From the NCBI GenBank assembly GCA_002633005.1, contig NMRA01000424.1:202777-263782 (forward strand): 61,006 bases of DNA, read 5' to 3'. This document shows positions 1-61,006 of the stretch, piece after piece (within the stretch, counting starts at the first letter, position 1; the number at the start of each line of letters is the position of its first letter). The DNA comes from Phoronis australis (lineage: Eukaryota > Animalia > Phoronida). The translations under genes were made by a program, and so were the position numbers. A model generated the notes under the pieces. It saw nothing but the letters and a program-made list of their open reading frames with translations. It made no database searches and was not told the origin of the DNA.

Positions 1-142
1 AAAAACTGTTTTTGTTGACAAAGGAAGTTATTACATCCGAAAATTTCAAATTTCAGTTGATCCATTCTTGGTACTTGCTTAAAATGCTCAGTACCTAAAG
101 GTCCAAAATCCATTCATGCCAGCAAACGAAAATACAACATAC

Positions 143-207
143 CTCCTCAGATGCAATATTTGTAAACCAGTCAGTATGGCGGTCTATGATAACTCCAGAG
201 TCAAGCA
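143..207 (-). CDS. Candidate next exon (VLDSGVIIDRHTDWFTNIASEE)
   Basis: Donor gag|gtatg and phase compatible with 483-597, but the acceptor (GAG) is weak. Confidence 0.2.
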
Positions 208-482
208 CTCACTTACAAAATGACCTCATATGTGATCATCAAATTTCCCAAATATGCTCGAATTACAATATGTACATTGGTACCAGAAATCAAAGTAATG
301 ACTCCTTCAAAGTATCAACATCAAACTTTAATGTGTAAACACTGAACAGGCATTACAGGTACATTTTGAGCAAAGTAATTATCATTGAAATCGTAAATTA
401 TTGAGATCAATTTTAGGTTAAAAAAGTTATTTTGAACGAAACTGAACACTAAGAAACCAAGAGTTTTTAATTTAAAACTCAC

Positions 483-597
483 CAGGCTTGTCTGAAAAAT
501 CCAACTCTGCAAAGATGCAATCATAATGGCGGTGTATAAGATATAACTCAGATATCCCAGTTTCACAATGCGCAGGTGCCAAAACAATCATTTCATG
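483..597 (-). CDS. Candidate exon of an unidentified divergent gene (HEMIVLAPAHCETGISELYLIHRHYDCIFAELDFSDKP)
   Basis: Acceptor cctccccag| and consensus donor G|gtgagt inside the 472-771 ORF; no recognised homolog. Confidence 0.35.
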
Positions 598-3308
598 CTG
601 GGGAGGGGTCAAACATGTTGCTGGGCAAGGGTCAAACTGAGCACGGGTATTGCATATGAAAATTGGGATATTTTTGGGATTGATAATTAAGTCAAATATG
701 GGTTTTAATTCATACGAACAGGATAAGCACAACTTGATATTTTCGAATACAGACACGTGAAAATGATTCATTTATATTAACCCGGGTGGAAGAACGATTA
801 GTGGAGGTCAAGAGTGACTGAGCCAAGAATCAGCTTAATTAGTCTCGTTATCTAATCAACTAATTATAGATTGATGTGAGTAATGCTCATGCTTGTTTAC
901 AACATTACATTTGTACATCAGTGAGCACACGGCACCAACAGGAAGTGTGCTCTGAAAACATCAATCAAAAGATGGCTACTCAACTGATCTGAAGTAAGAC
1001 GCACGCTGCGGCATTAAATACATAGCACAGGACAACATTGTGCAGTACACAACAGTATAGAATCGAAAAAAGTTATCCTTTGTGGCAACGCTGTTGTTTT
1101 TCCTTATTAACACATTGTAGCCAACAAACACGATGAGCAAACGAGTAGCAGCAGATGCAGTCAAGGTCAAATCAAGGTCAAAGGCGCAAACTGCATTGGC
1201 AACTTTCATGTAAATCACAGAGACATGACTCGTTAACAATCGTTTCATTTAAACCACTGAACATAAAAAGCCTATTGCCTACATTACATTTAAATTTAGT
1301 TAGGAATGTACACAAGTACTAGAAACCGTTATTATATTACCAAGACATGTTTTGTTGCCAATCTTAGAATTAGCCAATGAATGTACAGAATTCCATTAGT
1401 ACAGGTAACCTGAGACGGGCCTAATCGGAGTCCAAACCTTGGAACAAAGGTTGCCATTTGCAATAAAAAACACCTTAAATTTGGAACAGTAAAATCTGAC
1501 CTACTGCTTGCTCTAAAGGTTAGAATTAGTCTAAAATTTTAAGCTATTAACATGGAAGAAGGATGTCAGAAATTCTGGAACAGATTTTTTCACATCAAAC
1601 ATAAAAAACTTCTCAGTTTTGCATAACCAAATATCCAAATTTTGGGAACATGACTGCAATAACTACCTGAACTCCATAGCAATGTCACAAATGAATTTTT
1701 CACAATTTTAAATTATGTAATTTATCATCATCACCACATCCAGGGGAGATAATCATACAGGAGCCCCAAACCAGCATACAACATATGAAAAATCGCCTCT
1801 TGGATTTCGCACAAAAATAACTGAAAGAATTTTTACTTTGAAAGTATGACTACTTTGCAATAAGTAATGGAAACTAAATGTCAAATGCTGTTTTCATATC
1901 TGCACCGTGCAAGGAATTATATAATAATTATAGCTAAAACTGTCTTTATTTCTGTGGGAAACATTGACAAAATAAAATTTCACTTGTCCTCCACATCCTG
2001 TGCAAAGCAAGTGAAGAATAAGAGCTAGTTCCATAAACTGTATGTTAGTGTGTCTATGTGCAGACGCACAGACACAAAAAACTACGTCCAAAAATGAGAC
2101 CTGGGTAGAGTTCACCCACGCTAAGACCTCGCTAAATCCTAGCCTAAATCACGTTTTCATTTGAAATACAAGGCAAAATCTCACGTAATCTCAGTCTGGC
2201 TTATTAGCGCGGTACTAGCATTACTAAACCTTACTCTTTATTAATCTTGCCATTTGGCAAAGCCTACATGACTGTGTCACTTGGGCAGAATTTGATCTTA
2301 ATCACAATTTGAAGCAAGTATTGATTTCCTAGTCTTTTTGTACGACACAAGAAGGCTTCTAGAGATATAGACTTTTAAACAACAGCATTCAACTACAGGC
2401 AGATCAGAAAAAAATAAATTAAAAATGTTCCTGTTTTGATTTGATAAGAATTTTCCATACAGTAATGACAATTGTAGAGAATACAAATGATCAGGTTAAC
2501 AAAACAAGAGCAGGGTTCGACTTGATGTGTACCGTAAAATCTTGACAATTTTAGACAAAACCAATTGTCAAAGTTACATCTTTTTTGTTTTTCTAGATTT
2601 TCCAACAAAACTGTGAAAGCCCACAATCTTCTAAAACTGTTCAGGTCTTCCCATTAATAGTTGCCTGATTACCCGCGGCAACTAGATTTCGAAGTCGGAC
2701 AAGTGAGACTGAGACCAGGGAACCAGTTGCCAGGCGGGCAAGTGAGTATAGAAACTAAAATTCTAGAAAATCATCATCACCTGCTTTAATTCTAGTCACT
2801 ATAAGTCGGTCTCAGCCAGGATATTGATTGCCTCGCCGATCTAAAAATTTTATAATCTGTCATCTCTTAATTGCAATTCTCTCATTCAAAATCGATCTCC
2901 ACAACCGTGTATTTTAATCAGACCTGTTCATTTTCGTCAAAAGATGTCGCCACCCCAGAAATTGAAGATTTCTATTGGCTGACAAATAAAGAGACTAGTG
3001 CTGACTTGTGTCAGGAGCAGGTTGAGAAAATGTACCTCGACTAAATACACAATAAATAATGTTCAAACTCAAATGAAATTGTTTCTGTAAGCAAATTTGA
3101 CAAGTTCTAAACGTATTTTCGCAACTGAATATCTAGATTATGGATAATGTAACTCAGGGGATCTGTGACAGGAACAAAAGTATCAATTAAGATCTATCTG
3201 CTTCAAAAATCATGCAGTATGACAGCTGACTTTACTGTTCAATAACAATCATTTGTAAAAAAAGTATAATGAGTATACGAAATCAAGAAAAGGACAATTT
3301 CGACTGCA

Positions 3309-3369
3309 ATGAGAATCAGACTACCGGTGTATGAAAAACCGGCATTCTACCACGATTCTCCTGCTGAAG
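3309..3369 (+). CDS. GEMIN4: GEMIN4 exon 1 (MRIRLPVYEKPAFYHDSPAE)
   Basis: First in-frame ATG after a TGA at 3270. Donor G|gtatgg, phase 1, matches the next exon. No homology support for this exon. Confidence 0.55.
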
Positions 3370-6300
3370 GTATGGAGCAATCTTATGCGTTGGCTTTAGT
3401 GCTAGTTTCTTTTTTACGCCGATTATCCAATTAACCGTTCTTCTTCCACGGATTGCTTGCACGTCACAACAAATTATCGAAACTGGTTTTACTTCATTTT
3501 AAGTTTTTAGTATTTTAATACCAACAAATCGAATTTCGGATAAAATTTTGCTGCAGCCTTTTACGTGATAGTTTTAAGAGTACAATGTATTTTTAACGAG
3601 GTGACAATCCTTAATTGGTGATCGTATTTCGACAACCGCCAGTTACAACTACAAGTACAAAACTGGCGTAGTGCATTTCAGCTACAACGTCTGTCAAAAG
3701 TGTAAAGCACGTGGCTATCGTTAGGGAGGGCAATCAAAAAGTAGGTCACGGTGCTCCATATCTGCCTCCATGTAAAACCCACGTCGGTAAATTACCCGAT
3801 TTCAGACTTCAAAGTTATCTATAAGGCAATTTTGTGTTATAAATCATTACCTTAGTCTTTATTTGTAAGTTTGTAATCTTTTTGTCTCAAATTATCGCTG
3901 ATAAATCATTTTTGTAAGCTTTTTTTAGCGCTCGATTTTCCGCCATGCGATCAACTTTCGAAAAAGTACCTCTTGTTCCTCCTATCCAAAAGAGCACTAT
4001 ACTCTCAAATACAAACATTAAATTTGGACAGGATGTAGTTTAGATGCGTGCGCATCTACTCAAGTTGTTTTCTCGAAGTCACGGCAAGTTTTCATGGCGA
4101 GTTTTCGATCGTCCGGAAGGCTTAATTTTGGTCGGTCGGGAGATTGACGTTTTTCCAGATTTGCGCAATATGCCCCCCCCCCCCATTTTTAGATGAGGAG
4201 TTTATCGCTCTTTTATTTGGTAATTATTTCATTTTCAGAAATTCTGTCAAACTGCTGCTCATTGGCACTTTTCAAACAGCAGTCGTTAGTAACTAAGTCG
4301 CCGCATGTCAGCGCCACCAGCGGCTACATTGAAGTTCAGTGGCATCGTAACTTCACCGTTTGAAATAAAGTTGTTACAAAGTTTTTGTTGCTTAAATGAT
4401 GAAATCCTTCATGTTAGGAGTGATTTGTTTTCCCAAATGGTCGTTTGTCTACTTTCTGATGTTTTTTGCCAAGATACGATCTAATAGTACATGGGTGGCA
4501 CCCAGTACTGAAAAAAAGGGGGAGCTATAGCCTCCCCCAGCCCCCTGTTACTGTCAGGCAATGATGTGTTGCCCATGTAGTAGTATTCAGGGGCAGATCT
4601 AGGATTTTTAGATAGGAGGGGGGGCAGGGCAGAGTGTTACGCAGGATTTTACCCATAAGATATTTGCACCCTCAAACTGCCAAATGAAATAGAGTTTTAG
4701 GGGGGGGGGGGCATGGGCCAGGCCCCCTTGCCCCCCCCAATCCACCAATGTGATCTTGTGATTTGAAGTGAAATTTCCTCCTAGCTCAGATGTGGTGTCT
4801 TTGCTCTTTGCCTTTTAAGCTGTGTAATCCATTGTTTTCGTCAAACACGATGAGCCTGTTCTATATGCTAACAACACACTTAAACAGCAATATCTCTGTA
4901 GAAATCGATCCAAATTTTATATAATACACACCACCCTGTTTGTCTCAATGAGACGAATCTTTTCATATGCACAAGTATATTCTTTTATTTTTTACTAAAA
5001 TTATGTAAAAAGGCAGATATTTTACGCATAATCGTCGCATTTCAACGGCCATTTTCTCATCAACCGCTCATCCAATTTTTCTGATTTTTGCACCATTTCA
5101 TTTCTCCACCAAGGGCTTTTCAAAAATGTATGACACATGGGTATTGTAAAAAAAATAAAAAACGTAGTCCTCCCTACTATCGTCAGCTGTGACACAGCGA
5201 CAATGTGCTTGTTCATTCAGCCATCCAGTTATGAGTCACTAGCAAACTAAATTTCTAATAGAAAAAACACACAGAAACAACGAGGAAGTGATTGTGCGAG
5301 GCTGTGAAGGCCAATGAATGACGTCACCGGCGAATTATTTGTTTTTGTCTTTTCAGTTTTCGAGGGCGAATTTCGAATTTATAGCAAAAATGAGGGTTTT
5401 GAAACTAGTAGTCTTTACTTCATAAACAGCAAACACATACAGTTACATTTCAGGGAAGAAGGCTAAAATAAAATTTACCTGCGTCAAAGCGTTGAAGAGC
5501 TTTTTGTTCATACTTCAGTCCGCACCGTCCTTAACAACACGTTTCAGCGGGAACATGAGTGACGTCACAGCGTGCTCGCTGAAATTTTCAACTAGGTTAA
5601 GATGCCCATGCCCAAAATTTGTTGCACAAACTAATAAATTTGTACCATAACACAACGTGGAAACTATTTTATCGCTAGAAAAGTAATGACATTAATTTTG
5701 TTTTCCAAAATAAATACACTGCTTAAACACTGTTGAGCCACATCTAGAAAAAACATGTTCAGCGAAGAAGTAGCCGTATTGCAAGGCGCTCTTTTGTTGC
5801 ACAAGGGTCACCTGAAAAAGGTGAAATAGTAATCAATTTCATCGGTGAAATTTTATTTTGAAAAGTCTAGGGAACATAGTTCATGGCCATTGTTTTGTCT
5901 TATCTTGTTTTATATATCCCTGCCCGCATAGCCATAGTCTCTGCTGGCAGGCGACTGTGAGAGCCAGAGTCTGAGAGGCAACACGGACCACGGTTGACCA
6001 CCACAGTTGAGCTCCTATAGGCGCTTCTTATGCCAGAAGCTTTTCGGCAAATTATGCCTCGCACTGACTAAAATATCAGTCACGTTGTTATAAATACCTT
6101 TTGTTCATGTAGGGACACATTAGGAGGCCGTCGATGTATTTAATTCCTTCCAAATCGAACAAATATCAAACAGTTTCTTCGAGCAGTCGCTCGTTCAGTT
6201 CTCAAAATTGATAACTCGCCCTTTTTTACACTGCAGGCGGCAGTTGGTATGACGGCTGAAAAGCTTCTGGCATATGAACTGCCTACAGGAGCTACACCAT

Positions 6301-9300
6301 CTCTACCCAGCTAGAGACGGCGGTCACGGTCTGTAGGCAGTGTTGTGAAACGTGCCTCCGGTGAATCATATATGAGCCTTTGTTAGCCACTCGTTAATAA
6401 GCAATTGCCTATTAGCTAAGTGGTTAGCACACTTGCCGGTTAAATCGGGGTCGCTGGTTCGTTTCCCGGCTATTACGACAATTGGCGTTGTGGGCAGGAG
6501 CAAGCACGCCACCTGGCAGATGAACACAAAAAATTCTACTCCTGGAACGTCACAAGATTCTACTTCTGGACTTTTACTTCACCTGGATCACCGCCTGACA
6601 CTTGAACCCCAAGATTGTGTCGCGTTAAGGTCCTCGACTCGTGGTCTAGGATCACCATCAAGCATGCTGTCTGAGGTCCGAGAGTCCATGTAGTGCTTCA
6701 TCGGTATATCATCTGTTTGCCGACCACGCCAGTTGTCGTAATAGACGGGAATCCAACCAGTGACCGCGATTTAACTGGCGAGCCTGCTGACCATTCAGCT
6801 AATAGGCAATTGCCCGTTACAGACTGGCTAACAAAGGCTCATTATGATTCACTGGAAGCACGTTTCACAACAGCAGTGCAGCACTGAAATACGCCAGAAG
6901 TTTTTCGGCGAATTATGCCTCAGACTGATTAAAACATCAAAGTCACGTTGATATAAGTACCTGTTGCGCTTTGACGGACACCTTAGGAGGCCGTCGATGT
7001 CTTTAATTCCTTCAGTTCTAACTCAAACACTCTCGTGATCAAACTTTTTCTTCGAGCAGTCCTTCATTCAGTTACCCAAATCAGTAACTGGCCATTTTTA
7101 ACACTGCACGGGCCAGGAGTGATGTCATATCTCTTGTTTTGTGTGTGCGATGAACCATTGATGAGATGCCAAATCTCGAGATGAAATTCATCAGCAATGT
7201 GCATGGAATGATGGTATCATGGTGACCTGTTTTGTACTTCTAGGATGAGGCTACAGATACGAGAGAAACTCACAGAGTTGTCAGTGAGGCAGTCTATGAA
7301 ATTATCATAGGACTATGGACAAAACACACTGAATATGAACGTGATTTCTGGAAGTTTAAGGTACGTATTTTACAACTTACCGCCTCATTAACTCTGTTGA
7401 TCTCTTTGCCTGTTATTTAAGTTGGGTTCTGTTTCTGGTATTGGGTGCATTTTGCTCACATTGACTTCATAGGTGATTCATCTCGTGCTTAATTTTGGGT
7501 TGGCTGACTGAACATAAAGGAAGCAGTGTGGCCTTGTGGGATAAGTGTTTGCTTCCTTTATTCAAGGTCGTGTTTTTTTTTGAGTAAAATTTTGCTCTGT
7601 GGTGTTACATTCACGTTGGCCTTCGTATATGCCCGGGTCTTAAGTTGGTTGTTATCTGAGTGGCTTCTTATTTTTCGTTTAAACAGTGACATTATATCTG
7701 CTTGCCATCTTAGTAATGCCCTTTTTATTTACACGACTTACCGTTGTCAGATTGCCCTTTGAAGTTGTTTCAGGGCTTGGAAAGAAGTTGAAATCAGGCT
7801 CTTCATGTTGGCTGGTCACTGTGCGTCGTTTTAATCCACTGAACTTGGTCTTACAGAATAACCAATTGTCAGCTTTTTGCAAACCCGTAAAATGCTTCTC
7901 ATGTTTATGGGGAACACGTTGAGACCAAATTTATAACGGTATGTAGCCTACATCAAATGTTCCCTTCTTGGACCTGGCACACGCTCGTAGCTGCTTTATT
8001 GTTAGGGTTGTGTGGAACCTTTTTGGCTTATCCACATATCTTTGTGTTTTGTCAAATACCTACAAAACCTCACATTTAACTCAGTAAAGTATATTTTCTG
8101 AGAGTAGAAGCCTGTAGAATTTGATTTTTGACTTTATATCAATCTGCCGTTATTTGGGTCAGGTGACCACGGCTGTTTGATAAATTGATGGCAAAGCAAC
8201 AGAATCAATAGCATGACCAAGTTTTGTTTGACATATTATGTGTTCAATATGAAATCTCAAAAACGCTGTCACAGTTTTCTGAAGTATTATTTCACTCATT
8301 TGCGTTTGTACAATGTTTGGATTTTTTTCATATAAGTCACGGCAGTCCTATTTTTGATAACCCCTCGTGCGTGATTGGGACAATGCAATTCCTGGCAGCA
8401 TTTTGGAAGACAGTGCATAAACTGGCGTATTCAAAAGTTTCATGTAATTCTGGTCAACAATTGGATATTTTTCTAGGGTCCTATATGACCCCTACGTAAC
8501 ATTAAACTGAATACACACCATTCTGTCACTTTGCAATGCATACATAGTTACCACCAGTGATTCTCATTATAATAGACTGATGCTCCTAATTGACCTATAG
8601 CAAGCTCCGTCCCCTTGTGAAATGTTGACAAACAAACAGTAAGTTTTACCCGGCAATGTGTTGTTTGTCAGGAAAAAAAGCGGCTTGGAAACCTAGGTGT
8701 GTCACAAATGCTGTGTTCTAATTGGTTAGTTAAACCGTCAAAATCCTGGCGATAGGTCAGTTCTGGAGAAGGGCACAGCTTGACATACATGGGTGCATGT
8801 GCTAACTTTGTTGTCGTTTCTATTTAGCTGACCACTATCTTAACACTGAAGATTGTCGAACACACAGACATGTTTGCCAAAGATCCGCAGGTGTCAACAC
8901 TCTTCAGTCGCTACCAGGTGGAGTTGTTTGCCTTACCGCCTGTAGATGTCCTTCTATATTTACACGTAGTGCAAGACTGCGATTTGTGGGCAGAAGTAGC
9001 AATGGTAAGAGACTACAGGAGTTTTACATTCACTTGACAGAATTGGGTCGCACTCCGCTGAACTTGAGCAAACTTCTTGCCAGAATTATTTGGTTGTTGG
9101 GAACTTTTGTCTCAATGAAATAGCAATTCTGTCTATTAAGTTGAACATGTCATTGTGTATAACCGCAAGTTGTTTAATTACTAAAATGTAGTTGTGCACT
9201 AAATTGTCTCAGTTTTGACGAAGTGTATATAGAGCAAAGCTTGTCGAGATTTTGTTGACATTTAGCCGGAAATGAAACGGGTGCTAGTCAAAAAAAAATG

Positions 9301-12300
9301 GTTATGTGGTCGCCATTCTGTGCATCAAGATTTTGTCGAATTTCGAAGTAGTCCAGTTTATTTTGAAAACTAATGTTAGAATATATTACTGTTAAATTTC
9401 CCCAGTTTTGAACACAATATGCTGGGCAATGGACATTTCATTTTGCCAAATTTGTTATAAAAAATAACTTTTAAGAATCTTTTCCGTTTGATTAGCACTG
9501 TTTGTGTGAACATTTGCAATCAGTAGTAAGCCTTTGAACAGTGCAAAGATGTTGAGCTTTGCTTTTGTCGCAAACTGAAGATTTTTTCCATTTCTGTGGT
9601 GAGCAAGTTTCAGATAGTCTTCTAGTGACAGTGATGCATTGAGTTTTTCCAAGGTGTCGCTGTAAAGAATGAGTGTGCCATGTAAATGATAACTCGTGAC
9701 AACTTCCTTCAAAATACATCTCAAATCTTGTCTAATCTGGTGTCTGACATTTCCGGCCAAACGTTTTTGTACTAGATCTTGCGGGAATAGTCAGATGTAG
9801 AGTGCCCACATTTTTGAACCAATTTTATCCACTGACTAACGCGCATCAACTGGTTCTCAAAATGCGGGCAAGTTATATCCGACTATTGTCAGATCTTGCT
9901 ACAAATGATGCAGCCTTAGTTGTTAGTTTCTAGTTTATTTTGGTCTAGGAAGTAATCAATTGAATTTTACTGTTATAGGGAATCGAAAAATCTTTCTTCT
10001 GGCATGTCAGGTCTTGGATTTTTCCTTTTTAGGAATTCCTCTTTTTTGGTTTCGATTTCCTCTTATTTGATTTCCAGTTTCCTGTTTTTTCGTTCCTTTT
10101 TGTCATTATTTTGACTTCATGCAAAAACATTGATTTCAGTTAAATTTTACAACCCAAAAAATATTTCTATCACACAAGCCTATTTGTAGATCGATACATC
10201 ACTGGAAAATTTTCCTCTTTTTGTCATTGGTCATTCTGAGCCTTGTTCGAATCAGTGACCGTGCCCAAATACAGCATTTTAGGCAGTTGTAACACTAAAT
10301 CCATGGTGCTTCAATACAACTGGTTTACAAAATCCGTTTTCTTCATTTTTCAGGCAGTTCAGCTATTTCCTTTGTATCTATGCGAGGAATTCATGAAAAT
10401 CATTACCCAGAATGCATCTGTCCATGGTGATGTCTTAAACAGTGCTTTACCTCTGAGAATGCTATGCCAGTGTATCCTGCAGATGTCTGAGCAATGTCTG
10501 TGCATAATTAACACGGCCTGCTGCAAACAACGCCGCTCATGCATGTCTGCTGAGATTGACATGACGAGTCAGCTGCAGCATCTTTCTCAAGACTGCGGGT
10601 TTGTTGCTGGAAATGATAACTCATTAGATGCCATGTGTCAAAATTTGTCTTGGAAAACATGGACAAAGAAGATAACGGAAAGCGACCACTCAGTGTCCAA
10701 GAGCAATGTTTGTGTTGTTGTGACTTTGTGTTTGTTAAGAATCGCTAGATGTCTGGCAAATACTGAAATGATAAGCACTAAGCCTTTCCAGTCAGACCTC
10801 CATCCGTTTAATGTTAAAAGTGATGATGACGTCCATCGACTTCACTCAATGATTGCAAGTTCTAGGGCGAAAAAAGACATTGAAATTGTTAGTGCAGTGA
10901 GAAGGACAACGCAAGCTTTGATAGATGTTGTTAAGGAAATGGTGCAGATTTTCCCGGACTGCGTAAAAGATGTGGTGACAGTCCAACTGACGTCGTTTAG
11001 CAACAATTTGTTTGTGGACAACTGCTTTTATGGCAGCTGCAGCAACCGATTGCCAAAAAGAGGCTTGGATGTAGCAGCGGAGTTTGTGGCGTGTGTCCGA
11101 GGAGATATAGAACAATTTGAGTTGTCATGTGACAGCATAAGTGTTTTGAAAAGTGTTGTTAGTGAACTTGAAGCATTTGTGGAATCCACTGGGAGTTTCC
11201 AGGATCCTGAGGTTCCAGAGGACACAGCAGTAGACATCGGTGACATCTTGATGAGATCCAATGAACTATTCATCTCCGATGGTAATTTCCTGTTTACTCT
11301 AAGTTTAGCTTGAACATAGCGTTTTGCATGTTGAACAAGACCAGTTCAAAGAATAGGATTTTAGACATTTCACCTTGTGTTTGGACCTAAGATACAATTT
11401 TTAGAAACAACCCTGTGTTCTCCACGACCTGTTTTGACTCGACACGGTAACAGGTTTGTATTTTGCCACGTCGAGTTTGGAGAAAGCGTGTCAAGTTTGA
11501 AAATTGCTGCACCAGGTTTCAAACCTTGGCTGGCGTGGTACTTCAGCCCTCATTATCTAGTCACTTTACCAAGAGGCAGTTAACAGTATGGTATTCGACG
11601 TAATATGGCGCCCGGGGCCCTTAGTAAAATTCGTTTCGGGGGGAGACGCTTATTGTAACCCAAGGCAGTTAAAACCCGGTCTCTGAAACGGGTGAAATCG
11701 GAAGCTAGGATTCATCAAATTTACGCTATGTGATGTATCCACAAAACTGTGGTGCATTGCAATCAATCTTCGTTGATAAATTACTATAATTTTATAGAAA
11801 ATTGCGCTGAAATCCCTGGGCGAAAACTCGTCGATGCGCCGCTGCCTCGTGATCGTCGACAGGGCAGCTTGAATAAAATATGGTTTTGACTCAACAAATT
11901 ACCTGAAATCCTCACTTAAGTTTTCCAAGTAGCGTCCCTAAGATTTTAAGCTTCTGTGGAGTCGGTATTAAGAACAAGATCCATTTAAATCTGCGCAAGA
12001 TCGTACCCAGCAACATGAGAAAAATGTCTGGACGAACTCACGTGTCGTAGTCACGTTTTGACGATCATCTGCATGTGTGAGTGAGCGAGCACGTGCGTGT
12101 CATCAGCGTTCGTTTGCCGGAGTAAACGCAATGTAACAATTTAGGCGTACATTGTAACTAAAGATTGTGAAATAACTTAATAAGCAGTATCACCAGAACA
12201 CGTTTTATACAGCACTTGCTGATCACATGTACTATTAAAACGTGCGAGAATTGTCTCAGTAGGGCCTAAGGCCGAAAGTCATTGAGTCGCCGGGTGACTG

Positions 12301-15300
12301 GATGCGTGACAGTCTGAGTTATTTTCCGGGAGATTCGGGGGCCGAGGTGTCCACTTTGAGTGGGGCATTTTATTAGGTACTTTACTTTAAAAACACTTAT
12401 TATGAATACATTAAAAAGGGATTAATAAAGCAATCTCTCTTAAAAATAACGCAACAGTTTTTACGGCATTAGAAATTTTCTGAAATAACTGCCAATATAT
12501 ATTTCTAGCCGATGTGCTACCCGAAAACTAATGTCTGCGGTGACAAGTGACACTTATGTAGCACGCACTTCCTGGCCACGTGCTTTTAACAACAACTTTT
12601 TTATTCATGAGACCGTCGTCAGCTGAATGGGCACTTTGAGCACAATTCGCGGTTTTCACGTGTAGGCCCTACATAGTGTCAAAAAGTATGTCACACGTGA
12701 CCAAGTTCAGTGTACATTTTTGAAACATACATAAATACCTCCAGTGGAGATGTGAAGGCTATAGACTGGAGAAAAGACAGTGATGACAACTGATATTGAA
12801 CTCTAGAAATTAGCGTCGAGTTTGGAATTGGTATTGTGGAGAACACTGCAACCTACTGTTGAAATTTGAACATTTCCGAAACTGGAAGTTGGCATCATGT
12901 GTTGAGTCAGAAATTTGCCACTTCTTATACTTACGAATCTGTCCCCCATTGGTTAAAGCTCTTTCAGTAAAGTACATGCTGAGGCCAATTTCATAACGCT
13001 GAATTGTCGTAATGAAGCGTTATTTTCTTTGACTGGATGGAGGTTTATAGTCCCTGCAATCTTTTGTGGTTTGGACAGATTCTTTGTAATCAACACTGAG
13101 ACCGGATTCCTTAAAGCTGTGAAACCCATCCCCATTCCGAAGAAAGCTTTAGTCGTGTAATGGTCGGATATAACGTGCTCTCATTTTGAGAACCAGACAA
13201 TTTTCTTTACTGAATAACGGTCATCGTACGGGTCCTCAAAACGTGGGCACGTTATATCTGACTGTTACCATTAATGTGCACTCTTAGGTGATCTGATGGA
13301 GCTGCTGAGCACAGACAATCTACAAAGTACAACGCTTAGTCCTGATTGGCTGCCATGCCTGGAAAGAAATAAAGATAGACTTGTATCAATGGAGGCTGTC
13401 CTTCACCTTGCTCGTCTGGCGGAGAGCTTATACAGGCTGGGCCATGCAGGGTTTGCTTGTATCAACCAGGTAAGTATTAAGGGCGCGACTTTTAATGAAA
13501 TTGTAATTGAATTGCGATATGATTCTTATTTCCAATTTTCGCCGTTAGGTGTCTAGCAAAGTTACAGCTTATGTGTATGTTTGGGAGAGTATTATTGAGA
13601 TATTGAACAAATAAACAAATCTGCATTGTTTGGAATCTTATCATATTTAAAAATTTTGTTGCTAAAATTGGTATGAGTGGTAAGTAAACACTGCCATAAA
13701 AATACTTCAGTTTGGGGCACAATATGAAAAACAGGTGAAATTTCATTTCATCAAGTTTCTTATCAAAAATAACTGTCCAACAAAATTTACTTTGATTTTA
13801 GCATATGATAGTGTTTGCGGCGAAGCTATCACCAAACAATGTTTTCTAAACTTTTAAGCATTGCAAAAGTGTGGCAAGCCTTTGAAAAATAGAAATATGG
13901 CAATTTTAGCAGTGAGTTTTATCCCAAATTGAAGAATTTTTACTTTTTTGAGAAAAATCAATTAATTTGACGAACAAGAACTGAATCAAAAGTAATCAAA
14001 TTCATCTTAAAAAGGAACTGAATCAAATTAATTTCTTATCATCCCATCCCTTGTTTGCACCTTATAAAAGACTTACTGTAAGTGAGTAGTGGGGTATTCA
14101 ACATTTCCTTTCAAAACCAGGGACGTAGTCTGCAATGAATGATACATGTGTGTTCCATATTAAAGATTAACATTTTTCTTGTCAATAAGTCGATATTTGG
14201 CAATAGATCAATTCAGCGACAATTTCTTTTCATTGGGAAGTAACAGCCGCTTTAAACAATTAAAGAAAGTGAATTAACAACTCTCAGTAGGGACAGAATC
14301 GGCAATATAATTTCGTTACATTTAGTGATGACTTATGTGATGTCTAAGTGCAACACCATAAATGTTTCTAGAATGCTTTACCATGGGAACTGCAATTTTA
14401 AGGGTTCATTCATTCGGAAAAAAGATCTGGTTATACCCTGGCAATGCCGAGTTTGATGAGACAGAGCTGCGCTTTTAATTTAGCAATCAACGCTCTCTAT
14501 TGCTTACTAGAAGATACATGTTTATTACAATATCCACTGTGAGTTTCAGAGTTGACTAGTTATTTATAATAATAATAGTCTGTCCCAAACTGAAGTTGAT
14601 TTTTAATCATTAGTCAGACTGTTTCTGACTTATTTGAAGAATCGTGCAGTTTGGAAACTTTTTTATCTATTTTTTTGTTTCAGCTTCTGAGTTGGTCGTT
14701 TTCACAACTTCCTTCTGTCCTGCAAGAGGCAGTGCTCTGTCACGTGAGCGCGGAATTTAGCTTACTTCAGCGAGAAGAGGTTTCATCGTACTATTCCGAC
14801 GACGAGGGCAGATTAACTTTGGCGTTTAACAAACTGGCCAATAGTGACTCCCTTAGCCAGAAGGTACTCACCCAGAATGAATCATAAGTGGCATAAGAAA
14901 AACTGAACCATAATTTAGAGAATTGTAAAAGCGTTTTTGAGATTTCATCTTGTACATTATTTAACATCAAACAAAATTTGGTTTTGTCATTGATACCTGA
15001 TAACCTTTTTTGGTCAGATGTAGCTTTCGTTTTTGCTAAGTTTTAGTAAAAGACATGGTCACACGGTCCAATTAACAGGAAATAGACTGGTTATGAAGCC
15101 AAAAATCAAATTCTACGAGCTTTCTACTTTCAGAAAATATGTACTTTTACTGACAATCTATAGTTCTGTGGATAATTGGCTGAATACGCCAACAAGTCCT
15201 TAACAGTGACGGATTTAGAGGGGGAGCCAAGGGGGCCATGCACCCCCCTCCCAAAATTCTCCTAAATTCCATTTGGCAGTTCGGGATTGCGAATGTCTGA

Positions 15301-18300
15301 CGGGCAAAATCTTAACCAATACTCTGCCCTGCCCCCATCCCCCAACTCAAAATCCTGGATCCGCCCCTGCTTAAGGTCTCATATAACTTGAAAACGTTAA
15401 AAATCAGTGTACATTGCGTGCTTTCATATTCCACCAATTTTCAATAAGAAGTGATTTTGCAAGTTTTCTTTCAAAATTATAGTCTTAAGGCGTTAGTAGA
15501 TACATGGGTCTCTGGTTTTTCAGGTCTTATCTGAAATCTCATCCTTGGCCATCTGGTCACCACGTGAGGTCTTGAGAAAGGCTATAGAAAGCAGTACCAG
15601 GAACACGGGTCAAGCAGGGGTCATCGTCAAGGTATTGTTAACTGAGATATTGATAACTGTGCCAGGAATCTGTAAAACTAAACCCCAGAGTTATGTACTT
15701 TGAAAAGAATGGTAGTTTAAGCTTGAAATGTATTGATATGTTGTTACAGTTATGTAAAAATTTTCCAATTTGCGACTGTGAAAATTAAAATTATTTTGCT
15801 TAAGCTTGGAGCTTGTCCCAAATTCTAGAAATAGGCAATATCGACCATCTCAAATTCAAGTATTACTGGAAAGACAGTAAAATTACCCACCCTGTTGATT
15901 GGAACTGCATTGTCCAAAATTTGAGAAATATGTCGAAGGTTGAAATCGCCCTTTTTACCAAATTCCAGAATAAGAGCATTCATTTTTGCGAAGTTTCCTG
16001 TGTCTCAAACTCTAGAGACTGTCCCAAATTGGAGAATTGTCTTTTTATGATTTGTTGTGGTTAAGTGCATTTTCAATGTATTCTCACGATTTGTTATCTT
16101 TAGATTTAATAGTGCTTGTGCTGTGTGTCATCTGTTCTTTTTATCGAAAGGGGAGCCAAACAGTGTCGCACAGCCAGAGATGGCCAAACTTCATTTGATT
16201 TGAAAATTGACTTATCACATCAAATAAAATTTAAAGTTTATGCGAAGCATGCCATGCAATAGGTCACTTTTCAAGTCGAGACTTAAGTGTAGTATGTTTT
16301 AGACTTTCGTACTGTGCCTTGACTTACAGTAACTCACCTATTATTTGGCCAGAGTATCTCTGAGCCTGTCTGTTGCCAAGCTTTGTGTACTGAATTGCAT
16401 TATATTTTTTGTTTCTACCTTAGTTTTCTCTTTGCAACGGTTTATGCAATGTGTATCACAGCACGTGGAAATCACTGTACGTATTTAAAGAGGCACTCCT
16501 TTTCACTGTTTCAACACAAAATAGAAGAAATGTGCCGAATTCTCTGAAGTTAAAGCTGCATTTCATCATTTTAGCTGGCTAAAATCAAATTTGATTACTA
16601 GACCTTATACTGGGACAGTCCTAAACTCAGTCTCGTGATACTCCTCATTGTGGCAGGATTCAATTTCTGTTACCTGCTCAAGTCAAAGACATTGCGTGCA
16701 TGTGCCATTTTCAAATTCACAGTTTTAAGGGTTGGCCAATCCCTGAACTCTGAACACTGAAGTGTTTTATTGAGTAACTCATGGTTTCAGTGTTCTTGCT
16801 GATAACAGAAGTAGAATTTTATCGTAAGGAATGTTATAGGACCAATTTTATGAGAGGAAAAGGTCTATTCAATTTTTGTTTTTTAGCAGCCTGAAACATT
16901 TCCTTTCTGCATGTGTTTCACCATTCAGTTATAACTGAGTCTTTAAGACTGGCTTTTTAGGTAAGTAGCCTAGTTTGATTTCATTTTTCCGAACACTGAA
17001 CCAGGAGCAAATGCATATTTAAACTTGTGCTACAATTTCAGCTCCTGCAAGAGTTCCCGTCCATATGCTCTGCACAGGAAGTTGATGGTACCACCTTGAT
17101 GTGCAGCTCTGTTAAGTCTTCGCTGGGCATGGCATTAGAAAATTCGACCAATCAGAAGAACTTTGTCAGTTTCATTACGGACTTGCTGAAGGTAGTTGAC
17201 GTTGATTCTTTTCCGTATGACACTGCAGGATTTTGTCATCTTCATAATTTTATAAATCACGTTGCATTTATATGTTGCCTATCACGAATTTTCATAAGGG
17301 CTGTTCCAGCAAAATCTGTGTGGGAGGGGGGGGAAGGCAACTGAAATAAAAATTTATGGGTGTTTGCGTTTGATTTAAATTCAAAATGGCTGGTGGTCGT
17401 ACTTCACAAAAATAAAAATTTACAGGTCGTTGTTGTTTCATTGGGCCATAAATGTTTGATGGTGGGTAATTTTAGTAAATTTTATAAACAATCCGCACAG
17501 AATCAATAACTGAAACAAAAATACAACTTGCAAAAAGCTCTCGACTTTTTCACTCCCTCCGATCTCCTCATCGGCATGCCCATAACACCATTTAACCACA
17601 GGTGCTCGAATTTCTCGTTGGCTAATAACCATATATAAGAAACATATGTTTTCTTAGTAATGAATGATGTTAGTGGTGATGGAGAAACAAATAAACTCAG
17701 CGCCTGTGCAGTCGACCACAAGAACAAAAAAAATTATGGGTTGTTGCATTTCAAACTTATAAAAAATTACGGGTGGTAGGCTGAAGAAATAAGTGAAAAA
17801 TATGGGTGGTGGGTGCGAAAAAAAGGTGCCTTCCCCCCCTCTCCCATACAGATTTTACTGGAACAGCCCTAATATGCCCTTGGGCAATTTCACTGAAATT
17901 TGGGGAAATTAAAGGTAGGTACAAGCCACAAAATACAAAGAAGGTCGATGTGGACCTGTCCATTTTTTCATTAGGCCATCAGTCAATACCGACCTGACGG
18001 TTTCTCATTCGGCCATCAGTCGATACAGACCTGTCAATTTTTTCATTAGGCCATCAGTCGATACGGACCAGTCCATTTTTTATGGGCCCACATATTTATA
18101 TGTAGTGGCATATTTCTGTCATGTGTGGTGTCCACTGCTGTATCTCCTAAACCCTTCACAGTATCTTGATGAGATTTGGCAGATGTTCACCTATGAAGGT
18201 GACGACAGATGACAACAAATTTCGAACTTCTCCGACAACCGGTGTGCCCCCTAGTGGCAATTTTTTACGCTTACCTCTGTATCTCCATAGGTCCTACATG

Positions 18301-20095
18301 GTTTTTTATAAAATTTTGCATTTATGCGTATGTTAGTGAGATGATGCCATCCTCCCGTTTTCGGACGGATTCGAGGTACTTTGCGCCACCTAGTGGCCAT
18401 TTTTACTGTTTTCGAGTCTACTTTTTGGCGTCGGCCCTTCTGTCAACCAAACTGATCTAGGGAGGATTTTGAAAATTGGTATATATTTTCTTACTGTGAA
18501 GAGAGTGGCTGATGATGATTGCCAAAGACTTCGACTGTTGTGGTGCCTCCTAGTGGCAGTTTTGTTTGTTTTTGCATCCATGGCTATATCTCCTTAATGC
18601 TCTACAGGATCTTTATTGAATTTTGCTGGTGTATTTGTATGAAGTTGACAACAGAGGATGACGACTTTCAGACAGATCAGATTACAGGTGTGCCCCCTAG
18701 TGGCAATTTTAGTTTTTTACGTTTGCCACTGCATCTTCAAAGGTCGTCAACGGATTTTCATAGAATTAGGCAAACAGGCATCTATAAGTGAGGTGACGCT
18801 ATCAACCGGTTTTCAGTTGAATTCGAGGTATTTTGCACCACCTAGTGCCTATTTTTGCTGTTTACTGTTACTGACATCTGTCCCTCTGTAAACTAAAGCA
18901 TCCTAAGGATGATTGTGGAAATTGGCATGTATGCTCCTTATGTGAAGGGAAGGGCTGACGATGATTTTCCAACTACCTCGACAACTGTGGCGCCTCTCCT
19001 TAACCGTCTACAGGATCTTTATTAAAGTTGGCAAGTGTATTTATATGAACTTGACAACAAACGACTACTTTCGGATGGATCGAACTACAGGTGTGCCCCC
19101 TAGTGGCAATTTTATTATTTAAATTTTACGTCTATCTTCAAAGTCCTCATTGGATTTTCATAAAATTTGGCAGATAGGCATCTATTAGTGAGCTGACGCT
19201 ATCCTCCGGTTTTTGGTTCGATTCTTGGTATTTTGCGCCACCTAGTGGCCATTTTTACTGTTTTCAAGTCTTTGGCATCTGCCCCTCTGTCAATCAAACC
19301 ACTCTAAGGATGGTTGTGGAAATTCGCATGTACGTTCCTAATGTGAAGAAGAAGTCTGACGATGATATTTCGACTTCATTTACTGTGGTGCCTCTTAGTG
19401 GCAGTTATGTTTTTTTTGCGCCTGTAGCCTCCTCGTGGCAATTTCACTTTTTTCCTTTTCTTTGGTTTCTCAGAATTTCCTTGACGGATTTTTAAATTGG
19501 TAAATATCTTTCATGACACATACCAGTTTTTGGATGGATTTGAAGTTTTTGCGTCATCTAGTGGCCATTTCTATGTTCCAAATAAACACCCCTAGAGGCA
19601 CACCATTTGTGGTGCATTCATGGGCGCCTTTCAACGTTACGCGTTGCTTTTGTTCATGAAATTCGTCTGCTGCGCTAAGTACCCAGGTCAAGGTTCACCT
19701 CTGAGTGTAGTTTTTCTTTGCTGTGTTACAGCCATTTGAAAACACTGCCAGTGGCCCCTTCACAGAACCACCCCTTCTGGAGCCTCGGCAGCTTTTGAAC
19801 TCGGTGATTCTACCCAATTTGAACAGGGAACTGGTTGATGTCCAGATGACAAATCTCATCATCAAGTTGCTCATTTCTGCCTTGGAGTCGATGTCTGGTG
19901 ACCTTGAACTTTTGAACCGAGATTTTTGGGAAGATCATCTGCCGCCCATGGTTGTCTGCTTGGGTCATGTGATTAACAGCTGTCAATTACAGTTGATTGA
20001 CATTTTTGATCATCGGTATCTGGAGGTGAAGGAACGCAGCATATCTGCTATGGCGTTGATGAAAGATCTGTCAAAAAAGCTGCCACCTATTCATG
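3309..20095 (+). CDS. GEMIN4: Gem-associated protein 4 (SMN complex), spliced and 3'-incomplete: join(3309-3369,4239-4288,7244-7360,8828-9004,10354-11281,13288-13469,14684-14863,15524-15631,17042-17191,19732-20095)
   Basis: All ten exons have GT-AG boundaries with matching phases and give a stop-free frame of about 772 aa. Colinear similarity to human GEMIN4 as recalled: SPDWLPCLERNKDRL ~ SDEWVACLGSNRALF; LTLAFNKLANS ~ LNTTFNQLTQS; LAIWSPREVLRK ~ LVIVHPEVTVKK; LLQEFPSI ~ ILTAFPAL; LLEPRQLLNSVILPNL ~ LLEPDEVLKEFVLPFL. Confidence 0.85.
4239..4288 (+). CDS. GEMIN4: GEMIN4 exon 2 (EILSNCCSLALFKQQSL)
   Basis: Strong acceptor attttcag|; donor tta|gtaact; phase 1 to 0. Position fits the N-terminal ILHGGFLLA segment of GEMIN4. 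Confidence 0.6.
4490..4577. mobile_element. 88-bp MITE with 5-bp TSD
   Basis: Ends CATGGG...CCCATG; TAGTA duplicated at 4485-4489 and 4578-4582. Confidence 0.7.
4588..4750 (+). mobile_element. ~165-bp CAG...CTG-ended MITE family (hAT-like), copy 1
   Basis: CAGGGGCAGATCTAGGATTTT terminus and the gatatttgcaccc..caactgccaaatg core shared with copies at 15204 and 30969; TSD eroded. Confidence 0.7.
5935..6320. mobile_element. MITE-like element with nested inverted repeats
   Basis: tagtctctgctgg... / ...ccagctagagac ends; 6010-6046 is inverted relative to 6258-6295; the internal 6031-6240 segment recurs at 6893-7112. Confidence 0.55.
6341..6872. mobile_element. Inverted-LTR element: two ~140-bp tRNA-containing TG...CA LTRs, each with a PBS (Helenus/TRIM-like derivative)
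   Basis: Arms 6341-6480 and 6734-6872 are inverted copies with about 21 differences in 140 nt by hand alignment. Each ends ACGACA + 2 nt + TGGCGT.GT.GGCA. GCAG is duplicated at 6337-6340 and 6873-6876. Confidence 0.8.
7244..7360 (+). CDS. GEMIN4: GEMIN4 exon 3 (DEATD...DFWKFK)
   Basis: ttctag| ... aag|gtacgt, 117 nt, open frame; VSEAVYEI...FWKFK ~ IVEALREI...FAWKKK. Confidence 0.8.
8828..9004 (+). CDS. GEMIN4: GEMIN4 exon 4 (LTTILTLKIV...WAEVAM)
   Basis: tatttag| ... atg|gtaaga, 177 nt, open frame, phase 0-0. Confidence 0.8.
9788..9885. mobile_element. ~100-bp palindromic MITE, copy 1
   Basis: agtcagatgta..gtgcccacattttgaacc / ggttctcaaaatgcgggc..tatatccgact; homologous to copies at 13161 and 25189. 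Confidence 0.7.
10354..11281 (+). CDS. GEMIN4: GEMIN4 exon 5 (large exon within the 356-aa ORF)
   Basis: ttttcag|gca ... gat g|gtaatt; longest ORF in the window. Confidence 0.88.
13161..13264. mobile_element. ~100-bp palindromic MITE, copy 2
   Basis: gtcggatataacgtgc... / ...gcacgttatatctgac; ends about 23 nt upstream of the exon 6 acceptor. Confidence 0.7.
13288..13469 (+). CDS. GEMIN4: GEMIN4 exon 6
   Basis: ctcttag|gt ... cag|gtaagt; contains SPDWLPCLERNK. Confidence 0.88.
14684..14863 (+). CDS. GEMIN4: GEMIN4 exon 7
   Basis: gtttcag| ... aag|gtactc, 180 nt. Confidence 0.85.
15204..15369 (-). mobile_element. ~165-bp MITE family, copy 2, 5-bp TSD
   Basis: CAGTGACGGATTTAG...GGATCCGCCCCTG flanked by CTTAA on both sides. 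Confidence 0.8.
15524..15631 (+). CDS. GEMIN4: GEMIN4 exon 8 (VLSEISSLAIWSPREVLRK...)
   Basis: ttttcag| ... aag|gtattg, 108 nt; too short for the supplied ORF track. Confidence 0.85.
17042..17191 (+). CDS. GEMIN4: GEMIN4 exon 9
   Basis: atttcag| ... aag|gtagtt, 150 nt. Confidence 0.85.
17298..17869. mobile_element. PIF/Harbinger-type (Tourist-like) MITE
   Basis: ~45-bp TIR GGGCTGTTCCAG.AAAATCTGT.TGGGAG...GAAGGCA; TAA on both flanks. Confidence 0.85.
17944..18080. repeat. ~38-bp minisatellite, about 3.5 copies
   Basis: Unit gtcgatacggacctgtccattttttcattaggccatca at ~17944, 17981, 18018 and 18057. Confidence 0.85.
18080..19655 (+). repeat. Tandem array of ~145-bp CCTAGTGGC units in a ~400-445-bp higher-order period, probably inside a non-autonomous Helentron/HINE-like element
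   Basis: cc(c)tagtggc recurs about every 145 nt; ggtgtgccccctagtggcaatttt at ~18241, 18687 and 19090; T-rich ends. The element class is inferred. Confidence 0.75.
19732..20095 (+). CDS. GEMIN4: GEMIN4 exon 10 (last visible exon)
   Basis: gttacag| ... cat g|gtaag; contains LLEPRQLLNSVILP. Confidence 0.88.
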
Positions 20096-20199
20096 GTAAG
20101 GCTTCAGTTTTAGTTAGTCTTTGAAAGCAGTCAAAAATTTAAGTAAGAATTATTAGTCTTCTTACATGCCATATTTTGGTCACTCCTCGTGACCTATAT

Positions 20200-20261
20200 A
20201 TAGAAATGGTCTCTGTCCTGACCGTGGCCTGAACTCGGGACTTTCTGCTTACAGTGCAGAC
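20200..20261 (-). mobile_element. tRNA-derived SINE head fragment cut by the N
   Basis: Minus strand reads gtctgcactgtaagcagaaagtcccgagttcaggccacgg (anticodon arm plus B-box-like); the A-box is missing beyond the N. Confidence 0.5.
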
Positions 20262-20262
20262 N
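20262..20262. other. Single N: probable contig join or gap
   Basis: Only ambiguous base in the window; both the SINE and GEMIN4 are discontinuous across it. Confidence 0.75.
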
Positions 20263-21420
20263 ACTCTTTCTGTAGTAAGCTCAACAACAGTGGCTAACTT
20301 CTTTGGTAAACGCTTACAATTTCCGCATAGACCTGCAATAGAATTTTATGGAAAGTAGGCATAACAGAACTCCCAATAGAATGCTGTATTTTGAATCCCC
20401 AAATGTTTTCCCTAGTCTTATTCTTGAGGTTGAACGTTTCAGGTATTAGGGACCTTAACGGTGTTAAAACTTTAGTCATGTTAATCAAATTAGACCCCAT
20501 TGTAATGGGGTTCCACTGCATATTTGGAAAAATATGTATCTCTGGTTATACAGATAGAGCAATGTGACCAATCAGAAGTGACTACAGGTGAATTAGATGA
20601 GAAATTAATGTCAGCTAGGAGACAAGGGCTCGATTAAATCTATTGATAATGGACACCAAATTTCCACTTCTTACACATGTGGAATCATAAAATGGAATGT
20701 ATTTCGACAAACCCTAAATACTGGAAGGAGTTACTAAAATTACTCTAGTATTCGAGTGTCGCTTTAGGGTTGTGCCCTTCATGGCGACTGCAGACAGAAT
20801 CTAGTTGAGAAAGCAAATATAATAATGTTGTTATCAACAGGTAGAGTATTGATGACCTGCAGCTGCATAACAACTTACCTGACCCAACTGGAATCGATAC
20901 ATTCTGTTCTTCCAGAAATTCTTTGTTGACTGTACTTCCACTTACACTCCTAACTCAAGCTTGGCCTTGGGCTTAGCCTTAGAGCCTTTCTGATGTTGAA
21001 GGTGGGCACATATCTTACTTTTACTTGGCCTCCATCTGATTCCATGCTGAGATCGACGATTTCCACAAACTGGGGGGTGGAGGGAGCAAACTGTTGTAAA
21101 CAATCCCACTCTGACCCTGGCAAGAATCAGCTGCCACTTAGTTTCACCAGTTTCAGTTTCAGTACTGTCACTGAACAGGACTGGGTCGGTGACTTTATCA
21201 TATTTCAGATGGCTTGCTGTGGACTTGCTGCAATCAGTTAGTGCTTCAATTGCTTGCTGCATGGTTTCGATATTCCTTTGACGCTCCATAAACCCGATTT
21301 GAAGGATTATGCCAACGAACACACTATATTAACTACTTCCACCACCTCATCAGCCATTTTGTCTTCAGTGATATCAGTGACACCTGAAGGGCTCTTCATC
21401 AAAATGGTAATTGACATTGA
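20263..21420 (-). mobile_element. Degraded LINE (L1/Tx1-like) fragments
   Basis: Endonuclease-like remnant (RFNRALVS...SPVVTSD), ORF2 C-terminal-like NKTRENIWGFKIQHSI...PT, and an ORF1-like stretch at 20942-21322; many stops. Confidence 0.4.
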
Positions 21421-22444
21421 AAAAAAACAAAACAAAAAATACTAATTTTATCGAATTTTACTTGCTAAGAAATAATCCCAATAATTTAACAACCATTTGA
21501 GCACTTGTTAATCTCAAAAGTCAACATTTTCGATGACTAGTAGCTATTGTCACAAGTGCTCACTTTGGCTGAGGTGGCTGCGAACAATTGCTCATTACTA
21601 TATGAAGGCATGTGTTCGCCGTGGTTTCGATGCCAAATATCTATTCTACTAAGATAGATCAAACCCACAATTAAGTTTCAAAGTGTAAAATGTGGCTTCA
21701 GCTGAGATTGACTCATTCAAACCTGGGCAAGTTATCCATGTTTTCTGCTTGTATGACCCCATGACCCTTCAAACCCGAAATGTGGAATTTAAGGTGCAAC
21801 TTGACACTTTTATTTTTCATTTTTATGAAGACAATGGATGACTTTATACAAAACAGTAGCTATTTCATTTTCTAGTAGCTTCTGTAATTACTTACAATGT
21901 CACGAAAACTGTGATTATTGGGGTAAGTTCTGATAGTGGTTTTCAGCGAAAACCGAGGTACCCGACTTTTAAGCTACCTATCGCGATAGAATCTGTTTAA
22001 AGTGCATTTTAGTAATTACCATAAGAAAGTAAACAAAAATGCATAATATGATCCAAATCCGTCACATAGGGTTTATCACCCCTGTATGGATTTTTGCCTG
22101 GTCTGAAGTGTACTGCACTCTTAAGTGTTTTTTCGAAGCACATTTATTTTTGAAAAGCTCATTTCAAAATTGACAGATACGATTGACACGAAAGAGGTAA
22201 TGAACTATTGAGTTCAAAGTCTTATTTGAACTGCTGATACGAAAAAATAAACACTTGAATTACATTGTTTTTAGGCCCTTTAATTCACATCTGTAGAGTT
22301 AGAGGGAACTCATTTTGTAGTTGTTCATACACGGCAATTTGATTTTAGAAATTTTAAATCCAAATTTGAGGTATTGTTCTAAATAGTCATTTTGGCTACT
22401 ACACTATACTTGCCATCTTGTGTAACCATACCACAGCTGAGTGT

Positions 22445-22600
22445 AGAACTTATAGCGGTAAACAAAAAACAATTGTGGATCAACTGAAATTTTCGGATAT
22501 AATAACATCCTTTGTCAACAGAAACCGAAATAAAGTGAAATCAAACACTATATGGCAATTGCCATCTTACATGTATATATGGCGTAATGAGCATGGTACA
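22445..22600 (+). repeat. Dispersed repeat, also at ~53440-53575
   Basis: tggatcaactgaaatttt.gg.tataataacatcctt..tcaacagaaa shared between the two sites. Confidence 0.75.
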
Positions 22601-22829
22601 TTGTTGCGGAAGAAAGTAAAGGATATAATTTAAAAATGTTCAACCCATTAGATTTAAGTGTGTTAAGGGCTTCTATCCATAATTGTTATCTTTTGAGTCT
22701 GTGAGGGGTACTGGAGTATAGGAGTTTATCTATTATTATTTGTGCAGGAATATCTTGACGTTGTTGTTTTTGGAATTGAAATAAATATCTATTATTTCCG
22801 AAATTAGTGTATGCATTATGTTAAGTCAA

Positions 22830-23410
22830 TGACTGCGAATCCGAGTTTTAGATTATGTTGAGCTTGTCTTACGTATTAGCTCGAACGGTTTCTTCACGTT
22901 ATTAGGCAAATATTATTGTTGGTGGTGCAGTCAGAATAATGTTCTTTTTCGCAATTTTAATTGGTTTAAAACACTGGACCATTATCGTTCATAAAATTAC
23001 ACAATTTGCATCCACATTTGTTACATTGTGTGTTGCCTATAGGTATGTCAATTTGGTTTTTGTTGTCGATGTTTGCTCTAACTAAATAATTTTTAGACCT
23101 TTACATTTTCTCCAAGAAATTATAGGTGGATGAGGAAATAAAAGCCAGTTCCACATTTCTTAGTCAGCGTAATAATCCTGGTGTACCTACATCTTTTATC
23201 CCCTCTATTCTTGTTAAACGCAAAATGTGTAACTTTACCAACGGCTATACTTTCTTCCAGTCTTCTCAAACCAATGAAACTTCGAAATGAAACACTCATT
23301 ATTCTGACTACACCAACAACAATTTCATTTACATAATAACATGTAGACAATGTTAAGTCCAATACGTAAGACAATTTCAAAACAATCTACAAACTCGGTT
23401 TTGCAGTCAC
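22830..23410. mobile_element. Fold-back element with ~200-bp diverged inverted arms
   Basis: tgactgcgaatccgagttttagatt...ttgtcttacgtatt...agtcagaataatg is mirrored at ~23215-23410. Confidence 0.7.
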
Positions 23411-23489
23411 TTCTGTTGACAAAAGATGTTATTATAGTTCAGTCAATCCATTATTGTTGTTTCATTTACCTATATATATATTTTACAAT

Positions 23490-23760
23490 TCGGTTATACA
23501 GAATTTGTTAAATGTACGACACTTTCATTGTTCATAGTCTTTATTCCGTTGAGTTCATACTTACGGAACAAAACTCTACTCTCAACTGAACATAGATACA
23601 GTAACCGACCTAGCGACATAATCAAAAGACACACGTTTTTTCGAAACATACTTGTTTCATTCTCAAGTGAAGATAAAATGACGCAGTAATGCCACCACAA
23701 AGTTTAAGCAGACGATACACACAGTGAGACACGGCGGGTGTGATATACTGCAAAGAATGA
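23490..23760 (+). repeat. Dispersed repeat, also at ~45850-46110
   Basis: aaacatacttgtttcattctcaagtg.a.ataaaatgacgcagtaat.ccaccaca is near-identical in both. This explains the paralogous-looking ORFs 23494-23700 and 45772-46072. Confidence 0.85.
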
Positions 23761-25188
23761 CTAATGAATTGGGGTAACGAATTTTACAATTCGTCAAACA
23801 ACAGTATCCTTGAGAGGATCTTTATCGCCTTATTTAGCTTCACATTTAATTTCTACCTTACAGCTTAGTGATCACACAACGTTTCTCCTCTGAAGATGAA
23901 TGGTATTGCTGTTGAAACCTTTTGAGGGCCAGTACAGTTACAAAACATTTCGGAAGCTGACATCAAGTTTTCCGCATCCAGTACCGACAAAGATACTGCA
24001 GAGAGAGGTCTAAGGTACTGATGCAACCAGACAACGATACCGAAATGTTGCTCTGCATACCCATGAAATTCCACTCAGAAAAGCAAAAACGCGAGGCACA
24101 CAACAATGTACTGATTCAAGTGACATAGTCACAGTAGTAACATACCTACCAGCGCTCTGAATATGAAAAGACTGCTCCAGCAGGATTGTACATGTATTTT
24201 AACAATGCATTTTTGTGGTTCTAATTGCATCTCTCTTTGTGCAAGTGTTATCGGTGTACTTTGCAACATGTCGATTGAATTTAGTGCTTAACATTCGCTA
24301 AGTCAATTGGATATCATGTTGGTTGTGATGTTCATAAATCAGGAAAATAAAACAATAAAATTAAAAATACATGTATACCATTATGCTGTACAACAGTATA
24401 AGGACAATTGCTACACAAATTTAGAAACAAGTCACAGGAAATTGCTTCCTTGGGCAAATGATATAATATGCGTCTATTTAACTGCTATCTGACTATAAAG
24501 GACCTAGTTTATCATATAAACCCATAGCGCCTTTTTGTTCGTATACCTCTGCGTTCAAAGCTTCCGTGTGAGGAAACCACAAATATGGGCACTGGTATCT
24601 TTACGACAAATTGTTCTTACAAATTTGCTAATCGCATGTTCATCGAAAGCGTAGGATGTCTCTGACAATCTTGATTTGTCACACACATTCTCATCAACTC
24701 TTTTATCATCTTTTACCTTGGATAATATAATCTGCAAACGGAAAGTTAGCAATATTTGAAGTGTGTGAGGGGTATCCAGAGGCACACTGATAGGACGTTT
24801 AGTGGTGATGTATCGGCAATACGATTTACGCTCACTTGCAGGAATAGAAATGCACAGACCATGTGACATTCTCAAAACCTCTACAGGTTTGGAATTTTTT
24901 CGACCGATTGAAGCGCGGGAGCAGTTTAGCAATTGACAAAAATTGTGCGTTTGGATAAATCGGTGCTGTTAAACTCATTGTTTGCTGCTCTGGAGTTAAG
25001 AAAAGTTACCATTATCTGGAGTCCAAAGCCAGGTATTAACATCAAAAACTACAATATTACATAAATGTGGCATAATTATTCTCTTTAAGTTACCGGATTT
25101 TAATTTTTATCTGACTGTCCAAAACACCGTAACGATGTCTCACTAAACAAACACTTAAACACTTAGCAGTCACAAGTTTTTAACGCAA

Positions 25189-25289
25189 CAGCCGGATGTA
25201 ATGTGCCCACATTTGAGAACCATTTTGATGCTCATTATTGATTAGAGAAAACTGGTTTTGAAAATGCGGCTCTTTATTATATCTGACTA
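25189..25289. mobile_element. ~100-bp palindromic MITE, copy 3
   Basis: Same TIR and core as the copies at 9788 and 13161. Confidence 0.65.
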
Positions 25290-25429
25290 TAACCATATTT
25301 AGCACCAAGACATTTTGAAAACACACAATGGGATCAAAATGTAAAATGTCTTAATGGATCTGCATAACTTAACAGATCATTCCTAAACAAAGCGCTACAG
25401 TAAAGCCAATGAATTACATTGTTAAGACT

Positions 25430-27718
25430 TCGTCTAATCAGTCTCTGGTCTGGCTAGCCATGAGCGTAACCGGAGACAGACCGGAGAGCGAGGCGTGAGT
25501 CGACCGTGACAACTGGCTTGAGCGTAAGCGTGACTGTGCCCGGAGCTTACCTTGAGTAAGGCGTGAACGAAGTGCGAGCGGACCGTGAGCCAGCCGTGAG
25601 TCAGTCGCGAGCCATGCAAGAGTTTCTTTTCTTCTCTACAGTCGGTACAATCGTAATTGCTATTCTAACTCGTTTAGCGCTACTAGAAAAAAGTTCTGTG
25701 TCACATTTCAAAAAATATTTCTCAATGCTATAATTATCTAGTAAACAACTGTAAGAACTTTGACAACATTGGTAGGAAATTATCTACTGCGTTTGCAATA
25801 TATATGTTACTGGTCAGTTATCTCAAGCTAACTATTCTGTATAACCCTTTCGACATATAGTTTACTTTATAATTCATTAAAACGTTTGGATGCACCACTT
25901 ACTCAACACGAGTCCAAAGTATCAAGACGCTGCAAGTGAGTAAAAACATAATTAATGCATAAATGCATCATGAATAGGTAATGAATAGCATGAAATAATT
26001 TACATTGGTGAACTAACTTGACAGTTGTTCTTGTTACGTTAGATATTAAATGTTTAATGTGTGTTATTTCTCATTTATGTTCACACTAGTAGGCTTAGGT
26101 GGTTTATTTGTTAACCGAACTCCGCACCAGAGAGGCACAAGTGCCGAAGTAAGTAGATTTATTTTAACGTAGATTTCTGACTGAACTTGAGAGCTCGCTA
26201 TATAGTTGTCTATACAGCTTGTCATTAAATTTTATTGATTTCCCAATGCCGCTTGTTATCATTGTATTTAAATTATGCTCGTATGTGTCTATTTTTTGGT
26301 TTTGGAGGCTAAGTGTTTCTTCATGAAATCACTTAAAGCTCGAGAGAAATTGTTGTAATTTGTGTTAATGCCGATACCCTTATTGAGTTGGTCATTGATT
26401 AAGTTAAGTTCTTGTTTGAAATCATGCATTGACCGTTCATTCAATGGATTACGAGTCTTATTTCGTGTGGGTACTCGAGCTCCAGGGTTTGTTTTGGTGT
26501 CAATTATATTGAAGGTAGGGCAGTGGTCAGATACATGTAGAGGCGATAATAGAATTCCGGCCTGAGACTGTAAAATTTAATATAAACATGGTCAATAAGT
26601 GTAGCAGAATGATCAGTAAATTTAGTGGAAAAAGTAATTTTAGGAAGGTGGTGGCGGGCTATCATTACATTAAAAAATTCATAAAGTTTCATTTTGGGGT
26701 TTAAGCTTTAAGATCGATGTTGAAGTCCACTCACATTATTATTTCTTTGTTACATGAAGACAGATTGGTTAGTTCAAGGGTATATTCCTAGCGCCTGACT
26801 TAACTTCTCACTTGTATATATTTGCTTTTGAAATAAACACATAAACAATGTAGACACACATGTGCATGAGGAAAGATTTCAGTTGTCTTCACGATAAGCC
26901 AGAGCATAGCAATTGAATTCTGCGCGCATTTATCCCAAATGTTGGCGTTTTGCGGAGAAATTGAGTATGACTTGACGAGTCAGACATATGGGCTACGTGG
27001 GCCGGAAGTATTAAGGGGATGGGGCTACAAATTGACCCGCACTAGGCGTTCGGGACTTATTGGGCGCTCGCAGCATCCGAGCTTACTAAAATATTATGTT
27101 CCACGAGTGCTGTAAAAAATCCACATAGTGACAATACATGTGTACGCGAGTCAAGATGTGTGAGGTATTTTTAGGGCGAAATAATTAGATCCATCTCTTA
27201 TGAGTTTCGTGAGGTATGCAGCCGTGTAAACTGAGAACTAGTGTAGAGGGTCACGTTTGTTCGCCTTTTCCATAAGCCATTGAAGTGGTCTAAATCTTTA
27301 CTAACCACGGTTAAGTCGCTGATGTTACATGGTTTGCAGAAATAAATTGGACAGCATTAATGTAACGCCGGTCGTGTTAAGGCAGTTCGTCTGTATAACG
27401 AGTAGGAGAAAATGCGTAGTTAGTTGCAACTCAGTGGTATAAAATGCCAAAACAACGGGTTACTTAACAAGCAACGTCACCTTTACACTCAAACCTAGAT
27501 GACATTTTTATTACAGCCCCGCGCACCATCACAGTACTGTATGTTACCACAGCCACCGAAGGCGTGAGCAAAGCGTGAGAAAAGGGTGAGGCAAGTGTGA
27601 GAGCTACCTGGAGAATAGGCGTGAGAAGACCGTGATTGATTTCTCTCACGCCTGCGTTCCAGTTACGCTCCGGACTGGCCAGGCGTGAGGCACACCAGAC
27701 CGACTTGATAATGTAGTG
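25430..27718. mobile_element. Non-autonomous CACTA/EnSpm-like element with CGTGAG subterminal repeats
   Basis: Right end reads CACTACATTATCAAGTC on the minus strand; left end degraded; gagcgtaac.gga shared in inverted orientation; CGTGAG clusters at 25460-25615 and 27560-27690. Confidence 0.55.
26200..26760 (-). mobile_element. CR1/L2-type LINE endonuclease fragment (nested)
   Basis: DFNIDL...LPKITFSTKFTDHSATLIDHVYIK...SDHCP APE motifs, frameshifted. Confidence 0.8.
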
Positions 27719-28534
27719 AATGTCAATGTTCACTCTATTACCACATACTCTTAGATAATCTAAGATAAGGAGGCAGGGAAATGTTCGATTGTGGCATGAA
27801 TTTGTCTCTTAATTCAAACCGTCATAAATTGTGCCCATTTTTATTTTATTATGGAAGTATCCCGCTTGCGTAGAACTGGCAAGCGAGGATGGTTCAGGTA
27901 AAGCAATTTACCACTTCTGCTGCCCAGGCAGAGGGATGCCAAGTCTTGTTAGAAAGACGGAACTTTGGAAATCACAGAAAAAAACACTGATCTGGTACTG
28001 TACAAATAAAAGTTCATTCCATGGAAAGCGTGGACATTTTCAATAAAAAAATTCCGTCAAGGTCCTTCCATCCAGATGGCACATTCATGTGCAAGCAATC
28101 AATTACATGTAAATGGATATTTGTGGTGTACATATCTTTTGTCTATTTTAGTACTTAGTACTTAATATGCAACTGAAAGAAAAAATGCATGTCAAGTTGT
28201 CAATAGGAATTGCCTTTAGGTACAAACAAGTCGAGCTACATTCTTTAAACATGCATCGTCTGATTAATTTGGGAATATGCAACCGAAATACTAAATTCAA
28301 AAACAACCCGGGTCCTCCCATATACTGGAAATCGTTTGAGTAAAAGTTACCGTTATCCCAATGAAACTAGGCAATGTTTTGAATATTTTTATTTGTTTCA
28401 CAAGCTTTAAAATTAGCTTATCCTTAAATAAAGACATGTTCATCCGACGTTTCAGTTTATTACTTTAAACCATTCTCAAAGCAACAATTCGTATACTCAA
28501 ACAGGCGAAACAGATGGAAAACAAACTGTAAACA

Positions 28535-28915
28535 TGTATTGTGAGAGCCACGGGATTGTATAATTGAGAAGTATGTACTTAACTGTAAAGAAATTAACAG
28601 ATAAACAGTTGGAGTTATTGTTGAGTTAAACTGAATAGAATCAGCAGTTGCAGCGATAGTCAATAGAGAGCCAGCTATAGAGACGACAGATTATTGAATC
28701 AATAGTGTAACAGTTGCTGGAAGTTTCTCAACAGTTCATCACAAGTCAAGGCTTCGCAGCACGGGTTGGAGCGTAGAACAGACACTACGTCTGACGTTTT
28801 GCTTAATTAGGCTTGTGAACGTACGGCGAGATTAATAAAGTTATTAACTCGAACTGAGTCTTCAGTCTATCGTCGCACCGAAAGCTAGTAGCACTACTTG
28901 GCATCAACCAGCTAA
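28535..28915 (+). mobile_element. Probable LTR remnant with PBS-like TGGCATCA
   Basis: TGT start, AATAAA near 28835, then gcactact|tggcatcaacc; no TSD found. Confidence 0.35.
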
Positions 28916-29117
28916 AACAAGAGTGGAGTACAGTGAAAAATCAATCATTATCACACAACATTTAAAAATATTAAAAGTTCTACTAACATTTAATTAACAG
29001 CGATTATGCCAGAAAATCAAATGCACCTCCTAATAATACACTAGTTCTGTATACATTTCAAAAATCAGTTCATCAAATGTCATAAACACAATGCAGTGAA
29101 ACTAAATTGGGCTAATA

Positions 29118-29147
29118 ATATATATATATATACATATACATATACAT

Positions 29148-29190
<43 letters not shown>

Positions 29191-29195
29191 CATAT

Positions 29196-29226
<31 letters not shown>
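29118..29226. repeat. (TA)n/(TACATA)n microsatellite
   Basis: Directly visible. Confidence 0.98.
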
Positions 29227-29228
<2 letters not shown>

Positions 29229-29230
<2 letters not shown>

Positions 29231-29386
29231 TTATTACATGGCAGAGTGGTTATCCCCCGATATCTAGAGCTCGAGTGGATTTTGGAGAGTAATCGCCCGA
29301 TGGGCGTTTGCACCGAGGGTGATAATTCTAAAACATCCACGAGGGCTGTATATAAAGGGGATAACGACTGAGAACACGTAATAATC
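29229..29386. repeat. ~160-bp imperfect hairpin abutting the TA microsatellite
   Basis: Paired segments gattattac/gtaataatc, gttatcccc/ggggataac, gtggat/atccac, atcgccc/gggtgat. Confidence 0.8.
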
Positions 29387-30968
29387 TATTTATACCATAT
29401 ACTGAATATTGCAAGCAATCGATCTACCTTTCTCGGCTCGCCTCGGCTTTGTAACTACTCTCTATGTCAGGGGCCAGGGGTCGGAGGTCGTGACCTTATA
29501 AGAAAAGCGAGCTATTTTTGTCAAATAATGCTTTTACTCAAAACCAACTGACAAATAAAACAAAATAGACATAAAGTGAATTTCTAATAGTTTAGCAACT
29601 ATTATAGCATACTACACATTTTATCACGCTAAGCTTCGACCGGGAAATATCGTCTGATGAATTAGGTTACCATTAGTAACTGACTATAATGTAAGACAAG
29701 AGCATAAAATAAAACAACAGGTAACTAAAACTTTATGGACAATGGTCACAAATGTGATTTTGGGAAGTACAATTCTTAGGCTAGAAATAGTGCCTAGAAT
29801 TACCTATCATGGTTTTCAACTGTTTAAATATCAATTTAAATGTCAAAGTTCCGTCCTTATATAACGATCGTTAAAGCCACACTTTGCAATAAAGACACCA
29901 AAAATTAACAACACATGGGTAAAAGCTATCAGTATAAGATAAGTTGACTTGCTGGATTATTACTGCGCTGTTTATACAATACTGATTTGTCAAACTCGCA
30001 AGCACTTTATATACATAGCCTAGACAATAGTATTGGAACTCAGAAATCAACCATTAACTCTCCTGGGTTTAAGCACACGTGTGCAAATTCACTCCAAGCA
30101 TGCACTACAGTGGGTCAGTTTTGCAGTTGCTTTGAATGGATGTTCAATCCTGGATTCTCAACTAAGACATTCAAAACAAATATATTCTACGCAACTTGAG
30201 TACTTAAAATTCCCACGGTAACAAATCTTAATGTGTTTATAAAAGTTGGACTTCAGGCAAATCTGGAATAGTATTTTGTAACTTTTTATTTCCAATTCTA
30301 TGAAAATATAAGGAATATAATGATCAGATGATGAAACTGTTGACAACTGCATTAAACTGCAATTGCCATTATTTTCATGAATTTTTGTTTCTTTACGTGG
30401 TTAGTCTGATAAGGTAATGCATAACTCTACACAATCACTAGCGAGAGCCGTATTCTAACGAGCAGTCTAGAGCATAGCCCTGAAATATCTCCCTTCTAAT
30501 GTTCGGTGGACATTCAACAGGAACAACACGGATTAGGACTAAAAGTTCAAACGTACATGCCCACTTTCGCGTAAATTTTGAAACTCATAGCATAACCAAA
30601 AAGTTTTACATTGGCTTGAAAAAATTGCTGCAAGAATCTATGGGCTCCTAGAGCTTATAAGCGAATTGAGTAAACCAACGATATTTTTCATATTGTTTCA
30701 AATACAAATCTTGATAGCGGCACTATTTTAACTAAACAATGAAATATATGAAGCTCTACCTGCCAAGTGGGTGTAGACAGCCTAACACCACAACTTTGGT
30801 GATTATTTCGATGCGTATGTTTGTATCTCTTGTTTTTCCAAGTACTCAGTCAAGTAAACAGAGACCTGGAAAAACAGATAATAGTTTAACGACAGTATGT
30901 TATAGCTTTTTAAGAACCCAGATATAACCGATTTAAAGGACATTTTATCTATGTATCCATGTAAAGAT

Positions 30969-31128
30969 GAGGGGAGGTTCGAGGATTTTGTGTTATGGGT
31001 CTAGGCATCAGTATCAGCCAGAAATGTGCCCATCAGATATTTGCACCTCCCAACTGCCAAATGGAGTCTGGGAGATTTTTAGAGGTGGAGGGCATGGCCC
31101 ACTTGGCCACATTCTGAATCCGTCAGTG
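30969..31128 (+). mobile_element. ~165-bp MITE family, copy 3, 5-bp TSD
   Basis: Same core; AAGAT duplicated at 30964-30968 and 31129-31133. Confidence 0.75.
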
Positions 31129-31199
31129 AAGATACTTGTACGAGGGGTCTTGCGTAACCATAACAATTTAACGTAATTCAATTATCTCCTCTGCAGTAA

Positions 31200-31680
31200 A
31201 AATAAAAAAAAACATTCTTACCAATCACTTTACTGACTAACATTTGAAAAGATATTAGTTGGGGCTCCAAGCAAGTTTCTTTAGAGAAGAGGAACATGCC
31301 CCTCCTGGCATGGGGCGATTATTCCAGTCAGACAGTATTCGACTTGCACCTAAGTCAAGCGGCACCCAGATTAGCTACATGTATTGATAGGTTTCACATT
31401 GCGTATTGTCGGGAAGGTCATTAGTGTAAAGAGGGAACAGTTATTGGACCAAGAACACTGCCGTTGGGTACACTTGCATCCACGTAACCCGGAAATAGCG
31501 TCATTGAATATACATGCACACCATCAATTCGCACTTTGTAGATGCGATTACGTAGATGAGATTCCAATAAACTTGGATGAGCACCAGATATTCCAAACGT
31601 TCTTAATTTGTGAAAGAGTAGGTCATATATGACCATGTCGAAGGCAGAGAGTAAGTGGAGAAAAACAGTCCCGACATTAT
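31200..31680 (-). mobile_element. CR1/L2-type reverse transcriptase fragment
   Basis: LSAFDMV.YDLLFHKLRTFGISG...LESHLRNR...VPNGSVLGP, matching the RT motifs AFD and GVPQGSVLGP. Confidence 0.85.
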
Positions 31681-33267
31681 TTCTTCTCGTACTTGTTGGC
31701 TAGAAACGAAAGTTTCTTACATATTATGAGAAAACGGTTCCCTAAAAACATTTTCAATGTGAGTTTAGCTCTGTACGTACCTTGAAGACGTACACACAAT
31801 TTTTGTTTAAATAATAATTGTTTGGAAAGTTTGGACTCTTTATGGTCACAGAAGGGTTAGCAACATTCAAACTGTAGACGCCTCTGTAATCTGTTAAAAC
31901 AAAGAAGATCAAATATCAATTACTAAAATAACATGTACATCAGTGGGGTCATACATGTGGACCACCTGCAGCAACATCGACAATGTCGTGTAAAGCTCGA
32001 GGTCTTGCAATCGCCTCTTTAATTTTTTTTGCTATGGATTTAACTGTCGTTAAAACCTTTCGCCAGTCCGCCGTTTTTCAACCAAATTGCATAACAGCCA
32101 TATTATTAGATACCACTCTATCAGTTCTTGGTGACTATACCACGAACGAACGATAAATATTGTTTTTCTTCATCATCATTTAGCATAGCCGACAGACTTA
32201 AACATATGTTAAATTCTTCAAACCAAAAATGTTACCAATAAACGAACAATTACATCGTGTGATATAAAAATAGAAATGAACCTGAGCTGTTGTGTAAATG
32301 GCTAGTTAAACTAGTAGGGAAAAAATTTCAAGGATTGTACCGTACGACAACGGTTTAGAAATTGTATCCCTCACACTTGCTGTGGATAATTTCGCCTCGC
32401 ATTTATCCAAAACTATACACTGTACATCATGATATGTTAAACTTGTTTGGAGTTTTAGTGCCCGTTGATATAATTACATTATTCACAGTAGTGAATGTTT
32501 TCGAAAATTTCGATAAACTACTCCGACAGTTTATCCGAACTCTACAAATAATGGTTTTCTGATAGATGGTAATCAAGTATCTTTGACATGTACTGTGTAT
32601 ATTTAATGGCATTGGTTACAGGGCAGAACTTTCCATAACATTAAGTGAGAATTACTGTTATCGACACAAAAGAAAAATTTGTGATCCCGAAAAATGTGGT
32701 GTACGTTACATTAATCTAGAGACATCGGAAAACATATTTTGACTGTTGTGTTACTAAGCAAAGTGGACTCTACTAATAAACAATAAATGGGACAATTTCA
32801 TTTTTAACACCTCTTGCGTAGTTGTCATTGTCAACAGTCAAAAATGAAAAAAAAACGGACAACTGGATAGAAAAGCGATACTTCAAGATAGAAAGCGGGA
32901 CATCTGGGTCTAAGTCTGACAGTCGTATCAACAGAGTTTTTCGTGAACTTCGTGCTTTTTTACTTGTTTGTGATATTGTAGGTGCCGCAAAAAACATGAC
33001 ATCTCCCGCTGTTTTGGATGAACAGGAATAATTGGCAGCTTGCGTGGAAATTACAGTAGTATATGCCAATATGTCATTTTGGCCGTGCTTCAAAATGTGA
33101 GACATTTAGATAGTGCGGCTGGATGGCGGAAAATCAAAAAGGGAGACAGCCTGCCATGAGCGGGTCAGTTATCAAATGCATCCTATAATGTCAGAAACAC
33201 GATGTATTGGATTGTTTATTGTACATGTATGGATTTTTTTTTCGTTTGTTAAAATCTTATTTCACGG

Positions 33268-34163
33268 TGTCAGACAATTGACTGTGGGTTTTTTTAAAAG
33301 GTAGCTATGGTAATAGATTGTGCGTAGATGGACAGTGAATAATCAAATCCATTAATTAATTCATTATATTATAACCCCTAATTAGACAAATGAAACTTAT
33401 TGTTAATTAAGTTATCAACTACAAAGAGTAACTACGCTGGCGCCCTCTTTAAAGATTACTTTAATCAATCAACCTAAATATGCAAATGTCTTATCTGCTA
33501 TCCAAGCTAGGACTCTCCACTTGTTGGATGTCTGTCCTGTTGGTGAATCTTCGAACTACGCACACACTGTATAGCGACAGTGTATTTGCTGGTCACCGAC
33601 TCTGGTGATGTAACACCTGCAGGCAGTTTCTTCTACCCGCGATTCTTCTTGCTGGTCACAGTCTCAGGCTGAATATGCAACACTTCAGGTAGTACCTTGC
33701 TACCCACAATGCAAGTGACAAGCGCTTAGTCAACTTCCTGTTCGTTAAACCTTGCCCTTGCCAAGATCCTGTCTAGAATCCACGAGATGACTCTGCCGTA
33801 CAATTGCTTCTGTACACTGTAGCAAGCCTTTATGTTTCAACTATTAGAGCGCATCTAATTATCTTGTTGATTTCAGCCCATAATATAACATTCTACTTAT
33901 TTAGTGATTTGCTAATAAAAACCACATGTTCATATCTTATCATATTATTGGCTGTTATAATTTGTTCTCAGAATTTTCAAGAATCTCTAGAGTACTTTGA
34001 ACCCAGAACCCAAAGTTGTAAACACCAATTAAAAATAGATTTTGACGTTAAAGTAAATGTCAACAAGTCTGTCCCCATGATTTAAAAGTACATATGCACA
34101 GATTTTGGAAAAATTAAAAGGGATCTATTCTTACTAAATACTTAATCAATATTTATTATGACA
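33268..34163 (-). mobile_element. Solo LTR (896 bp), copy 1
   Basis: TGTCA...TGACA termini; CACGG TSD on both sides; full-length inverted homolog at 54994-55899. Confidence 0.92.
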
Positions 34164-34663
34164 CACGGTTATAGGTGGATACTGGAGATAAGAGTATGCC
34201 AGCATATTCTTCTCATAAATCGAATTATTAAAACATTGCATTCAGGTAACATCGCACAAACGAATTATTAGAGTAACAATCTGAAACGGTAATAATGCAC
34301 AGCACTCGCACACTCACAAATACATTTAGTTCAGCAATTATAAGTAATGTATCGAAAGATATGTAAACACACCGGTTTTTGGTCCTGTACTTTCCAGGTA
34401 AACCAAATAAAACCTCTTTCGTAAGATATTGCTGATTTTAAAAATCAAGAATATCTTAAACAGTACACACCATGGATTTTTGCACATTTTGAATTACCGG
34501 TGGCCACAGACTAAATGAATGACGTAAAATTTAGCTAAACCCATGTTTAATTTGTGTAATTAATTCGAAATTTTGATTTTTCTTTCATTTTTGCCAATTT
34601 TCACATTTCCCGCCATTTGACGACATGGGTTGAACACAAGAGATCAGTGACTAACATTGAACA

Positions 34664-34932
34664 ATGGCGGACAGCAGTGAATTTGAAAGCGACGACGATT
34701 ATGAGCAAGAATTGAATGAATACTATGAAGAAACGTACGGGAATGTTGGCCACGACTGATGAGGAAATGGGGTTGCACGAAAGCGAGATGTTTGATGTGC
34801 TTCCGGCTGCGTACTTTTCTACTTTGAGCCTTACGAACTGGATCCTCCCGCGAGAGAAGCGGCCTCGGGCTCGGCGAGTCAACCCAGTCATCCAACAGAC
34901 GATCCTGAATTAAGAGCCCATGTTTCTGAATG
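34664..34932 (+). pseudogene. Putative KolX (P2X7-ballast-like) N-terminal remnant
   Basis: aacaATGGCGG start; MADSSEFESDDDYEQE... then YFEP...ELRAHVSE. It is truncated before the Cys-rich domain, so identity is inferred from context. Confidence 0.5.
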
Positions 34933-34989
34933 ATAAATATTGTCCTTTATTGAACCAGGCCTTCATCGTAACATCTCCTGTGACTGGAG

Positions 34990-35185
34990 TCGAAACACGA
35001 GTCCTCAAAGTGGGCAAAACACAGAGTGGCCCCGGACAGAATCGCTTGGTCCACGATGAGTTCCCACACTTTCGTTCGACGCACGAAGCAATGCCACTTC
35101 TACGCAACTTTGGTGTCCTTCGGAACACCGAGACGTTCTCCGCCTGGCTGCTGTTGCTGCAGCCTCCGGCAACACATCTTTTGAA
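34990..35185 (-). pseudogene. THAP zinc-finger domain remnant (transposase N-terminus)
   Basis: KRCVAGGCSNS...NVSVF / PKDTKVA*KWHCFVRRTKVW / LC.AHFEDSCF: C2CH, W and HF motifs, broken by frameshifts and a stop. Confidence 0.8.
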
Positions 35186-38100
35186 CCCTCTACGAACCTT
35201 CTCGACGCTAAATGTACATTACTTTCACTTCACTCTATAACTTTGTCTCTGATCCGAACAGTATGGCGAACGACTTGGGTTCAACCTATGACGTTGTACA
35301 TAATTATTTTTTTTTTTCAATTTCTGTGTGTTTCTTTATGAGCTGCGCACTAAAGGCACTGAAATCAAGTAAGATATAATAATAAAATTTATTTTGAGGT
35401 ACTAGAGTCATGTTGTGTACACTTGAAGTCTAGGCACGTAATGTGTGGTTTTCTTCAACTGACCTAAGCTGAAAAAAGATCATAGGCTTAACTACTCCAG
35501 GCATTCACTAGGACCACAGGTCGGTGCTCATAAGGAACGACCGCTTACGTTGTCGTGATGGTATATTAAGTTTGCTGAAACATCGCTGAATGTATAGACC
35601 AGTACCCCAAGAAATTCAATATGAAGCAATGGAATTAAGCTTGATTTTATAGATACTGCAAGTTCAGTCAAACAGGCGGTAGAACATTTACAGTACAAAC
35701 TCCCGTGGATGGTCTCGGCGTCTCAAAACTAATGATAGGATACATAGGTCACGTGTAGTAGATGGATTTTCAGAGCGAGAATGTTCTATGATCGAACTGA
35801 TGACTTTGTGACCTAGGATCCAGAGTTATAAAAAGCAACCTATAACATCTAAGAGATTGGATACTATAATTCGCGCTGTGTGGTCTTTTCCCACAGTTGC
35901 CGTGTAATTCGCTAAAACCATAGATCACGTTTAACAGACTGGAAAGAGTTTCCGAAATGTCCCTCAATGGTTGTCGGTGGGTTACAGAGCATTTTTTGTT
36001 TAGAGAATGGGACACGTGAAACGTTTTTAACATCTGATTATAGGCCAGAACTGAATTCCTGTATCATTTGTAAAATGCTTAATATCACAATTTTCTGAGC
36101 TCTGAGAAAAATCGAAAAGTATTGTCATAACGTGGGATTAGGTGCGTTCCTATACGAGATGCAATGCGAATATTTTAGGCGTGTCAATGCAGGCTATACA
36201 TGAGGGATAGACAAGATAAAGACGTTTCGCAATTCTATCATTATCAAAGCATCGCCAGTCGATGGTTCGGAATAAGTAAAGCCCGTCCTAAAACTGAAGA
36301 GCCATGGGGTTCTCCCTAGTTTGAAATCATTTGCCAAACTTTATGAACACCCGCCGGGGTTATCTGTAAAAATGCAAGCTGCCAATGGAAATCACAGTGG
36401 TAGCTGGACCCATACAAAGGAAATGGTAATCTTTTGCAAACACCGTAGTGATAGGCGCGCTCTTGTCAAGCAACGATGTTGGATTCGTCGGATAAATATC
36501 GGCAGTCCTGTTCAAGTCGTTAAGAACACGCATCTGCAATTACGAAATTAAAAGCGAAAATTAAATATGGTCACTAGAAAGGGTTCAATTATTAAGAAAT
36601 TAAAAGAAGGTGTTGTCGCCATGTTAGAAACTTACATGTATTGGTCAATGTTCCTGGAAAACTGAACACGAACACTCAAGACCCAAAGACAAACGTCACA
36701 CTGAGGATCACAGAAGGAGACAGAGTCGAACAAAAGTATCGACTTATCTTGTCAAATTCACAGCAAATTTGCAAAGAAAGTTTAAGGAGATAATGCCGGA
36801 CTCATTGCGACCTTTTCCCTTGCTCCCAACTTGTTCGATTCTATAGCCCAACAACAAGTTGGGAAGTTTACACCTGTAGCCAATATATTACACAACTGAT
36901 TAACTCCATTCTGGCATTGATGGTTGGAGTGCCAACTCTCTTTTTTCGATAATTGCTCTAATATCCAATAAGACCCTATCTACCCTGACTGGGCTGTGGT
37001 GTTGAAATTAAAGTTAAGTTATAACATATGTGAACATAAATCAATAGCATTTCCGAAATCTTCGTTAAATGGTGATCATGTTTAGTTTATGAATGGCCAA
37101 AGTCTCCCAACTACAACCGAAGTTACGAAAATCTATTTTTTTTCGAATACACCGGTTCACTCTGAGTTTGACTGTGTTCACGTGTAATAAGCCTGCATAG
37201 TTGGCCTGTTTGTTGTCATAACAGACAAAAGAGTATGCTTAGCAGTTACCAAAGAATCTAGACGTTATCACACGCTCAGAAACCCTTAAGCTTCGTAAAG
37301 TCACTGAACGGGAAAACGCTGTCATGTCCATCCGGAAGTTCACTACTCCAAACGTTCAGTACAAATGTTTACTACATAGACGATTAACTACTTTCATTGA
37401 AGGTTTGCCACTTTCGAAAGATCAATACTATGAATTTCAACTAATCCGAAACCAGAACTCCTACAGTTCTCTGATCGTCTGCAAATGAGTAGAAACTGAC
37501 ACGAATAAAGTAATATGTTTGTGCCTATTATAGAACAATTAAAGGTTTAGAAAGAGTTTTATAGTTCTTAAAATAATTTCATTGTTTGCCATGGAACTCT
37601 AAACCTAACTGAAGACTCATTCTCATGAGGGACAACATCTGGGCACGGATCCGTGCTGCGGCGACCAACTGGGGTTTTACAATGGGGAAGACTGGCAGGG
37701 ACAGGGTAACCTGTTATCTACATTTAGTTTCCACCGGGCCGTGCAGGTAGTTCCGGTAGGTGAGAATAAAGTGCAGCGGCAATGAAACTTTTCAGTCGCC
37801 AAACTGTGAGATGTTGCATGGATTTGATGAATGAATGTATCATGGTTGATAACTCATCAAAATACCTACTTCATATACTTTTAGAAGTGCAAAACGTACA
37901 TTGTACTCACTTTTAGGTACTTGACAGACTCATGCGGGCAATTGCGCATGGGCATGAGCACATAAAAACCTGATTTATTACCCGGGGTAGCTTTCGGTAT
38001 AGTTGCACCTAACAACGGAACTTCTGCATGTTAAAGAAAGTAGAAATTACACCTAATTGTGAAAATATGCAGACATTATCGGAGTAACGAACTTTCTATA

Positions 38101-40499
38101 TAGCGAACCTTCAAGATAGTGAACCTTCTGGTCAGTGCAGTGTTCAACTTTCCGGCAATGTAAGCTATGAGTAACATGTACTGAAAAATGCAGTCACATG
38201 AAAATTTACGTCAAGCCGTTAACCAACTTAATATTCCTATCCAATGAAATAAGTTACGCAAGAACGTTCTATTTATGGACACATTACATTCGAATTTGAG
38301 TCATGTTCTTCGCAAACAACCGTCGCGGTATCCTCATCTCTGTTATTAAGAATCCGTCTGATCTCAATCACTTAGAACTAAGAGTCATCGTTGCAGTGCA
38401 TACAAGTTTCTTGTCCCCATGTGAACTCTAGTGACGACATTTGCAAATTATCTAAGATTCACCTTTCTAGTAATTCGAGCACCCCCTGCGCATCGATGGC
38501 TACGCTCCAGTTTTAGTTCTCCCGACTTTTATCGTTTAACCGTCAAAGCTCAACTGATACGCATTGGGTTAGGAAGCAATATCAGCAAGTTTATGCATAA
38601 TTCCAGTAGTTATAGACTCATAGACTTTTGACGTAGGCAGTTGCTTAACGTTTGACACGACAACGTTTATTTTAGGTTCTAATTAGACTCCGCCAGATTT
38701 CATTCCCATATGCTTGTACGCACAAATGACTCTCAAACCTTTTCCGTGGAAAAGTGTGTATCGGATTCTCATCAACCAAATAGTGTCGCTGGAGTACTTC
38801 ATTGTTAGGGTCGAGGGTCACAAATTTGCCACATCTAAAATACTAGTAAGAACGCTACATTGTCTAAAAATAACGTGAAATTTGCTATTATTATGTTGAA
38901 CTTTGGTTCTTTTATTGCAATATATTCTCGCGCTAATTCTGTCTTTATATCCCTTCATCTTTGCCTTCTCGTCCTTGTTTTTACTTCTTCATAAAATAAT
39001 GGACTCTTTTGATCAAATTGTGTTCCTCCTATATATATGTTTTGATGGAACTGCTTTCGCAGCCCTCCTCCAAAACTGTGTTAGGAATGCTCCCATAGGC
39101 TCTACTTTGAAACATTCCATACCGCTGTGTTCATCTAATGTTAGATACCTAGTCAATGGTACTTAAATCGCAATGATCTGCTATGACGTGGGCAAATACT
39201 TCAGCAAACTGATTTGTGCCAACACAGAAGTAACAGCACCCGATGTTGGTTGATTTGAAACAATTATAAAATGTTTTGCATCGACTCCACTGCGTCGAAA
39301 ATGATTAATGGCAATGGCCTTACACTTTTAATTTGTGTTCTCAGTTTAGTACACGATTTGAAATGCATACATTCTTTCATAAGTCACGTAGACTACTATA
39401 GTCCTCGTGTACTTATGGTGATTATGAAGTTGCATGACCTTTTCAGTTGAAATTTGATTAATTCTTAACCAGTTTACTGACGAGATCGTATAGTTTTTAA
39501 AAATCTACTGTTGACGAGTCCCTAGGGTTGGCCAGGCGACTCCTTGCAGTCGTTTCTCTGCCTACTTTACACATTCCATATCTTTGTTACGATCGATTCT
39601 ACACGTTAGAGACATATTTGTTTGACTGGTGTTGTATTCCAATATCGAATTACTCATGACCACTCCACACTCCTCATGAACAGTCCAAACACGTTATACA
39701 GGTCCCCACACCGTGAAAAAGCACGGACGCGACCTCACCAGGCGAAGTCGCGTCTCGGTGTTTCCGCGTATTGGGACTCATACCCGGGTGCAGTCTAGTC
39801 GCGTTGGTTGGGAGGACACTTTCAATCAACACAAAGTACGTGCATATCTGTTGTAATGGATATGATAAAATCATTACAGCTGCGTTAACCTGGCAGATAC
39901 ACCTATCTGTTTAACCCAACAGAATGGGAATAGTTGCACAGATGTACAGTATTAGCACCCTCGTGGCGTGCAAAAAACTATTTTGGTCGCAGATTAACAC
40001 TGTCGAAGACAGTTTATCTAACATATAGTAAAAATTCGAAACGGACGCACCCGTGATACTTTAAATCTTGGTTGGTGTGTTCATCAGAATGGTCAGTCCT
40101 GCTTCGATAAATGTTCTTATTAAATCAATTTTGTTGAACAGAAATATGTATTCTGCCAATGCCTACTTCGTCCGAAGACTCCCTTTGTTCAATAAAGTAC
40201 ACCTTCCTGGTTTTATTGCAAATGCAACTCAACGGAACTACAAAAAGTACATGTGTGAGTTCCATTGTTTTGTCAATATGTTGCGATTTTTCATTTGTCT
40301 GTAATTAAATGATCACGCTAAACACATCATTTCTTGGCCAAAGTACGGTAAACGGACAATTGCCTCACAAATAAAAAGTTCATGTTAACTCATCGTTCCG
40401 TCTTATTCAACTAGATATTATCAGGATATGTACAGTTGGGGAACGTGTCGGTTAACTTTCAAGTCACATCCATGTGGTGAAATTTGAGTGAGCGATACA

Positions 40500-41055
40500 G
40501 GGGAAGTAAGCGGGTCATCACCATAGTATACCCTTATGCATTGCATAAACCCAGCCGTTCAGCTAATAGCTGTTTTCAAACCTCTTCGCAAACTCCCCAT
40601 TATGCTTTGTAAAATGAAATCACCGATCCTTTATTAAATAAAAGCAATGTTGTGAATAAGGTTGAATGTGACAACTGTAAGAAATTCTATATTGGACTCA
40701 CCCAGAGAGGCCTCTCTGACAGGCTGAAAGGAAATAGACACTCGACAAAGGTAACATCTACATGCATTGTATTAGCAACCACCATCAAGCCAATTCAGTC
40801 AGTAATACTTGTAAAGTACCTGTTAAGGAATTACTGTATATCAAGGAGTCATTGGTTATTCAGAATCAGAATACTACTGATTCTCTTAATAGCATGCAGA
40901 GCTCAGGGACCCTAACACTATCATGATGACCTGCTTACTTTCTCTGTTTCTCTCACTCTCATTTCACCACATGGGTGTGACTTAAATGGTAATCGACATA
41001 CGTTGCCCTACTGTACATATCCTGATGTCTTGCTGAATAAGACGAAACGTTGGGT
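40500..41055 (+). mobile_element. Penelope-like element 3' fragment (GIY-YIG) with degenerate hammerhead
   Basis: SNVVNKVECDNCKKFYIGLTQRGLSDRLK; then cctgat-gtctt..aagac-gaaacgt at ~41021-41050. Confidence 0.8.
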
Positions 41056-41637
41056 TAACACGTTAAACAGTACATGCACATAGGTGGTTGTTTTCAAGGT
41101 ACCGTTAAGGTTGTTAACCGTAATAGCTCTTAATATTGTGTTACCGTAATTGTAACAGGTATAGACAACTACATCGTTGAACCCCTATATAACCCAATCT
41201 ATTAACATGTTGACTACATGTACATGTACGTGTTCGTGTATGTGCGGTATGGTAGTATTTTCACAAACTTTCAAATGGATTGATGCTTTATCAAACATAA
41301 TGGAGAAAAAAAAATGTCCATGACATTTTTGTAAACAATACGGTCTGTTGTTTGTCCCAGACACATTTTTCACTTAGTTACGTGTTCCTGTACTTTAATT
41401 AAATAGTCATGCCCTACTGTGGTTTCTTAAGATTGTCGTCACACTTTCCCGTCCACGAGTATGCTACGGCAAGCTAAGTTGTTAGAGAACTCAAGTACAG
41501 TGTACGTTGGATTTAGGGATCGTTTACTTTGAAATACTATGATAGTAGCAGGAGTGGATGACCCATGTCACAGTGACGTGATTGACGGAGACAGTAGTCA
41601 TCGGAGTTCTGACGAGAGAATTATTTACGAAAAGTTC

Positions 41638-42617
41638 AGTGGTGGATGTAGGATATCATAAGGGGCAACGCTTTGTCTCGTAAACAACCGTGCTAAGGAT
41701 GATTGTAGAGGCGCATAACGCCAAATGGGGGGTGGTCGTTTTCCCCTTTACGCCCAGGAGAAAACTTTGTATTTGCATGTAAAAACAAGTTGTCTATCTA
41801 ATGAAAAAAGCACCAAGAATATGTGTATGACTGCAGAATTTGTAAAATACTACGGACTCGAGATCGCGATCCATCTGCCAGAGTGCGCATGCTCTACCAC
41901 TGAGAAACCAGGCTTCCACTTACGGTATCATACTTAGACACATAGTTGTTTATCGTACACAGTTTTTCGTGCGCACCTGCTTCTTTTCTTAATGTCTGTT
42001 GAGCACTGAAACCTGATAGTAGCAAGAGTTGTTCTTAATGTTGTCTTAAGGGTCCAAAAACAAATCCTTTTTTGTGTTGGCATTAACCACGCGATTGCTT
42101 CGCAAATCGTCTTAATTTTAAATTGGACAAATAGAGAAATACATCTATGAGTTTCTGAGTGATTCACCTTGGATTCTGTTAAACTTTACATCATATCACC
42201 GGCTTTTTTTAATTCCTCCTCACTCAGCTTCCGCTTTTGTTGAAAAATTGAAGTAATTTTCTTCCTTGCACGGTGGACCAGACGACAGAAACAGACTGGT
42301 AGTGCGCAGCACCAATGTCGGTTGCCCGGGATGCATGAACATATCGACCGAAACCGACACTTAGCCACACGTATAGTTACCGTTACGATTGCACCGAATT
42401 TCTGAAACAGACGCTTAAAATCGGGTCTTCGCTTCGGCCATCCCTTTCACACAAGTACACACTAACTAAAATTCTACTCATTTTTGAATCTTGTCTTAGC
42501 TGTGTAACGTTCATTGATGGAGGTAATTAATAACGCAATAGTTCTTCAAGTTTGTATTTATTGATACTTTTGCGGCAGCCAAAGGGGGTAAGGTTGCCCT
42601 CTCTATATCCGCCTATG
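41638..42617. mobile_element. Possible non-autonomous hAT-like element
   Basis: CAGTGGTGGATGTAG / CTATATCCGCCTATG ends resemble the small MITE family; minus-strand KKITSIFQQKRK resembles a transposase N-terminus; no TSD. Confidence 0.35.
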
Positions 42618-45600
42618 CTGTCGATGATTTCGGTACCGAAATTGCTCACATGTACATGTAACTCGTGCTGTTAGACTCCCTCCCCACATTGTTCATTGTT
42701 ACGACGTGTGATTTCTTTTTCATTCGACCTTGGCCGCCTCATGATATGAACAGCATAACTTCCTGGCTTTGCTCTGAAGTATCTACCCCCTGAAGTCGTA
42801 GGCTATTTCACTCAGAACAAGGTCAGAAGCACAGCGCATTATTGAAACATATTTACTTTGTGAACAAGTACTTATCAAATTTTCGGCAGTGGGTCTTGTG
42901 AAAATGAACTCCATGCTGAAATAATTTTGATCGAAGAATCCTATTGATAACGGGTTGAACAAAAGTGAGTTTTAATGTGTTTGCACGAATAAAGCCATTT
43001 GTTCACAATACAGATAATCCGTATCAATTTCCAGGAAATTGTCTTGGAAGTTTTATCTTGTGGCATATTCCCATCATAATCTTGACCACGGAATTCTATA
43101 TCTAACTGCAAACAGCATCCACACCATCATCCATAATAAAATCTTTCAAAACTGTGAGAGATCAGCAGAGAGAATGTAATAAGAAGGCAGTAATTTCAAG
43201 TGAGTGCATGCACAGACCGAGTGCTACTGACACAGTAAAATGTTCTCAATAATTGGACATTTTGTTATTGTACCTGGTCAGTTCCCATAAAATAATCAGA
43301 GACACCCTATCAGTTGCCGTATGTGTTATTGCGCGTATGAATACTCTAGGCAATCGGCCCACACTACTCATATAATTAACACAACAATAAAATGCACTTA
43401 TTACGGATACGAATGTGTAGTAGCCTCAATTGTGAAGTGTGTTTTGTCCGAAAACAGAAGGATGATACACAAATTTGATTAGAGTTTGAAATACCCTGTC
43501 TCCAGAAATTTTTATTCGTCTTAAAATCCAGGATTAGATGTATTTATCCAACATATCCATGGTAACATTCTAATTCTCAGATCATCATGAAATGGGCACA
43601 TGCAAATAACGTTATATTCATCCCCAGTAATATTATAAGCAAGGTTCTGTTTACATCAAAGACATATGCGGAGTTGATTGTCGATGGAAAAGTATCAACT
43701 TACCTCAACCATCAGCCTCTGGTCAGAACTTCGGAATCTTACAACGGAAGTGATAAAGCAGCGAGGGGACTTTTATGAAAAATAAGTTTCAAGATTAAAC
43801 GTCGTTTTGAAAATCGAACATGCACACAAATTTACATTATTTTGTTCCCCTGTGCTCCATTCTTACAAAAAACAATCATTGACTCTACGTTCAATGTTTT
43901 TATTAGTTTTTCACGAATGGGTGTCCCGCCACAGTTTTTGAATTTGTGCAGGACAATAAAATACTGGAACACCTGACTAAAGTGGTGAGTGTTTCTTCAG
44001 TGTCAACATCTCGGGTGCTTTTTTAAAAATACCGTTTTTTGCATTTTAGATCGAACCTGTGATAAAATTCTCTATGAATCACACAACCAGATAGACTGCT
44101 CGATTTCACATGAATCTCAAAAAGACTGCATTGTTCCCACAGTAGCTTCAAAAGTTGGCTGATCAATTCTGTCTTTTGTGAGATTCTAAGCTATGGATAT
44201 TCTCCAGTGAAACATCAACTCTCTTCCGCCACTCAAAAATTTTTTTGATATTCCCTTTTCTCTTTCTCCCTCTCCGTTAATTATATTAATTGATACCAGC
44301 TCTCGGTTTCACCCAGAAATTTGGCAACGTGCATTTACATGCTGTTTAAATGTTTCCATTCTCTTATATGACATGAAAACGTACAGTAGGAAATATATTC
44401 GTTGCCAAAGGCACCGGGAACGACATAGATTCCACAGCAGCATGAGTACAATCTGAATTGTAAGGAAGGTGGATTAAGTCAAACATAATTTGCCAAGTGT
44501 CATAAAACAATCAGCATTTTTCTTTGTATTTTGTATTACGCCTTTCAAGATCTGCACAATTAAAATCAATTATAGCAGTTCCTTCAGGTTCATTTCAATC
44601 GAAATAGCATTGCTAGTTTGCAATGCATCTAGACTGTGTTATATACATACTTATAGATCTGACTATTCCCTGGGAAGTATAGTAGTAGTGTAGTAGTGTG
44701 CAAAGCACGGGAAGCTTTTACAGTGTTCGAAACATTTCTTTTTCTTGGGACAAGTTCTTCTGGCCTCTTATATCGACGTGGGCGCCGCCATATTGAATCT
44801 TCAGTGTATATAGAGTGTTTCCGGTAAAAGTTCGTACAAGTTCAAAGTTCAGGTCTGCGTTACACTTAGATATCACAGGATAGTTGAAAATGTATAAACT
44901 CATACCTTCTCGAAGCCGCCTTGCAGCGCGACTGTTTATTTTCAATCAGCGGCGGTTGCTGTCTGGCAGTGTTGTCTACACATTGTATCTCCAAGGCGGA
45001 TGCCACCTTCAGGAGTTATAGAAAGGAGCAATATATATATGGGCTTATATTAAATATATCGATGGTATTTCTAGTATTCAATCGAACGAGGATTGAAAAA
45101 ACAGACTCTGCCCATTGGCCATTATTTCTGGACTTCAGAACCATTTCTTCACAAACTCGTTTTCAATTCAATTAATAACCAGGAATAGTGCTAACTATGC
45201 AGTGGTTGTTGTAGTAACTTTTGAAAGGTTAAACTTTAGATGTGTTCTTCCAAAAATTATAGCCATGTTTGTCTCAATCTGAAGGCTAGATTACGTAACA
45301 TTTCAGTCACCAATTAATCATCTGCCAAAGTGTTCCTGTTTATTTTTATGGGAAGTGACGGGATGAAATAAAAAAAAATCTCATTATTAGGAACATTTTA
45401 CTGTGTCACTGAACTCTTTGCGTGCACTCACTTGAAATTGCTGCCTTTTCGTTACAAGAGCATCGCCTCTGCTGTGCTCTTACAGTTTTTGAAGTTTTTT
45501 ACGGATGATATCTTGGATATCTGATGACACTGGGTCTCAGACTTAGATATAGACTTCAGTGATTATGGATATGATTGTGTGGATAGTGATGGCATCGTGT

Positions 45601-48491
45601 GGTCAGTATTAGATATAGATTTTAGTGATCCAGATTATGATGAGGATATGCCACAAGAAAAAAAATCATGACATGTTTTCGGGAAATTTATATCGATAAT
45701 TTGCAAACAAATGCCCTTTGTTTCTAGAAAACAAAAAAGTTAAACTCATTTTCTTCAATCCTTCATCAAAATTATTTTTTCATAAAATTTATATGAGCAT
45801 GCAGCTCATTTACCCAAGACACACTGGGGAAAATTTGGTTAGTATACCTTTTCCGATATGCAAAATTGATTAAAGACACGACACTTGTCGTTATTAACAG
45901 TTTTATTCCATTCCGTTCGTGTGCTCGGAATAACGTTATACACTCGACAGAGCATTGGTGAAGCAACTGACGAATGGGCATGATTAAAAGACACACGGTA
46001 TTTAGAAACAAAACATACTTGTTTCATTCTCAAGTGGAAATAAAATGACGCAGTAATACCACCACAGAGCATAAGCTGAAGACATACACATAAATACTAC
46101 AAAGAACGACTTGATGAGGTTTTAACTATATGCAGTGCTTCCGACCTTGTTCTGAGTGAAATAGAGCACACTACGTCTTCACCAGGGTAGAAATTCCACA
46201 TCACACCCAGGCCATTATGCTGTTTTCACCGTATGTTCATCATGGTCGAATGGAAAAAAATCACATGTTGAAATAATGAAGAGTCACTACAACGGGTCTT
46301 GTTGAATGAAATGCAACAAATATTGCCAAACCAACCCAATAGCGTTTATATAATTTCCAACTGTCACGGCAATGTAACAAATTTATAAAACTATGAACAA
46401 CTAGCGCTAGCTACATGTACAGGTACATGCGTAGTGAAAAAATAACTATAGCAGTTACACGTCGCACAACAGATGGTCTTTTAAATCTTGAAAGTCTCCA
46501 GGACTAGACATGATATATCACATAATGCTGCAAGAGGCTAGTATACCACTATTCCATGCACTTAGAAATGCAACGTTCTTCAGAGCCAGTCTTTAATTAG
46601 GTTGTAGGCCTAATCTCAATATTTTAAGTAAGGCATGGTAATCTTTATACCTAAACCATTGGAGGATTCGTACCTTTTGAAACCGAAAATCTTAACATGC
46701 ATCCTCTCAAAAGATTGGATAGGCTAATTCTGTGTAATTTTGATTAACAAGGTATGCATAACAAAACAACCCGTATACTAATAGACGAAGACGGGTCTAT
46801 ATCGTCTGGTTGCCCGACTGGAAGGGGCGTTTTTATAGCCAATTTGTCATCTGCACCTTCATTAACCTTGTTGGTACATTCAGATATATTGAGCATGATG
46901 TGAACTGAGTACTACTAAACAGCGGCTCGCATCGACTAGGGACATGACAGAGGGAGAAACATAAAAACTGGTGCTTATTAATTTTTTTTAATTAAACATC
47001 TGCAATAGTTATTTTGAGTGGCGCTGGCTCACAGATTTTGCATCCACCGCCGCCGGAAGTTTTCAAGTAGTTAATCTAACGATTTCTTAGAATTTCTCGC
47101 CTTATTCAATTTAAATAACTCTCTCACATTATTCTCACCAGGAAGTACACTCGCGACGATATATTCAAAAGTATGTTTTTTACGTTTTGCGCATCATACA
47201 TGTACATATTGGAATTATGTCTCTTTTTCAATGTAGTTTAGTTCGACATTGATAGATAGATCAAAACGAAAAACAAATTCCCGAAAGAGTGAAGCGTCGC
47301 ATTAATTTCAAGACAAGTGTAATATATGGCAAAAGACACAGACCCACACTCTTCTACCTTTCCATGTGTGTCTTGAGCCCCGTGAATATTGGGAGTTCGG
47401 TATAGAAGTTCAATAGCTCATTTGAGAGTGCAAAACAGAGGGCCATTTTACCTGCGTATTATAGAGAATAAAGTTTCCGGTTACAAATGTTTTACACTCT
47501 TTGTTTCGCGGTCATGGCCACAATGTGGCAGCTTGAGACAACCTGGAGTAATAAAACTTATTGGTAGGTGAGTGCGTGAGGTTTCACACGAAGAGTGAAG
47601 CAATGACAAACATTGTAATTCATCAAACAATCATCACTTGAAACTATCCAATTAAAATACAGTATTAATCGACTCCACGATCTTCTTGAACGAATTGACA
47701 TGACGTAAGCTGCGGTTGGATGCATATTTATGCCATGCCCAAGACGCCTAGTGCACCATATTTCGAAAGATGTTTGCAGTTGCGCGAGCTCGGTGGTTCC
47801 AGTTTGGTTTTGTATCATCAGTGCTGCTCACGGTCTCTTTTGGCTTCCTGCAAGAGAAAAGTGGCATGACTGATAAGTACATCGATAGCAACGCTCGAGG
47901 ACACTTGGAAAAGGTAAAACAAACGGCGCGATTCAATTTGAATTAATGTTGAACCAAAAATGACACTGTGTTAGTGAAGTCTACATAAGTCAAAAACATG
48001 CATGGGTTCGGTTAAAGGTTTAGCTTAAATTTATCGCCAAATACGCTTAAGCGTTGAGCAAGGATTCTAAAAACACGCAATTGCTATTATAGCTTTCTAA
48101 GTTACCATTTTACATTCTTACGATGTAACCTTAAAATACGGTTTTGCCATGAATACATAAAAAATGGTTTAGTATAGTATAATGCACGAATTTGAAAACA
48201 ATTTTACAGTTTGGAGAAAATTGATAGTTTTGCAAAGTTTGAATTTAGAAATATTCCAAGTTACTGTATACTATGAATACGTGGAAACAAGAGGATGGAC
48301 AAAAATTCATTAAACGCAGTGTAAGAGTTTTGTATTCGAATACCTGCGTGGCAAACCAAAAATATTGCCGAAATGTAGTCAAAATCCTTTGTGAATAAAA
48401 CCACATTTACATGTCTTCACATTCGGGAAGGAAAAAGTATACAATAATTCCCAGCAGAGCAGTAGAATAGTTTCATGAGTTAAAATATGTA

Positions 48492-51400
48492 CAGCACACA
48501 TCACGAATTTTTGTCCGACCGTTCGGAAATTGGTCAACGACGGGTTGTCGACCGGTCTACTAGCCGACCAGCAGCCGGCTAACAACGGTCGGCTAGGAGC
48601 CGTCTGCTGAGTCGCTTCTGTGGTCGGCAATTGGAACGGCTACGTGGTCGCCTAGCGTAGACGACCAATTCCGATTAAGCGAGTCCTTGGTCGGCAATTA
48701 CCATTTTATGACTTCGCGGGTGAAGTTTGGCCGAACAAAAGTTTAACTGTTTGCTGTTCGTTCACCAGTTGCAACTCCGGTCTTGATATCGGTTTATCAA
48801 CTTTTATTCAACTATTAAAGGGTGGAAAAATGGAATCAACCCACAAATACGAAGAGCGTGACATTACCCCAACGTAAACATTATGTTGAATTACTGACGG
48901 CTTGGTATAATTAAACGTTAAGTGATATCGCGGAAGCATAATGTCTGTCTCTTAGTATGAGACTTTTTATACAGTAAATTATACAGAAAAACAAGCAACA
49001 ATTTGAAATTTACAGTAAAATTGCACAAAAATAAGAATGTAACGCTTGCTGCTTTACGACCTCAAGTGTTTTCAGACCGCGGAATGATCACTGCAAGCAG
49101 CACGCATTCGCTCTCATCTGTTATTGCTTTTGATCATCACTTCACGACGCTGTACATGTATAATGCGCTTTACCACAGATAATTATTGTTTAGTTTTGCA
49201 TAATTTCTTAATATACTGGTACAGCAGTAGAACAAATGTTTATTTTAAACAATTGTTTTAACGGCATAGCGCAGAGATTAAGATCATGGGAGCATGAAAA
49301 CGGATTTGTTGTCACTTTCGGAGTATTTTTTTTTCAAAGCTAGAGCCTTCCTATCTAGCCAGCTAGCTGTATGAAGGCTAAAGTCAAAATACAGCAAGAT
49401 GTCACAAGTGTATTGAGCTTCGAAAGACCTCGAAATTGCACACATCCTGACTAAATACACTCGTCACCTCGTCGTGAGGCATGTATCAATACGAGCTAAA
49501 GACCGGCGGGTGTGCATGCAAAATCTGGAACTCGATTGACATTCACCTTGCCCGGTAAGGCCGTTTAAGCGAAAAATATCCGACGTCATTTCCTTGTTTA
49601 ATTCTCTGCATTGGTAACAATGAAATGTACGTCGTCCTTTTGAAAGAAGAACATTCGTGACACGGGCTACTTCCAGAATTTTTTTCGACATCACCCATTA
49701 GATGATGACATCATCGCGGCAAAATTTCTTCTAAAATTCGGTTTAAAAAATTCCAAAAACATATAATGAATTGAAACCAATTCTAATCATTTGTTGTGAC
49801 GTTTACGCAACATCGATGGAGAACGTTTGATTGAAGAATCTGGGAAAAAGAAACTGGCTAATAGGTGACGCAATATTTCATTGCGCCGAAAGTCGACGCA
49901 AAAGAGAACACCACAATTTTAGCAGCAGAATAATTTTAGAAAAGTAATTTTTGCAACGCCGGTAAATAATTTAGTATACTCAAGGAAGATTTTATTCGGT
50001 CAGTATTTACCCACAACGGCGCAAAGTTTATGTTTAATTTAATAAGACAGCTTCACACCAAGGTCGAGGCCTTTGGAGTAAGAACACAATACTTAGCGTT
50101 TCGCATCTACTCCGAGGGGTATAAGTTACATTTATTTACGTGTCATTACAAACTTCTCCTGTTGATAGTTTCTTTCTCACAAAAGCGGTCTTCGATCTGA
50201 TGTAGAATCTGGACTATTGTATGTAGTGTTTGTCCTATCATTTTAGTTCACGTTCTTTCCGAAAATTATCTAAACCAGTGTTTGTTTTCAAAGCAGGACA
50301 ACAATTGTGATCAGATACATGTATAAAAGTGAATGGCTTATTGTACGAGTACGTGCTATTTACAGTTATGAGATAAAATTCAACCGATATTACAATATAC
50401 GTATGCCTACTAGCGTGCTCCGAGTCAGTGATGCTGTAATCAGTATGCCGTAAACATTGTTTATCTAAATTTTGAAGACGTGTTGATTAGTGCAGGGTCC
50501 TGACAACACACGACTGATTTTTGAAAACAGAACTCTTTCTTTACGCGAATACGTTTTCAGCCCACGCATACATTTGATGTACGACGTGGGTACCGACTCT
50601 CTGAATGCTTCGTTAAACATATTAATTTTTGAAAAAGCCCTCAAAAGTGGACTTTTTAAAACACCATGTGGGCCGTATTCGCCAGTGTAGAAAAGCGAAA
50701 TGAACAGATTTGCACACACTGCTCAAAGCACTTTTGTGGACATACGGAAACGTCAAAGTCTCTGTCTTACAACGCTCTATACGCTTGGCATTTCTGATGA
50801 AGCGCTCTCATGCTGGAAATCTTTTAAAAGATTAAGCGCTGTTTCAAAAATTATTGTAGGTGTTCTTACAGCTGAACACAGAAGAATTGTACTGCACCTT
50901 AGTTTATTTTCTATCATTTTTCGGCATCGCAATCGCTTGACCAAAGATTCACGCACATACATGTATGCCGTGTAGAGACAAATACCTCTTTACCACATAT
51001 TCACACCTTCCCGTTCAAAATTGTTTCATTTTACATAATTTGTTGTTGAAAGAAAATATTAATTCTTTGAAACAACGTGAACGAAGAAGTGATACATATA
51101 ACAAGCGCAGATTTTAACGTCATCGATGCACTAAAAACGGAATGCGCAAAGCTAGATTTGGTTGTATCCTCAACAAAGGTTGGTCCGTGTTTGATGTCAC
51201 TGTCTAAGTTCGTGGAAATTGTAACAATATGATTTCGAAGCTAGAGCCATAGAAGTCCGTGGGTTTAGGGCATACTGGCCGTGAAGTTCGCGTAGGCTGC
51301 AAGGGTTACTCAAATGAAAATAAAAACCCCGCTGTGCGAGCTCTTCGGTGTAAGAAGTCACTCACTATCCCATCATCATGGGCACGTGATAGGAGACCCG

Positions 51401-51989
51401 TGGGGTAGTTTAAATATGCAAAAAGATGCAGGCAGTTCTGCGTAACACAAACATAAAACAAATGTGGGCGAAGACTGTCAAAAAAGCTGGGTTTACAAAA
51501 TGACTAAGGCGTTGTATCGACCGGGAAGCAACCAATCTAATGCAGCTCGTTAACGTTAGGATGCAAATTAAACATCAAATGTAAAGAAAAAATTCACGTT
51601 TTTTATCCAAAACTTGTTGCACTGTCCATAATTCAATACTACCACTTGCCTTCAACCTTCGAATTAGTGGTGTTACACAACCGATGCGAACTCATGTAAC
51701 TGAGACAGTAAAACCAGGTTAATTTATTTGACCCCGTGCTAAGACGAATATGCATCGACACGCAAAGTGATATCAGTCTGACAACCTATTACGCAACTGC
51801 TACTCTAGCTTAAACATAGCAGCCGACCAGCTGGTCGGCTGATGGCCGGTCGGGTGAAGGGTCGGGTGAAGGGTCGGCTGGGGAGTATCCGTATGAGTCG
51901 GCACTGCGGCCGGCTACCGGTCGGCTAATTTTGAGCGGAATAGTCGGCTAATTTGCGACCGGTCGGACAAAAATTCGTGATGTGTGCTG
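48492..51989. mobile_element. 3.5-kb non-autonomous TIR element with GCCGACC subterminal repeats
   Basis: Perfect ~30-bp TIR CAGCACACATCACGAATTTTTGTCCGACCG at both ends; clusters of GCCGACC/GGTCGGC; no long internal ORF. Confidence 0.8.
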
Positions 51990-54900
51990 CCTCAAAACCT
52001 GGAATATAATCTGTAAATTAAGCTACAATTTGGTTTCATGCAAATGGTGACCTAAGAATTCCAGGCCCGCTTCACCTAAAATTCACTGTAAATTATAGGT
52101 TTTGAAGGTCTTAGGGCTATAACAGATTGAATTCTCAATATGTATTCGGACACCGTAGCCATTTTGAGCTAGCCATTAACACAGTTCAAGTTAAATCCTA
52201 ACTTCAAAAGAATTTTGTATTAGGCTAACCAGATAGTCTTGCAAAGCCTTAGTATTGAAAGTTTTTGTCACGATTTAAACACATTTACCCTGTTATTTAT
52301 ACTCAAAGTTACTTTAGCTAGTCTGTATTTTCCAAATGAGTTGTCACAGCAACTCCAGCCGAATTACGACTTTTCCAGTAAATTGTCGTGTCCGGGAAGC
52401 AAATCAAACACAAGTAAGCGTTTTTGCATTTCTTGTGAGGAGCTCACTGTTCTGGTATAAAAATTGTTTTGTTTGTTGAAGCATTGCCATGTATGCGTGT
52501 TCTTTTTTTCCATTTTACATTTTTAACGACCAGTTAAGCCGGTGCACATTTGCTGCCAAATGCACTTAAAATCTGTTACAAGTCCTGGAAGTCAGTTAGG
52601 TCTCCCTTTTTTGCATATACATGTCATGGTTTTATCAGTTTTTACCACCATTATTTCAAACTGGATTGACATTATAGGAACAAAGACATTTCTTTCAGCT
52701 TTTAGCTGTTCAAAACACGTTAGTATGCCGTCACCTTTTAAATTATGCCTCCCCCCTTCTCAAATGCAATATTTTGATCTTGAACTGGCAAAATCTGTCA
52801 AACTACTTGCAAATAAATGCGTGCCTTTATTTCCTTCCACCACAATGTCTTAAAGAAATTGACATTCGTAACTAAGGTGAAAGACAGAACCTGTAGGCAT
52901 CAGAAACTTTGGTTATGCTCCTTTTGTCTGGACAATTAGCCATGACTCCAAGGAATTAAAACTCTGGCTTAAATAGATCAAACCATGGTGTTCTATCAAA
53001 TTGGCTTCCGAATTATCCGTGAAAAAATGTTATTGTCGTTTTTTCCTGAATGAATGCTATCAATATTTGCCAAAACACGATGTCATCCTTTCCTTTGTGC
53101 TTACAGGGTACAAAAAGAGGTCAGTTTACGGTAATGTCGGACACACAATTGGGTGTGACCTGTGAGTGCCAAAAATATTGCAATAACGGTTTAACAATAA
53201 AAACGTGTTTCCTGATCTTGAAATCTCCGTTCGTCTGAAGTTTAAATTGTATGGTGAACATTTTGGCTATACCAAGATACTGGTTATGTTAAAAATAATG
53301 GAATACATCTATAAATTCGAGCTGGCACATTTAATAGAATTTCATTAAAAAAAATCCGAGAAAGAAGGAGTAAAGTAAATGAGCCGTTTTTCCCCGTGTG
53401 ACCAATACGGCTGTGACATTTTAAAAAATATATATAGGTACTGTAAATCAAACAACGAAAATGGATCAACTGAAATTTTGGGGTATAATAACATCCTTCA
53501 TCAACAGAAATAGAAAGAAAGTAAAACGAAACACTACATGACAACTTACATTTATGATGTTGCGTAATGAATATTTCGCGAAATTGTTACATTTTACAGC
53601 GTATCAGGGCACTGCTGCTGTATTTTGACGTACCCCCACCATGAGTTAGACATGACTTAAGTAGCCGAGTGTGGTTTTGAGAGATACAAAATACTTCAGA
53701 AACACATGGTTTCAGTGTGAGCACCAGGAGATGCGACGTAGTTTACAAACAATTGAAAATGCGATTAATGGTTTCGTCATATGGAAAGAACAGAAAAATT
53801 GTGGCCTATAAATAGTCAATTTTGTATAAAGAACCAGAAGAAGAATCAAAAACAATTGCCGAACATAACAACAACGCGTATACAAAACGATGATAAGGGC
53901 ACATAGCCAGAATTTTGGTGGGGATGGTTCAAATTTCCAGAACGGCGGACATTTAAAACGTCGACACTGTAGAGTTTTGGCAAGAACCCTGGCGCAGTTT
54001 AATTAGGGGTATTGGGAATCTTTTACAGAGCTATGAGTCTCAGCTCCATGTTCTTGAGATGACACCCTTGCTAGTAAACAATTCTTCTCAAATTCGGATG
54101 TGATATGGTCAGGAAAGAGTGTTACTCCTTGCCAAACCTTCATATTAGTCCTAATTAAATGAATGATTGCACCTTATTACAAACACTGATGAAAACTCTT
54201 CGTCGTAAAATGACTTAAAATGTTGTAGTTGGTTGTATTTTGCTTGTAAACTATTCTGAATATTCACTACTACTCAAGTGTAATTTTTATACTTTTCCAC
54301 GCAAAAAACTAAACAATGCTTCGGTTGCTAGATGCACTCAGTGGTGTACCTATGATCATTGCCAGCGCAGACGAAATGGCCCGCATATCAGACGAATATT
54401 GGAAATGAGTACAGTGTGTACGTACTTGCATTTTAAAGATATGATGCGGCAATAATGATGAATAATCACCCACAATATATTAATCAAATCCATGTCAAGA
54501 TAGATCGTTTCACAGAGTGACTCAGCTTCATCCCCCCAGAACCACGTGCACAGCCAGCGTAACTAAGTGTTGTTAGTGGGCTACCACGTGCCTGTCGGTC
54601 TTCACGAAGTCAAAGAGTCCCATTCAGTCTTCACAAATTTAAAACTGCCTTTGGTCACCGCATGTCTGACCTGATGTCGACTTTGCTTGAGATCAAGTCG
54701 TTCGATTCAAGAATCACGATTGGCAGTGGCTGGAACTGCACGAGTTCATTTTTAAACAAAGTAATTATAGTTATAAGAAATCTTCAACATTTGCACACTA
54801 AATTGACAACAATACTAAACTTTGTCAATGTCAGTTTCAACTCAGCGGAGAAATGACTGTCAAACTTATGGCTTCTGAATTGTGGACATTCGATGGAATA

Positions 54901-54993
54901 GCGACTTCCAAGTAGTTTCCATCAAATGTGTTGCTTGTCGCCGAAACTGCGTACCATTGGCACTAATTCACAAGAGAAGACTTTGTCATTGAC

Positions 54994-55899
54994 TGTCAGA
55001 ATCAATATTTATTAAGTAATTAGTAAGAATAGATCCATTTTAAGTTAGCCAACGTGTGTGCGTATGTACTTTTAAATCATGGGGCAGACTTGTTGACATG
55101 TACATGTACTTTAACGTCAAAATCTATTTTTACACGGTGTTTACAACTTTTGGTTCTGGGGTCAAAGTTCTCTAGAGATTCTAGAAAATTCTGAGAACTA
55201 ATTTTAATAGCCAATACTATGCGTGGATAAGATCATGTGGTTATTATTGGCCAATCACTAAATAAGTATAATGTTACATTATGGGCTGAAATCAACAAGA
55301 TAATCAGATGCACTACAGTGGTTGAAGCCTAAAGACTTGCTACAGTGTACAGAGGAAATTGTACGACAGAGCCATATCGTGGAAGATTTTAGAAAGGATC
55401 TTGGCAAGGGCAAGGGTTAACGAACAGGAAGTTAACTAAGAGCTTGTCACTTGCACCGTGCTTAGTACGACGCTACCTGAAGTGTTGCGTCACCAGCCAG
55501 AGACTGTGACCAGCAAGAAGAATCGCGGGTAGAAGAAATTGCCTGCAAGTGTTGCATAACCAGAGACGGTGACCAGGAAGTACACTGTCAATATACAGTG
55601 TGTGTGTAGTTCGAAGATTCACCAACAGGACAGACATCTAACAAGTGGAGAGTCCTAGCTTGGCTAGCAGATAAGACATTTGATTATTTGTGTTGATTGA
55701 TTAAAGTAATCTTTAAAGAGGGCGCTAGTGTAGTTACGTTCCTTTGTAGTTGATTAGTTAATTAACAACAGGTTTCACTTGTCTAATTAGAGATTTTCAT
55801 ACAATAAAATAATTACTGGATTTGATTATTCACACTCCGTCTACGCACAGTATCAAAGCATAGCTACACTTTAAACAAACACACAAGCAATCTCTGACA
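54994..55899 (+). mobile_element. Solo LTR (906 bp), copy 2
   Basis: TGTCA...TGACA; TTGAC TSD on both sides; AATAAA at 55803. Confidence 0.92.
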
Positions 55900-57890
55900 T
55901 TGACCAACTATTTAGTTGGACTAGACCTACTTTTCCCAAATAATAAGATTATGCTCGTCAGCTTTTCTCAGTGCAAGAAAACAAAGTAGTTAAATGTTTG
56001 ATTTTTGATCAACGACGGGTGACTACCAATAGAGAGTCTACCGTCGGCGTGCACTGAATTTAAAAGGAGGAGGCGACGCACACGCGTGTATATGCATACA
56101 GTAGATGTCAATCCACCAATCCACATACAAAGAGTACATTGGAAAGACTACGTATTTGGCGATCACTTTCTATTCCAAATTTGAAAATGCCTGTACTTTG
56201 CGTACCTTTCCAGCAAGTGTAGTAAAATAGCAGATAACAAACTTATGTTCTGCTGTTTTTTCTTGGTCGATTTTAAAGCATTTACACCGGAGTACTTTTT
56301 GGGAGTTCTTTCCCACTATTTAGTTCAAGTCCCTTGTTACGCTGTGTTTTAGTCACCACACGTGTTCAAAGCCGACGGGTAACATAAAACATTCTCTAAT
56401 CTTCTGTGCGATCCTGTCATCTACATTAACACCATTCAGGCAAAGTTGTCCAAGTATGACCTGCCGATTACGAGAAATGCCCTGAACCAGAAGCAAATTC
56501 AAAATTATTACTAACTTAATTATCACTGTAGATAGTAACCCAGTAGCTGGAACAATTGAGTTGTTGCCCATCTCCTGTGTGTCTTTAAATTTAAAAGACA
56601 GGCTGGGGATGGAAATTTCGATCGAACCCCCTTAAACCCTAGGCATTGGGCTTGTGATATCAATCCTTTTCAAGGACAACATGACCGCCAATCAGGAATC
56701 GTTCCTTAGCTGATGCATAGGATCTCAATTCACGGAACTCAACGGGATTAGTGAACGATTTCCTGATATCGCCCAAGGTACAAAACTGTGTCCAAAAATG
56801 CTTTTAGATTCATAACAGAAAGGAGATGAAAACTATTCTATGTTAAATATGATTTACTGTGGTATATATTTCCAAATGTTTGGACTAGATTTCCCTATGA
56901 GGTAAAGTCTTTAAGCATTCGTTCGGACTGGCTATCAGACTGTCGAGCGATTTTCTTCGACGAAAGTTTATGGGAACCAGGTTTTTATCTTATACACAAA
57001 ATTGCTATTAATTGTTCACCCATTTCGTGTTCCATGTTTGTAACTTGTCATCAGCCTCTGTATATGTTATGAATACCTACAGAAATCTGCTGAGTACCCT
57101 AACGATTTTCAAAAAGACGATGTAGACAAAACTTTTGACGCAACAAACGCTTGACGTAATGAAAAACGGATTTTAGACAAATAGTTCAACTTCATCTAAG
57201 ATTTTTCTATTGGGAATTAAATGTCAAATTTATGCAGCCTTAGAGCTTCTGATCGAGAGAGTGTGTCCAGATTACAGTAGTAAAAGAAAATAACTCATTG
57301 TCAGGTGGCGGTCTGTACACTATTTTTGGCGCAAATTACAGTCATAAAAACGAATTACCTGAACACCTGTAACTGTTCAAGTTTGAAACAAATTTATTCG
57401 AACCGAATCAAATGAAGATTTTTGCATTGATGCTATGTTAGAAAAACAGTTTCTATGTAAGGAATTGTTAACAACTGAACTTGCATTAGGGAATTATTAA
57501 GTTTACGAGGTTCTTCAGATTTTGTGTGTTCAGGGATAGAAATTTGTGTCGCGATCATGGAAAAAATTGAATTCAGTGAGTACATAGTTTTGCTGTCACT
57601 CTCATTGAATCAATTGGGCAGTTTCTTTTACAGACACGACAAAGAACAAAATGTGACCCTATACCATTGGTTACTGATTACCTACTCCTATTTTTATGTG
57701 GAAGTTAGTAAAAAAAAATGTTTCAATTACTTCATCTGAAATAACGCACTTGATGAACTTTAGGCCTACAGTCTCTTTAGTATTGCACTGGATCAGCCCG
57801 CTGTTCCAATTTCCGATGTTTCCCCATCTCAATATTTCACAATTTCTGTGTTCACCAGTTGCAATGTTCTCCGCTTCTATATTTCCCGTA

Positions 57891-58535
57891 GGCACGAGAG
57901 ATCTGCTTCCGAAATTTACTTGGTTTTCCAATCGGATCAAGGGAACCCAGTTTCCGGGTCAAAGGTCATTAAGTGCAAAGTGATTTTTGAGCTAGACCTT
58001 TCATATTCATGCATATGGTTACCATTCATATAGGAAGTTCAGTTACAAACTTTGGGTTCACTAGGCGCAAATTTGGGGTCATTAAGTGGAGTTTTCTGTT
58101 AAATTTAAGACATATCCAATGAGCTTGTACTTAAATGATGCATTAGGGAGAGCAATAACATTCATGGTGGTTAAATCAATTGCCGATCAAATGCTATTGA
58201 TCACATGGATGTGACTCAAAATGCACCAGATTGACCCGGAATGGATCAAGGAGTGCATTCCATCAAATTGCTTCTTCTCCTACAGGTTTTTGGATAGACT
58301 CTCCGAAGTTTGTTAACAAGCAGGCACTACAGATCTGTATACGAAATTTATGTGGCATTGAAATCGGATCAAGGGTGCCGAGTTTCCGGGTCAAAGGTCA
58401 TTAAGTGCAAAAGTGATTTTTGAGCTAGACCTTTCATAATCACGTATATAGTTTTCATTCGTAAAGAAACTTCAGTCACCAACTTTGAGGTCATTAGGTG
58501 CAGCTGTGTGGTACTTAGGTGCAGTTTTCCGTTGA
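57891..58535. repeat. ~432-bp tandem duplication with the AAAGGTCA motif
   Basis: atcggatcaaggg...tttccgggtcaaaggtcattaagtgcaaa(a)gtgatttttgagctagacctttcata at 57931 and 58363. Confidence 0.85.
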
Positions 58536-59039
58536 TATTCTTACTCTTCCCTCTTGCTCTTTCATAGTTACTAGGGACATCTCTCTCTCTTTCACACAAA
58601 GTATGCAACTTCTATGCAATGTAATGCCCCTACACTTCACTATGTACATGCATACACCACGCTCAGAGTTGTAAGTGCGCTTACGCAATTGCGTTTCAGT
58701 TTATATTGTAATTACTGAGTAATCGGGGTTTCAGTTGCAGCCGATATAATACTGAGTAAATGGAAACTGAGACAGAACTGGCATACAAATAACAGATGTT
58801 AAGACTGAGACCTGAATGCGTGTTGAGTGTTCTTTACACTGCTACACTTGCATTATTTAAACTATTTTCAGAAAGTTTGATGATCTTCCCTACTAACCTC
58901 GTCGAGTCGACAATGCCCTATCTTTTAAACATTACATATCAGCAAGGTCACTGTTGAAGTAGTGCGGGAGGTGAATACGGAAAGCATCATTACATGGCCG
59001 TATTTCCTTCGACAGATTCAAAGCGTATGGGATAAATGC

Positions 59040-59830
59040 ATTTATCGTATGTACGTGACACTATGGTTATAAAATGTTTGTCGTATTACCTGCGGTATTT
59101 CTTGGGTGCAGAACCAGCGTCGATACACTCGGGGCAGACCCATAGATGCTCGGCTTTCCACGTCATCAAGTCAGACAAGGTCGTTTGACTAACCCCTCCG
59201 ACCAACTGCTGATTACACAATCGCCTTCCCAGGCCATGCAACCGGCTATAAACACCACAGCCTCTCTCATGTCTAAACAGTTGCATTCTGTCAATTTCAA
59301 CTCCATTCTCCCGTGGCTCCAGCGCTCTAAGTTATCCGAGAATCTCACTCTCTCCCAATTTGAGGCCACCCTGTATTGGTGCATTTTCCGCTAACGTGTC
59401 AGGTTTCTCATTTCCGTTGACACCGGCATGCCCAATGGAGAATATCCAAGTCAGCTTTGTCAGTCCACTATTTTATAAATGCAGCAACCCGTCGGGTTGG
59501 AGATATCCGATTTCGAATTTTCCCAGCATGCTCTGAGAGTCTGTCACAATAACTACCCAGGTATGAGTTTAACTGTAGCCAAGACGTGCCTTTTCAGCAG
59601 CAACCTTCTCCATCGCCAAACTACATGTACATGTCGTGAGCTCATATGCCACACCATTTTCTGCTACTGTCTTGCCATCCACATTGACTACATAGCCCCA
59701 TCCATATATTTCTCCTCTTTTAACCGATCCATCAGTTTGTGGTATAATATGAAAGAACTGCAGTTCCGTATTTCTTGCGCATTCATTACCAAAATGCCTA
59801 ATGTGCACATAATACACTGCAGTTGCTGAT
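59040..59830 (-). mobile_element. RNase H-containing 3' fragment of a non-LTR retrotransposon (I-group/Ingi-like)
   Basis: TDGSVKRG..GWG, S.AME..A, VIVTDSQSML, WIF..GHAGVNGNEK.D.LA: all RNase HI catalytic motifs across frameshifts. Confidence 0.85.
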
Positions 59831-60439
59831 GGTATATAAAGCATCGCTTTTGGACTCTGCACTATGGGCAATGTTTTCGCATGTCATGTCAAAACTAAAC
59901 AATAAAATGAAATGAAAAATATGTTGGCAACTGGTCGCAATATGCCGTGCAGTTTTGCACCTGAACAGAACACTTAAAAATACAACAATATGGAACTTGC
60001 AGCAATATTTTCGATATTGCAATAGACCTCTCATACAGTCATGAAAAAAAATTAGCAGTGAGAGGTTCAGCACTATTGATCAATGTTAATTTTTTATGAG
60101 TTTACTTGTCCCGCGATAGAATGTTTTCATCCTCAGCACAAGCTTACCTTGGGCCCACAGTCTGTTCCTTCTCGCGACGACTTTCAATGCATTTACAAAA
60201 TGGCTCCATAAAACACTATTTTCAAAATATTCATTGTCCCAAGATAAATAGTCAGGAGATTGTTGACAATACAGTCATTTGATACATTAAAAATCAGGTA
60301 CAAAGGCTACGAACATTAGGGTTACTTCTAATAATGTTTGGAAAACCTAGTTTGAATGAGCAGCTAACTGGTGCTCGAAAGACTCTATCATTGTTTAGGT
60401 GATCCCTTCATTATGATGCACAGAAACGCATACAATGTA

Positions 60440-60620
60440 TATCTTTACATTGTACATATGTGTTTTTATTATCATAGTTGCTCATGCCAGCTTCACGTGT
60501 TATATTACATTTTGTCATTTCTGATTGGCGTTTCACTGTGAACTTCTTATAAATAGTAGCCTGAAGATAAGATAGTTGTCTCGAAATATCGGTTTAAAAA
60601 TATGTTTCTTACTGATATCG
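60440..60620 (+). mobile_element. Penelope-like pseudo-LTR fragment with a minimal hammerhead core
   Basis: attgg and tataaata upstream; CTGAAGA-t-aagata/tgtct-CGAAA-TATC-ggtt at 60561-60594. Confidence 0.55.
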
Positions 60621-60830
60621 ATTGTTTTTATTGCACTTTTGTAAAGTAAAGACAAGATCTCGATTTAGAGAGTTTGAAAGAACTGAAATTGAACTCGTAA
60701 AACAGATCGAATTTGTATTAGAGAAAAAATCATGCCAAATTATAGTGATATACAGACATACAATGTATACACTCTATTCATATAAGAATGTTAGGAATAA
60801 GCGTATGACCCGACCAACGACCTACATGTA

Positions 60831-61006
60831 CAGCACACATCACGAATTTTTGGCCGACCGGTCGGAAATTGGTCGACGACCGGCCGTCGACCGGTCGGCA
60901 AATTAGCCGACCGGTCGGCTAAAAATTAGCCGACCGGCAGCCGCCCGCAGTGCCGACTCATAAGGCGACCCCACAGCCGACCCTTCAGCCGACCCTTTAG
61001 CCGACC
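60831..61006. mobile_element. End of a second copy of the GCCGACC element (runs off the window)
   Basis: Same TIR; the subterminal sequence matches the reverse complement of 51815-51989. Confidence 0.85.

What the first reader, a model, noticed from the sequence alone, without database searches (positions are those of the whole stretch)
6341..6872. Inverted-LTR, double-PBS, tRNA-promoter mini-element with a single TSD
Seen: two ~140-bp TG...CA units facing each other, about 85% identical. Each carries a tRNA-like block (A-box TAGCT.A.TGG, GTTAA anticodon-loop-like, B-box GGTT.G.TTCC; resembles tRNA-Asn). Each is followed, after the canonical 2-nt spacer, by TGGCGT.GT.GGCA(GGA), complementary to the tRNA-Ser 3' end. 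There is no PPT, and one GCAG duplication flanks the whole. Established: Helenus-type TRIMs have tRNA-derived LTRs and 4-bp TSDs in animals, but with DIRECT LTRs plus PBS and PPT; Ginger1 DNA transposons are Gypsy-related with TGT...ACA TIRs and 4-bp TSDs. Inference: this may be a non-autonomous element primed by tRNA on both strands, or an LTR-to-TIR intermediate moved as a unit. Convergent Pol III promoters could also yield dsRNA inside a GEMIN4 intron.
Basis: partly seen in the sequence, partly recalled or inferred. Interest (0 to 1): 0.85.

Follow-up and report, generated by a model that had tools for sequence, protein, structure and literature searches.

The report
One-off inverted copy of tRNA-LTR mini-retrotransposon
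This 532-base insertion is an old, back-to-front variant of an ordinary family of tiny jumping elements that carry a tRNA-like promoter in their end repeats; it likely arose once through a copying accident and is likely a dead end rather than a new kind of mobile element.

Summary
The anatomy is real. Two TG...CA arms (140 and 139 bp, 85.6% alike) face each other. Each has a Pol III A/B-box pair and a tRNA-Ser-type PBS, there is no PPT, and GCAG lies on both sides inside a host repeat. Contigs of the same species show the arms are LTRs of a multi-copy family whose core runs into a same-direction LTR (2 of 9 listed joints; 0 of 9 show the inverted layout in another copy) with a purine run before the TG. 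That is an ordinary Helenus-type TRIM, of the same size and primer class as mussel Helenus-2. The left PBS/core junction has depth for only 1-2 contigs. The arms share minority letters and have drifted equally (8 v 8 sites), so they were probably identical at insertion. This copy is a minus-strand TRIM whose PPT and 3' LTR were replaced by an inverted LTR+PBS, most likely a reverse-transcription accident integrated as one piece. Both PBSs prime outward, so double priming cannot copy the core. No RNA read came from this copy (0 of 245 at 95% or more), and GEMIN4 was not confirmed. An inverted TRIM pair under one TSD is already reported in maize.

The parts
6337..6340 (+). Left copy of 4-bp target site duplication (GCAG)
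   Evidence: left flank aligns to the end of the sister host repeat up to this GCAG
6341..6480 (+). Left LTR (140 bp, TG...CA), inverted relative to the rest; likely a plus-strand strong-stop copy
   Evidence: multi-copy in contigs
6413..6466 (+). tRNA-like Pol III A-box (6413-6424) and B-box (6456-6466), B-box degenerate
6483..6499 (+). Left PBS-like stretch, 17 nt, pairing with a tRNA-Ser 3' end at 16 of 17 places with wobble
   Evidence: counted by eye against Aplysia tRNA-Ser-TGA in Fig. S2 of PMC10886601
6500..6506 (.). Inferred junction (about 6497-6506), depth for 1-2 contigs only
6507..6717 (-). TRIM internal region read on the minus strand, lacking its PPT; shared with other copies at about 86%
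   Evidence: tables 2, 4, 8; left limit inferred from binned depth
6718..6731 (-). Right PBS (14 nt, family type; pairing with the tRNA stops after 14 nt)
6734..6872 (-). Right LTR (139 bp), the original 5' LTR of a minus-strand TRIM
   Evidence: joined to PBS and core in other copies (records 19, 20, 26)
6748..6801 (-). tRNA-like A-box (6790-6801) and B-box (6748-6758), B-box degenerate
6873..6876 (+). Right copy of TSD (GCAG), followed by about 9 extra bases with a 6-bp hairpin before the host repeat resumes
6294..6340 (+). Host repeat, part left of the insertion (palindromic spacer and start of a second unit)
6877..7116 (+). Host repeat, part right of the insertion, 77% like 6029-6243

Best explanation
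This is a single old copy of a Helenus-type TRIM on the minus strand whose polypurine tract and 3' LTR are replaced by an inverted LTR plus primer site, likely made by a reverse-transcription accident and likely integrated as one piece. Shown: the anatomy, the direct-LTR layout and purine tract of other copies, and the rarity of the inverted junction. Inferred: a growing plus strand (LTR-PBS-internal) stalled near the PPT and switched onto the 3' end of a free plus-strand strong-stop DNA (LTR plus a copy of the tRNA primer's last 17-18 nt), copying it backwards. The product had two TG-type (U3) ends; a Gypsy-type integrase of the helper element would have inserted it with a 4-bp duplication into a host repeat. 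Without PPT or direct repeat it would be unable to retrotranspose again, and the arms have since decayed neutrally. I put about 0.85 on 'one-off derivative of a direct TRIM' and about 0.5 on this particular route.
For:: joints 6341-6603 and 6405-6549 on opposite strands (1 contig each; the second is a 2330-nt record) can only be read as the core running into an LTR in the same direction as the right arm; the other reading of the second is excluded by the depth of 57 at 6492-6506. A third joint (6467 back to 6372) is LTR to LTR on one strand. 0 of 9 listed joints are a same-strand LTR-to-core skip. 11 contigs with loose ends before 6341 show a purine run directly before the TG (agreement 0.45). 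Depth in X1 is 14,241 on the arm, 3,466 on the right PBS, 242-682 on the core and 57 at the junction, of which the locus's own contig is 27.3; 26.7 of the 29.8 excess is explained if LTR+PBS contigs merely run to 6496; of 20 arm differences 8 are left-derived, 8 right-derived, 1 both and 3 unresolved; both arms share 4 minority letters (one at 7% of depth) and a short 3' LTR form, so they were likely identical at insertion. The left PBS pairs with tRNA-Ser for 17 nt while the right/family PBS stops at 14 (by eye). Total length (532) matches one tRNA-Ser-primed mussel Helenus-2 (514-580 bp; LTR 141-156, internal 226-268).
Against: Contig sequences could not be read: 8 of 354 pieces and 12 of 114 loose ends were shown, so geometry rests on two joints and binned depth. 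One further contig of depth about 30 spanning the junction fits the same bins. The tRNA-like extension of the left PBS is only 3 nt (1 in 64 by chance), and no host tRNA was found to match it (0 hits). The PPT position in the sibling family is inferred, and the loose-end agreement is low (0.45). The right flank has about 9 extra bases, so the target site is not perfectly clean. All DNA runs come from one sample, possibly the one assembled.
Confidence: 0.5

Rival explanations
1. Two complete TRIM cDNAs were joined tail to tail, integrated under one TSD, and the unstable palindrome then lost its centre asymmetrically (both PPTs and both inner LTRs).
For: A maize TRIM with two inverted TRIMs under one 5-bp TSD is reported among PCR-checked arrays (PMC4717578 Fig. 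2C legend). Inverted junctions commonly carry asymmetric central deletions (PMC8701086 passages). It also predicts identical arms and one TSD.
Against: The 31 nt after the left PBS core do not match the start of the internal region (p about 0.37). Both breakpoints would have to fall by chance at reverse-transcription landmarks (end of the tRNA complement, just before the inferred PPT).
Confidence: 0.2
2. A normal direct TRIM inserted with its TSD; later a replication template switch, using the short inverted repeat at LTR ends, overwrote the PPT and 3' LTR with an inverted copy of the 5' LTR and PBS.
For: LTR ends are 5 of 6 self-complementary; this keeps the original TSD, gives identical arms and keeps the element's length.
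Against: It predicts the left PBS and downstream bases copy the right ones; they differ at 2 of 14 PBS sites (chance 0.23-0.34, so weak) and completely after base 14, where the left follows the tRNA instead.
Confidence: 0.15
3. A small mobile sub-family with LTR-derived terminal inverted repeats, moved as DNA by a Ginger-like transposase or a Gypsy integrase.
For: Ends fit the TGTNR pattern, 156-bp arms and 4-bp TSD of Ginger (PMC2836005); Bao 2010 proposed TIRs from two opposed LTRs; both arms share a rare sub-type; one more contig over the junction is not excluded.
Against: 0 of 9 listed joints show the inverted layout elsewhere and junction depth is 0.9-2.1 copies; GCAG is neither the CCGG/CCGT of Ginger1 nor the AT-rich Ginger2 site; no transposase in the element.
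Confidence: 0.1
4. Two independent TRIM insertions in opposite directions, fused by a deletion, with a chance 4-bp match.
For: The family is abundant (tens to hundreds of LTR equivalents).
Against: The host repeat continues across the site (loose ends at 6889); the arms share rare letters and a rare short form; a chance 4-bp match is about 1 in 256.
Confidence: 0.05

Closest known systems
Helenus TRIMs (Kojima 2024, PMC10886601), especially tRNA-Ser-primed mussel Helenus-2_MyGa, -2_MoPh, -2_LimFor
   Same: tRNA-like A/B boxes in a 140-155-bp LTR, tRNA-Ser PBS after a short spacer, about 230-bp non-coding internal region, purine tract before the 3' LTR in sibling copies, 4-bp TSD, total about 530 bp.
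   Different: This copy has inverted arms, two PBSs and no PPT. Its LTR motifs were not found in the paper's sequence file (0 hits for the arm motifs tried), so the family looks undescribed there; Repbase itself was not searchable.
Inverted TA-TRIM of maize Zma-SMART (Gao 2016, PMC4717578 Fig. 2C)
   Same: Inverted TRIM units under a single TSD, as a minority form beside direct elements.
   Different: Described as two inverted TRIMs with a 5-bp TSD and no tRNA-like promoter; I saw the legend and section text, not the figure.
Ginger1/Ginger2 DNA transposons (Bao 2010, PMC2836005)
   Same: TGTNR ends, inverted arms of 40-270 bp, 4-bp TSD.
   Different: Ginger families are multi-copy inverted elements with integrase-like transposases and CCGG/CCGT or RTATAY targets; here the arms are LTRs with PBS, siblings are direct, and the inverted form appears single.
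Cassandra and Ajax TRIMs
   Same: Pol III promoter inside TRIM LTRs.
   Different: 5S-derived rather than tRNA-derived, direct LTRs, 5-bp TSD for Ajax.

Membership tests
Helenus TRIM (the family) | tRNA-like A and B boxes inside the LTR | tested here: met
   criteria from PMC10886601 section 3.5
Helenus TRIM (the family) | PBS complementary to a tRNA 3' end just after the 5' LTR | tested here: met
   (13 of 14 and 16 of 17 pairs with wobble to Aplysia tRNA-Ser-TGA, by eye); host tRNA not available
Helenus TRIM (the family) | Two direct LTRs | tested here: met
   2 of 9 joints for sibling copies; full sibling sequences not seen
Helenus TRIM (the family) | PPT before the 3' LTR | tested here: inconclusive
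   purine run in loose ends of 11 contigs before 6341, agreement 0.45
Helenus TRIM (the family) | 4-bp TSD in animals | tested here: inconclusive
   seen at this copy only; sibling flanks not readable
Helenus TRIM (this copy) | Direct LTRs with PBS and PPT | tested here: not met
   arms inverted, no purine run of 7 or more; a rearranged derivative, not an intact member
Ginger DNA transposon | TGTNR termini, TIR 40-270 bp, 4-bp TSD | tested here: met
Ginger DNA transposon | Target preference CCGG/CCGT (Ginger1) or RTATAY (Ginger2) | tested here: not met
   TSD is GCAG; one site only
Ginger DNA transposon | Multi-copy inverted structure | tested here: not met
   0 of 9 joints, junction depth 0.9-2.1 copies; one more copy not excluded
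Ginger DNA transposon | Autonomous partner with integrase-like transposase and the same ends | not testable with these tools
   no whole genome held

The most novel reading that the evidence does not exclude
A retrotransposon caught turning into a DNA transposon: LTR-plus-PBS modules recruited as terminal inverted repeats, forming a small inverted sub-family moved by an integrase-like enzyme, the route that Bao 2010 guessed for the origin of Ginger1.
Probability: 0.1. Interest if true: 0.75.

Novelty: new member of a known kind. Interest (0 to 1): 0.3.

Why it matters
Modest. It adds an apparently undescribed Helenus-type family and gives a natural example of two LTRs facing each other under one target duplication, the raw structure proposed for the birth of Ginger1 DNA transposons from Gypsy elements. 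If the reverse-transcription route is right, the locus is a fossil of a plus-strand strong-stop DNA and records how far the tRNA primer is copied. It would matter much more if further inverted copies with their own TSDs exist.

Tried and rejected
No whole genome was held, so copies could not be counted directly. Pattern scans: viral contigs 46 loci and prokaryote genomes 2 loci, all chance (longest match 23 nt among 48 loci); metagenomes 0 for an arm motif; a tRNA-gene pattern for the left PBS gave 0 in viral and metagenome contigs; phages 0. ARAGORN 0, Rfam 2 chance-level non-tRNA hits. No RNA holder was listed. The first lay was swamped by the host repeat (15 of 387 joints shown, none within the element). 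No empty-site joint was among the rows shown, so presence/absence polymorphism is untested. RNA lay: 245 reads from about 18% of one run of another sample, 0 at 95% or more, no start or end pile-ups, strandedness unknown. Host gene identity: nothing significant. Earlier scan notes: none. The sigma-70 scan is irrelevant to a eukaryote. Rejected: tRNA-Asn origin, double tRNA priming as a replication route, assembly artefact (contigs cover the left flank to 6386 and 6357-6671 with 0-2 differences in several runs). Paper searches for a described inverted-LTR double-PBS element found none (searches gave 0, 1, 0, 1 papers, none on point by listing; led to the maize case); subscription journals and Repbase were not searched.

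Full report
Observation. The sequence holds two inverted arms, 6341-6480 and 6734-6872, each TG...CA, matching at 119 of 139 sites with 12 transitions, 8 transversions and 1 gap (K2P 0.16). Each is followed inward by 2 nt and a PBS-like motif that occurs only here in the window (2 matches, 0.09 expected). An A-box and B-box 43 nt apart occur once per strand, in the arms. There is no purine run of 7 or more. GCAG flanks both ends. The whole folds into a long hairpin (z -20.6), which only restates the inverted repeat. The tRNA-Asn and GEMIN4 labels were not confirmed.

Setting. The element interrupts a second unit of a very abundant host repeat: 6890-7116 is 77% like 6029-6243, and the left flank aligns to the end of the sister unit up to the GCAG. 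The two flanks therefore belong together and the duplication is probably real, although about 9 extra bases with a small hairpin follow the right GCAG.

Other copies. No genome was held, so I laid contigs of four DNA runs of one sample and then one DNA run and one RNA run on the left arm plus core. Summed contig depth is not a true copy number, but in X1 unique flanks read 41-63 and this locus 27-32, against 14,241 on the arm, 3,466 on the right PBS, 242-682 on the core and 57 at 6492-6506. Of 9 listed joints, two (6341-6603, side 87; 6405-6549, a 2330-nt record) put the core, read on the minus strand, in front of an LTR in the same direction as the right arm. That is the direct LTR-PBS-internal-LTR layout. 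One joint goes LTR to LTR on one strand, four link LTR to the right PBS as in a normal 5' end (one is probably this locus's own arm), and two are skips inside the LTR. None is a same-strand jump from left LTR to core, which a diverged inverted copy could give. Eleven contigs that stop fitting before 6341 share a purine run directly before the TG (agreement 0.45), as expected if many LTRs are 3' LTRs behind a PPT. The excess depth at the junction (29.8) is almost all explained if LTR+PBS contigs run to 6496 (26.7), but one further spanning contig fits too. Only 8 of 354 pieces and 12 of 114 loose ends were displayed, so this is strong but incomplete.

Origin of the arms. Against majority letters in the two lay tables, 8 arm differences are left-derived, 8 right-derived, 1 both and 3 unresolved; both arms share 4 minority letters, one held by only 7% of depth. 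Most family LTRs are about 15 nt longer near the 3' end (loose ends at 6461, 6469, 6744), while both arms have the short form, which at least one other contig also shows (table 5c). The arms thus come from one sub-lineage and were likely identical at insertion; two unrelated insertions are unlikely.

Primer sites. Against Aplysia tRNA-Ser-TGA in Fig. S2 of PMC10886601 (counted by eye), the left site pairs at 16 of 17 places and the right at 13 of 14, after which the right one stops pairing. No indel in the right PBS was among the 12 of 13 indel rows shown, so the 14-nt form looks like the family norm. That 96% of depth has another letter at 6725, giving an exact tRNA-Ser(AGA) complement, is partly recalled: the letter is, the tRNA from memory. 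The 3 extra tRNA-matching bases on the left hint at a copy of the primer itself, but no host tRNA could be found.

Mechanism. Shown: structure, direct siblings, rarity of the junction. From established LTR biology (PMC10886601 introduction): a tRNA on a PBS extends toward the adjacent LTR and needs a direct repeat to jump, and the second strand needs a PPT; this element has neither, so it cannot retrotranspose and double priming would not copy the core. Inferred: a plus strand stalled near the PPT and switched to a free LTR+PBS strong-stop DNA, giving two TG-type ends that integrase inserted together (0.5). Rivals: inverted dimer with central deletion (0.2), template switch after insertion (0.15), mobile inverted sub-family (0.1), two insertions (0.05).

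Expression. Both B-boxes differ from the GGTTC-type consensus or the base after it, and T-runs at 6572-6575 (+) and 6528-6533 (-) would end Pol III transcripts before the far arm. Of 245 RNA reads laid, 0 were 95% or more alike, so they come from other copies; the run is from another sample and 18% was read. A hairpin in a host pre-mRNA remains possible and untested.

Comparison. The family works like and most likely belongs to Helenus; its sizes match the tRNA-Ser-primed mussel families (LTR 141-156, internal 226-268, total 514-580 bp). This copy fails the direct-LTR and PPT tests and is a rearranged derivative. It fits Ginger ends and TSD length but not target preference or multi-copy inverted form. 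An inverted TRIM pair under one TSD is on record in maize, and Bao 2010 proposed opposed LTRs as the source of Ginger1 TIRs.

Papers seen. PMC10886601: parts 1-4 of 6 of the text, supplement parts 1, 10, 11 and two motif searches. PMC2836005: parts 1-3 of 5. PMC4717578: section 8 and passages; supplement not read (its Table S3 on array types may bear on how common inverted TRIMs are). PMC12859917, PMC6934838, PMC7215508, PMC13570524, PMC8701086: passages only. Others: listings only.

Verdict. Real feature, known kind of family, probably a single dead rearranged copy. Interest 0.3; 0.1 chance of a mobile inverted sub-family, which would deserve about 0.75.

Noticed in passing
window 6010-6293 and 6294-7116: Very abundant repeat with 39-bp inverted ends, present as two tandem units joined by a palindromic spacer (about 6297-6325); summed contig depth over 100,000 against 41-63 for unique flanks. 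MITE- or Helentron-like; the TRIM derivative sits in the second unit.
   Followed up: partly
window 6767-6817 (and 6402-6431): The tRNA-like part of the arms attracts about ten times more depth than the rest of the LTR (116,718; 71,452), pointing to another high-copy tRNA-derived family such as a SINE that could be the LTR promoter's donor.
   Followed up: no
window 6692-6731: A larger, transcribed sister sub-family shares the PBS region but has a different internal region beyond 6692 and a longer LTR (depth step and loose ends in RNA and DNA).
   Followed up: partly
window 6874-6886: A perfect 6-bp hairpin with a 1-nt loop directly right of the element, about 9 bases longer than the host repeat at that place; may be a repair or excision footprint.
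   Followed up: no
table 5c, window 6379-6449: One other contig (depth 40.8) carries a rearranged short-form LTR that returns to LTR sequence right after its end and spacer; direction not given, could be another tandem or inverted rearrangement.
   Followed up: no
window 7244-7361, 10240-11310, 13275-13553, 14600-14884, 17000-17341, 19711-20121: Exon-like open frames of a + strand gene with helical-repeat look-alikes only; no homologue at E 0.001 among 1.84 billion representatives for the longest.
   Followed up: partly
window 33268-34163 and 54994-55899; 42692-46280; 40383-41060; 22830-23409; 17294-17873: Further dispersed and inverted-end repeats typical of DNA transposon remnants.
   Followed up: no
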